Positions 1 through 64,000 of a stretch of 64,000 nucleotides of DNA are shown here, piece after piece. The stretch comes from Chrysomallon squamiferum (taxonomy: Eukaryota; Animalia; Mollusca), in assembly GCA_012295275.1 (NCBI GenBank), contig CM022673.1:25916001-25980000 (forward strand), read 5' to 3'. Position numbers and translations under genes: made by a program. Under the pieces are notes generated by a model. That model did no database searches and was not told the DNA's origin. It saw nothing but the letters and a program-made list of their open reading frames with translations. The first letter of the stretch is position 1. Each line of letters starts with the position of its first letter.

Positions 1-621
1 CCATGATGAGTATTGCTTATATCTGAGGTATTTAGAAAAATCAGTTCAAACACATTTTGTAAAAACACACATGTAACTGTGGTGTTAATTTTTCCATGTC
101 AAATGTCATTTATAATAAAGTAAGCGAATGAAGTGACAAAGCTCAGTTTATGTAAGATGTCATTTCATAAACAGAGATGTTCAAAACTAGAAAACTCTGA
201 GTAAATAACTGCAAAAATAACAGTATAAATCAGTCAGGATTTCCTTTTATGTTTCTATGTTTGACAAAAACATAAAAAGGAAAAAAAAAAATGCCTATTA
301 TCCTTTATTTTTAACAAACAGTTTTAAACAATCACACTGAAAATGTACAAATGTATTTGTTTTCTAAAAAGACACTATTTTAACCCTTCCTACTTAGTTC
401 TCAAATAACCACAACTGTATTATTTACTATAATATAAGTGAATTGAAAGATTTTGATATGTGTCAAATAAATATACATCTTCTTTTAAGCAGAAAGAAAA
501 ACAAACACCTATTTGACTATATTAGACAATACATAGTTAAATGTATTATGATATTGAAAATTATTTTTTTTTTTCACAGAAAAAAAGAAGATTACACAAA
601 AAACAGTGGGTTACTATTTAC

Positions 622-822
622 AATGATGTCAGTAAGGTAGTCTGTCTTGTAGTTATGTCCATGTTTTTCATCTGTTCCATTCACGGACAAATGGTAGTCA
701 TAATATTTCGAGTTACCAACCTGAAATGAATTCATTTAATCATTTATAACAACACATGAACAGAAAAACAGAAAACAGAACTCTATATTTAATTTATGTA
801 TATATTATATTATTTTTTATTT

Positions 823-853
<31 letters not shown>

Positions 854-1371
854 GTTCTTTGTTCCTTGGACATTTTAGATGAGTTCAGTTAAATTATATA
901 AAATAAAAAATATATATATTGGATGTTCTAAAGAAATAAAATGTTTAAATTTGATAGTTGAAACTTTTTTTTACCTGAGTGAGTGTTTCTGTTATTGTTT
1001 AGTGACATTTATTCTGATTCATCTCTTCCTTAAGTATATAGAAATAACAATTTTATTTTTTTATTAATGATATTAAAACAAGAAATACTGAAATATCTGC
1101 TCACCAAGCCAACCCACCAATCCCAGCCACGGGGGACGTGTTCAACACCTCCAGTTTGTTTATTACCATACTGTAACAAATAAACATTAAAATGTACTCA
1201 GTCATTTATTTTATTAATAGTAGTATATAATAACAGAAACATGAGAAGGACTTTTTTTTACTGATGTAAGTATTGATCCAAGGGAGAAAACTCTTTTCTG
1301 AATCTCGAATTACCTCTAACTAATGATATATATATATCAAAAAAAAATGTTGGTAAATTTTTCATAAAAAA

Positions 1372-1421
<50 letters not shown>

Positions 1422-2571
1422 GACAAAAACACTCACACATGCACACCTATATATCTACATTGTCTTTTTTCTTTAATTAATCAGAACCTTGATCTAAAAA
1501 TCTTATTTACACTAGTTTTTTTTTTCTTTCTAATATATCACAGATTCTGACAGGTTACCTGGTTAAGGTATTTCCCAGCAAAGAAGTTGTTGTATCCCTG
1601 TTTCTTCAAGTAAACAGGAAATGCTGAACTCTCCTGTTGATTCTGCCAGTAGACGCTGCTGCAGTTGCCGCTAACAGAATTGTTCACTGCACCGTGGTTG
1701 TGAACGTACTTCCCAGTCAAAATGCTGGAACGACTTGGGCAACACAGTGGACTTGTAACAAACTAAAACACATGACTGTAGTCATTGTTTTTTTTTTTTA
1801 AATGGGTATTAGTCATTTATATATGATTATGTTTATTAAAATTTCTGATAAATTAATATTTGTGGGACGGTTTTCTTTGTTTTTTTGTGTTTTTGGTATT
1901 TGTAAGGTTTTTTTATTTTTTATTATTATTATTATTATTTTTTTTTTTTTTATTTTTTTTTTTTTTTTTAAGGCTGGTTTATTTGGTTGTTTGATTGTTT
2001 TAAATTAAAAAAAAAAAAAAAAGGAAAATAATAATAAAAAAAAAAGAAGATGAAGAAGCAAAACAATTCCCATTTTTATCCTGCTACTAAAAATATCTGA
2101 AATGTTTTCACATATAATCTAATATTATTTTCCCAATGCAGAATAATCCTACCATAAAATTTTCTCTATTTCACCACAATCACATATTTATCTGAATCTG
2201 TGCAAATCATTCACCTTGAAAATTTCAAACACAAGAAGAAGTATTTTCATGTATAAATTAACAGTAATAATAATATTTTATAATGTTAAAATTATTACCA
2301 TTTTATCAAATTGAAAATTTCAAACACAAGAACACTTAATTTCACATATAAATTAACAGCAATAATTATATTTTATAATGTTAAAATTATTACCATTTTA
2401 TCAAATATTATTCCCTGGTCTCCTATTAACTCTCTGGTCCGTTTCATTGGAATCTGAAATGAACAAAAAAATAATAATACAAGTATTGTGTTGTAATACG
2501 TTATTCTGGAAAGGTGTTTGTTAGAGATGCATTTGAAATAAATATAAAATAAAATAAAATAAAATGTGAAA

Positions 2572-2607
<36 letters not shown>

Positions 2608-2626
2608 AATATTAATAATAATAAAA

Positions 2627-2666
<40 letters not shown>

Positions 2667-3136
2667 TTATAAATTAAAACTAAAATAATTAGGATATAAA
2701 AATATTTCAAAAACAACAATTATTTATTTTTAACTTATTTACGAATTTTTTTTATTTTTTTTTAGCATTTTGTTTATTATTATTATTTTACACTGTAACA
2801 GGTACTTTCATCTTTTATTAACAAGATATTCAGTCTAATGTGATGAAAATGTATTTGTAATCTAGATTAATGTTATTTTATTTTTGGTAGTTTTTACAAG
2901 CCGGCGAGCGTGGCATGAGTTATATCCCATGTATTACATTACATCCCAGTCGGCCGATCTTGATATTAACTTAAATTTGATATTTTCAATAAAGGTTTGA
3001 GTACCTGTCCTCCAAGTAACACATCCTGATCATCTGTTAAAATAAACACAATATTTGGTAGTGTGGTTATTATGCTAAAAAGGCTTTGTAAAAATAAAAT
3101 AATAAAAAACAAATAACAGCGTGAAACCTTCGCCAT
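622..3136 (-). CDS. GNS: N-acetylglucosamine-6-sulfatase, 5' exons only (gene continues beyond the left edge of the window)
   Basis: Exons 3005-3136 ([44 protein letters not shown]: signal peptide plus [10 protein letters not shown]), 2394-2453, 1559-1762 ([19 protein letters not shown]: sulfatase CxPxR motif, then FFAGKYLNQ), 1105-1170 ([22 protein letters not shown]) and 622-720 ([15 protein letters not shown]...DYLTDII). All junctions are GT-AG and in phase. The protein and exon pattern resemble vertebrate GNS. Confidence 0.93.
2216..2406. repeat. 95-bp tandem duplication in GNS intron 2 that includes the exon 2 donor site
   Basis: The unit ttgaaaatttcaaacacaagaa...attattaccattttatcaaa starts at 2216 and again at 2311. 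Confidence 0.85.
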
Positions 3137-3855
3137 TTTGTCTAGGTTGTCACATGATAATCACGAGGCAACGTTCATGCTTTAAATTAAATTTATTTTT
3201 AGAATGCTATTAAAGAACAGCGTCTATATGGTTTCGTTTTTGTTTGGGCAGTAATATTAGTATTAATTGAAGTGACGGTACGATAATAATAGTTAAACTA
3301 TTTCAGTAGTAGTAACAAATTGCATTAAATACTTAGATATAGGCTTATTTTACAGTTTTAGGGCAATGTTAATTATAGTACTATTTCACAAGCTAGAACC
3401 ATATAGGCCCTACATATTAGATACATACAGACGTAAAGTAAAATTAATTATATGTTATTAAACACATTTATACTCATACTCATCATAGCCAATTCCGTTT
3501 TGCGTGTGAAATCAAGATCAGTGTCAATAAAAAAGCATAAAAACAAATCATCAGGTTTCAACCAGTTAGGTTTAACTTGCTTTTATTTTAAAACTGTAAA
3601 ACATATACACTATGTCGTTTGCATAGGACTGTCGTGTAGTATACGGTATTTAACTTCATTAAATGTTAAAGACTGATAAAATTAAAATGATGATTATGAA
3701 AAGAAAGCCGACTCAGCTCCTCTTACAACTACTTTTTATTATTAGTTAGCACAAAGAAATATTGTTGTCTTTATTTATTTATTTATTATTATTATTATTA
3801 ATAATTTATTATTTATTTATTTATTATTATTATTAATTTATTATTTATTTATTTA

Positions 3856-3932
<77 letters not shown>

Positions 3933-4416
3933 TATTTTGTTGCGGGCAGAATTCAGTACTAAAATACATCACACCGATTCGTAGTGCCCCAGTCGAACCT
4001 GTCCTAAAAATAGGGCGAAAAATCGGGCTCCGTCACAAAATGACGTAACGGCGCACGTTTAAAGACCTATGTCGTGTTTTGAGCGGTTGATATTTGTATA
4101 TATTATTATGGGCAAATGGTATGGTTATAATAGCTGAATGAATAATATCTGCATGATTTTATCTAATTCGTTTGTTCCAAATATCACACGATTGTATTAT
4201 ATACCAAAATTGCAATCAAAATATGGTGTTGTCTGTTGAAATATTTATCATCAGTAGTAACACGCGTTCTTTCCAAAATGAAAATGACGTCTTGTTAATT
4301 AACGCTGATTACATCGACCACTGTAAATATACATTATAGTTAGTATTGTGCTAGTGGTACATTTAAAAATAATTTACTACTACATTTTTCAGATATAATC
4401 ACCTATTTTTATAATA

Positions 4417-6293
4417 ATGACAAACCCTGCAATACATCAATTCCATCTGGACCGATCTCCTCACTCACTTTTGAAATATCCTATAGAGGAAGAAGAAGAA
4501 GAAGAAGAAGAAGAGGAGGAGCGTTTACTTCCAGAGCCAACGTGTCCATTACGACACAAGGAAGGGAAGTTCCGCAGTCGTACCATAGTTCTGAACATTC
4601 GAGGAGAGTGCTTTGTGACCGACGTCGGAACGCTAAAAAACATACCAGGAACCCGACTCGCTCGGCTTGCACAGGATCCGAATCTTGAAGATCAGCTCGA
4701 TGAAAACGGAGAAATTTTCTTCAATAAGGACCCCGTCATGTTCGGCTACATCATGGATTTGTACAGAAACAACGAGCTGCACATTCCAAAAGATAAATGC
4801 GTCGTGAGCATACAGGAAGATCTCGCTTTCTGGGAGATCGACGAAGTTTTGATATCACTGTGCTGCAAGAAAAGATATTTCCAAGGTCTCAATATGCTGT
4901 ATAAAACAGAATTTATCAAACAGCAGTTAGCTAGTCTAGCAGTTAAGAATAAAACCAAAGAAACCAATTCCGTGAGAAAGAAGAAACTTACGACATTTTT
5001 AAAAGAAGCAAATTCATCTCGTTCAGCTAAGGTAATTTTGCACCAAACTTCTAACAATTCTCTCGGTTCATACCCATTAACACTAATCTTATACGTAAAA
5101 AACAAAACAGTTAATATTTATTTATTTTATTATTATTTTTTAACTGAAAGTGAATATTATGAATATTAAAGCAATATTTAAAAATACTCCAAAATGTATT
5201 TAGAAAACGATGTATTGAACATTGTATTTTTTTTCTTCTTTACTATGGATAAACGACTTCAAAATGTCATTAAATATAATTAATTAATTTACAGATGAAA
5301 CAGAAATCTGATACCATTTTTGAAAGTTCATGTTTAAATTGAATGCATTTCACGGATTAATCAGTTTTCAATTTTTCTAATTTTTTTTATTTTTTATTTT
5401 TTTAAAGTTGTTTTATTATTTATTTATTTTTACCATTTTAGGCATGGTCGTATGCTTTCAACGTCATGTTGTTTTTGTCCATCGGAGTGATATACTGCAG
5501 CACTCACACGATCTTCCGTGTGCAAGGACACACTGTCAACACCAGCAACTCCGATATCCGACCGACATTTTTCACCTTGCGGAACAACCAGGTGGCTTTT
5601 ATTCTCAGCACGGGCGTCAGCACGCTCATTATGGTCTTAGAGCTGATCTGCTGCGTTTTCTTCACCGTGGATCTCGTGCTCGTCCTAGCCAGCTGCACGT
5701 CGTGCAGAGAGGTGCTCAACTTTTCCACGTTCTGCAGTCTCGTTTACCTCGTTCCCGCTTGGATCAACGTCTTCACGCACTTCATGGACAACGTGTCGAA
5801 GATGGACAGCCGCGTGGCCAGTCTGAAGCTGTCTCTGCACATCTGCAGCATCCTCCGAGTGCTGATGCTTCACAGGTACATCCAGATGAACCGCGACATG
5901 CTCCTGCTGTGGTTTGCCCTCAAGTCTAGCTTCAAGGAACTGATTCTGATGGTGGTTCTGGTTCTCAGTGTCGGGGTCATGTCGGCGTCCTTGATGTTTG
6001 CCACTGACCTCTTCGATGATTCGTCCATCGGCTCAATGATGACGGGACTCTGGTGGGCAGTCGTCACCATAACGACGGTCGGATACGGCGATGTAAATCC
6101 GAGGTCGTGGTTAGGCCACCTCGTAGCATGCCTCTGCATTTTGTCAGGAGTGATTACAACCGGGATGGCAATACCACTCATAACCAAGCGTTTCCACATC
6201 TTTTACCAAACTCGTCTGCCGGCCGATATAAACATAGAACTGATGCCAAAGAAACGGAAAATACTACCACGCAAGTGTAAAATATTAACATGA
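4417..6293 (+). CDS. Voltage-gated K+ channel alpha subunit, divergent Shaw/Kv3-like, two coding exons, about 488 aa
   Basis: Exon 4417-5031 (AAG|GTAATT) encodes a T1/BTB domain (IVLNIRGE..TLKNIPGTRLARL, FFNKDP, H-x5-C...CC zinc motif). Exon 5442-6293 (TTTTAG|GCA) is in frame and encodes S1-S6 with the pore GLWWAVVTITTVGYGD. Confidence 0.9.
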
Positions 6294-6323
6294 AAATAGC
6301 AGTTTTTATACTGAAATGAATAA

Positions 6324-6359
<36 letters not shown>

Positions 6360-6446
6360 TAAAAAAGAAAAAGAAAAAAACAACAAACAACAAACAAAAC
6401 CAGTGTATTTAATAAATATAAAATAAATAAACTGAATGTTTAAATC

Positions 6447-6478
<32 letters not shown>

Positions 6479-7045
6479 GGCCACAGATGACAAAAGAAAC
6501 GATTTAAGGTATTTGACAGAATACAGAAAGTCTAATCTTTCTTAAGTGACTACTGTCTTAATGAAACTGAGTTCACGGTATCTAAACACGTTTTATTAGT
6601 AACTGGTTTTGTATGTCCGACTTCGTTTCTTGTTTAACGATCATATTAAGACTGAGCCTCCGAACGTAGGATTTACTACAACCAATCTTCAATTTACACG
6701 AAATCACGTACAACGGCTTACGATAAACGTAACAGTTGCTGGGTGTATGTCGGAAGGCGTATCTTTGTTTCAGTGACCAGTCACATTTCTCACTAGTGAC
6801 TTCTGGCCTTTCTGTTATCGAGTGTGCTCATGTTAACTTATTTGTTCATAATGTTCTGTTAGGCAGTAAAAGCGTAACATGACAAAAAATGTTTTCGTTG
6901 TCTCCCATTGTTTATCTGGAGGAAAAGGTCAAAGAACGTATTTATATGACGGTTGTATGAGTTCAAAAATGCTTATGTGAAAAGAAAACATTATTCTGAA
7001 ACTTAGTAGACTTACAGATACTACAACAACATTGGGAAACACACA

Positions 7046-7101
<56 letters not shown>

Positions 7102-7238
7102 AAACACGTAACGTGACTGGTTATTTTGTTTCCCACTTGTATGTTCATAGTGCTTGTAAAACAGTTTTGAAAGCCATAATAAACAATTTCATTACTTTAT
7201 AAAAATGTACAGTTTACACGTAAAAGATTCGCCACCAG

Positions 7239-7277
<39 letters not shown>

Positions 7278-9065
7278 CATTCAGAAATGCAAATGCGCCA
7301 ACGACTATAATTTTCAGTCACTGTTGAAAGTTACAATAACAAAATGTCTGAATTGACGAATCCAATAAACAAGTCAGGATTGTGTTTGTTTACAACTAAT
7401 AAATTGTGTATGCTCTAATTTTGTGACTAGGAGGTCGTATATATATTTGTGAGTTAATTTTCGTGTTGTCACCAGATAGTCCAAACATAGCACACAATTC
7501 CTTCACCTTAGACTAGTGAAATGAATAAAAAGGTAATCACATTCTTTTTTTTTTTTTTTTTTTTGAAAAAAAAAAAAAAAAAAAAACCGCTTTCCCAAGA
7601 GTCGTAACCAATATTTAAAAGTTTTTGCTGTCCTTGCTTCATCAAGAATATCTGTGTGTGCGTGTGTCCATGTGCATATCTGTACGTATGTTTCTAAGAA
7701 TTGCAAATCTATTCATGTATTGCTGAAATACTGGTATGTAATAACCGACTTCTCGTTCATTTTCACAATTTGTCTGTCTTGAAATGTCATCTATGTACAG
7801 ACTATGACACATGTGTTCTTATTTAGAATGTAACAATATACGTTTTGTTTTTCCTGTCTTTAGCTATGCAATGACAATTTGATTTTCTCGTCGTTTTGTT
7901 AACATGCAGCAAAAAATAAACTTGTTACAAATAGGATCTCGTTAATTTATTAACTAAAGGTGAATGTTGCTCCAGAATCGCAATGGATGTTTTTATAACT
8001 CGTAGCAGTTATAAGTCTAATAATATTAACGAGAATGGATCCATGACATAAGGACAGGGGATTACCATCACTGTTAAGCAGCAGGCCAAAATAACTGGAA
8101 GGTATTGCATCATGTTGCATGCCCTCATTCCGCCGATAAACTAATGTATTTTATTTATTAACCCACGTTTACTGCATTCCAAGAAACGTTACTTTATATC
8201 ATTTGTCAGTGTGGCTTAAACGAATTCTTCTTCTCTCCCTTCATCTTCATTTTTCTTTAAAAAAAAAAATATATATATATATATTTATCGTTTTTCATTT
8301 GAAAAGAAATATTTCAGGAAAAGTCGGGGGCATTTAACAATTACGTGAAAACGAAGTAAATACTTTTACTCCGCATTTGATGCATTTATTTTGATTTAGC
8401 AGTGACTGGGTAGCGAGGGACTGTGATACCAGGATTCTAAACGGAGGGATAACGCATGTCAGACACATTAAGTTAATAAAGTAAACAAATTCGTTTGTTG
8501 TTAAAGTTTATTAATAATGAACGTCTGGCATGATTTACTGTTGTTATTTATTCGTATTATGATTTGACACCGTAAATTTATCACCCTTTGTAAGTATTCT
8601 TTCAAATTCGGTGAAGTAAATACAGCATAAAAAAAAGAAATAACTAATAAGTCAAAATTGTTTTCTTACGTTTTATATCGTTCATTGTTTACTCGTATGT
8701 GGATTTATATTTATTACATGCCGTTACATATATTCAGCTATATATCTATATTGACGTATATTATTACCTGGAGCTATTAAATTTACCACAACATTATACT
8801 CACGGAATAAAGAACATTTTCTCGGGGTTATTGCACTGAAATGTTTTGGCTTCATCATTTTCTCACGTAGAATTGTGACGACTGGTACAACCAAAGACAA
8901 TATCTTAGTTTAACTTATGTTTAAACATTCCCAGTTCGCGTGAAATAAATAACAGATCTTTTCAAAATCATTAACAACACATCTCAGTAGATTCTTCTTC
9001 TTTCTTCTTCTCTTTCTTCTTACTGTTGTTGTTGTTGTTATTTTTGGTCTTGATGCTGCTTTTAC

Positions 9066-9096
<31 letters not shown>

Positions 9097-9560
9097 GTTA
9101 TTATTATTTTATCTTTACTAATGTAAGATTTTGTATAATTTAGGGCTTGCTGTAGCTTTATTCTGTTGGGGAATGGATAAGAATACGAGAGACGTCTAAT
9201 GAATGGAAACAATCTTCAAACGATTGAATTAATATCGTTTTGATTTTAACAAACTGTCAAAAACTGTAAATTGAAATTGCTCATTAAATTTCCGATAATT
9301 TATAATTAATTTAGTTATTAATAATTATCAGGTGTTTAATTACTTGAAATGATAGAAAAAATATCTATGCATGCCCGCCATTGTTCTCTCTGCTGTTCGA
9401 TGTTTTTCCTTCATTTCATTTTCGTGCAACCGCTTTTGTTGTTACGTCATTATCTTCTGCTAGTCCGAGAGACCTGTTTGTGTTCGATGTTTATCAATTT
9501 TATTTTCATTGTGTCTTGTTTTAGATGATTATCTTAGAAATATCGAAACTGTTATCGTTA

Positions 9561-9593
<33 letters not shown>

Positions 9594-9977
9594 TGGAAAT
9601 CCTTAATTTTATTAATTAATCTTGCTTTTAAAAATATTGTAAAATTATTTGCGTCAGCTGTTGTTGTTTTTTTTTTTCTTTTCAGTTCTCTGAAGGAGCA
9701 TGTGTGTAGTTTGGTTGTTTTCTGAGAATCGACTGATCTCAGGAGATATCCTCGTTTTTCTCATCAAACTATGTTCATTTTCTGTCACTAACGATAGCAA
9801 GATATTTTAAATGTTATAAATTCATTCACTCATTAATTTGCTAATAAATTTGTCTGGCTGTCCATATGATCAACTATTCTAAAAGACTTTCACCGTTAAA
9901 TAGAAAAAGTAAGGGAAATATTTTGCTTTTTCGTTACATCATTTATTCTTATTATTAATCGTTTGTTAACTAAATCT

Positions 9978-10025
<48 letters not shown>

Positions 10026-11325
10026 ACCTATCTCTTTATAGACAGGTTAAAACCTTTCTGCTTCTATTAAAGAATTTTCTCAAATTCACACGCCCGTGCC
10101 TCGTGTTACAAAACTTATCTAGCCTCCAGTTACAACCAGCCTGGGGCGTCCAGGTTACGTTTACTTCACGCTTGCACTTCCTACATCCAACACACTTTGA
10201 CAGATTGACCGGCGAGTGTGAAACAGGTTGCGTTGATTCTTAATAAAGCTGATTAGTATAATGCGTTTTGTTTTAAACAGTTTCACAACACCGAGACCGT
10301 TGTCATTCTAATTAGGCTTCTACATAACAACATCAAAACAACTGCAGTGTAATAATAGCAGCATTAATGCAAGATTTAGACTTGGTGAAGCTGTTTAACC
10401 ATATACGGCTTGAAGGATGTAGTTTATTTTTACTGAATTTTTGTGTTATACTCATGTTTTGAGTCCCTGTCCGTGGATAATGAAGCCAAAAAGCCCATGT
10501 TTAGCTTGTGTTTATATCCGAAGCTGAACACTTGAAGAGGTATGATTAATATAGTGTAATTAGCAGCGTGATGTAGTAGTCTAGTGACAGCAAAGGTATT
10601 TTGGAGTAAATAAAGATCTGGTTAACGGCAGCAGGTGTTAACAGATGTGAGATGTCATAAATTAAACAGAAAACAAGAACAAACTGAAAAGTACGGTATT
10701 ATCCGTAATATATTACTTGAATAATCAAAGAAGAAGAAGAAAAAATATATATAGAATACATGATGAAATCAGTAACGTATCAAATATTTTTATATACTGT
10801 TTGTAGCTATATTCATCTTGGTTAGAATATTACATTCAGTGTACAAGAAACAATAGGGAAAAAACCCCAACATATTTACTGTGGTGGTTTTGCATTTCCT
10901 AATAACAGGCTTATCATTTATACACAGGGAAACGTCACCTTTTCAGCACAATTTCCTACCACATTTACCATAAGGTGATATCTCTCTAAATTTTTTTTTT
11001 TCGACAGTGTTCTTATGGAATGTTTCCTTTAAAAGGAATGTACTTTTTTATTTATTTATTTGTTGTTGTTTTTTTAAATGTATTTCCTAGCATATTTTTT
11101 ATTTTCTGACAAGAGAAATCTTGCCGGCATGATGAATAGTTTTCACAAATCAATTTGGAATATCTTTGTTGACTGCGTAATTTCCCACCCCATTCAGAAA
11201 TATGTTGTTTTTTTTTTTTTTTTTTTTTAAATTAAATGATAGTTAATATAATTAATTACTGATATTTAAACAGTTTTCTAACTTTAATCACTTCTCGTTT
11301 CTGAATGTTTGAGACAGAAAGACAC

Positions 11326-11359
<34 letters not shown>

Positions 11360-11498
11360 TGCATCAAAACGATAGTAATTTGAAACCTCCCATAGTTAAA
11401 GCTAATCAGTTACATACATCTGTCTGGGAGAGAATGTCATTACTCTTTTTTTTTTTGTAAATATTGTTCTCTTTTGCCATTATGCAGATGAGTACTAT

Positions 11499-14012
11499 TC
11501 ACATTTTGGTGACGTAGGAATCTTCAGCAGCTTCTTCGTCTGAGAAATCGTCGAGATCGGGCAGAACTGGTAAGATGTGCTGGATCTTGGCCACGGCAAT
11601 GGCGTCATGAATGTCCAAGAAAATGTTATCCTGAGGTATTTTGTCAAAGCAGCCGGCGTGTTTCATAGCGCGCCTCATGTCGTGAGAACATCCAGCCAGG
11701 AACACCTTGATGTTCACGTGGCCGTATTCCGTGAAGATGTGACTCAGAACGTTGGCACCCGAGGCGTCAAGGTAGTTGATGACGGTGCAGTCGATGATGA
11801 CGTGGTGGGTTCGTCTCAGCTTCTTCAGTTTCTCGTCGGTTACGATCTCCCCTCCGTCCTCGGGGTCCTCTTCCTCCTCGTCCGATCTCATCGTTGTTCC
11901 GGAGTCGATGCTCATGTGTCGGGGCACGATGCTCTGTTCATTCGACCCGAAACCGTTTTGTTTCAGGGTGTAACCGTCGTTGGTCTGGGTGTCGGTCAAG
12001 GTCAGGGCGGGAACCTCGACGCTGCTGATGGATCCCCTGGGCGTGGACAGACTGGTGGTGGACTCGTTGCTGCTCATTCTTACAAGATTGTTCTCCGAGT
12101 CGCTGAGTTTCAGGCCGCTGTTGTCGAAAGAGTTCGATTTAAGGTCGCGATTTTCCATCTGTTTTTCTTTCAGTTTCGTTAGCTTGGCCAGTCGGGTCTC
12201 GTTCTTTTTCAGAAGTTTGAGCAACTTTCTCGGGTTGACCGTGGTTCTGTACAGGCGATTTCGAAATATCTCGGCATTGGCAAAGTATAACGACGACTGG
12301 AATCTGAATATTTTTATTCCAGGAATTTCCATCGAATCTTGGTACCTTTTATGTTCCACTAAAGCACTGTCTTTCATCGTTCTGCCGATCCGGTATCCCC
12401 TCGCAAACTGTGTTTGAAACACGACTGTGATAAGCGAAACACAAACGCCTATTCCAAGACCATAATCGATGTCCAAGAACACGACGCTGAGAATGGTGGC
12501 TATCCAAATGACGAAATCAAATTTATTGATGTGCCAGAATTTCTTTCCGTCTCCTATCTGGACAAAAAGCCCTTTCAGAGAAACAAAAATTATAGCGGCG
12601 AGAACCGACTTGGGTAACTGTGTGAAGAGAACACTGATGACCATAATCAGCAGGATCATTAGCATCGTGGTGAATAACCCATTCAGTGTTGTTTTGGTGT
12701 TCATGGCGCTGGAGACCATGGATCTTGGAGGTGCCACACTTGACGGAAAGCATCTGAAGAACGCACTGATAAAATTACACATTCCATACGCTATGAATTC
12801 TTGACTGTCGTCCACTTCGTAGTTGTGTCGTTTGGCACAGATCTTCGCCATGGCGATAGTGTTAGCGAATATAAGAATAGCTATAATGAAGCTGTCAACG
12901 ATCACACTGGGTGCTTCGTCCATAGGAGGAATTACCGGAGGTGGAATCGTGTTTGGAATTTGACCTACGATGGCTATACCAAAGTTTCCTCCTAGGTCGG
13001 CGAAATAGGCGACAACGGTGCCTACGATAACTACAAAGAGTTCAATGGGCAGAGGCACAAAAAGCTTATGCTTGAATCTTTCATTGATGCATTCCTTCAC
13101 TAAGAAGATTACGATGCAGGTTATCAAAGCACAAACAATTGCTGCTACGTTGGCGTCCGATATGGCTCCGAATATTTCAATGTAATTCTTGACGATTTTG
13201 AACGTTCCTGAATGTCTCTGGACGGAGATGCCCAGCATGGCCGGCACCTGACTCGTCGCGATGTGAATTGCCGCCCCTGACGTGAACGCCGCAAAGAACG
13301 ATTCGGAAAGATAAGCGGTGATGAAGCCCAGTTTGAGCATGCCCATTACGATCATCATCAGCCCAGTGATCAGCGTCACGGTCATGACAACGCCTTCCTT
13401 GTAGTCGAGGTACTCGGGCACGTCGTCCAGGGGTATGGCCGTACCGTTAATCGTGAAGTTCAGCAAATGAGGGTTATTCTGAACGTACGCATCCCCTTGG
13501 CGGTCCACCACACTCGCAGTCAGTATACAAATCACTGCACTGGTTCCCATCGACACGTGAGCGGATGTCCCGAAGAACACGTAGAGCAGTACGGGCCAAA
13601 GCGAGGTGTACAGTCCATTTTCAATTTTCACAGACGTCAGCTGACCGAACGCCAAGGCTTGCGGGATGTGAAGAATACCGACGGTCAAACCAGCGAGAAT
13701 GTCTATGAGCAGATTACTCTTGATGTTGTAGTAACGCAAAACCTTTATGATCGGAATATAAGTGCAGCAGGTCTTCCACAATCGTTTCTTTGAGCAGTAG
13801 AGTTTCCCTTTTATTTTCTCGCAAACAGTTCTGCTAGACGCTTCGCTTTTCACGTGCAGCTCGTCAAACGCGATCTGAGTGTAGGGAGGTCTCTTTATTA
13901 GAATTGCGTTTTCGACTGCACAGGCTGAGGGGCAGGAGAAACGCCTACCTCTCCTCCCGTACGGTGCAGGGGCCATCGGCATGCCATCTACAATAGAGAC
14001 GGAACGCTTCAT
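11499..14012 (-). CDS. SLC26/SulP anion transporter (prestin/SLC26A5-like) with STAS domain, single coding exon, about 837 aa
   Basis: 859-aa ORF. A TTTCAG| acceptor at 14028-14030 precedes the likely ATG at 14012. Motifs DILAGLTVGILHIPQALAF, GLYTSLWPVLLYVFFGTS, SQEFIAYG, FQSSLYFANAE and VIIDCTVINYLDASG (STAS). The C-terminus is VTKM. Confidence 0.93.
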   Translation of the reverse strand: MKRSVSIVDGMPMAPAPYGRRGRRFSCPSACAVENAILIKRPPYTQIAFDELHVKSEASSRTVCEKIKGKLYCSKKRLWKTCCTYIPIIKVLRYYNIKSNLLIDILAGLTVGILHIPQALAFGQLTSVKIENGLYTSLWPVLLYVFFGTSAHVSMGTSAVICILTASVVDRQGDAYVQNNPHLLNFTINGTAIPLDDVPEYLDYKEGVVMTVTLITGLMMIVMGMLKLGFITAYLSESFFAAFTSGAAIHIATSQVPAMLGISVQRHSGTFKIVKNYIEIFGAISDANVAAIVCALITCIVIFLVKECINERFKHKLFVPLPIELFVVIVGTVVAYFADLGGNFGIAIVGQIPNTIPPPVIPPMDEAPSVIVDSFIIAILIFANTIAMAKICAKRHNYEVDDSQEFIAYGMCNFISAFFRCFPSSVAPPRSMVSSAMNTKTTLNGLFTTMLMILLIMVISVLFTQLPKSVLAAIIFVSLKGLFVQIGDGKKFWHINKFDFVIWIATILSVVFLDIDYGLGIGVCVSLITVVFQTQFARGYRIGRTMKDSALVEHKRYQDSMEIPGIKIFRFQSSLYFANAEIFRNRLYRTTVNPRKLLKLLKKNETRLAKLTKLKEKQMENRDLKSNSFDNSGLKLSDSENNLVRMSSNESTTSLSTPRGSISSVEVPALTLTDTQTNDGYTLKQNGFGSNEQSIVPRHMSIDSGTTMRSDEEEEDPEDGGEIVTDEKLKKLRRTHHVIIDCTVINYLDASGANVLSHIFTEYGHVNIKVFLAGCSHDMRRAMKHAGCFDKIPQDNIFLDIHDAIAVAKIQHILPVLPDLDDFSDEEAAEDSYVTKM

Positions 14013-14483
14013 CAAGACTCTTAAAACCTGAAATGAACAACAATAAAAATTAGAGAGTAACTGTAGTAACACTAACACATAGAAAGTTCAAAAGCGGTAA
14101 CACATGTGTATTGGAAAAATACGTAAAGCTAAAACCAATATTAGCAAAGCTAAGAACATTTATTACTAAAGTTTCTAAAGCTAAATATTATATTGTTAGT
14201 ACCTTTGTTATTATGGTTGTAGTGGTTATCCAGCTGAATTTAAAGACATGTAGAATTCTAGTTTTATTTTATTTTATTTTATTTAAATAACGAACAATGA
14301 TCTCAACTTCTTAACATATTTTTATTCTCTAAAATTCCTTTCTTTAACACATTTTATATACAAAGATTAAACATTTAATATAATAACATTATAATTATTA
14401 TTTTTAAATCTATACACAAAAATCATCACAATATATCTAAATTATAATACTATATTTTTTTCTGTCAGTTGGTTTTCATTTCA

Positions 14484-14524
<41 letters not shown>

Positions 14525-15613
14525 TTATTTTAATTCTATTTTTCTCAAAATAATTATTCTTCTTCGTTTTTTTTTCGTTTTTTTTCTCGTTTTGAGTTAT
14601 TTATTATATTTTTTTTTTTTTTTTTTCTTATTTCACTAACTTTAATTAATAAATATATTTACAAACACCGCAACAATAACAAATGCTTCATTCCTAGGTA
14701 CTTATCACCTAGGTAACCTTTCCCTCGCGAAGTCTCACAGAAGACATATTATTTAAATTCATGGCAAATTTAACTGACATCCCGCGTCGTAATTAATCTC
14801 AGAATAGAAGCTGAAAGTCTATTTTTGGAAACTCGGTCCCAGGGAAAGACATCACAAATGACACATTCTGAATACGTATGTATATATACGCACACATTTA
14901 AATATTTATAAACAGAGCTTGCTGGGTAGTGGTTGGATTAAAAGGCGGGTAGCTGATTATCTGCTCAGGTGGTTTAAAAAAAAAAAAAAAATTAAAAATG
15001 AGAAAGAAAGAAAAGAGGAAGATTAAAATGAAGAAAGAAAAGAAAAATCAGCAGTGAAAAGTGATCAGTGAAAACAACAGTAAACCTCAGCTTGGGTTGA
15101 AACAGATAATTTGTGTTCAGCTTATTTCTCTATTGTTTTGTAATCTCTTGTGTGTGTTTTGATATTTTTGTCATACCTAACCAATCGTTTTTATACGTGT
15201 GTTTTTGTTTATGGCATTGAAGTGTTTGCAAGTTTAAAATATTCTATTCCTATTACAAATTGTATTAGGCTTGTTATAGCTGGGAGGGGGGGGGGAGATT
15301 ATTAATTTATTTATTTGAAATATTTACTTAGAATCACATCTGTAAATAACCATTACAATCCCAAATAAAAATTCTGAAACTATTTTATCATAATTTTGTA
15401 ATCATTAAACAGAATTTGTTAATTAAAATTTTTATTGGAACAGAGAAGAATCTTACTTTGTTCTTTTTATTTATTTATTTATTTATTTATCATCATCATC
15501 ATCATCACCTGATTTCCAGCTTGGTGAAAATCGTAAGAAATAATATAATATTTTTTTTTTCTACTTTTATATTAAACAATTTTGAACAGTGTGAATATCA
15601 TAACTGTTTTACT

Positions 15614-15650
<37 letters not shown>

Positions 15651-16225
15651 ACCAACCTTATTTTCCCAAAATTCTGAATGTTCTGTCAAAGCAAATCTTG
15701 CCAAACCACGTTCTGTGTGTGTTGTCTAAGTGAGACTTTGATGTGAGAGAAATGACGAGTCAGTTTTTAAAGTCTGCTGTCTGACGACTATTTCCCAGTT
15801 AAACTGCTGCTTAGAAACGATAATTTTTACTTCGGTCACGTGACGACGTTTTTAAAATGCAGTTAACTGTACTCTAACTGTCCTAATCTTAGATGACATC
15901 AACTCACAGAAGCAATACTTGAGCGTGTTTCTAGTAAGCGTGTTTTAAATATTTGTAAGTATGTGTGTGTGTGTATATATATATACATATATTATTTTAA
16001 GAAGAAATAATAAACACTGCTTTTACGAATAATTTTGCAAATGCATGCGCTTTCGTTATGATGATAATGTTTCCAAATTAGTTAACATCTTGTTCATATT
16101 TGGTTTATTTATTTATTGTGTCTTTAATTAATAATTGCGCCATCTACATGTTCACAAATACTGGATGATTTTTCAGATCTGAAATGAAGCCTTCTTTATA
16201 GGCAGAGTCTATAAATTCGTTTGTC

Positions 16226-16227
<2 letters not shown>

Positions 16228-16308
<81 letters not shown>
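16228..16308. repeat. (AG)n microsatellite
   Basis: Pure GA dinucleotide run. Similar runs lie at about 25365-25432 and 38962-39019. Confidence 0.9.
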
Positions 16309-16310
<2 letters not shown>

Positions 16311-17331
16311 CGCTGTTATTCTCGAAGTTATCGATATTCGATATCTGCTTCGCCCTATTTTCATTTATTTTTTGTTCACCTTTTTTTAAATACATAATAC
16401 TGCTTTATATCAACCCTGAACTGAATGCTGATTTTTTGACTAAATAAGAAATATCCACCATACATCTCCCATTGGCTAATGACGATTAAAAAAATAATAA
16501 AAATAAAAATAAAAAATCGATTAGCTTAAGATGGAATGTCAAGATCATGATACTTCTTTAAAAGTTCCTATTTTGGGAACACTTCGAGTTGGCTAGCAGT
16601 TTTTATTTTATAAATAGACCCACAAGTTAAAATACTGGACATTCTTGTTCTTATTATAAATGTGCTTAATGCAACAACTTTGTAAACAAGTTCTAAAAAT
16701 AAAAGAAATCTATTACGTCTGCTCGCAAAAATAATTCTTTGTCTCTACAACAGTTGGACGAGTACACTGTAAGATGTCACTATACGATGGGCTGCTCTTT
16801 TTCGATTAGCATTTAGAGATTTTTTGATATTCACTTTCCTAAAGAGAAGAAAGATAAAATATGGCCTTTGATTATGAAAAAATAATAACATAAAATTAAA
16901 TAAAATTAAATAAATAGTACTTGAAACAAAAACCCACGCATATACCCAAAATAAAAAATGACTGAGGAGACACAAGGGCCCATCCACATAATGATGAAGA
17001 TTATAATTTTATTGTAGTTCTGCTCAATCATTATTATTAAGGCTAACTTAAGATTTCCAGTTATATTTCATCTAATATTCCTGCAAAGATGATGATCATA
17101 TTAATCAGTAACATTTTCACATAGATTTAAAGTGTTTATATGGCAGCCATACAAGATGTTGGTACAGCGAGATTAAGCTGTTTACATACTGGTATAATCC
17201 TCACAAATTACAGGTGTTTTCTAACAATTACAATTATTATTAGGATTAGATTAGGATTAATGAATTACTGTTGTTTTAAAAATACTTCCATTTATTTATT
17301 TGTTTATTTACTTATTTATTTATTTACTTAC

Positions 17332-17366
<35 letters not shown>

Positions 17367-17368
17367 TT

Positions 17369-17575
17369 TGATCTACTGTGTCTTGTTCTAGCAAAATGCT
17401 AAGATTATATATTTCTGTTTATGGGTAGGTGTGTAAAATACTTCTTTACTTATTTATTTGTTTATTTATTTATTTATTTATTCTGATCTACTGTTTCTTG
17501 TTCTAGCAAAATGCTAAGATTATATATTTCTGTTTATGGATAGGTGTGTAAAATACACATTGCTGCTAATCAGAT
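17369..17575 (+). repeat. Tandem duplicated ~73-bp unit separated by (TTTA)n, probably a fragment of a dispersed SINE-like repeat
   Basis: tgatctactg...ctagcaaaatgctaagattatatatttctgtttatgg.taggtgtgtaaaatac occurs at about 17369 and 17484. Its tail (ttgctgctaat) resembles degenerate segments at about 19230-19330 and 60950-60990. Confidence 0.7.
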
Positions 17576-17919
17576 ACAATAAGCGATGGAGCTGCGACTG
17601 CGGGTTTTATCTGTTATATTATTATTGTTATTGTTATTGTTGTTGTACAAAACTTAATTATCGTTACTATTAAAATGTATCGAGTAAAGACAAAACAAAC
17701 AAACAAATAAAAAATAAAATAAATAAATTAAAAACAATAATAATAATAATTCGTTTGCTGCGTCGGTTAGTCGTTATCTTCTTTTTTTATTTCTTTTCTT
17801 TTCTAATTTTTCTTCTTATTTTTTTAAGTTAAGTTATTCTGTTTTTGTTCGTTTATTGTTGTTGTTTTTTCTGGTATTATCTTTGTTTGTTATTTCTTTC
17901 TTTTATTCTATTTGTTTTA

Positions 17920-17982
<63 letters not shown>

Positions 17983-18204
17983 TTATAATTTTATATTAAC
18001 CTTTCTATAAAAAGCCTATCAATAATCTTGAAATTTTTAATATACATTTGTCATTTGTCATAATATTTTTGCAGAACTTTTGTAATCATATGAATAAACA
18101 ATATAATTGACATAAATTAATTTTAAATTGTTCAGTTTGTCAGTGCAATTAAAATATTGAAATTACTGTCAGAACCTTTGTCTCCGTTATTATTCCCAGA
18201 AAAT

Positions 18205-18246
<42 letters not shown>

Positions 18247-18488
18247 AAAAAATGAAGAAAAAAAAAAATAAAATAAAAAAAAAAGAAAGAAAGAAAGAAA
18301 GAAAGAAGGAAAAAAAAAAAGGAAAAACGTTTATTTAGATTATCGTCTAAGATAAACTGTAAAATGATTTTATCTAATTTTCCACTGTAATAAAAATAAT
18401 TTTAAAACAAAATACGATAACAACAACAATAATAATGATAATAGAAATAAACGTTACAACTGATCAGTAATATAATATAATATAATAT

Positions 18489-18760
18489 CAGGGCAGATCC
18501 AACTTTTCTAATGAGGGGCGTTCATGACAAAAAGGACACAATAACTTTATGAAAGGACACTATTGAAAAATTACACATGGTTTACATGGACCATAATATA
18601 ATAGTGCTGCTACAACAGGGACATTGGCAGACATATTATACAGAAATTTTTAAAAACTAAATAAATATGTAAAAAAAAAAAAAAAAAAAAAAATCCTGAA
18701 CAAAAGGGGCACTTCTCAAATTTGAGGGGGGTTCTGCACACCATTCTAGATCCGCCCCAG
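18489..18760. mobile_element. Small non-autonomous DNA transposon (MITE) with CAGGG(G)CGGATC-type termini
   Basis: The left end cagggcagatcca and right end tctagatccgccccag form imperfect terminal inverted repeats. The interior is non-coding and no clear target-site duplication is visible. Confidence 0.55.
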
Positions 18761-19951
18761 AATAAAAAATTGTAAACATATTTCGAAAAATAAAAATTAT
18801 TCTAATTTGTTTTTTTTTTATTATTATTCTATTTGCATACGAACGAAAAACAACATTTGTTGTAGGTATCTTTAAGCGTCCCAACTGCTACATTTATACG
18901 TATACAAAATAGTTAACATTTCTTTGTTTATTTAATTTTTATATCACGTACACGTAGCAAAAATGACAAGCAAAACTAAACCTCTAGGACACGGTATGAA
19001 ATTTTATGTTTTTGTTTTAACAGACGTGCACATAGTTACGCCCATTTTGTTTATGTACTTTCCTCCCACTGAACAATGAACCTAAACAGAGGAGTTTGGA
19101 AATTTCGGCGAATATCTTTCAAAATGCTGCAGATGATGACTTGGATAATTTTTCTGAATTTTAAGGATTATTCTTTTTTTTGTACAGGCGCCCAGATATG
19201 CGAACACTACCCATCGGTGCGCTTTTTAGACTAATTCCCATTCCAATAACAGCTCCACTAATAAAAGGCGTTGTGGTATGTGCTTTACGGACAGTTCAAA
19301 ATGAAAGATCTTTTGCAACTACTGGTTGGGACAAATTACCTTGTTCCTGCATTATCATTGACACATTTGGCTTCTGTTAAGTTCTAATAATAATATAATG
19401 ATGTAAAGCAAACAGTCTATTTTTTCTTTTCATATGCAGTTTTTGTGTTTGTGTGTGTGTGTGTGTCGTTGTTCCAATCTCATTATTTTATTACTAAGTT
19501 GTTTGTTATTTTTTCTTCTTTTCTTAGGAAGGGGAGTGTGGAATATTTTATTTTATTTGTTTTTCTTTTCCTTTTTTAATATTTTTATTTATTTTTTTTT
19601 ATTTATTTATTTTTTATTTTTTTTTATTTATTTATTTATTTATTTATTTATTTTTTTATTTTTAAATATTTTTTTTTATTTATTTTTTCATTTTTTTTTA
19701 TATTTTTATTTATCAATCTATTATTTTTTTTCCTTTTCCCTTTTTAATATTTTCATTTATCTATTTATCTATTTATTATTTTTTATTTTATTTTATTTTT
19801 ATTTTTATTTTTTTTTTTTTTTAATTTAAATTTAAATATAAAAAGTAAGAATTCTAAATGCTTCGAGAAACAAAAGTAAAGCGACTGATGAAAGCATTTT
19901 GCAGGTTAGGTCAGACCATCCCGACACAGAAAACGTAGCAGAATACAAATA

Positions 19952-20390
<439 letters not shown>

Positions 20391-21057
20391 TGCTACATTT
20401 TCTGTAGCAGAGAGTAAATCAAATACTTAGACACTTATTTTTTTCTTTATATATATATATATAAATAAAAAATATGAAAGTTCCTAAGTATTTGATTTAC
20501 TCTGTTTATCTTAAAAAACAAAAACCTAAAATAGCTTGTAGAGCCTGTTAAGTGATTAAAAAAGAAAAAAAAATGATATATGAACATATTGAACAGAAGG
20601 TAGTTTATGCTTCCCATATACCTTGTATCAGCGTTCTGAATAATAATGACTAAAACTTTTACTTTTTTTATAACTTAAAAACAGTTTGCTATAAAACCAC
20701 ATACATCTGCTGCACAGTTTTTTTTTTCAAAATGTTTGAAACGTTATGATTAAATAATTACAAAAACTTCACTGTTTTTTGTTATTTATAGAATAGCTGC
20801 ATGAATGCCATTTTTAATATTTAGAAAAATAGAATAATAAGAGAGAATGAAAGAAAACGATTTCATTTTGCTGCCAGAAATAATTAAAAAAAGAAAAGAA
20901 ATGCATGAAATAACAAATAAAAAATAAAGAAAATAAATAAAGAAAAATAAATATTAAAACTATGAAAAGTTAGAAAAAAAAAAAAAAAAAAGAAAAAAAA
21001 AAGAAAGAAAAAGAAACCCTAATAAAACAAATTCTTTCTTTTTTTTTTTCTCTTAGA

Positions 21058-21128
21058 ACCCACACATAATTAAACACATGCACTAACCACACATAATTAA
21101 ACACATGCACTAACCACATATAATTAAC
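21058..21128. repeat. 27-bp minisatellite, about 2.5 copies
   Basis: The unit aaccacacataattaaacacatgcact is repeated in tandem. Confidence 0.8.
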
Positions 21129-21295
21129 ACTGGATTAATGGATCTTTGAAATCTGCTGACAGGTTTTAATCAATCATCTTATGCACTCGGCTTCTTTATG
21201 CACAATCGAAGAGATATGCATAATTATATGTTCGATCTTATTCTTAAATTTTTTTGTTTTTTTTTTAAATTATTATATATATGATTAAAACTTAC

Positions 21296-21430
21296 CGACT
21301 GTAGATAAGCCTCGATTTGACAATCGGTTTCTTAAAGAGTGAAGAAACGTCTGTTCTGTTGGCAAAACATGCCGCTGTGATTCAGTTATACGAATTTTGT
21401 CTTAAATACCTCTCCAACAGGACGTCATCA
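21296..21430 (-). other. Candidate non-coding 5' exon of the SLC26 gene
   Basis: Strong donor TCG|GTAAGT at 21290-21296 on the - strand, in a more complex CpG-containing block upstream of the SLC26 acceptor at 14028. The 5' boundary is unknown. Confidence 0.4.
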
Positions 21431-22263
21431 ACAATTTATCATGTCATGTGTTTGCCATAACATATTCTCTCGCCTCGTGTTTTCATATTCGTTGAAAATT
21501 TCGCAGAGAAAACCTCGGTATGGATGTCTAAACAGTGGGTGTCATCTTTGATGTTGTCTGAATGACACGCTGTCATCCTTTCTAATATACTACTTTGTCA
21601 TCATCATGCAATTTATGTTCTTTTTCCCCAAGTCCTGTTGATGACATGTTTATCTTAGTTTAACATGTTACGTTGTTCGCCCGTCAAATGCTTAACTTAG
21701 TCATAATTACTTGGATATAAATCACAAGAAGGAAACGTATTCTCTTTACATCAGATTCTTTGAAATGACAAATTCACTAGGCGAGAACACCCGAATAAAG
21801 CCGAGCAGGGCTCGAGAAGGTTGACTAGTGACAACTGAGGGGTTTTTTTTTTCTTCAGTTTAGCTGTTTGCTGGAACGTTGATTGTTACGTATGTTGCAT
21901 ATTCATGATGCATGATGAACCGACTTCAAGCCACACCCATGTTCATATTAGTTTTATTATTTTTGTACCATGCTCTCATTTAACGGTAATTATATAAAAC
22001 CCGCCCATATCTGCTCGCCCTTAATGAATATTAATGAACTCTTTTTTTTTCAACGACCCCGCAATCCATTTTAAAACTTCTTTTTTTTTCTCTATTTTTG
22101 CACTAATGACGTCTGAGAGGAAACCTATTGCAATGTTACTACAGGCAGTTTTTACTGATTAGCAGTATGAGATCTTTATTATAGAAAACATAACAAGTTA
22201 CAGATTTAATCCTCTTTCGTTTCCTATCCGAGAATCAATATGCGACCTGAGTATCAAAAAGCC

Positions 22264-22297
<34 letters not shown>

Positions 22298-22874
22298 CTT
22301 TCGGTTATGAGAAGGAGCATTATTTGAAATCCCTTGTAGCTAGCAGATGAAATACTCTCGTAATAGTAGAAACCTGCAGTACTCTTGCATAGCAAAAAGG
22401 AAAATAGATTCCCGTTACTATTCAGTTCACCGATATGTCGTTAAATATTCGTTTATTAAGTGTTTGTCATATATCTCCACGGCCGTATCAACATTGAGGC
22501 AAATAAGGCAAATGTCTCATACCAAAATTTTTTATTTTATAAAAAGATTTTATTTAAAAAATATAAAAAAAAAAAAAAAAAAATTAATCTCTATTCCGAT
22601 AGAAACGATATCTACTGAATTAATACCGTTTGAAGTCTAAGTGTTTTTGCCTCATTCTCGTAGAGTCCAGTTACGGCCTTGACCTCAACACTTCTGATCA
22701 GTTAAGAACAATTAGCTTATTACAACCCCATTCTATTAGTCAGAAAAGAAAAAAAATTTAACCTCTGATAATCAGAACATGTCAGTTTAACAACATCTGT
22801 CATGCAAATAAAAAAATAAAAAGAACTCTACGAACATAATATTTCCGCGAGCTATACAGAAAGTGTCAGAATTG

Positions 22875-22912
22875 CATGTGGCCCGCAAGCCGTGGTTTGT
22901 CCGCCGCCACTG
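22875..22912. mobile_element. Degenerate hAT-like transposon terminus
   Basis: gcatgtggcccgcaagccgtggtttgtccgccgccactg resembles the GCGGCCCGCGGGCCGTAGTTTG..C.CCCTG ends of hAT non-autonomous elements, compared from memory. Confidence 0.3.
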
Positions 22913-23211
22913 TCATAGAAAAATAAATAATATTGATTTGAGTGTTTGATGCATTGCTGGCAATACTGCTGAATGTATATTTTTCAGTGATACTTCAGAG
23001 CGTATCTGTTAATAATTCAGTCATTGTATTTACATGAAAGAGAAAACCTCGCTCGCTCGCTGATTTTATGTGCATATTTTAAAACTGTTTGATGATGATA
23101 CAGGTTGGACGGTAAATAAGAGAGTAAATTCTGTGAAAAAAGATTGGATCGCCAGTTTATTTATTATACACAAATGGTTATGTAACATTTATAAAAGAAA
23201 GAGATTCATTG

Positions 23212-23287
<76 letters not shown>

Positions 23288-23333
23288 TGTATGTATGTAT
23301 TTTCTGTAGCAGAGAGTAAATCAAATACTTAGA

Positions 23334-23409
<76 letters not shown>

Positions 23410-25360
23410 GTATGTACATAATAACCATAATATATTCTAGTATGTTACAGTAACATGTCCTTGTAATTATATGGCATGAACATTTAAAAATAATTAGAAC
23501 TGAATTATATGAAATTACATTACGGATAATCAGGAATGTTCTATCTTTTAAGATATATACGAATAAAAAAACATTTAAAAAATGAGAGAGAGAAAGAAAA
23601 AAAAAAAGAGAGAAAAATGACAGACAAAAACCTTTGACCTTGAACACAACGTAGGTGTTATTCTGGGCAGAAACAGGACATATTGGAATGACACGGATAT
23701 TGAGTAAGTGCTTACAATCAGTCACTGTCATTTGCTGGAGTTTCCTTGATTACGCTTATATATTCCCCAAGGCAACATTAACTTTCAGAATAAGCTGAAA
23801 GCAGTTCGGTCTGAGGTTTGTGAATTAGGCGTGCTGGAAGTCTGCGTTTGATGAAGGAAGTGGTGAAATTTGTATAAGTTAAAATAATAATAATAATAAT
23901 AATAATAAATATGAATAAAATAATAATCATTATTAGGTGACAAATACATGGTTTATGTTGGAAAAAAAAAAAAACAACAACAAAAAAACATCGTCAGTGA
24001 TATTTTTAATGATTAACGCCAAAGGATTCTTAAGACGGTCCTTCGCAGATTTTGATAAACCAAATACGAATATATGAGGGAGAAATTTTTTATGTCTCTC
24101 TTAATCCAGATGCTTTAAATACCAGAATAGTGTAAATTACAATAATTTGAACGATACATGCCACAACATATATATATCTATATATATTCCTCTTTTAAAA
24201 AAAAAACAAAAAAATTGGGCTGTTTTTGTTGTTGTTTGTCTATGCATATAATTGCTTGTTTGTTTTAAATTAGAGCTAAGGGGGAAAAGACAAAAATAAA
24301 TAAATATATACATACATACATACATTCCTACCTACCTACCTACATACATGCATAGTACGACAGTACACATACATAGTACGACAGTACAGACGTGGATTAT
24401 ATTATAAAAAATCTCAAAATGAAAAAGAAAGATAAAAATAAAAACACTAAGAAATAAAAACTAGAAAAGTTAAAAGTCAGTATATTCGTTTTTAAGAGAG
24501 TGCAGCTTAAAACAACGATATATATTTGTATGTATGTATGTATGTATGTATGTATGTATGTTTGTATGTATGTATATGAAATATTAAAGTGAACATAAAA
24601 CAAGAGCTTTTATTTCCATGGTCTTACCAGTATACACAGAATTTTTATTTTCTTCCTGAAAAGATTAAATGACGAATACATATGTATGTATGTGTGTGTG
24701 TGTGTGCGTGTGTGTGCGTGTGTGTGTGCTACCATTACTAATTATCATAATATTACATCATCTTCAGTTCAGATTTAGTCATCTAATTAATTTTAGCGGA
24801 GTAAAGTTATTTTTAACTCTGTAACGCCTTAATGAATTAAATAAGACCATTATAATCTGGGTTTTTTCTAAATTTAGCATAAAAGAAAACGCCCATAGCC
24901 TGCGAGAAAAGAAAAAAGGTAATATATTTTTTTATAATACCATAACGATGATTTATTGTTGTAAACTGCCTTTACAACAACACAAACCTCCGTCATTCAA
25001 ACTGTTTCATCGCAATAACATTATTTCGAAATAGACATCGTCTGAAGAAAATTAATTAGCTGTATTTCTAGTTAAACTGGTTTTCTGATGATGTTAAATA
25101 TTTTTTTTATTATTTATTTATTTTTATTTTTCTATATTAGTATTATTGTTGTTGTTGTTGTTTATAGTCATTACTTATGCTTATTAAAATGTTTTTGTAA
25201 AATATGTCCACAACTCATTTAAACGAAAAGTAGTGTGCTTGTTTTTTTGTTCTTTTTAATTTCATATCAGTGGATGTATGATGTGCAGAGTATTAAGGAA
25301 GAAAGAAAAATACGAGAGAAAAATGATGAGGGAAACAAAAGAAAAAAAGAAAATCGAAAG

Positions 25361-25434
<74 letters not shown>

Positions 25435-26115
25435 TTAATACTGACATAACTAATTTTACATAGTTACATACGTACACTGGTATGACATACATTACTTATT
25501 TATGGTGAATAGTTTCACCAAAGGTAATGAAATATCTGTGTTCAGACGTGAGTTATGTGACATTGCTATTTTGTTTACCAAAACACGAATGATTTAGTCT
25601 GGTTGTCGGCAAAAAATAACAGAAAATTAATATTGTTTTTCAGCGTGGACCTGAATGAAAAGTTCAACGTTATATTTTTTTTAGTTTTATTACTGTTATT
25701 TGGACGATTAACAATAGATTTATTTGATAACATTTTAATTCACTTGGCACAAATATTAAAATATTTAGGTTAACCATTTTGCTTGTTTTCTCTCTTTAAT
25801 TCTTTGGCCTTATTTTGTTTATTTTATTACAATTATAATTATAATTATAATTATTTTATTATTATTATCATTTTGCTGTAGCTATCGTGGTTTTGTTGAG
25901 TTTATTTTATTTTGTTTGTTTATTTTTGTCAAATATTTGAAAAGTAAATCGTCTTCATTGTTACTTTTAAATTTATATATACAAAACTGTGTATGTATGG
26001 GTAACAGTTTTTTATTTCAAAGAAAATACAGACACTGTTTATTCTATTAGTTTTAAAAGTATTAGTTGTTTTATAATTATTATATTTTTATTGTGTTATT
26101 GTTTGTTTATTTATT

Positions 26116-26151
<36 letters not shown>

Positions 26152-26430
26152 GTTATTGTTATTGTTATTGTTATTGTTGTTGTTGTTGTTGTTGTTAAAA
26201 TGTTTTGTGTGCCAAATTTTGCCTTCAGAATTGATGATTTACGCAATCAATATTGTGATGAAAACCCCTAAGAAACTGCGACATAGATTTTCTTATTTTT
26301 AAGCGTGGGTGTAGGTACTTGCGAAACTCTAACTTATCTGCTACATTTTTATATATATATATGCATGTTTTATGGCTCTCTAAAATAACAATATTTCAAG
26401 TTATTACAAGCCAAGGAAGAGTACAGTAAA

Positions 26431-26481
<51 letters not shown>

Positions 26482-27892
26482 CATTGCTGCATCAATCTAT
26501 GAACCAAGTAAAAGGGCGTTTAAGAAAGAAAGACAAAAATTAAGTAAAGAGGAAACAAATGTAAACCATACTCAAAATGCTTACAATTAAACATTTCAAT
26601 ATGATACTTTAATTGTTACAATAGTAGTTAATTATTTTAAATAAAGTTTCTTTTTTTTTTTATTTATTCTTTTTTTTTTTAAAAAAAATCTCTTATTTAA
26701 AAAAGAATTGATTACTAAAAACAAAAGGTCTTTCAACGTAATTACGGACGTTAAATATGTTTTTGTTCATGAACTGTTTAGATTGTATGCAACAATATAG
26801 AAATATAAATAAATCAATAAATAAATCAGAAGGGGTATTAAAAACTGTATGGCATCATCGTTAAAGTTCGGATCAAGGGTTTTATATACGTCACCATTTA
26901 ATTTTGAATGTTTTAAAAATATTTTTTCTTTCAAAAAAACTAAAATAAAAGTAAGAAGTAAATAAATAAATAAACAAAATAAAATGAAATAAAAGAATAA
27001 ATGAATGAATGAATGAATGAATGAATGAATGAATGAATGAATAAAGAAATAAAGAAATAAAAATAAAGAAATAAAAGAAAGAATGAAAGAAGAAAATGGA
27101 AAAATAATTAAATAAAAAATAAAAGAATGGGAAATCATTAAGAAAAAAGTTAAATAAAAAAAAAATAATTTAAAAAATGCTATTCCTAAATCAATAATAA
27201 ATAAATAAAGCTATGAAATACGACAATATATAAACTTGCCGCCAATCTTATCACCACGAACTTTTTATGAATTATACATAAGAGTACTTATAACTCCAAT
27301 AAGTAATATTCGTTTATTTGATTTTTTAAAATAAAATTAATAGAATTTGTACTGAAGTCTTAAATCTGTGTTATAGCATAATGAAATACACTAAAAACGT
27401 TTTAAACCTTTGTTAGTTTCTGGGAATACAAAATCAACTAAAGAAAACTTAAGTATATATACACAAATAGATATAGGTACTTACAAAATGCATACATGTG
27501 TACACCATATACTGCACGTTTCTTCGTCTAGACAAAAAGTAATAATTCGATGATGCATCGTTTGTTTTGATTTATTGTTAAAAGGTTTAATAAATCACAA
27601 ACTGTCCAAAAAATTGTACGTGATGAGTGCAAACGCTCAGTGATTTGGTTACTAGAGGCATCGAAGATAACGGTATATATATATATATTTTTTTTTTTTC
27701 TATTATTTTTAAAAACACGCATACACACAGTGTAATAAAAGCTAAACCGTACTTGTTTTTTATTAGTACTTTATTTATTTATTTATTATTATTATTATTG
27801 TCATTATGATTATGATTATTATTATTATTATTATTATTTACTTGTTTATTTATTGTTATTGTTTTAATTATTATATTAATTAAAAAATTAAT

Positions 27893-27923
<31 letters not shown>

Positions 27924-30041
27924 TTATTTTAAAGCACACAGATCTAAGTGGAAAAATGCGAGATACATGTTACCATTGATATTATTATCCTTATGTTCAT
28001 TACAAATTTATTATTATTACTATCATCATCGTCATCGGCATCATCATCCTTATTAGTTTTATTATTATTATTAATATGATTAATACTATTTGATGATTTA
28101 TTTTTTTATCCTCAGAACAAATATTAATTGATAGCGTTAGAATCATCCAAATAATAGCATAAATAATATTGGCTTTTGTGCATACAAAAATATATTATTT
28201 TATTTCTTTTGATAATTTAATTTAATTTTATTACCATTGTTATAATTTTCAAATTATTAAAATTGTATATATATATATATATCTATACAATTTTAATAAT
28301 ATATATATATATTGAAATAAACTATTAAAATGCTGCTATTATTATTAATTAATATCGTTATGATTAAATAAAAATTAATTTTGAAACTTAATATTTATTA
28401 CGTTATTATTATTATTTTATTTTATTTTATTTTTTTTAATTATTTTTTTTATTTTTATTTTTTTTTTAACTTATAATTCTGAAATTTATAGAGATTATTT
28501 CCAAAACAATACACGCACAATCCAGTGGTTTATTCATCACAAGAGCAAAATAGTTAAACAAATTTTCAAAAATTATTATGCCAATTATACAAACGCACAG
28601 CTTTGGTGAAATGTGAAAGCCTGTGAGAATATAGACACGGAAATGAACTTCGGAGATAATGGATTACCACCAGTGTCAACGACTTAATAAAATTAATGTT
28701 TTCTGTTATTTATTTTGATCAGTGGGAATCAACACTGACAGTATTAATTTTTAAAAGTTCTTCTCTTTAGTATGAATGGCAATGAGGATCTTTTTAATGA
28801 GGATTGTTGTTATTATTATTATCGTCGTCATCATTAACTCATTTTGTTATCTTTCTAATTATTTTTTCTTGGTATTTTTCACATTATTTTAAATTATATT
28901 TCTACTAACAAAAATAAAAAATTACCATCTTTACAAAATATTCCCAAAACATATAATATGACTTGATGACGCGCAATTTTTGGCTGTATCCCGTCATACA
29001 AGTAATAAAGTTGTCAAAACAAAACAGAGACAATTTCGTCATTGTGACACAGCACAATTCACTTTTGGCTACTAAAAAAAAAAAAAAAATAATATTTTCA
29101 GGGTTATGTAAATTTTAATAGCAAAAGTGATACAAGTGGTGTTTTAAAAATGTCAAAAGAGATGGGTGGATTTCTATGTATGTGTTTTAGACAGTGATAG
29201 ATTTTGATAAGATCATTCAGTGCCTGCATTTGTGTCCTCACGTTTATTAACACAACTTTGTAATATTATATATTTTAATATCCTTTAATAATATCGACCT
29301 ACTTATTTATTTAATTTAAGAACATATTACCAATTTATAATTATGTAATTTACTTAACATCAAGTGAAATAATTTATATAAATTGTTTATATTCTTCATT
29401 AAACATTTAAGTTATTAAATTTGTTTTTCAACAATACAAATTCAGAAACCTAGGAAAATGTTTGAATTAACGTCACAACAAAATCTGACAAGAACAGTAT
29501 TAACAAATAATTTATAGTAAAATTGCAAGTAAATTTAATATATAAACAACAAATTAAATGAATCAAAGGTTTTCTTATTAACTTAAACAAAAAGTTAATA
29601 AAATAATTTTTATGCTGGAGGTCTTCTAGAGTCAAAAACACAACAATATATAAATAACTAATTTCTAGAACAAAATAAAATAATTTTTAAAAAATCAGAA
29701 TTACAACAACTTAATGTTGATATTAAGTTATAATAAAATGAGATAATATAATCACATTTCTCTTTAGTTTGAAAAATACAAGTAAAACACCAACAATAAT
29801 ATTAATAAGAAATTGACAGAATGATCAGCCTAGTTTTTTGTATAACTTTAAGAAGTAACCACACATTACCAATAAGCCTATCTTACTTGTTCTGATCTTC
29901 AACTACAAAAATTATTACCACATTAAGATTGTGGTATAACAAGTTATATAACAATATCTACAATGGTTACATAACTCTGAAGTGGTTTTTAAAACAAAAA
30001 ATTAACCAGTTCAAAAGAAAAATACTTCTGATTTATATTAG

Positions 30042-30996
30042 TTATACCAAAATTGATTTACTAACTATACTACTTTTTCTTCTGCGTATTTTGGATGGTT
30101 CTTCAAAATCTTGACTATCACTGAGTTCAAATTCTTTTGACTGCCATTAGAAACAATAAATATGAAAAGTAAATACATTTCTTGAACACAAATCATAACA
30201 TAAACTTAAAAATCTTGGTAATTATAAAATAGCAACATAAATTTAAAAAAAAACAAAAAACAAATCATTATTAATTTTACAAAATTTCCTGTCAATACTT
30301 GCAGTTGCTGCAAATGATTATGCAATATTTTATGGTACCATTACTTCAATTTATTAAAATTACAGTTAAAATGTTGTCTGTTTTAAGACTTGAGAGTTAT
30401 TATGTTCCATATCAGTTATACTTTGTACAATGAAATGTCTGGTTATATAATAAAAATAAATGCATTAATGCTAATTGCTAATGAAACATAATAATTATTT
30501 CTGTTTAAATCATTTATTTTAGTTTTCTGAATTCTGTATTTATTAATACAATTATCACAAGGCAGATTAATTCTTAAGACATCAACTCACAGAATCTGTT
30601 TTTGAGAATGCCCTTTTCCTTCCTCTCAGTTGCCTGGTATAAGGGATTTCATCTGATTCAGATATATTTTCTTTATTGTGATTTCTCTAAAATAATTACC
30701 ATTTAGAAATATCATTATGCATTATTCTCATGAATTATACACTAATTTGACAGTATTTAACATCATTATTTTAAAAATGAAGTTGTAATTTTTACTTTTC
30801 CTTACTTAATTTTATTCATATATTGTGGATTTAAAATTTAAAGAATGCTAATTTATGAATCAAATAATCAGGACTAATAAATAACATTAAAATTTTATAT
30901 TTGTATTGTAATCCAATTATTAGTATATGTGTTTGAATACATTTGTGATTTTGTAAACTGTATTTAATTGAATTTATTTTTATATCAATAAACAAA

Positions 30997-31027
<31 letters not shown>

Positions 31028-34000
31028 GATTCAAATCATTTTACAGTAAGCTGTCTATAATTACTAAAAGGTTCCAATACATTTTTTTATATATTCATTT
31101 GAAAAAACCCAAAAGTGTAAAAACTGAAATAAACTTATTAATACTAATAAAATGCTATATATATAATTATAATCTTTACCTTTGATTTCTTCTTCCAGAG
31201 AGTGTAACTTCTTCTGTTTGTTTCACAAGTGAACTAATCTATAACATTGTAAATATAAATATATTATCCCTGGTAAACAATAAGCAATAATGAAAATGTC
31301 CAAAACTATTTCCAAAGAAGTCCATAGTTCTTATTCACGTATTTTTACAGTTTCACTACTATACATATATATTAATATTATATTATATCCACATTATGAC
31401 TGTTAATATAAACTGCAATAAACAAGTTATATAGAAAACTAGTACCTCCAGTTGTTGTTCAGTATTAGTTTCCTCTTTTCTTGTAATGTATGAAGGAATA
31501 CCAATTTTCTTTATTTTATCTTTATTGACAGTCATCCCTAATCTGAAATAATGGAAAACAAAACAATGATTTTGTTTATTTAATCATTTTGATGATAAAA
31601 CGGAATTTCACACTGAATCATGATGAATTCGAATTTTGTATGAAATAATGTTTGAGTTTTAACTGAACTCACAGCAATAAATTAGTGAATTCATGATACT
31701 TGTAAATAAACTTGATTTTGTAACACAATTAAAGGTAATGAGCATTACTTTATGTTATGGAATTATACCTTTATAAATATTTTTAGAAAAAAAAAGAGGA
31801 AAAAACAACAACATTAATGTACCTTCTCCCTCTTTTCTGACTGCAAACAAACCCTTCTTTTTCTAGCCTATGAATCAAACCTTGAGCAATTGTTATTTCT
31901 ATTCCAAGTCTCTGAGCCAAATGAGGGGCAAGAATTCGACTAGATTCCAAGCATGCCATGAGGGTTTTTCTCCACAAACAAAGAGCCTGAGGTTTGACAA
32001 AAATAAAAGTAGTTTTTAATTTGTCTCAAAGAACTAAAAATACATTTTCTGTAACTAAAGGTTTAATGTTTAGATATGCACATGACAACACTCACAAATC
32101 TATCAAGATTGTAAACATACATCAGGATTGACAATGCATATTATTGAAAGGACTCTGATAATCTGATACTGTAAATTTACACTGTGAATGATGCAATGAA
32201 ATGTTTTTCAGTGGTTTAGCTAATGATTAATTAATTAAGACAATTAAGTCAAAAAAGCTAATTCAGTACTTTATTTAATGAACATTGTCTGAAGTAATCA
32301 ACTTTGTTTATAAATAATATTAATCTGTACAAAGAGTTTAAATACGTTATTTAGAAAAAATACCCAAATCAATTTTTTTGCTCTCTTGGGCATTATTTAA
32401 TTTAAATAAACAAAACACTGCACCTGCACATCAATTGAAGTCATTTCACAAAGTTGAGGATCTGTGGGTTCTTGCCCCATTTTTCCAGGCTGAAATATAA
32501 CAGTTCAAAATAATCTGACATGGACACTCAATGAATGTAGAGAACCAAAGTCATTTTAAAATTTACTGAACTACATATATCCCAAACAAAAGTAAGAATT
32601 TCATTTATCTAAATAAATTAAAATATTCTCCTACATACTGTGGCAAACATAAAGTTGTCATATACCTTGGCACAAATGTCACAAATGTGATTTTCAGGAG
32701 CTTCTTCTTCTTTAATAACACAGAAGCAAACTCCATGTTGCCAAAATTTACATTCTGAACACATTATCATTAATCCGTCATCCTGAATAAATGGAAAATG
32801 CATCTTATTTAATTGTGCATTTTATTCAAATAAAAGAACTAAATGCACAGAAATCTGAATGAGATCTAGCAATACATTGAGAAAAGTCATATTTTAGTTT
32901 TACAGATTTATTCTACTGATTTATTCTACTGGTCTCACTAAATGTAGCAATTAAATATTTAACAAAGTTACCTCATTACATCCGCAAGGACAGCGAACAG
33001 CATTTTCATCATGTATCTCATTAGGGTTGTCTGTCTGGGATTCAAGCTCTTTGCCTTCTTCTAAATTATATAATTAAATGATGTTTACCAATTAATGCTT
33101 ATTTGTGAAAACTTAATTTATATAAAGAAATTTATCTAATAGAAGTGTAAATATGTTTTACAAAAATCTGAATAAAAATAATTTACCCAGAATCGTATGT
33201 AAAATAATGACAACACTTTCCATAAATATCATTAATTTTGAAATCTTGTACTTGAGAAGAAACGATTATACAGCCAAAAATCTATTAATATAATTTTCAA
33301 ACAGTTGTAACTTAAGATATTATCTTAAAGTTTAAAAAATGTAACATAAATCTTTCAACCTGGCTGATTTGGAGCTCCTTCATTTGATGGTACTTCATTT
33401 GGCTCTTCAACAGCAGTGTCAACCTTTTCTTTATCATTTAGTTTTAACTACAAAATAAATTAGCTTTTATTAATATTTCAATATTTCAAATTTAAACATT
33501 ATATGAACATTTGACACCCTTATTTTTAGTTGAACTTTATAAAAGAATTCACTAATAAAACGTGTAAGGCAAAAACTGTCTCTAAATGGAATACGAAAAA
33601 AATAAAATAAAAAATAAGGGAAAAACAAAAAAACACATTTACAATTGATAATTAATAATTAATTAAATAAAGTATCAAACTGTCATTTAATGATAGTAAT
33701 AAAAATAAAGTAAGGTCTAAGCAACATACATCAGATACACTGTTTTGTATCTCCGTATCTACATCTAACCCACTGTCTGATATTTCTTTTTTCTCTTCCT
33801 CCATTTCAATTTCACTTTCATTTTCCACAATGTTATCTATTACCTCCAGCTGTTTTCCATCTGTTTTAATGCGCATCTTTACTCTTTTACAAGAAAAAAC
33901 ACCCATATGAAACATATAAGTATTAGTATGCATGATTTTTACTGTAATATAAATATTTTAAATCTTCATGATTTTAAAACAAATTCAGTTATTAAAATAT

Positions 34001-37000
34001 CATCTGATAGATTATTTATGAAGTTTTTCCATTATAATTGTTTAATTTCTTTCTTTTTTCATTTTTTTTCATTAATTTTAAAAAGATAAATATTTTCAGA
34101 ACAAGAAATATTCTAATTTTTATAATAATATTATCCTATAATTATTGGAAATTAAAATAGTTTTACTCCTTTAGTGTTATATTTTATAATGAAAAAATTT
34201 GTATGGGAATATTTTAACATTCAGTTTTCATTTTTATTTTTGTGTGTAACTTTGGTTAATTATTAATTTCATTTAAAGTAAATGACAGTTGTTATGCCTT
34301 ACTTTTAATTTCTTTCATTAAAAGTGTAAACATGTCAGATAATACCCCTGCAATTTTTAAGGAAATAAACTGCCTTGTCCAAAGTATGTAAAGGATGAAC
34401 AAAAATGAAAATAAAAGCACAAATACTTACAAATGGAATGGCTAAGTTCACAAAGATCAAAAACATGAAAAAGAAAATGAAAATTTTCACCAAAAGAACA
34501 GAACTGAAAAGTAATTATCACCAAAATATTTATAGAAGTTATCATATTTAATCACAACAATTTGTAAAATTAATTTCAATTTAAAATAATTAAATAAATC
34601 AATAAATCAATAAATCAATAAAAAGCATAATGTTTACATGATTAATAATATTCCTTGTTATAAATCTCAAAAACATGAAATTACTTTTCTAATGCTATCT
34701 ATTAATATAAAGTTAATTACAGTGTAAATACATTTTTCTAATGATGTAACTTCTGTGAGAAAACCATTAATGAAATAAAGTAATGGTTTATTGCAATCAA
34801 TTTCAAAATAATAAATAAATCTTAAAATTTAATGTCAAGAAAATAAATATTAGTAATAAAAAAAAAGAGGAAAAATTCAGTAACAATAAAGATGATGAAA
34901 TTTTTTTATTTCCAATATTTCTATTACAGTGGATTAGTAAGCCAATTTTTCTTTGGAGGTTTTTGGAGGTTCTTGTTTCTTTTTTAGAATTTCATAAATT
35001 CTTCCATAACAAGATGTTCAATTAGAAATTTTACATTTATCTTTCAAAGTTTATACTTCTATACATACCGTTGAGACATCACCAACTTTTATGTTCAGAG
35101 GTTCCTCTTCAAATGTAAATGCATCAGAGTCACATGGTTTAAAACCAGGAGGTTCATATTCTGGAGGAGTGCCTACAAATCCAGAATTTGAAAAACATGA
35201 GATCTAAGTTATATCAAAAGTCTTCATTATAATGCAGCAAAACAACAACAACAACAACAACAATAACCAAAATAAATAAATAAATAAATAAATAAACAAA
35301 AATTGAAATCTTTAAAAAAAGAAAGAAAACAATTGTTCAGTATTAACTATTTATGCAGGTGAAAAAACGAAAGACAAATACTATGATTAGTATTATTAAA
35401 AATTAAGAAGACACATTTATATTATTATATTAGAAATACTTGTAATTACCAAATATTTATTCTAATTTCTTCAACACATTCTTTTATTTTTAAATAAAAA
35501 TTAAATCCATAAACATGTTTTTTTTCAAATATCATCATAATTAATAACCTGTCTGTTTAATTAAATACTAATTTCTAAATCAAGCTACTACATAGCTTTA
35601 TGTGGAATAATAATTAGTCTAATTTCATTTTACATGACATATTAATATTTTTTTCATTATATTAATTTAAACAAATAATTTCACACAATATTCATACAGT
35701 CATCATAATAGAGTAACTTCATGGTCATCATGACATCATCTGGTAAAGACTGCAAAGTCTGGGTTAAGACAACTATTGTTCTTAGAAGACGAATTGTTGC
35801 TTTTTTTGTTTCTGCAGGTGAATGAGCAGTTGAAATCTTTTTCTTATTTCTGTAAAAAAAATGTTAAGAGAGTAAAATTATTATGCTAAACATTAGTATC
35901 AGTCTTTTCCTTTCTTGGAACTTTCTTTTAAAATGTTTTCTTTTTTTTAAAGGAAAGAAAAATGAAGAATTTTAATAATTAAAGATCATTTTACCTGTAA
36001 ATATCTACACTTGGTTCATTTGTGTAGGTAAACTTGAAAGTATATGATTCAATTACAGTCTGAAAATATAACGTTTTTATTATTTTTCATTTTATTTATG
36101 TTACAATTTATTACTAGTTGTGTTAATATATGAAAATTAAACTGAAAAAAATACATTAACTTACAAAATATTTTTTTCCTGTTGTTTAATTTGTTTTAGA
36201 AAAAAATAATTTAAAAAATAATAATTAAAAAATAAATAAATAAATACAAAACAAATTTAAAAACTGGAAGGTCTGATGACAATGCCCAATACACACACTT
36301 ATTAAAATAAATCTGGAATTTAATAATTTAAATTAATTAATCATTTGAATGATAGCTAAGACCCAATTTATTAATATGACAAACTTTTCTGCTTTATATA
36401 TACTAAATTATCAATATTAGTTTTACCTCTGGTTTGTTAGGATCTGCATATATCTGAAAATATACAATCAAAACAAATTATTGATGTCAATAATCTAAAA
36501 AAACAATATGTATAATACAGATAAGATATTACCAACAAAATATGGCATATAAATTGTTTATTATAAACAGTATCAGTTTTAAAAATCTATTTCTTGTTCT
36601 TTCAATTTTACTTGTAATCATAAAAATGTATACCAACTATAAGCACAAATCCTATTTAGACTCACTGTTAATTATTAAATTGTTTTAACTTATTTTCTAA
36701 TGTTTACCTTTTACTTATTTTGCCTCCACAAAAATTAATTTTAAGAAAATAAAATTTTATTAATACACAAAAAATATACTTACTCCGATTATCAGCATCC
36801 TAAGCTAAATAATCAAAATAGTAAAATAAAAAATAAAAGAAACTGTAAATTATTGATTTTTTTTCTTGACCAAAATAATTAAAAAATAAAATAATAATAA
36901 TAAAAATAATAATAAATATATTATTAACAAAATATATGCAGTATGAATACATAGAAATTTATTCTTAACTAATACAGTAAGAAAAAAATAAAATTTGACA

Positions 37001-37848
37001 AATAAACTTACATATTTCTTGTCCAGTGCATCAAAACATCCTTTCATCCAAGTGATTACCTGACAAGCACCAGGACAACAGCTATCATTACGAAGAATTT
37101 TTAAATTTAAGTCTGCAAAATAAAGTTATAAATTTTAAGGAAAGATATGAACACTCGTTTCTCATTGAAAGACAGTGAATGTAATATTTAACTGGCTGTT
37201 ATATTAATTTAAAATTGACTGTTTCATCTATTTGTTTTATATAAGATTCTTATCATTGGTTCATCAAAAAGAAAATTCAAATTTCAAATTAATCATTTAT
37301 TTTTAAATATTGTAATTTTTGTAAATTTTATTTATTATATTTAAATGAGCCTTTATCCTTAATAAGATGATCTTTAATGATAATTTACATTAAATTTAGT
37401 TCTTCAGATATAAATACCTTCTAGACATCTATCTCCAAAAGCACGTTCTGGGAATATTGCTCGCAAATATGTGATATTTGAAATAGATACAGCAAGCAAT
37501 CTTTTTACAAACAAAGCAGACTGCTGTTCTGTCACTTGCTCAGTTGGAAACACAGACGCCCACTGTTAAAAATTATGATTAAAAAACAAAACAATTGTGT
37601 ATATGTTATTGTATATGTCTGTATTATGTAACAACTCTGTAATCTTTTATTTTCTAATTTATTAATTTTTGATTTTTGTTAATATTAAAAAAAAATAATA
37701 ATAATCATAATATAAAAAATATATAATATAATCTGCCAGTCTGACATTACTCAGAATCAGAAGAAAAAAGTTAATTAACGTTATGGAAAAGAAAATACTC
37801 AACACTTCCTGTTTTTTCCTCTGATTTTTGTAGTGTGGCTGTTGTCAT
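30042..37848 (-). CDS. HORMAD1: Meiotic HORMA-domain protein (HORMAD1/2, Hop1-like) with PHD finger and winged-helix region
   Basis: Exons: ~37804-37848 (ATG; donor ambiguous), 37418-37562 (VFPTEQVTEQQSALFVKRLLAVSISNITYLRAIFPE), 37012-37112 (WMKGCFDALDKKY), 36784-36804, 36427-36453, 35995-36059 (VIESYTFKFTY), 35698-35849 (MTMKLLYYDD), 35069-35172 (TPPEYEPPGF), 34431-34441, 33730-33883, 33360-33447, 32972-33060, 32666-32782 (PHD), 32424-32489, 31823-31986, 31446-31542, 31180-31238, 30591-~30684 and 30042-30140 (ends KIRRRKSSIVSKSILV*, closure-motif-like). A probable 5' UTR exon ends at 38403. Confidence 0.92.
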
Positions 37849-37887
37849 TGTTAATATATCTTTTCAAGTGTTAAAGCTGCCTGCAAC

Positions 37888-37944
<57 letters not shown>

Positions 37945-38485
37945 TATTCTTGGCCTTAGTTTTATAAAAAATAAAATATAGAAAAATTCAATATTCATAT
38001 TAAAAACTAATAAAACATCAGTAAATTAATTAATAAAAATTTAAATACGAAAATTAATAAATTAAATATAATTTATTATTTATTCAAATTACTTATAAAT
38101 AATCATTAATAAGTTAATAAATTAATTAATTTGTGATAAATTTAACAAAAGCTTTAATATTTATCTTTAATTAATTAAAAACATCTATTTTCCGTTGACC
38201 TGGCTTAAAAAAACTAAAACAAAAAACTAGTTTCCTTTTGGTTTTGACACATTCATTTACTGCATTCACACTTTCGAAACATTTGGGATTTTCACGTGCG
38301 ATCTTATGTTATAATGTAATTTTAAATAACCTAACATATCCAGTATAATATGATTTGTTTCCAATAATAATTTAAGCAATAATAAAGAAGAAATACACTT
38401 ACATTGTCACAAACAAGTCGGAGCAGACGATCTGAAGCGCGTGCTTGAAGGGAGAGAATCCTTTTCTGATATGGATATTAAAGTT

Positions 38486-38526
<41 letters not shown>

Positions 38527-38849
38527 GCTCTTGCTATAGTTGTTTGACGTGATGATGAAAACTGTGTGGTATTAAGAATAATATAAAAATTAGTGATGAT
38601 GCTTTAATGCTATGAACATAATAACTGAATAAATTGTTTTGAAATACCTTTAATTCGTGCTTTTAAATTTTAAAATGTTTTTTTTCAGAAAAATACTATA
38701 ATAATATTTTTAAAATACCTTATAATCACATTTTATTCATTATTTCATCCATTCATTTAAATTATAATTGAACGTACTTATCATAAAGTTACTATTAATT
38801 AATTGTTTGCTGTATCGTAATATATCGCTTTGCATCGTAACACACACAA

Positions 38850-38891
<42 letters not shown>

Positions 38892-38958
38892 AAATAAAAA
38901 TAAATAGATGACGTAAAAAAAAAAGAGAAAATCTTCAAACCATGTTACCCCGCCCATT

Positions 38959-39022
<64 letters not shown>

Positions 39023-40839
39023 CATTCTTTCTTATTTTTAAGGGTTTGTTTTTATTTTTGGTATTTGGATTATCACACAAATAAAAGCCCCAGTGTTTAT
39101 TATGACTATTTTATATATATTTATCATAACTAACAAATTTCATTTTTTAAATATAAAATAACCAACATGATACATAATCGTATTTTCTTTCTTTCAATGT
39201 TTTAGATATATTATGCTTATTTATTTTTATTATTGTTATTGCTCTTCTTCTTCTTCTTGTTATTGTTATTACTATTGCTATTGTCATTATAATTAGTGAA
39301 CTTGCTGACGGTTCGTAGCAATTTTATCGACGTTGATTGTTATTATGCATAACTGCAAATAACTGAGTAATTATAGCGGTAATTTCATATGTCAACACGT
39401 CAATTAATCTATATGCCCACTTTAGTACAAAATTAATAAAATAATATTTTCTCGTTTTATTTTTTACATGTCGCTTATGATTTACCACACTGACATATTT
39501 ATTCCATTGATAAAAATGATGTTCCGGAGGTAAAAAAAATTGTGACAAATAAATTTTGATTTTAATGTATACCTTTTCGTTTTATATTTATCAAAATAAG
39601 TATTTTACAATAGAATGTGAACGTCGATTTAATTAAGAAATAATAATATATATATATAAAATTTTAAATTGTGTTATTAAATGTTTATCTAGGGCATCAA
39701 AACATACCATTTTAACCAAATAAATAAATAAATAAGCATTATTTTGTAATTATTTCGAAACAAGAAATAAAATTAATTAATAAAATAATCGGAGTATAGA
39801 ATGTTGCTTGTACATGATAATACTAATAAACTACTATTTAAGAAAAAAAAAAAAATAATAATAATAAAGAAAGAAAGAAAAATAACATTTACAGCCAAAC
39901 ATATAGCGACAATAAATATATAATTATAGTATTTGTCTCACTGGGCTTAATGGCTATATTTAGTGTAGTACTCTTGACAACAAATTACACTGAGCAGTTG
40001 GCTAGTAACAGTTTTATAAAATTTGTTATTTTATTTGTTATTTACTTCTTGAAATTGTGCTTTATTAATTTACTTATTATTTTTAATGAGTTATTTTACT
40101 AATACCCCCCCCCCCGCCCAGTATACTTAGAATATAATAAGAATGTTCATTTAATAACGCTTGTAATATAACAATCATGGCGCGTGGATTCAGTATTCGT
40201 TTAAAAAGTAATAATAATAAAAAATAAAAATAAAAATATAATGAAAGATTATAAGTCTTAGGCTATTATTCAGAAGGTATTGTTTTCTTGTTGTAATCCG
40301 CATCTCTAAGACATTAATTATGGACCGCCTTAATACGTTATTAATGATATTATGGTTTCATTCAAACCAATAAATCTTTGGATTTTCAAACGAAGTGTTA
40401 GAAATCAGAGAGTTTAAAATGTTATTATCAAGATACATCATCATTTATTTATTTGTTTATTTATTTAATTATTTTTATGTTCCATTATCCTTAAAGATTA
40501 AAGTAAATTACTTTTATTATGGCTTTCAACAAGCCAGTTATGTGGCTTAGGTTGGACCGAGAAATAACCCAATGTTATAGTGAAAGGAATACATCCAGCT
40601 TCTCATCATGCATGTGCTTTTTATGTTTCTTACGTGCGTGAAAAACAAAAAATCATCATAAACATCAAATTTATTACTGTTGGGTTATTTTTGTTTTTGA
40701 CATGGTGTGTGCTTTAATAAAATAAACCTACTATATAACCTACTATAGAACATAAAATAAATTAAATTCGAATGTCAGTTAATTTACAGCCTCGTTTTAA
40801 TCATTCTCGACAGGAGTCAAACATTTAAGAAAAACATTG

Positions 40840-40884
40840 ACCCGGAAGTTGTTACTTGAAATCGGAAGTGTTGCCATCAACAAC
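40840..40884 (+). promoter_or_regulatory. ROPN1L promoter with two ETS-type sites and an RFX X-box-like element
   Basis: CCGGAAGT at about 40842, TCGGAAGT at about 40862 and GTTGCCATCAACAAC at 40870-40884 lie just upstream of a donor CAG|GTATTT at 40964/40965 (5' UTR exon). Confidence 0.55.
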
Positions 40885-41623
40885 CCTTCAAAACAGCGAA
40901 AGCGCGTAAACCTGAGTTGTTTGTATGTAGTTAATTTTCATATTCCTAAAGCCACTACATTCAGGTATTTTCTTGAACATTGTTTCATAATAATGAATTA
41001 TCTAATTTTATTTTTATTGTTTTTTGTATGATTACAGTTAAGTTAAAAATGTATTAATGTTCAGTCGACTAGTTAGTTGTGTTTTCATAAATTTAAGATA
41101 TTTATTCTAGTAACCAAGAAATTAAATGTTCAGTTGTCTATCATTCGGCATTTCATTCAGTTAAATTAAGATCTTAGAATTTTGTGCTGTATAATAGTTT
41201 ATTTATTTATTTATTTATTTATTTAATTCTGGATTGGTATGAAATACAGTAAACACGGGTAAAATCAAATCAAATCCTGACGTTTTTCTGCTGATTACTT
41301 GTGTCTCTAATAAGAGGAATTCAATGTAAGCTGGTAGAGACCGCAAATAAAGCAAAAATAAAATAAATTAAATCAAATCAAATAATAAATTTAAATTTAA
41401 TTTTATGAGTTAGAGTGTAATGTAATCACAACATCATTCTCATAATAAACATTTAGATAATCTAGCGTGTCATACGCAGGCTTTATATATTGGACATAAT
41501 AGCTTCCGTTTGGACAGGATAACTGAATAATAAAGTAAAAATGTTAATTCAAATATGTATTTAACAAAATATTATATATTTTTGGAATGCATCTTATTAT
41601 TATCATCAATAATGTGAACCTGA

Positions 41624-43820
<2,197 letters not shown>

Positions 43821-46395
43821 GAATCCTGTGAAAGATTCAGTTCATCAAAATCTTATTTACTTCAGTACAGTTCCATGTTAGTAATGCAGTTGTATTTTGT
43901 TTTCTGTACAGAATTTTTTCAAAATGTATCTGCTATGCTTACAGAGGACATGAAATTATATGCTTAAGCACGTCTCTTGAATAAATATAACAAACAATAA
44001 CTTTTGCTGCATTTATGCATTAATAAAAATTTGAATTAAACTACGAAGGAATTGAAACAATATTGAACAGGTAAAAATAAACACAAGTTAACATTTCAGT
44101 TGGTCATTTTTGATTTCATGTTTTATGTTGTTTTCTGTAATTTATATGAAATAAAAGATTATCCATCAAAAAGACATTATGTTCCAACATCAGGACTAAT
44201 GTATTTATTTTTATTTCATTTGATGTTAAATTATATTTTTAATGCTTAACTGATTTCCTTTGTTGGCAATTAAATATTTATCTAGTTTCCTTTTGTTCTT
44301 TTTTTCTTTTGGAACTTTATGCTGATAAAAAACGTCTATGCATTTCACAGTTCAGAACATTTACTAATTTCTCTCGTAGGCATTTTGAACATGAATCAAC
44401 AAAAGATTTTTATGCTATTAGCATGCTTAAATAAATAACATATCAGTTCATAAAACTCATTTCAGCAGTGCTATGCAGAAAAATTATACCAAAAGGGTTG
44501 CTTATCTCAAAGTTTTTTCAAGTAAACTGATAACACATAAAAGAATGAAGGTTTTAACATTTCACTTTTTAAAAATTATTAATGGAAGGAATTTACTGAC
44601 ACACTTAACAGTTAGTCTCTAAATATGATTCAGGATTATGCAACTAAACCAGGATGGAACAGTAATGGAAATCTCTCTGGATATTGATCCAGAAACCAAG
44701 TGGCATCAGGCTAACATTCACTGAGATGCAATGTGCTGCATTTTAATATTAACTTACAAATATTGGTAATTTGTTTATTCTATAAAAGTCAGCTGTTTCA
44801 GTTCTCATCACCATTGAAAAGCAGAGAGAATGAAAACTGATCTGAAAACAGATTTCTGTTTTACTCATTTAATGTCATTGACTACAGTAGCTTGTTTACA
44901 TACAATTTTTGGATACTGTTTATCTTATTTTTACTAATACCTAATTTTACATTTTCAAAACTAGCAAAGTTAAGTCTGACATAATCATCGACATTCATTT
45001 TCATATGTGCAGCAAGCCAATTAATAATGAACTGATTTTAGATCCCCATTGATATGCTTAGAAAAATGTTCTATAGACAATCATCTTGAAACACCCAAAT
45101 TGAAGTTATTTTATTTTGCAATTCCTAAATATGCTTTTTAAATACCATGCATCTCCTATTCATTATCAGCAAGAAACTCAACATTTTTACATCCAGTATT
45201 TCAATTTCAACAGACTTCCATAAATAAATAATAATAAAATGAATTAACTATGTCTTTTTATTGTTAAAAAATTAATAACATACACAAGTCCTTAAAAACA
45301 TTTAACACAGCTGCTTAGATAACAAACACTATTTAAAACATAAAGCAAGACATTGTTTGTTAACATTTTAATGATTTTGTACAATGAAAATATACATAAA
45401 ACAAATAAAATTTAAAAAAAAAAAGAAAAGAAGAAAGATGTGCTCCCTTACAAACAAGGAAATTAACTATACATATTGCAAGAATAAAGCACAAACAGTA
45501 CCCAAAAGAACTAAAATAGTGTCTACATTACAACTGTCATTCACCACAATGCATCAGTTAAAATATGATACACTGTATAATGGAATTTTGGTAAACAAAT
45601 CCAGTAGCAAGACATTTTGTCACTGACAGGCTAAAATAATTAACCAATCTTTCAGTGAAATGATGCTGAACTACAGAACCAATGTTGTTTTTTTCTGTCT
45701 CATTAGATCTTATAATTTATCTTTACATGAGCAAAGACACAGTTTAACTGTGTTTTGGAAACCAGAAGTAACAACCCTCTCCACTAAAACTAAATGAATC
45801 GTAATGTTTTGTTCATTTATAATCCCCTTATCTAGACATAAGAGAACATTAAATTCATAGAGTTTATTTAAAATAAACAAAAATAAATAAATATCAAAGT
45901 AAAAACTCAGATTTCTGAGCAAGTCTGAATACTTGTTTTTAAACATACTGATGTGAATGGATTTGTGTAAAAGTGAAGAACAAATTATTTTTCACTCAAA
46001 ACAATTAAGGTGATATTGATCTTAAGTGAGCAACTTCAAATCAAACCCTAGCCCTATTTTAAAAGTAAAAAGAAAACATTTTTTTTTTTTTTTTTTTTTT
46101 TTTTTTCAAAGTTTTCTTAGAATTTTGTATTGAACAAAATTAACATTTCAAAATTCAGTGATGAACAATTTATCTATTTACCTACTTCTGACATTTAATC
46201 AATTAAAGCAATGATTTAAGGGAACTGCGAACCAATATTATTTTCGTTTATTTTTACCTTCAGTGCTCAAGAATGTCATTTTTAAAACTAAAACAAAAAC
46301 CACTGGCGTGTAGATTCAACTGAATTATCAGCTCAGTCCCTTGCGTCATTACCAGTTTACACAAAATGTTCTCGTCTAGATTTCTGTCATGTTTT

Positions 46396-48799
46396 TCAAG
46401 CCGCAGTGAACTCTTCATCAATGGATTTGTTAATAAATGCTTTAGTGTCGTATTCTTCTGAGGGTGGTTCTTCGTTTTCGTCATTGTTCTGGAATGAGTG
46501 GTCAGGATTACCCATCCCGTTGGACTCCTGTGGCCGGAAGTCTTGGCCTCCGTACAAGTAATCATCCTCCGTCTTTTCTGTTTTGATGGTTCCTTCGGGA
46601 ACGAATTCATCTCCTTCGCCTCGTTCTCCCTTCCTGCGGCGATCTTTACTTCGGCTTCTTCTAGATCTTTTTCTTTCCCGAGATCGACTTCTCCTCCTGT
46701 CGCGTGACCGACTTCGCCTGACTCGCTTTCTGTCTTTACGTGGACCAAGATCCTCGTCATCGCCTGAACAGAAATTTTTGAAATTTCAATAATGCAACCA
46801 TTTTTTTCATTTTTTTAAAAAGTTTTATTTTATTTTCATTTATCTTATTTACAGCCGTTGTTAATATATAGACACAGTAATTCAAGTACAAATTCACAGT
46901 TATTTTGGATGATTTTCTTTCCCTATATACAGAACTCTTTCATTTTCTTGGAATATTATTAAAAATTACAATTGTGATTATTAAAAATCTATTTTTATTT
47001 GTAAACTGTATCTTACAAATCTAAGTATATTAAATAAAATTCAGTTAATCTTTAGTTCAAACTATTAATAAGACATTAAAATTTATAGACTGACATTCAA
47101 TTATATAAAATTATTTAAAAATTTACCGTCAGGGATTTCAATCCTGTGCCTGTCTCTGCTGCGTGAACGACGTCTGTCTCTACTTCTGCTGCGCCTTCTC
47201 TCTCGACTTCGGCTACGTCGTCTGGGTCGTTCTCGTTCGCGACTTCGAGATCTTGGCCTGCGTTCATCAGGCTGAATGCTATAAAAATACAAACATATCA
47301 AGTGTCAGCAGCTTAAAATTCAGAATGCAGTTAAAGATTTCAAATAATAGTGAAACAGTTATTGTAAAAAGGAGCAGTTATCCTTGTCGTTATTACATTT
47401 CCAAGAAAAGTACTGTTAAAACATATCTACCTTTTTTCAGTTCTTACACACATACAGACAAATCTTTGCAAGATTATTTTTATTTCTTTATTTATATTTT
47501 TTTTATCCAACAGAAATATTAGTATTTCTGCCAAGTCTAAATTTGTTACCTGCTAATAATATGCATGAATAAATTGTCAAAACAAACACTAACCCATCAC
47601 GAACAGCGTATTCATCTCTGCCTGAAAATCTGGTGTTAACATCAGGTCCTCCTTTACGAGTTCCTCCCAAACCACCTCCTGAATGAAAAAAAATAAAAAT
47701 GAAGTAACAATTTGTTGTTAAGACTATTCAGTTACTGTTCCATTTCAAAAAATGAATTGCATGAACGTAGTTATTTTATTTTTAACTAAAGTTTACTGCA
47801 GTCTCAGTTACCTGAACTATTTGAACACAGAATCCAATGTAAATACAATGTATGAAGCACACTCGCATTCATATCAAAAGAACCACAGGTATCTTGTAAT
47901 CTGTCGAGGCTAAATCAGTGATACTTCAACAATGCCAATAAAGAGACTTGCCTTTATTTATCTCTATCTATTTTTAAAACCTGGCAAATTATGTTATCAT
48001 GGAAACATTACCTAGCCTCCTTGGTCTCCAACCCTTCACAGTTCGACCACGTTCAACATCCACCAGAACACGTCGTCCATCAATTTTCTTACCATCGGCA
48101 TGTTTGTATGCAGCTGAATTTTAAAAATATCAATAACATATTTAAGAATAACCAAAGAAAAATGGATAATATAAATGAACATTAGCAAATTAAGCAAGTA
48201 TAATCTTCATCTTTTTTTTTTTTCTTATTATCTACATCATATTCAAATTCTATCCCCAAAAGCAACATCTTGATGTTTTCACTATTTTTCCATTCCTTTC
48301 ATTTAAAAAGCAATGGAAATGGTTTTCATTCCCTTTTTTTTTTTTTTAAATAAAATTTTGTATTCCTATAATTAAGAATCTTATAATCTGAAAATACAAA
48401 ACCAGAAATGAAATTAATACCTGTTGCTGTAATGTCCTCTGAAAAAAAATTGATTATTAATAATAAATCCTAATTAAGCAAACAAACCAATGCTGTGTTC
48501 AAATACAGACATTTTAATGTAGTGACTAACAGTATTTCAACTAAACACTGGCTTTGTCTGATAATAAATTAGTACCTTGTCATCTTCTTGCCTGAAATAA
48601 ATTTACCTGAAATACAATTATTCCCCTTCTAAATAATAATGTATAATTAATTAGTTTTAACACCCTTGTTTTTTTTTTTTGAATCCATTTTTAAAAAAAA
48701 AGAAAGAAAAAAAAATAGGACTAACCTCTCTACAAAAAATTAACTTAATTGTACAATAAAAAAAAAAAAGAAAATTAAAAAAAATATATATATAATAAT

Positions 48800-48831
<32 letters not shown>

Positions 48832-49241
48832 GGCTATATGTATATGGAAAAAAAGAAAGGAAAAAAAAGTTCCATCCTCAATTTAAAGTAAAAATAAATA
48901 ATTAAGTTTTATTTTTTAAGAAAAAAAAAGAGATAAATAATAGATATGGGCTGTATGAAGAAGAAATACACTTGAAACTTACGTCCCTACCTACCAGACT
49001 CTTTTGTTCGCTAGCTTGCAACTCATTATCTCCTGTGATGGCTACTGGAGTAACACCATCCAATAGGCTCCGCAATGATTTTTTTTTTTTTTTTTTTTTC
49101 AGAACTTACCAATGAAAACTTACCAAGTGCCTTTTTTTTTTTTTTTTTTTAATTTATTTTATCTTTATCTCAATGTTTTAAATTTTATTAATGTTCTATT
49201 TTTGAAAATTATTTTTTGACAAATTTATATACTTGTATGTG

Positions 49242-49273
<32 letters not shown>

Positions 49274-49811
49274 CACATGTTTGTTTTGTTTTTATTTTTG
49301 TATTTTAGTTTTTTTTTAAAAAAAAAAAAAAAAACGTGAAACAAAATAGTAATAAAATAAACTGTAATTAATTTTTTTTTGTGTACAAATTTGTCAAGAT
49401 TTTTTTTCATTATTCCCAGTTTATTTCAAGTCTTTTTTTTTAAGAGAAAAAAGAAGACATTTAGAAGGCCTGTATTAATCAAGTTGCTATTAATGCTGGG
49501 TTTTGGCAATATTTAGTTTTATCTTTCATTCTTTGTTGTTGTCTTTTTTTTTTTTTTATTTAGATTTTAAAAAAGGTATGACAATTATGTTTCCACTAAA
49601 CACCCACATCTTACCACTTTATACAAACCCACAGCTATAGCAGAAATCTTTGGTTTGTTTAGGTAACAAGATGCCCATAGGCCATCAAGTTGACTCTGAA
49701 GGAAAAAATAGGAGAACCATTTTAGTAGTGGACCCCACAAATACTTCAAAGAACATGAACTTACCAGTTACCCAAAAATCAACATATTATATATTTCACT
49801 TACCATCCCAG

Positions 49812-49844
<33 letters not shown>

Positions 49845-51297
49845 CCATAGCTTATATTATTTTTTTTAAGTTTGCTTGTTGGTCGTTTTTTTTAAATCTT
49901 CCCCCACCATTTGTTCCTATTTTAATGTGATAGTTTATTTTCTTATTTTGAAACAAAAATAGTTTACAGTGGTATTTTATTTAATGTAATTCACGCAAGT
50001 CTTCAGATTTAAAAAAAAAAAAAAAAAAACGAAAAAGAAAAGTGAAAAATCCTTCCTGCATTCCATTGTCATCAATCTTAAACCTACACATCCACCGACT
50101 TACCAACAGTTATTTTAATTTCTTCAGCTCAATTATTGTGATAAACATATAACCCAACCATCACAAGCTCCACAATTTCTGGATCTATCAATCAAGATTA
50201 ATAATGCTTTGTAAATTTATGCTTTACAATAGTACCAGTTTATTTATGCATTTGTACAGAAAAACATTTTTTACTATGTAATATGAAACTGCCAAAAACA
50301 TTTATTATTACTATTATTATTTTTCTTTTTAAATATATTTACATGTTCTTGAGACTTCCTAACCAACCCAATGTCTAAAATGTATTTTCTGGTCATTCAA
50401 GAAAACCAATCAATACTTTGAAAATCAACTAAGGAAAATGTCTGGTTGGTTATTGCCCACAGAAAAAACTAATTTGACCTTTCATTTTAAAACAGTGCTG
50501 ATCTTTTATATCTGAAGAGATGATCTTGGAAATGTAGTCCTGAAAACCTATTTGGTTTATAGTGATTAACTGGTCGGACTGGTCAGACATCACCATGACT
50601 AATTTATTCTTTTGTCCTCCTGAATTTTATTTACTTTAATTACATGTAATCAAAAGAAATATAATTCTAAATTTTACATTTTTAAAGGTTCTAAAAAAAT
50701 ATAATAATAATAATAATAATACAAATTTATTCAACCAAAAATTAGTTATAATCGGTAAATAAAAGATTATTTAAATACTAATGATTATAACAAGACTGTC
50801 ACTTTGTTATTTGTACATTAACGTATTGTTTTAAGTTTGGTAATTTGCAGGACGATTCAATCTTTGTCACCCATTAGGCTATTTCCCATTCTAGCCAATG
50901 CCCCAAAAATGATTAAATTTTTCTTCTTTGATTGCAAAATGCACAAAATGTTGTGTTAACAAATACATTAGCCTTGAATGGACATCAGGTAGTTTCTTCA
51001 ACACAAATAAAGTTATAATTAGTCAATAAAAAACAATAACTTAATTTACTGTTGTTACTAAATTAATTGAGAAAAAGTATAATTTAAAAATCTTTTAACT
51101 GGCCAAGTATCATTCTTTAATACGCTGTTCATATCTGCATAACTTTCTAAATATTCTGCTTATTTATGATCAGTTGTTTAAATATATACTTGATGTCATG
51201 TCCTGCTGTTGAAGATTATATATATATATATATATATTGCTATAATAATACAAACATAAAAATTTCTGTTATCAATAATTTTTGATTATAATTATTA

Positions 51298-51347
<50 letters not shown>

Positions 51348-54300
51348 TTCTTTCAAAGAAACATAGATAAAAACAAGTACAGAAAAAGTATGTAGGTCAT
51401 TACTTGATGTTCCGTTTCATATTATCAGCGGAGAAATACTGATTAAAATTTTAACACTGGCTTATGGTAGTATTGATTGCCAGGCATTTCTAATTATGAC
51501 AGAGTTTGTAAGAAACCCAAGTTTTTCACTATGTATACCCAACAGCTAGAGTGCCTGCAATGGGGCACTGGTTAAGACAAAAAATAAACATGTGTCTTTG
51601 GCTCAACTACATGTTTTATAATTTGACATTTTCAGAACAGATTAAAAGAAATAAAAATTTTACAATTTTAAAAATTAAGAAGTTGAATTAAAAAAAAAAA
51701 AAAAAAATGAAATAATAAACATCGTCAATCTGATTTTAATGTTGTGAAATGCATCCCTTACATTTCTTTATACATTAACATCACTGCAACATGAATATAG
51801 CCTGCTTCTTACTCTGTCTTTATCATTTGAAAATTTGTTTAAAGTATTCTTACGGTAACATTAGGCTGTTGAATTTTTTTACCAGTATTCTTTGAGGTAA
51901 TTATGAGGTAATTATCATGCACCTGAGTTAAAACGTTAACTGATTTCGTATTTTAAGGATAATTAAAAAATCAGTGAAAAGTCAAAGTTGAGTTAGAGAT
52001 AATTTTAGCATTGCAGGAAGTTTATATTTTTTCAAATTTTTTTTAGGGGTTTTTTTATAGATAAAGCAGTGAGATTCAATAGAAGCAAAACAGAAATATC
52101 TTATTGCAACCTGTTTTATGGTCTAAAAATAAAAAGAAAGACAGTCCTTCATGTAAACCTTTTAAATGTCAGAATATAATTGATTTGTTTGAAATGCTTT
52201 AAGTAACAATCTCTGTGACCATTAACATTTTCACTGCTATTATTCTCTGCTGGAGATCTAATGGAATAAATAAAATAATGATGTTCAGCAATGAGTGACT
52301 CATTAATTTGACTTACTGAATACATTAGCAAGTTTAGGACTGAACATTTTTTAACCCTGACATTTATTTATATAAACCTAACACATTGTTCTGCTGTGGA
52401 TCTGAAAGAATGAAGATTTTATTTTGGCATGTGAAAGTGAACTCAAATGTTTTACTACTGCGGCAAAAATATTTTGAACCTCTCATTTTACACAAATATC
52501 CCTTTATTTAATTTTTTTTATATTTTTTTTTTATATAAACAGAAAAATACATTAAAACTAATTCTAGAGTTCCTATATACCAAAACTATAGATATAGGTT
52601 TTACTGGAACTACACATTCATTCTAAAGCAAAACTGCACTTTCCTTTTATATATATAAAAATAAATAAATACAAGTTGTGAAATTAAAAAAGAAAACAAA
52701 TCAGAATTTGTAATGTTTTCTGCTGTTACAATTTTGATTTAAAATCCATGTTTTTTTTATGTACTCAGTGATTTGGGACATTTTGTAATTTCTGGTTAAT
52801 TCTGGTTATAATCATCTGCAGAACTGGTTTCAAAACCAAACAGAAATACAAATGTGGTTACATTAAATTTGTACCATCATAGCTACCTAAAAATATAACA
52901 CCAAAAAAATAAATAAAAAATCCCATAATAACCAAATAAAAAAAAAGGTTTATTGCATCATCTTTTGTTTTTTTGTTTGTTTGTTTGTTTTAAAAGCAAA
53001 ACATTAACGTGTAGAAACTTTTTGTCTTCTGGGTCAAGAGAAACTGGATTTAATATTATTTCTGTGCAGTATAATCATGTTGGTTACAGCACTAACTGAT
53101 GAATAATCCAGTAAACAAGCTGTGACACCTGAATTGTGTGGATCACAATTAGCTATTGCTAACATAATTTGTCCTTAATTAACAACGTAACAATGCTAAC
53201 AACATATGGCAAGTGTTGTTATTTCGCAACAATTGCAATAAACGATACAGCACACGCAAGAAATTTGGAGACATTTGTTTATTAAATTTTAACTTTTTTT
53301 ATTATTCTGTTCCTGCAAACTTTAAGCAGCATGTCAAGTTATTCATATATTACTTGCTTCTTATTGTACGAGTAAACACCAATGAAAAATTCGTTCACGA
53401 AATATATTAATTTCAGTTTTAATGAATTTTTAGATTCAGGTAAAAATGAATGAAAAACTGAAGATGTGAATCAAAAGTTGAAAATTTATAAATATCAAAA
53501 ATATACTGATTAAGTATGGCCAAATACTTAATACTAATATTACTACTTTTTAATAAACAAAATTATTTTTTTTATTTATTATTTCTCTTATTTAAAATAA
53601 AAATAAATATTCACTGTGTGTATACATTGGTATAAAGAGAAACATACCAGTGTAACGTTCTTAAGAAAAAATGAATTTCATTTAATGCTTATTATAATCA
53701 TTTTATGTTATTAATGTTCCTTTATATTCCCATGGGAAAAACAACAAAATAATGTTATTGGTTATTATTCCATGACTCCTGTTAACAAAAATATAACCAA
53801 AACTTTATCATTATCTAACACAAAAGATGGTATTTATTGATTTATAATTAATTTGTGCAATTTTTTAATTAATATATTGAAACAAACCAAAATGGATGAA
53901 CAAGTAACTAAATAAATAAGTAAATAAAGAAATAAAGCAAATGCAATTTTTAATCTCTACTCACAGTGCATGTCTCTCTCATGTTCATATTCAATAAATG
54001 CATAGCCTCGAGGTTTGCCATTGTTGCGATCGTGGACAAGTGAAATCTGGAAGAAGCAAATAAATAAATAACATAAAATAATAATAAATTAAAATTATTG
54101 GCTGTGTATAGACTACAAATCAAGTGGCGTCTCTAATCTGTTTAATGGTTTGCAAATTGCAATGCAAATACCCATTGATAGTGTTAGTTATTTATACATT
54201 ACAATTACATAATTACCAATACATTTTTGTGACAATTTGAATCAATAGCACAGTATTACTCCATTTAATGAGAGATTCGATTCCCTCATCACTCTGATTT

Positions 54301-57300
54301 ATTTTATTAATGGTAACTATAAACATCTATTAAGCCATGCAGAGTATTATTAATGGTTTTTAAAGCTCTATTACGACTTTTGTCAGCTAAATCTACATTT
54401 CGTGTTTCTTTTCAGTTTTAACATATTGCATCATTGATTGCTTCACTATCTATAGTTAATCAATAACAAAACTAACATTGTCTGGGATTTCTTTTTGTAC
54501 GTGGCAGACTTTTCACTTTATGAAATTAATTATATGAAGTTTTGTTACTGAAACTTGAAGTTTTAAAAATATCAGTTAACTGGCATGCATCATCTGTAGG
54601 AAGTTTACCTCAGTATAATCATGAAAATACTTATTTACTTTAAAAAAAACTAACTCCAAATGTTTGCAAGGACACAAAGACTATCCATTTCAGTTAATAT
54701 CCAAAAGGTAAGTGTACGAAAAATATTTCTACAATTCTTCTTTTGCTGAAAATATTCGTGACCACCATAATCAAAATATTATTAAATAGTAACTGTTATT
54801 TATTATTTTAAAATAAAAAGGGAAAAAAATACAAAATAATCTTCCACTTGTTACGAGTAGTCAACATAATGTTAGTAAATATGGAACACCTCACTGTCAG
54901 ATTCCTCAGCATAATGACCATTACGTAACTATTTCTGTTTTCATTCATTTTCTGTTTGATATTTTAATATTTTCAAAACAGTTTCTCTGAATTCTTTCTC
55001 ATTGCACCACATGCATCTATTTCAAAACATTAAAAAGGTATAAATGTAATAAAACTAGAGTTCTGTAACAAAAAACTGTTACACGTTGGGAGTCCATTAT
55101 TAGGCAAATGAACACTCAATTGAATGTAATTATTGCTCACTGTAAAGCCTATGACGTGTGTGTGTGGGCATGTGTAATTATAACTATGCTTAATATGCTG
55201 TATTAATTACAAAGCTCTTGTAAAAAAAAAAAAAAAAAAAGAGGATGATTTTGAATTAATGGCTGATGAATTTCAAAAATCTGCAAAATGAATGTGAATG
55301 ATGGTAAAAAATATGGACATGTATAGAATTTAAACCTCAGTGCTGTTTTTCAATTTAATGGAGAATTAATTTTCTACACATCCATATTTTTTGTAGTCTA
55401 CGCACTCCATTTCAACTCTTTTACAAATTACACATGCATGTAAGCATGCACATGCACACACCCACACACACAAGCTTGAATGCTTATGCATACACACAGT
55501 TCATGAATTTAAAAACACTAGCCAGTTGAAGTTGTATCACAGGCAGCCATAATCATCAGTAAAAAAGCCCTGACAATGAATTAAAACTTTAATGCTTTAA
55601 TCTTCTTTTATGTTCCTTTTGACGATTCTTAGTAGTGTTTTCCATTACTCCTTTTTGTTCAAACATTTTGCAGAGATTATATATCATAATTAAATTATTT
55701 CATACATGTAACACTGAAACATTCATTAAACATTTTAAAATTGGTTGGTTATGATAACATATTAAATGAAATTTAAAACCGAAGTTATTTTTACAATACA
55801 AACTATTAATTATCTTTATTTTTTTTATGGCAGTACAATTAGCCCTCTACATGTAAGAATGGTGTAAATATTAAAATTAATTCTTATGGCTGTAAAATCA
55901 CATTAATGTCAGTTTCAGTAAGGAAAATTCACTATGCCAATATAATCAATCACTTAAAACAATGTAATTTTAAATAACCATGTCTCACAAAAACAGATTG
56001 TGTTACCAAATCATTTGTTTATAAACGTTTATGGTTAAAAATACCCTGGTTGAAATTTTCATACAGTTATACAATAAACTGCTTCTCCCATCCATAAAAT
56101 ACATTCACCATAAATCTGCCATTTCATTTCTCCAGATTAACACAGACAAAACACATATGTTTAATTAAACAAAATTACTATTTTCCTTTGAACTGCAAAT
56201 GTAATAAAACGTTATTATAGATGGTTATTTTAATTAACCAATTACAAATAAATATACGTATCTACACTGGAAAACAGTTTCAGAAACTTGGGAAATGTAA
56301 CTAATGCCTCTGTCATGTTGACTGCTACCGAAAAGGTAGCCAATCTGTTTATACACCAATTTAGTTTTATTTAAATCCAGCACGGACATGAACAGTATTT
56401 TTAAAATTATTATTCCACTGCTAAATCAGATAAGTCACACCAGCTTGGATTTGCTTTCTCAAAAATGTAATTTTGTACAATAGGCAGGGTATGCTGTTTT
56501 TGCTGGATCACAAGAACCCACCAACTTCAATCACCAAATGCTTGCTCACCAAAATGTGCAAGCTGAACCCATTTGGTACATAATTTTGTTAGTTCAGTCA
56601 TTCAACATAATTTGGTAATTTATATTTCATAAACACTGCATCGTAACAGTTTTCTTTTTTGATGTGGCTGACACAAATTAGAGCTCTATTTGGATTTCAA
56701 ACAATTGTAATTTTTGTCCTCCTGATGCTGAGCCTCACAGTGTCCCTACAATACAGGCACCACTGTATTTGCAAAATAATAATTCTCATCAGTCAGAATA
56801 ATTTAATACTAATTTTCACTCTCCATATTAATTAATTTTATTTATTTATTATTTTTTTTTTTATCTCTCTCTTTCTCTCTATATATTTATATCATCTTGT
56901 TTTGATGGTGTGTTTTTTAATACTGAAATCAATTACTGTATGTACTTGTGTATAAGTCGAATTTTTGGGAGATTATATTAAGGTAATATTTTGGGGGTCG
57001 ACTTATACATAGGTAATGCTTTTGTAGCTGTTGCTGAAGAGTCGCCATTTTGACTATTTTTTGCTATGGGATGCATCTAAAATAATCGCGGTCTTTCAGC
57101 TTTTCAAAAATATAATTTTATCGTATAAAAATTTTTGAAAAATTAAATAACAAAACCAAATGTGAATGTAAAACATGATATTCTTCCGTTTAATGACATA
57201 AAAATACATTTTAAAGCGAGAAAACCGTCAGTATGGCATTATGCCTTACGGCGTCTTGCAATGATCTAGGAATGCAGACTTCTCTGCCAAATTGCACTAA

Positions 57301-60300
57301 ATATCGGACCTAATTTCATAAACAAAACTCACTTGTTTAACTGTAAAGAATTTGGTGAAATAATATTGCAATCATCATTAATATCCACTACCGACAAATT
57401 TTGTAAATCATAGAACGGCTAAATATAACGGTAAGTTAGGTCTCCATTTTAGACCTATTACATTAAAGAGATACTATTTATGATACATTTAGGCTATAGC
57501 TCGTGTAATACATGCATTTATGTTATTATGGTATGTTCGTGCAAGTTACAGCTCCTGCAAGTTATATTACAGTAGGTGTACAATGTAGGCCTTCATGGCA
57601 CTGTCACACTGGTCTAAAAATAGTGACAGTGCCTGGAATCTACAGTCGACTTATACACAAATAATACCTAAAATGACGCAATTTTTGGTCTTAAAATACA
57701 CATCGACTTGTACATAAGGTCGCCTTGTACACAAGTATATACGGTATTGTACATACAGAAATGGTCAAAAGGAATCAAATTAAATTTGGTGTTTCTATAA
57801 CTTGTTTGCAGAGACAGGTAACATTAGTAGTTTAAGGAGCAAATATTTTCTCCCACAGGCAAAGTCCAGTTTTGAGGCCTACAGCCTTTTTACCAGTCAT
57901 GGATAAAGTAACAAATACATTGTAATTAGTCTAATTCAAAAACAGATTGGTTAGATAAAGTTGACAAAAGGAGATGGGAATCTTACAGAGATGATATATA
58001 TCAACAAAAGGGATTAGCTGAAATCCTTTCCATTAAAATGTTTTGTACAGACTCTTTAAACCAGTTAATTATCTGAAAAACTAAATAGATTATCTATCTA
58101 CATCTGACGTCAGCATTAGTATATATATATATATTACAATGCACACTTCAAGAAAGTTTTGTTAATAATCTAAATGGACCAAAAGAAATCGGTGAAGAAC
58201 TTGTTTGGCCAAACATTTCAGTTATCTGACTGAGACTTGATAGCAATAATTTAAGAAATGGATATTCCATCAGTTTCAGATATATATATATACAAATGAA
58301 AAAGGGTTTTTTTTTTTTAAATTATTCTTATAAAAGAATACAAAGTAAATGTTGATTATTGCCCTGGTCCAGCAGGTTGTTGAACATTGTCAGTTCATCA
58401 AAATTTAATCAATATGTCAATAAAAAAAAAAAAAAAAAAAAAATCCTTTCAAGAAGTTCCTTTTAAAAAACAACAAAACTTCAAAATTTCTAAAATTTTG
58501 CCCACTATGAACCAAATAGCTGTACCAAAACTCAATATTAAGCCCTTTAATCGTTTGTAATATTCATAAAGCACCTTCCCTTGAGGCTAAACTCCCTTGA
58601 GGCTGTCTGCGGCTGACAGATTTATTGAACTGATGTGCCTCTTACCAACTCACTGACATGATACACTTGAGGTGACACATGATACCAGCACATTTGCATA
58701 AATATTTCAGAAAGCTTTTCTTGTCTCTTTCTTTTCTCTTTCCTCTCTAATTTAGCAGAAGAAATATTTATTTAATGATACATTTCATTTAAAAAGGCTG
58801 TTCGGCTCACTAGTTTTTGTTACTGCAATAAGTATCTACTCTAGTGTTGAAAAATTACAAAGACAATTTTCCTAAAATTTACATCAATTTTTTTTTTTTT
58901 TAGACTATTTGCAGTTCTCCTTGTTGTAATAAATTAATTTCAACATTTACATTAACAGTACTTAATCTCAATTTGTTAATTCCACGGAAACAGTTTTTGT
59001 TCGGCATGTATGCTGTAGGTAGAGGAATGACTCAAACCATTGATAAATAAGCAGGCTCTTGCAACAAGTATAAAGTACTTTATGGCAGCTACAATCAATA
59101 GGCAGTATTAACAGCTGTTTCATGCTGGGACACTTAATTGGCTTATTATAGCTGGTACACTTCCACTCCATAAGGATTTTTCTTTTCAATAATCAGTCTG
59201 GTTGCTCAGTTCTGAAAGGTGTTGCTATGGCCACTGAGTCAACATTTGACAGTTAATCATAACAGCTGCTGAAGTATCGAAGAACCATACCTGAGGTAAT
59301 ATTTTAATTTGTATTAATATGTACGCACGTAACACTTAAATACAATCAGCTGGATTTCTCTTCTCTGTGCTTAATATTTACAAGTTCATCCTTACTGTTT
59401 ACAATGATTAATATTACTTGAAAGTAATAAGTAAGAATGATTAAGTAATAACATTTGAAAATGTACTAAATATGTTGTCAAAAACAATGAGAGAATGGTA
59501 ATAAATTAGCTCTGGATTAAAACATTTCTAAAGCATGGTAAAGTCATTGGAAATAATATATATTTTTTTTAATGAAAACCTTTTGTTTTTCTTCTTCTGC
59601 AGAATTAAATTAATGAATGAACACCTGTTTTGAAATTGGGCACACAGGAGTTTAACATAAATAGCAGCACAACTCTGATAAGTGTAAACAAGAGAAAAAG
59701 AAATCACTGGTGCTGGAATTTGCCAATGTTCAGCGCAAATACCATGGCAAAAAAAAAAAGTCTAGATGAATGAAGTACTCAATAGCTTGTCTGATTACTG
59801 CAGATAAACATTCCAGAGTTTCTGTTGTGCATTTGAGCTGTAGTATGTGGCGTAACTTGCACCTGAAATAATCACTCTGCAGTCTCCAACATTTCCGACA
59901 ATCCAACAAGGAGAAAACTTATAACAAAGCTACAGTTGTGGTTTAAGTGGAAACCAAGAAAATTAATCTTCACAAGCAAAATAAACCCCCAGAAACAGCC
60001 TGAGTAATGTGTCAAAAGTATGTCACAAGAATAATAAAGAGTCTACAAAGTTAAGTTGTTGGATGATTGTAAAAAAGTAAATAGTTTGGATTTTAAAACA
60101 GCACAGCTTCTTTGTAATTTATGAAGTTCTAATTGTGATATTTGGAATATTTCTTCTTCTGAATACAACCGGTGCCTGTAAGGATAATGTATGCAAGTCG
60201 AGGTGGTGGACTTCCTATGTTTTACTGGGGTGATGAGGTGAGTTAACATGTGCGAGATTCAATTAGTATCTGTAACTCATTATTTTCTGTTTGTTACAGG

Positions 60301-61612
60301 AAACATTTTTCACCAATTTTAATTAAACCAAAGCTATTAGTTTAATTTTATTTATTTATTTATTTATTTATTTTTATGAAACTGCTGTCCTTTTAATTGG
60401 GGTAAACATTAAAAATGTGACAATTAAATCATATTATCTCCATTATCCATGTTACTGAATAGAAACAATATGGCCATGTTCGTGTGCATCTGGAAAACAA
60501 CTCCACATCCCACATAGTCGTTATCAGCCATGAAATAAACTGTGTTGCCTTGCAATACATATTTAATTTCATCAGCGAACACCTGTTTACCCAGCATAGA
60601 ATGAACAAACAAAAAAAAAAAAAAAACACCAAAAAAACCCCAGCCCGCTCTTAATATTTAATATGCATTGGGATTTCTTGTCACAATATATTTATTTTGG
60701 GATAGAGTATGCTCATACATCCTTTAATTAAACAGAATGATATATTAACATGCAGGATCACTATCAGAAGATGGCCAGATCTAAAAATAGCTAAACTGAC
60801 CCAGATATTAATGTCATTGTTGAAGGTATCTCTGACAGTTTACCTTGCAAGAACTGCAGCCTGCTGGTTAGAGAACAACAAGCCTGACTGCAAAAGTTAA
60901 TCTTATTTCAGACTATTTTACAATTCTAGACATGACTGGTAATCCAAGTCATTGGGAAGGTGCATATAAAAATGTATTTGCTACTAATAGAGAACATTTT
61001 TATTACCACCGTGGGTTTTATCTTACAAGCGACACACCTGAAATATCAAATACCTGACTGGAAGAAAGAAAATTAATCAATACAACTGTAGAGTTTTGTT
61101 AAATAAACAAAGTTTAATCTCTTCTTTTTTTATTCTTTCTTTCTTTCTTTCTTTAAAAATTTCTGAAATTCGGAATAAATCATTGAAAATTTGCTTTCAT
61201 AGTATCTACAAATCAAAACGCAAGGTTTATCATTGTAAAAACTGAAAATATTATGTAAAGTTATTTGCACTCTTTCAAAAAAATTGTGCAGAAATTAGGC
61301 CGCTGATTTCAACTTGAAAGAAAGTTATCTTTCCACATGTGCGAATGTAATTTTTGCCAAAATCGCTGTGAAATGAATCAATCAAGCTGTATTCCACTTT
61401 TATTTCCTCATTTTATGTTATTTATCTAAGTTGATAGTGTCAAAAAAGAAATCTATAAAACAGACAAAAAATAATCTGATGGAATTGCCAGAGGCAAGGT
61501 GTTTAGAGAGAGAGAGAAAAAAAAAAAAAAAAAAAAAAAAGATAAAAAGGGTGTGTGTATTATTTTTTTTTTTTTTTTTTTTTCCTTTTGAACTTATGTT
61601 TGAGACAGTCAG

Positions 61613-61643
<31 letters not shown>

Positions 61644-61969
61644 AGAGTGGGGAAAAAAATGTCTTTTTAAATATTACTCTTAGTGCCCAAAATGTCTTGC
61701 ATTTATACTATGTAGGTCAGAATGTTTGGTTTAACTGTCAAGTTCCATAAACCCATCTTGTTAGCTATTTCATACTAATGTATGTCAGATATATTTAGAA
61801 TTTTTTTTTGATTTTTTTTTTATCTAGTCAACTGAAGGAATGGATTTAACAAATTTAAGAGCTTTTCTAAAGAAAAACTTTTTTTTTTTTAAATACCAAC
61901 TAAGAACATTAGGGATTCTATCATTAATTAACAAAAAATTTAAAATACATCTTCATTTCTTAGAGACAT

Positions 61970-62048
<79 letters not shown>

Positions 62049-62130
62049 AGATGATGATGAAACATACCTTTTTAATTGGCCCATAGACTTCAAATTCTCT
62101 TCTCAGTTTTGATTCACTTGTGTCGTAATT
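46396..62130 (-). CDS. SNRNP70: U1 small nuclear ribonucleoprotein 70 kDa, 3' exons (5' exons lie beyond the right edge of the window)
   Basis: Exons 62068-62130 ([21 protein letters not shown]), 53965-54046 ([27 protein letters not shown]; RNP1), 48012-48113 ([33 protein letters not shown]), 47594-47678 ([16 protein letters not shown]), 47127-47278 and 46396-46763 (RS/RD-rich domain, acidic tail, TGA). Splice phases are consistent throughout. Confidence 0.96.
48977..50104 (-). promoter_or_regulatory. Cluster of intronic 5' splice-site (U1 snRNA-binding) motifs and a candidate poison exon in SNRNP70
   Basis: ACTTACCA (- strand TG|GTAAGT) at 49104, 49118, 49759, 49798 and 50098, CTTACCA at 49610, and a triple donor TG|GTAG|GTAGGGAC|GTAAGT at 48977-48995. 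Confidence 0.7.
56936..57744. mobile_element. Non-autonomous Tc1/mariner-superfamily (Tc2/pogo-like) element, about 809 bp, in an SNRNP70 intron
   Basis: Terminal inverted repeats: left ctgtatgtacttgtgtataagtcga versus the reverse complement of the right end ccgtatatacttgtgtacaaggcga. TA flanks both ends (56934-35 and 57745-46). Subterminal gtcgacttatac repeats are present and there is no transposase ORF. Confidence 0.85.
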
Positions 62131-62695
62131 TCAAAAAAAAAAAAAAAAACTTAATTATAATAAACTTTCATAGATACCATGTTATATTCAAATTAAAAAT
62201 GTAAAACAAGAAAATTTATGAAATGACAATTTCAATATAATAAAAAAAACAAAAAAAACACCCCAAAAACCAACTAAGTATATCTAAAAGGAATTCAAGT
62301 AATTTTATAGCAAATTGTTTTCTTGCTGTTAGAAATTACTTCTGTATTAGTATTTGGAAAGTATTGCTGTTTTTCTGACCTTTCTTTAAAAAAGGAGCAA
62401 ATGTATAATTTAAAAAAAAAAAAAAAAAATTACTGTGAAAATGAAAACAGCTGAATTTAGCATATGTGAATTTCAGGTCAAGAAAATTGGTGTCTCCAAG
62501 TTATATTATGACATTTGTATTTTTTTTTAAACATCTTCTGCATTTAACATTACAAAACCCAACAGTAAATTCAATTAAGTATCTATCTCTTTGGGTTTTT
62601 GTAAAAATGGAAAATCTAACTTACACCAAAAGTTGATGAAAAAAAAAAAAATAAAAAAAAAAAAAGATTTAAAAGAAAAAAAAAAAAAAAATAAA

Positions 62696-62746
<51 letters not shown>

Positions 62747-63099
62747 AAAAAAGGTAAATTACATGAAATGAATGTTAATTAAGGAAATGTTTAAGAAGAA
62801 TTAAAGAAAAAGCTGCTTTACAGTCTAAGCTCTGAATGTTTTCTAAGCACTTCTAAATATGTCTTTGTGCATGGGTGAAACAACCACACTGTAAAATCGG
62901 GGGTAAGCTTATTTCTCTTAGGCATGTTTCACATTCAAAGTATTATTTACAAGACAGAAGGAAAATACATTTATTCTGAACTCTAATTTTAAAATAAAAA
63001 AGAATATGCAAGATTACTTTTTAAAAATAATAAATAGAAAATAATCTTTTTTTTTTGTTGTTTTTGGGGGTTCTTTTTTTTAAATTATATATTCAAGCA

Positions 63100-63150
<51 letters not shown>

Positions 63151-64000
63151 TGTTTACCCAAACATGCAAGCTGGTATATATTCACTGACAAATGTTGACT
63201 GTAATTCTATCCTGGCGCTACTGGTGGGCTATGTGTAGATGATGCCAAGACATTAATTTAAGCTCATATAACAAAAGAGAAGTCACACTGACCTCTAGTG
63301 ATGTTGTAATTGTGTTTTATTGTTGTTGTTACCGTAAATTTCAAACATTTTCTCTTTTTTTTTATTTCTTTAACATAATAATTTTTTTTTAAATAAAGAA
63401 AAATTCATCTATGATCATCCATTATTAGATGTGGATGAAATGAACAGTCGTTTAACAGTGCAAGTACAAGATCACGAATTACCCTTCTGTCTTTAAAAGT
63501 AACAACTACGATTTAATTTGTATTCTGAATTTTAATCAGGTAATAATAATAATAATAATAATTTTGAAAGCCACCTATATCTAAAAATTTATTAGATCAA
63601 ACCATTTCATTAAATAAGCTAAATTTAACATAATATAAATGAACTAAAATAAACTCAGTGATGTAATTTTATCAATAAATCATTCAGAATGGGTCAGTAG
63701 TTAATGAACCATGCCAGTGATTTTCTTTGTCATTATTTTTGATAATAAAAAAAAGAATGAATAATGTACCTAATTGTATTTACCAACTTTTGAGAGCACA
63801 GTCAATAATATAACATTTGTGCAGTGGTCTACTATTCACTGGAAAACCTAGTAACTAACACTTTCGTGAAAATTGAGATATAAACATTTTTGGAGTTGTT
63901 ATGTTTTTACCAAATTAATGATGTGCTTAAAAAAATCTTAGATTAAAATTGAATTTGTTTCATGATAAATTTTTCCTTTGTGAATCTGCTGCAAATCATA

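What the first reader, a model, noticed from the sequence alone, without database searches (positions are those of the whole stretch)
49104..50104. Array of identical TG|GTAAGT U1-binding sites inside the U1-70K gene's own intron: a possible U1 snRNP dosage sensor
Seen: five exact ACTTACCA copies on the + strand (49104, 49118, 49759, 49798, 50098) plus CTTACCA (49610) and GTTACC (49767) lie within 1 kb. All are on the sense strand of SNRNP70 and none follows a coding exon. Rough chance expectation for ACTTACC at about 30% GC is about 0.05 per kb. Established: ACUUACC is the 5' end of U1 snRNA, so each exact site pairs from -1 to +6. The five exact sites and the 49610 site all have U at -2 rather than the consensus A, the side of the duplex stabilised by U1C and LUC7. 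Inference: decoy donors load U1 snRNP in proportion to its abundance and drive intron detention, poison-exon inclusion or suppression of intronic polyadenylation. This would be an autoregulatory circuit I do not know to be described for this lineage.
Basis: partly seen in the sequence, partly recalled or inferred. Interest (0 to 1): 0.8.

Follow-up and report, generated by a model that had tools for sequence, protein, structure and literature searches.

The report
Snail U1-70K poison exon, RNA-confirmed
A snail's gene for the splicing protein U1-70K splices in a small stop-carrying exon, seen in its RNA and matching a known human self-limiting switch in position and key letters, and surrounds it with extra splice-start look-alikes that likely help tune how much working protein is made.

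Summary
The cluster is real. Five exact TG|GTAAGT sites lie within 1 kb on the sense strand of SNRNP70 intron 7 in a gastropod (0 of 5000 intron shuffles reach five). RNA contigs show the exon 7-to-7a joint in 2 of 3 RNA runs laid. One run also shows 7a-to-8 through the 49610 site, and two show read-through past that donor. The 7/7a joint itself makes a stop codon. The exon lies in the same intron as the vertebrate exon 7a of the published U1C/U1-70K feedback switch (PMC3798272) and keeps its tandem B/C donor pair almost letter for letter. The five exact sites are not its donors: three lie 69-408 nt upstream of the acceptor and two about 500 nt past the donor. Their role, U1C dependence and NMD are untested. 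So the circuit is known in vertebrates, and my searches found no paper on it in molluscs. This scan noted it before on other DNA (octopus, springtail, another invertebrate); the RNA joints are what this case adds.

The parts
53965..54046 (-). SNRNP70 exon 7 (82 nt, RRM, ends in phase 1 after ERDMH)
   Evidence: tblastn, boundaries; its 3' end is the loose end joined to 49695 in X1 and X3
48114..53964 (-). intron 7 (5851 nt), same position and phase as the regulated vertebrate intron 7
   Evidence: human and fish 7a tails follow ERDMH
49615..49695 (-). poison exon 7a, 81 nt; a stop codon forms across the 7/7a joint, with two more in frame
   Evidence: both joints in RNA contigs; translation
49696..49725 (-). 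7a acceptor: best pyrimidine tract of the intron (16 of 17), predicted branch point about 27 nt upstream
   Evidence: use shown; branch point inferred
49673..49687 (-). 5' block of exon 7a similar to fish exon 7a (13 identities in 15 columns)
   Evidence: 2 of 2765 acceptor-like controls score as high in the 25-nt test, 14 of 2765 in the 40-nt local test (each count includes this site)
49621..49631 (-). site B-like weak donor (TGG|GTTTGTAT), 67 nt into 7a; no use seen
   Evidence: the label B is inferred from the 60/72-nt human exon lengths
   Evidence: X3 loose end at 49615 = start of exon 8; X1 record 1 and X3 record 2 read through
50098..50105 (-). exact U1 site, 408 nt upstream of the 7a acceptor
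   Evidence: function untested
49798..49805 (-). exact U1 site, 108 nt upstream of the 7a acceptor
   Evidence: no joint seen here, in the part that 7-to-7a splicing removes
49759..49773 (-). tandem pair: near site (76 nt upstream) and exact site (69 nt upstream of the acceptor), 7 nt apart
   Evidence: no joint seen here
49104..49125 (-). tandem pair of exact U1 sites 14 nt apart, 572 and 586 nt downstream of the 7a acceptor
   Evidence: untested
48012..48113 (-). SNRNP70 exon 8 (102 nt)
   Evidence: its 5' end is the loose end joined to 49615 in X3

Best explanation
This gastropod SNRNP70 intron 7 holds an 81-nt stop-introducing exon 7a that is spliced in RNA, is likely homologous to the vertebrate exon 7a, and likely works as the same U1 snRNP feedback switch, with the five perfect U1 sites as added flanking regulators. 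SHOWN: exon 7 is joined to the acceptor at 49695; the joint creates a stop; the transcript then either splices from the 49614 donor to exon 8 or reads on into the intron. INFERRED from the vertebrate work: intact U1C-containing U1 snRNP binds the B/C donor pair and activates the acceptor by exon definition. The product is lost by nonsense-mediated decay or nuclear detention, so U1-70K output falls when complete U1 snRNP is plentiful and rises when it is short. INFERRED from anatomy only: the sites 69-108 nt upstream of the acceptor would add U1-to-U2 bridging across a mini-intron distance and favour the poison acceptor. The closely spaced downstream pair would compete with site C and keep the rest of the intron unspliced, like human site D.
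For: Joints: loose ends at 49695 in X1 and X3 equal the last 30 nt of exon 7 (30 of 30); the loose end at 49615 in X3 equals the first 29 nt of exon 8 (29 of 29). I picked this acceptor and donor before the reads were laid (note). Stop at the joint. Same intron position and phase as vertebrates: the human 7a of Fig S2 translates after ERDMH to the tail of P0319, and fish locus L010 to the tail of P0341. B/C tandem: the 18 letters shared with human, mouse and zebrafish match at one place in the window, with 0 matches in 100 shuffles. Exon lengths to B/C are 67/81 nt against 72/85 in human. The 5' block, not used to select L010, matches fish 7a: 29 of 5000 shuffles, and 2-14 of 2765 acceptor-like controls by scoring, reach it. 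Cluster: 0 of 5000 shuffles. The exact sites pair with a stand-in for the U1 5' end more strongly (-9.1 to -9.9 kcal/mol) than 5 of 5 constitutive donors of the gene (-5.5 to -8.3). Breadth: 38 of 120 short U1-70K proteins (hand reading) end after the ERDMH motif in a tail that is neither exon 8 nor intron read-through, among them tick, crab, beetle, moth, fly and millipede entries.
Against: No test of U1 binding, U1C dependence or NMD was possible. The RNA support is assembled contigs from one study; 1 of 3 RNA runs laid (X2) gave nothing, and the 7a-to-8 joint is one contig in one run; contigs give no inclusion rate. Human site A has no counterpart, and the snail joint uses the C-like donor, which human cells rarely use. 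Most letters of B and C are also donor consensus, so part of the match could be convergent (5 shared non-consensus letters). The local alignment of fish 7a to the intron scored 31 (1 of 500 shuffles as high), but 1 of the other 19 window tiles scored 35, on a GAT repeat. L010 was fetched by the B/C motif, so its B/C match is circular; 24 of the 25 loci from that scan had no U1-70K exon. None of the five exact sites was shown to be used, bound or conserved in another mollusc, and no genome-wide background exists. Some database tails may be gene-model errors.
Confidence: 0.72

Rival explanations
1. Exon 7a is the real, homologous switch, but the five exact sites are not part of it: they are donors of further rare cryptic exons, such as a 75-nt candidate at 50178-50104, or leftovers of local duplications of donor sequence.
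For: The 75-nt candidate has a YAG acceptor and would also make a stop at the joint with exon 7. Two pairs are tandem (7 and 14 nt apart). An earlier AI note on another invertebrate saw perfect sites tripled by a local repeat (unchecked).
Against: No joint was seen at 49803 or 49764 in the stretch laid. Flanks are unrelated. All five share T at -2 and the sense strand. Even as donors of cryptic exons they would still serve unproductive splicing.
Confidence: 0.15
2. The exon and sites arose independently in molluscs and vertebrates, under the same selection for U1 feedback in this intron.
For: Much of the B/C match is donor consensus. The middle of the exon does not align. Arthropod tails differ among orders.
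Against: Two separate blocks match in the same order and at like distances from the acceptor, with shared non-consensus letters; the 5' block is not a splice signal.
Confidence: 0.07
3. The array mainly protects the 5.9-kb A+T-rich intron from premature cleavage and polyadenylation (U1 telescripting), so low U1 would truncate the transcript.
For: 22 AATAAA on the sense strand of the intron, 7 of them between 49981 and 49158. U1 sites that block cleavage are known in U11/U12-65K (PMC5473595, passages).
Against: AATAAA is no commoner on the sense strand (22 against 30). The 8-kb intron 6 has 0 exact sense sites. The sign would be positive feedback. The sites centre on a spliced poison exon.
Confidence: 0.04
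4. The cluster is chance or comes from a repeat element.
For: The whole-window count is ordinary; no genome-wide background could be counted.
Against: 0 of 5000 shuffles; the only such 7-mer cluster among 10,318 tested; no repeat similarity beyond low-complexity tracts.
Confidence: 0.02

Closest known systems
Vertebrate SNRNP70 intron 7 / exon 7a switch, U1C/U1-70K cross-regulation (Rosel-Hillgartner et al. 2013, PMC3798272; read: abstract, most of Results, first part of Discussion, supplement legends, Fig S2 text)
   Same: Same gene, intron and phase; alternative acceptor with a premature stop; weak and strong donors just downstream, B/C nearly identical; rest of the intron partly left unspliced; further donor-like sites downstream (human site D).
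   Different: Mollusc, whereas the paper tests human, mouse and zebrafish only; no site A; the stop forms at the joint itself; the C-like donor is the one seen used; five perfect sites flank the exon on both sides; the acceptor is 4.3 kb into the intron against +642 in human; U1C dependence and NMD untested.
Decoy exons in retained introns, including SNRNP70 intron 7 (Parra et al. 2020, PMC7373989; passages read)
   Same: Small non-coding exon in a long intron; donors that can engage U1; downstream retention.
   Different: Described as conserved from fish to mammals; blocking test not done here.
U11 USSE feedback element of U11-48K and U11/U12-65K (PMC5473595; abstract and passages)
   Same: Tandem donor-like sites in a spliceosome gene's own intron that activate an upstream acceptor.
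   Different: USSE sites are U12-type and bind U11; these are U2-type.
Ultraconserved pseudo-5' splice sites, e.g. ENOX1 (Nat Commun 2026, PMC13100119; passages, one section, supplement searches)
   Same: Intronic U1 sites tied to an alternative exon and conserved from invertebrates to vertebrates.
   Different: The 8 of 8 human-fly sites listed are in other genes; they silence a coding exon rather than activate a poison acceptor.

Membership tests
SNRNP70 exon 7a switch (U1C/U1-70K) | Lies in the intron after the ERDMH exon, phase 1 | tested here: met
SNRNP70 exon 7a switch (U1C/U1-70K) | Alternative acceptor joined to exon 7 in RNA | tested here: met
   2 of 3 RNA runs laid, one study
SNRNP70 exon 7a switch (U1C/U1-70K) | Premature stop introduced well upstream of later junctions | tested here: met
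   stop at the joint; four later introns
SNRNP70 exon 7a switch (U1C/U1-70K) | Closely spaced cryptic donors just downstream of the acceptor (A, B, C) | tested here: met
   B-like and C-like present at +67 and +81, 14 nt apart; A absent
SNRNP70 exon 7a switch (U1C/U1-70K) | Rest of the intron largely unspliced after the acceptor is used | tested here: inconclusive
   Read-through contigs in X1 and X3; contigs give no rate. RNA runs hold 0.40-0.49 of the words of 46200-54200 against 0.12 expected for exons alone, but DNA carry-over is not excluded.
SNRNP70 exon 7a switch (U1C/U1-70K) | U1 snRNP binds the regulatory sites; acceptor use depends on U1C | not testable with these tools
   needs pull-down, CLIP or knockdown
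SNRNP70 exon 7a switch (U1C/U1-70K) | Non-productive isoform degraded by NMD | not testable with these tools
   predicted from stop position only
Decoy exon (Parra et al.) | Non-coding exon with junction support inside an intron over 1 kb | tested here: met
Decoy exon (Parra et al.) | Blocking its donor lowers intron retention | not testable with these tools
   needs antisense blocking
U11 USSE | Tandem U12-type donor motifs | tested here: not met
   sites are U2-type GTAAGT; the U12 consensus is recalled
Recursive-splicing (ratchet) points | Acceptor YAG directly before the GT | tested here: not met
   0 of 5 exact sites: they read TTG, ATG, CTG, TTG, TTG before GT
Repeat or transposon-derived array | Similar flanks or copies elsewhere | tested here: not met
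   window only; no genome to search

The most novel reading that the evidence does not exclude
The U1 feedback switch in U1-70K is not vertebrate-only but an ancestral bilaterian poison exon, conserved at the nucleotide level between snail and human. This snail lineage has lost site A and surrounded the exon with five perfect right-handed U1 sites, so that its acceptor is driven from both sides, by intron definition upstream and exon definition downstream, giving a steeper, multi-site sensor of intact U1 snRNP.
Probability: 0.35. Interest if true: 0.72.

Novelty: new member of a known kind. Interest (0 to 1): 0.5.

Why it matters
It puts RNA evidence under the claim that the major spliceosome's own feedback loop predates the split of molluscs and vertebrates, with a non-coding exon kept in position and partly in sequence. 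A recent human-fly survey of ultraconserved pseudo-donors lists 8 sites, none in SNRNP70. The snail is also a natural version of the human 'site A mutant' minigene, which by the paper's text spliced through site C and, by implication, stayed U1C-dependent. That makes a direct prediction for a swap experiment. The mechanism itself is not new.

Tried and rejected
Genome-wide motif density: no genome held; only the window served as background. Rfam scan of 46000-64000: 7 matches, all microRNA models far below their gathering scores, those shown lying on TA repeats; no structured RNA. Long-range pairing between exon 7a and the G+C-richer island at 48985-49078: not better than shuffles (314 of 500 as good); the upstream candidate exon with that island 31 of 500; fish 7a with it 21 of 500; rejected as unsupported. 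Motif scan of metagenome contigs for other invertebrates: 25 loci, 1 with a U1-70K exon (a fish-like locus), no invertebrate. Lack of RNA cover at 49696-49812 is not used as evidence by itself; it counts only because contigs join across it. X2 laid nothing, which the tool says can be a filter effect. X5 (kind not on record) spans the stretch unspliced and may be the source DNA. The 7 of 120 proteins that end exactly at ERDMH (4 of them, P0245, P0251, P0269 and P0286, grouping weakly with the annelid Capitella in a quick tree) would fit a stop at the joint but may be contig breaks, so they are not counted. The careful tree did not finish; only the quick tree of 51 chosen rows was read. Recursive splicing, USSE and repeat origin were rejected (membership table). 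Literature: 10 searches; none listed a paper on this exon in molluscs or other invertebrates; subscription papers are mostly outside the library. The Drosophila RBP knockdown paper PMC4617972 (passages) does not mention regulation of the U1-70K transcript itself. In Fig S2 of PMC3798272 the boxes marking A, B and C are not in the text layer, so their exact places are inferred; supplement file 6 of PMC13100119 could not be searched.

Full report
OBSERVATION. The five ACTTACC copies stand at 49104, 49118, 49759, 49798 and 50098, with the two near sites at 49610 and 49767. On the minus strand they read as donors, and the five exact sites and the 49610 site have T at -2. The total in the window is ordinary: 8 against 5.1 expected, with 18 of 100 shuffles reaching 8. 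The clustering is not ordinary. The intron's shuffles average 0.31 copies and 0 of 5000 reach five; 0 of 300 window shuffles put more than 3 in 1 kb; and of 10,318 distinct 7-mers with at least 3 G/C and 3 different letters, only this motif and its one-base shift have 5 or more copies in 1 kb. Intron 7 has 5 sense and 0 antisense copies; the 8-kb intron 6 has 0 sense and 2 antisense; the first 46 kb have 1. The flanks are unrelated and no tandem repeat covers a site. No genome is held, so the genome-wide background is open.

GENE AND HOST. SNRNP70 runs on the minus strand. Exon 7 is 54046-53965, ending in phase 1 after ERDMH; the intron is 53964-48114; exon 8 is 48113-48012; three more exons follow. 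A neighbouring SLC26 gene is 87% identical to a Gigantopelta aegis protein and 70% to Haliotis, so the host is a gastropod near Gigantopelta (inference).

WHAT IS KNOWN. Rosel-Hillgartner et al. 2013 (PMC3798272; I read the abstract, most of the Results, the first part of the Discussion, the supplement legends and the text of Fig S2) describe a U1C-dependent acceptor at +642 of human intron 7. It brings a premature stop, needs nearby cryptic donors A, B and C bound by intact U1 snRNP, leaves the rest of the intron largely unspliced, and feeds NMD. They show it in human, mouse and zebrafish; the word 'invertebrate' does not occur in the text. Parra et al. 2020 (PMC7373989, passages) give the exon as 60/72 nt, conserved from fish to mammals, and cut retention from about 35% to 9% by blocking its donors. 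Pimentel et al. 2014 (PMC3973340, passages) show the 72-nt exon rising under NMD inhibition. The intron is the same as here: the human 7a in Fig S2, read on from ERDMH, gives the tail STTQLACS of protein P0319, and the fish-like locus L010 has its 7a after an exon ending at the same phase, giving the tail of P0341.

The best pyrimidine tract in the intron precedes an acceptor at 49695. The 18 letters that human, mouse and zebrafish share across their last two donors match here with a spacer of 5 instead of 4 nt; this is the only match in the window, with 0 in 100 shuffles. The human distances are 72 and 85 nt (counted; the label B is inferred). A second block near the exon start matches fish 7a in 13 of 15 columns. 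That block played no part in fetching L010; 29 of 5000 shuffles and 14, 2 and 6 of 2765 acceptor-like window positions (three scorings, each count including this site) score as high. Against this: most letters of B and C are donor consensus; the exon middle does not align; site A is missing; a plain local alignment scored 31 while one unrelated tile scored 35 on a GAT repeat; and 24 of the 25 loci from the motif scan had no U1-70K exon. I put homology at about 0.85.

RNA. Four RNA runs of one study and one run of unknown kind hold the stretch. I laid three of the four RNA runs and the unknown run on 49572-49812. In X1 and X3 a contig leaves the reference at exactly 49695 and continues with the last 30 nt of exon 7 (30 of 30, checked). 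In X3 another contig leaves at 49615 and continues with the first 29 nt of exon 8 (29 of 29). X1 record 1 and X3 record 2 run through the 49614 donor into the intron. X2 laid nothing; X5 spans the stretch unspliced. So exon 7a, 49695-49615, is spliced at both ends, and a form that reads through its donor also exists, as in human. Joining exon 7 to 49695 makes a stop codon from the last base of exon 7 and the first two of 7a, with two more stops in frame. These are contigs, so no rate or strand follows, and the 7a-to-8 joint rests on one contig. The RNA runs hold 0.40-0.49 of the words of 46200-54200, against 0.12 expected for exons alone, 0.32 for exons plus the intron below 49695, and 0.45 for everything below 49695. 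That fits retention but does not exclude DNA carry-over.

WHERE THE FIVE SITES SIT. Three exact sites lie upstream of the acceptor, at 408, 108 and 69 nt, in the part that 7-to-7a splicing removes; two lie 572 and 586 nt downstream of it. No joint was seen at the two exact sites inside the stretch laid (49803, 49764). They pair with a stand-in for the U1 5' end at -9.1 to -9.9 kcal/mol, against -5.5 to -8.3 for 5 of 5 constitutive donors and -8.0 for the used 7a donor (plain RNA parameters, no pseudouridine; consensus recalled). They fit the 'right-handed' class that LUC7L2/LUC7L favour (PMC11842720, abstract and passages). None is a ratchet point. Their role is inference: strong, apparently unspliced, one-strand sites on both sides of a poison acceptor in a U1 protein's own gene.

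BREADTH. Among the best 120 of 265 short U1-70K proteins, my hand reading finds 38 whose tail after the ERDMH motif is neither exon 8 nor intron read-through. They include vertebrate 7a forms and named tick, crab, beetle, leafhopper, moth, horsefly and millipede entries. The script's own bins were cruder (47 other, 40 read-through, 20 no motif, 7 ending there, 6 canonical); I moved 9 of the 47 out as read-through or canonical. This suggests alternative acceptors in this intron across bilaterians, but some entries may be gene-model errors and no DNA was seen. Earlier AI notes of this scan report the same exon, predicted or without RNA named in the lines shown, in octopus, springtail and another invertebrate. 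I looked only after reaching my reading; they are unchecked and not counted as support.

MECHANISM. Shown: acceptor use, stop at the joint, use of and read-through past the C-like donor. From established knowledge of the vertebrate switch: intact U1 snRNP on B/C activates the acceptor, the product is degraded or detained, and U1-70K output falls; loss of U1C reverses it. The snail layout (B and C, no A) resembles the human A mutant, which spliced through C and, by implication of the text, stayed U1C-dependent. Inferred from anatomy: the upstream sites at 69-108 nt would bridge to U2 at the predicted branch point about 27 nt before the acceptor; the 14-nt-spaced downstream pair would compete with C and favour retention. 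Confidence in the whole account is 0.72; in the exon as a real poison exon it is far higher; in a role for the five exact sites about 0.65.

VERDICT. Observation confirmed, interpretation partly supported. It works like the vertebrate exon 7a switch and meets the four sequence and RNA features tested; retention is inconclusive, and U1 binding, U1C dependence and NMD could not be tested. Ten literature searches listed no paper on it outside vertebrates, and the 8 human-fly ultraconserved pseudo-donors of PMC13100119 are in other genes. New member of a known kind; interest 0.5.

Noticed in passing
window 62130-62145 (minus): The exon matching NYDTSESK... (62130-62068) is preceded by a T run ending in GA, not AG. 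It is either an assembly slip at the homopolymer or a non-canonical acceptor.
   Followed up: partly
window 50104-50178 (minus): Candidate second cryptic exon of 75 nt ending at the 50098 site; joined to exon 7 it would also make a stop at the joint.
   Followed up: partly
window 50103; L010 921: A strong donor-like site lies 408 nt upstream of the snail 7a acceptor and one about 430 nt upstream of the fish-like 7a acceptor. PMC13100119 also lists one vertebrate-conserved pseudo-donor in human SNRNP70, whose place relative to 7a I could not verify. An upstream U1 site may be a shared feature.
   Followed up: partly
window 48960-49078 (minus): G+C-richer island (45% against 17% beside it) with a short local hairpin seen by eye, two stretches complementary to vertebrate 7a sequence (not better than shuffles) and three more donor-like sites at its end.
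   Followed up: partly
window 48575-48610 and 48420-48440 (minus): Acceptor-donor combinations near the intron's 3' end, including a YAG directly followed by a donor-like GT at 48606 and two possible micro-exons.
   Followed up: no
window 11499-14087 (minus): Single-ORF SLC26/prestin-like sulfate transporter, 87% identical to a Gigantopelta aegis protein.
   Followed up: partly
window 4399-6293 (plus): Two ORFs that look like a voltage-gated potassium channel subunit (T1-like domain, then pore with TVGYG motif), judged by eye.
   Followed up: no
window 41960-43442 (plus) and 36850-37125 (minus): Exon-like ORFs that resemble a ropporin-like protein and a HORMA-domain protein; names recalled, not searched.
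   Followed up: no
L010 1354-1365 and exon 8 start: Fish 7a tails begin SAY/SAN like exon 8 (SAYK), a hint that 7a may have arisen from a copy of the exon 8 acceptor; speculative.
   Followed up: no
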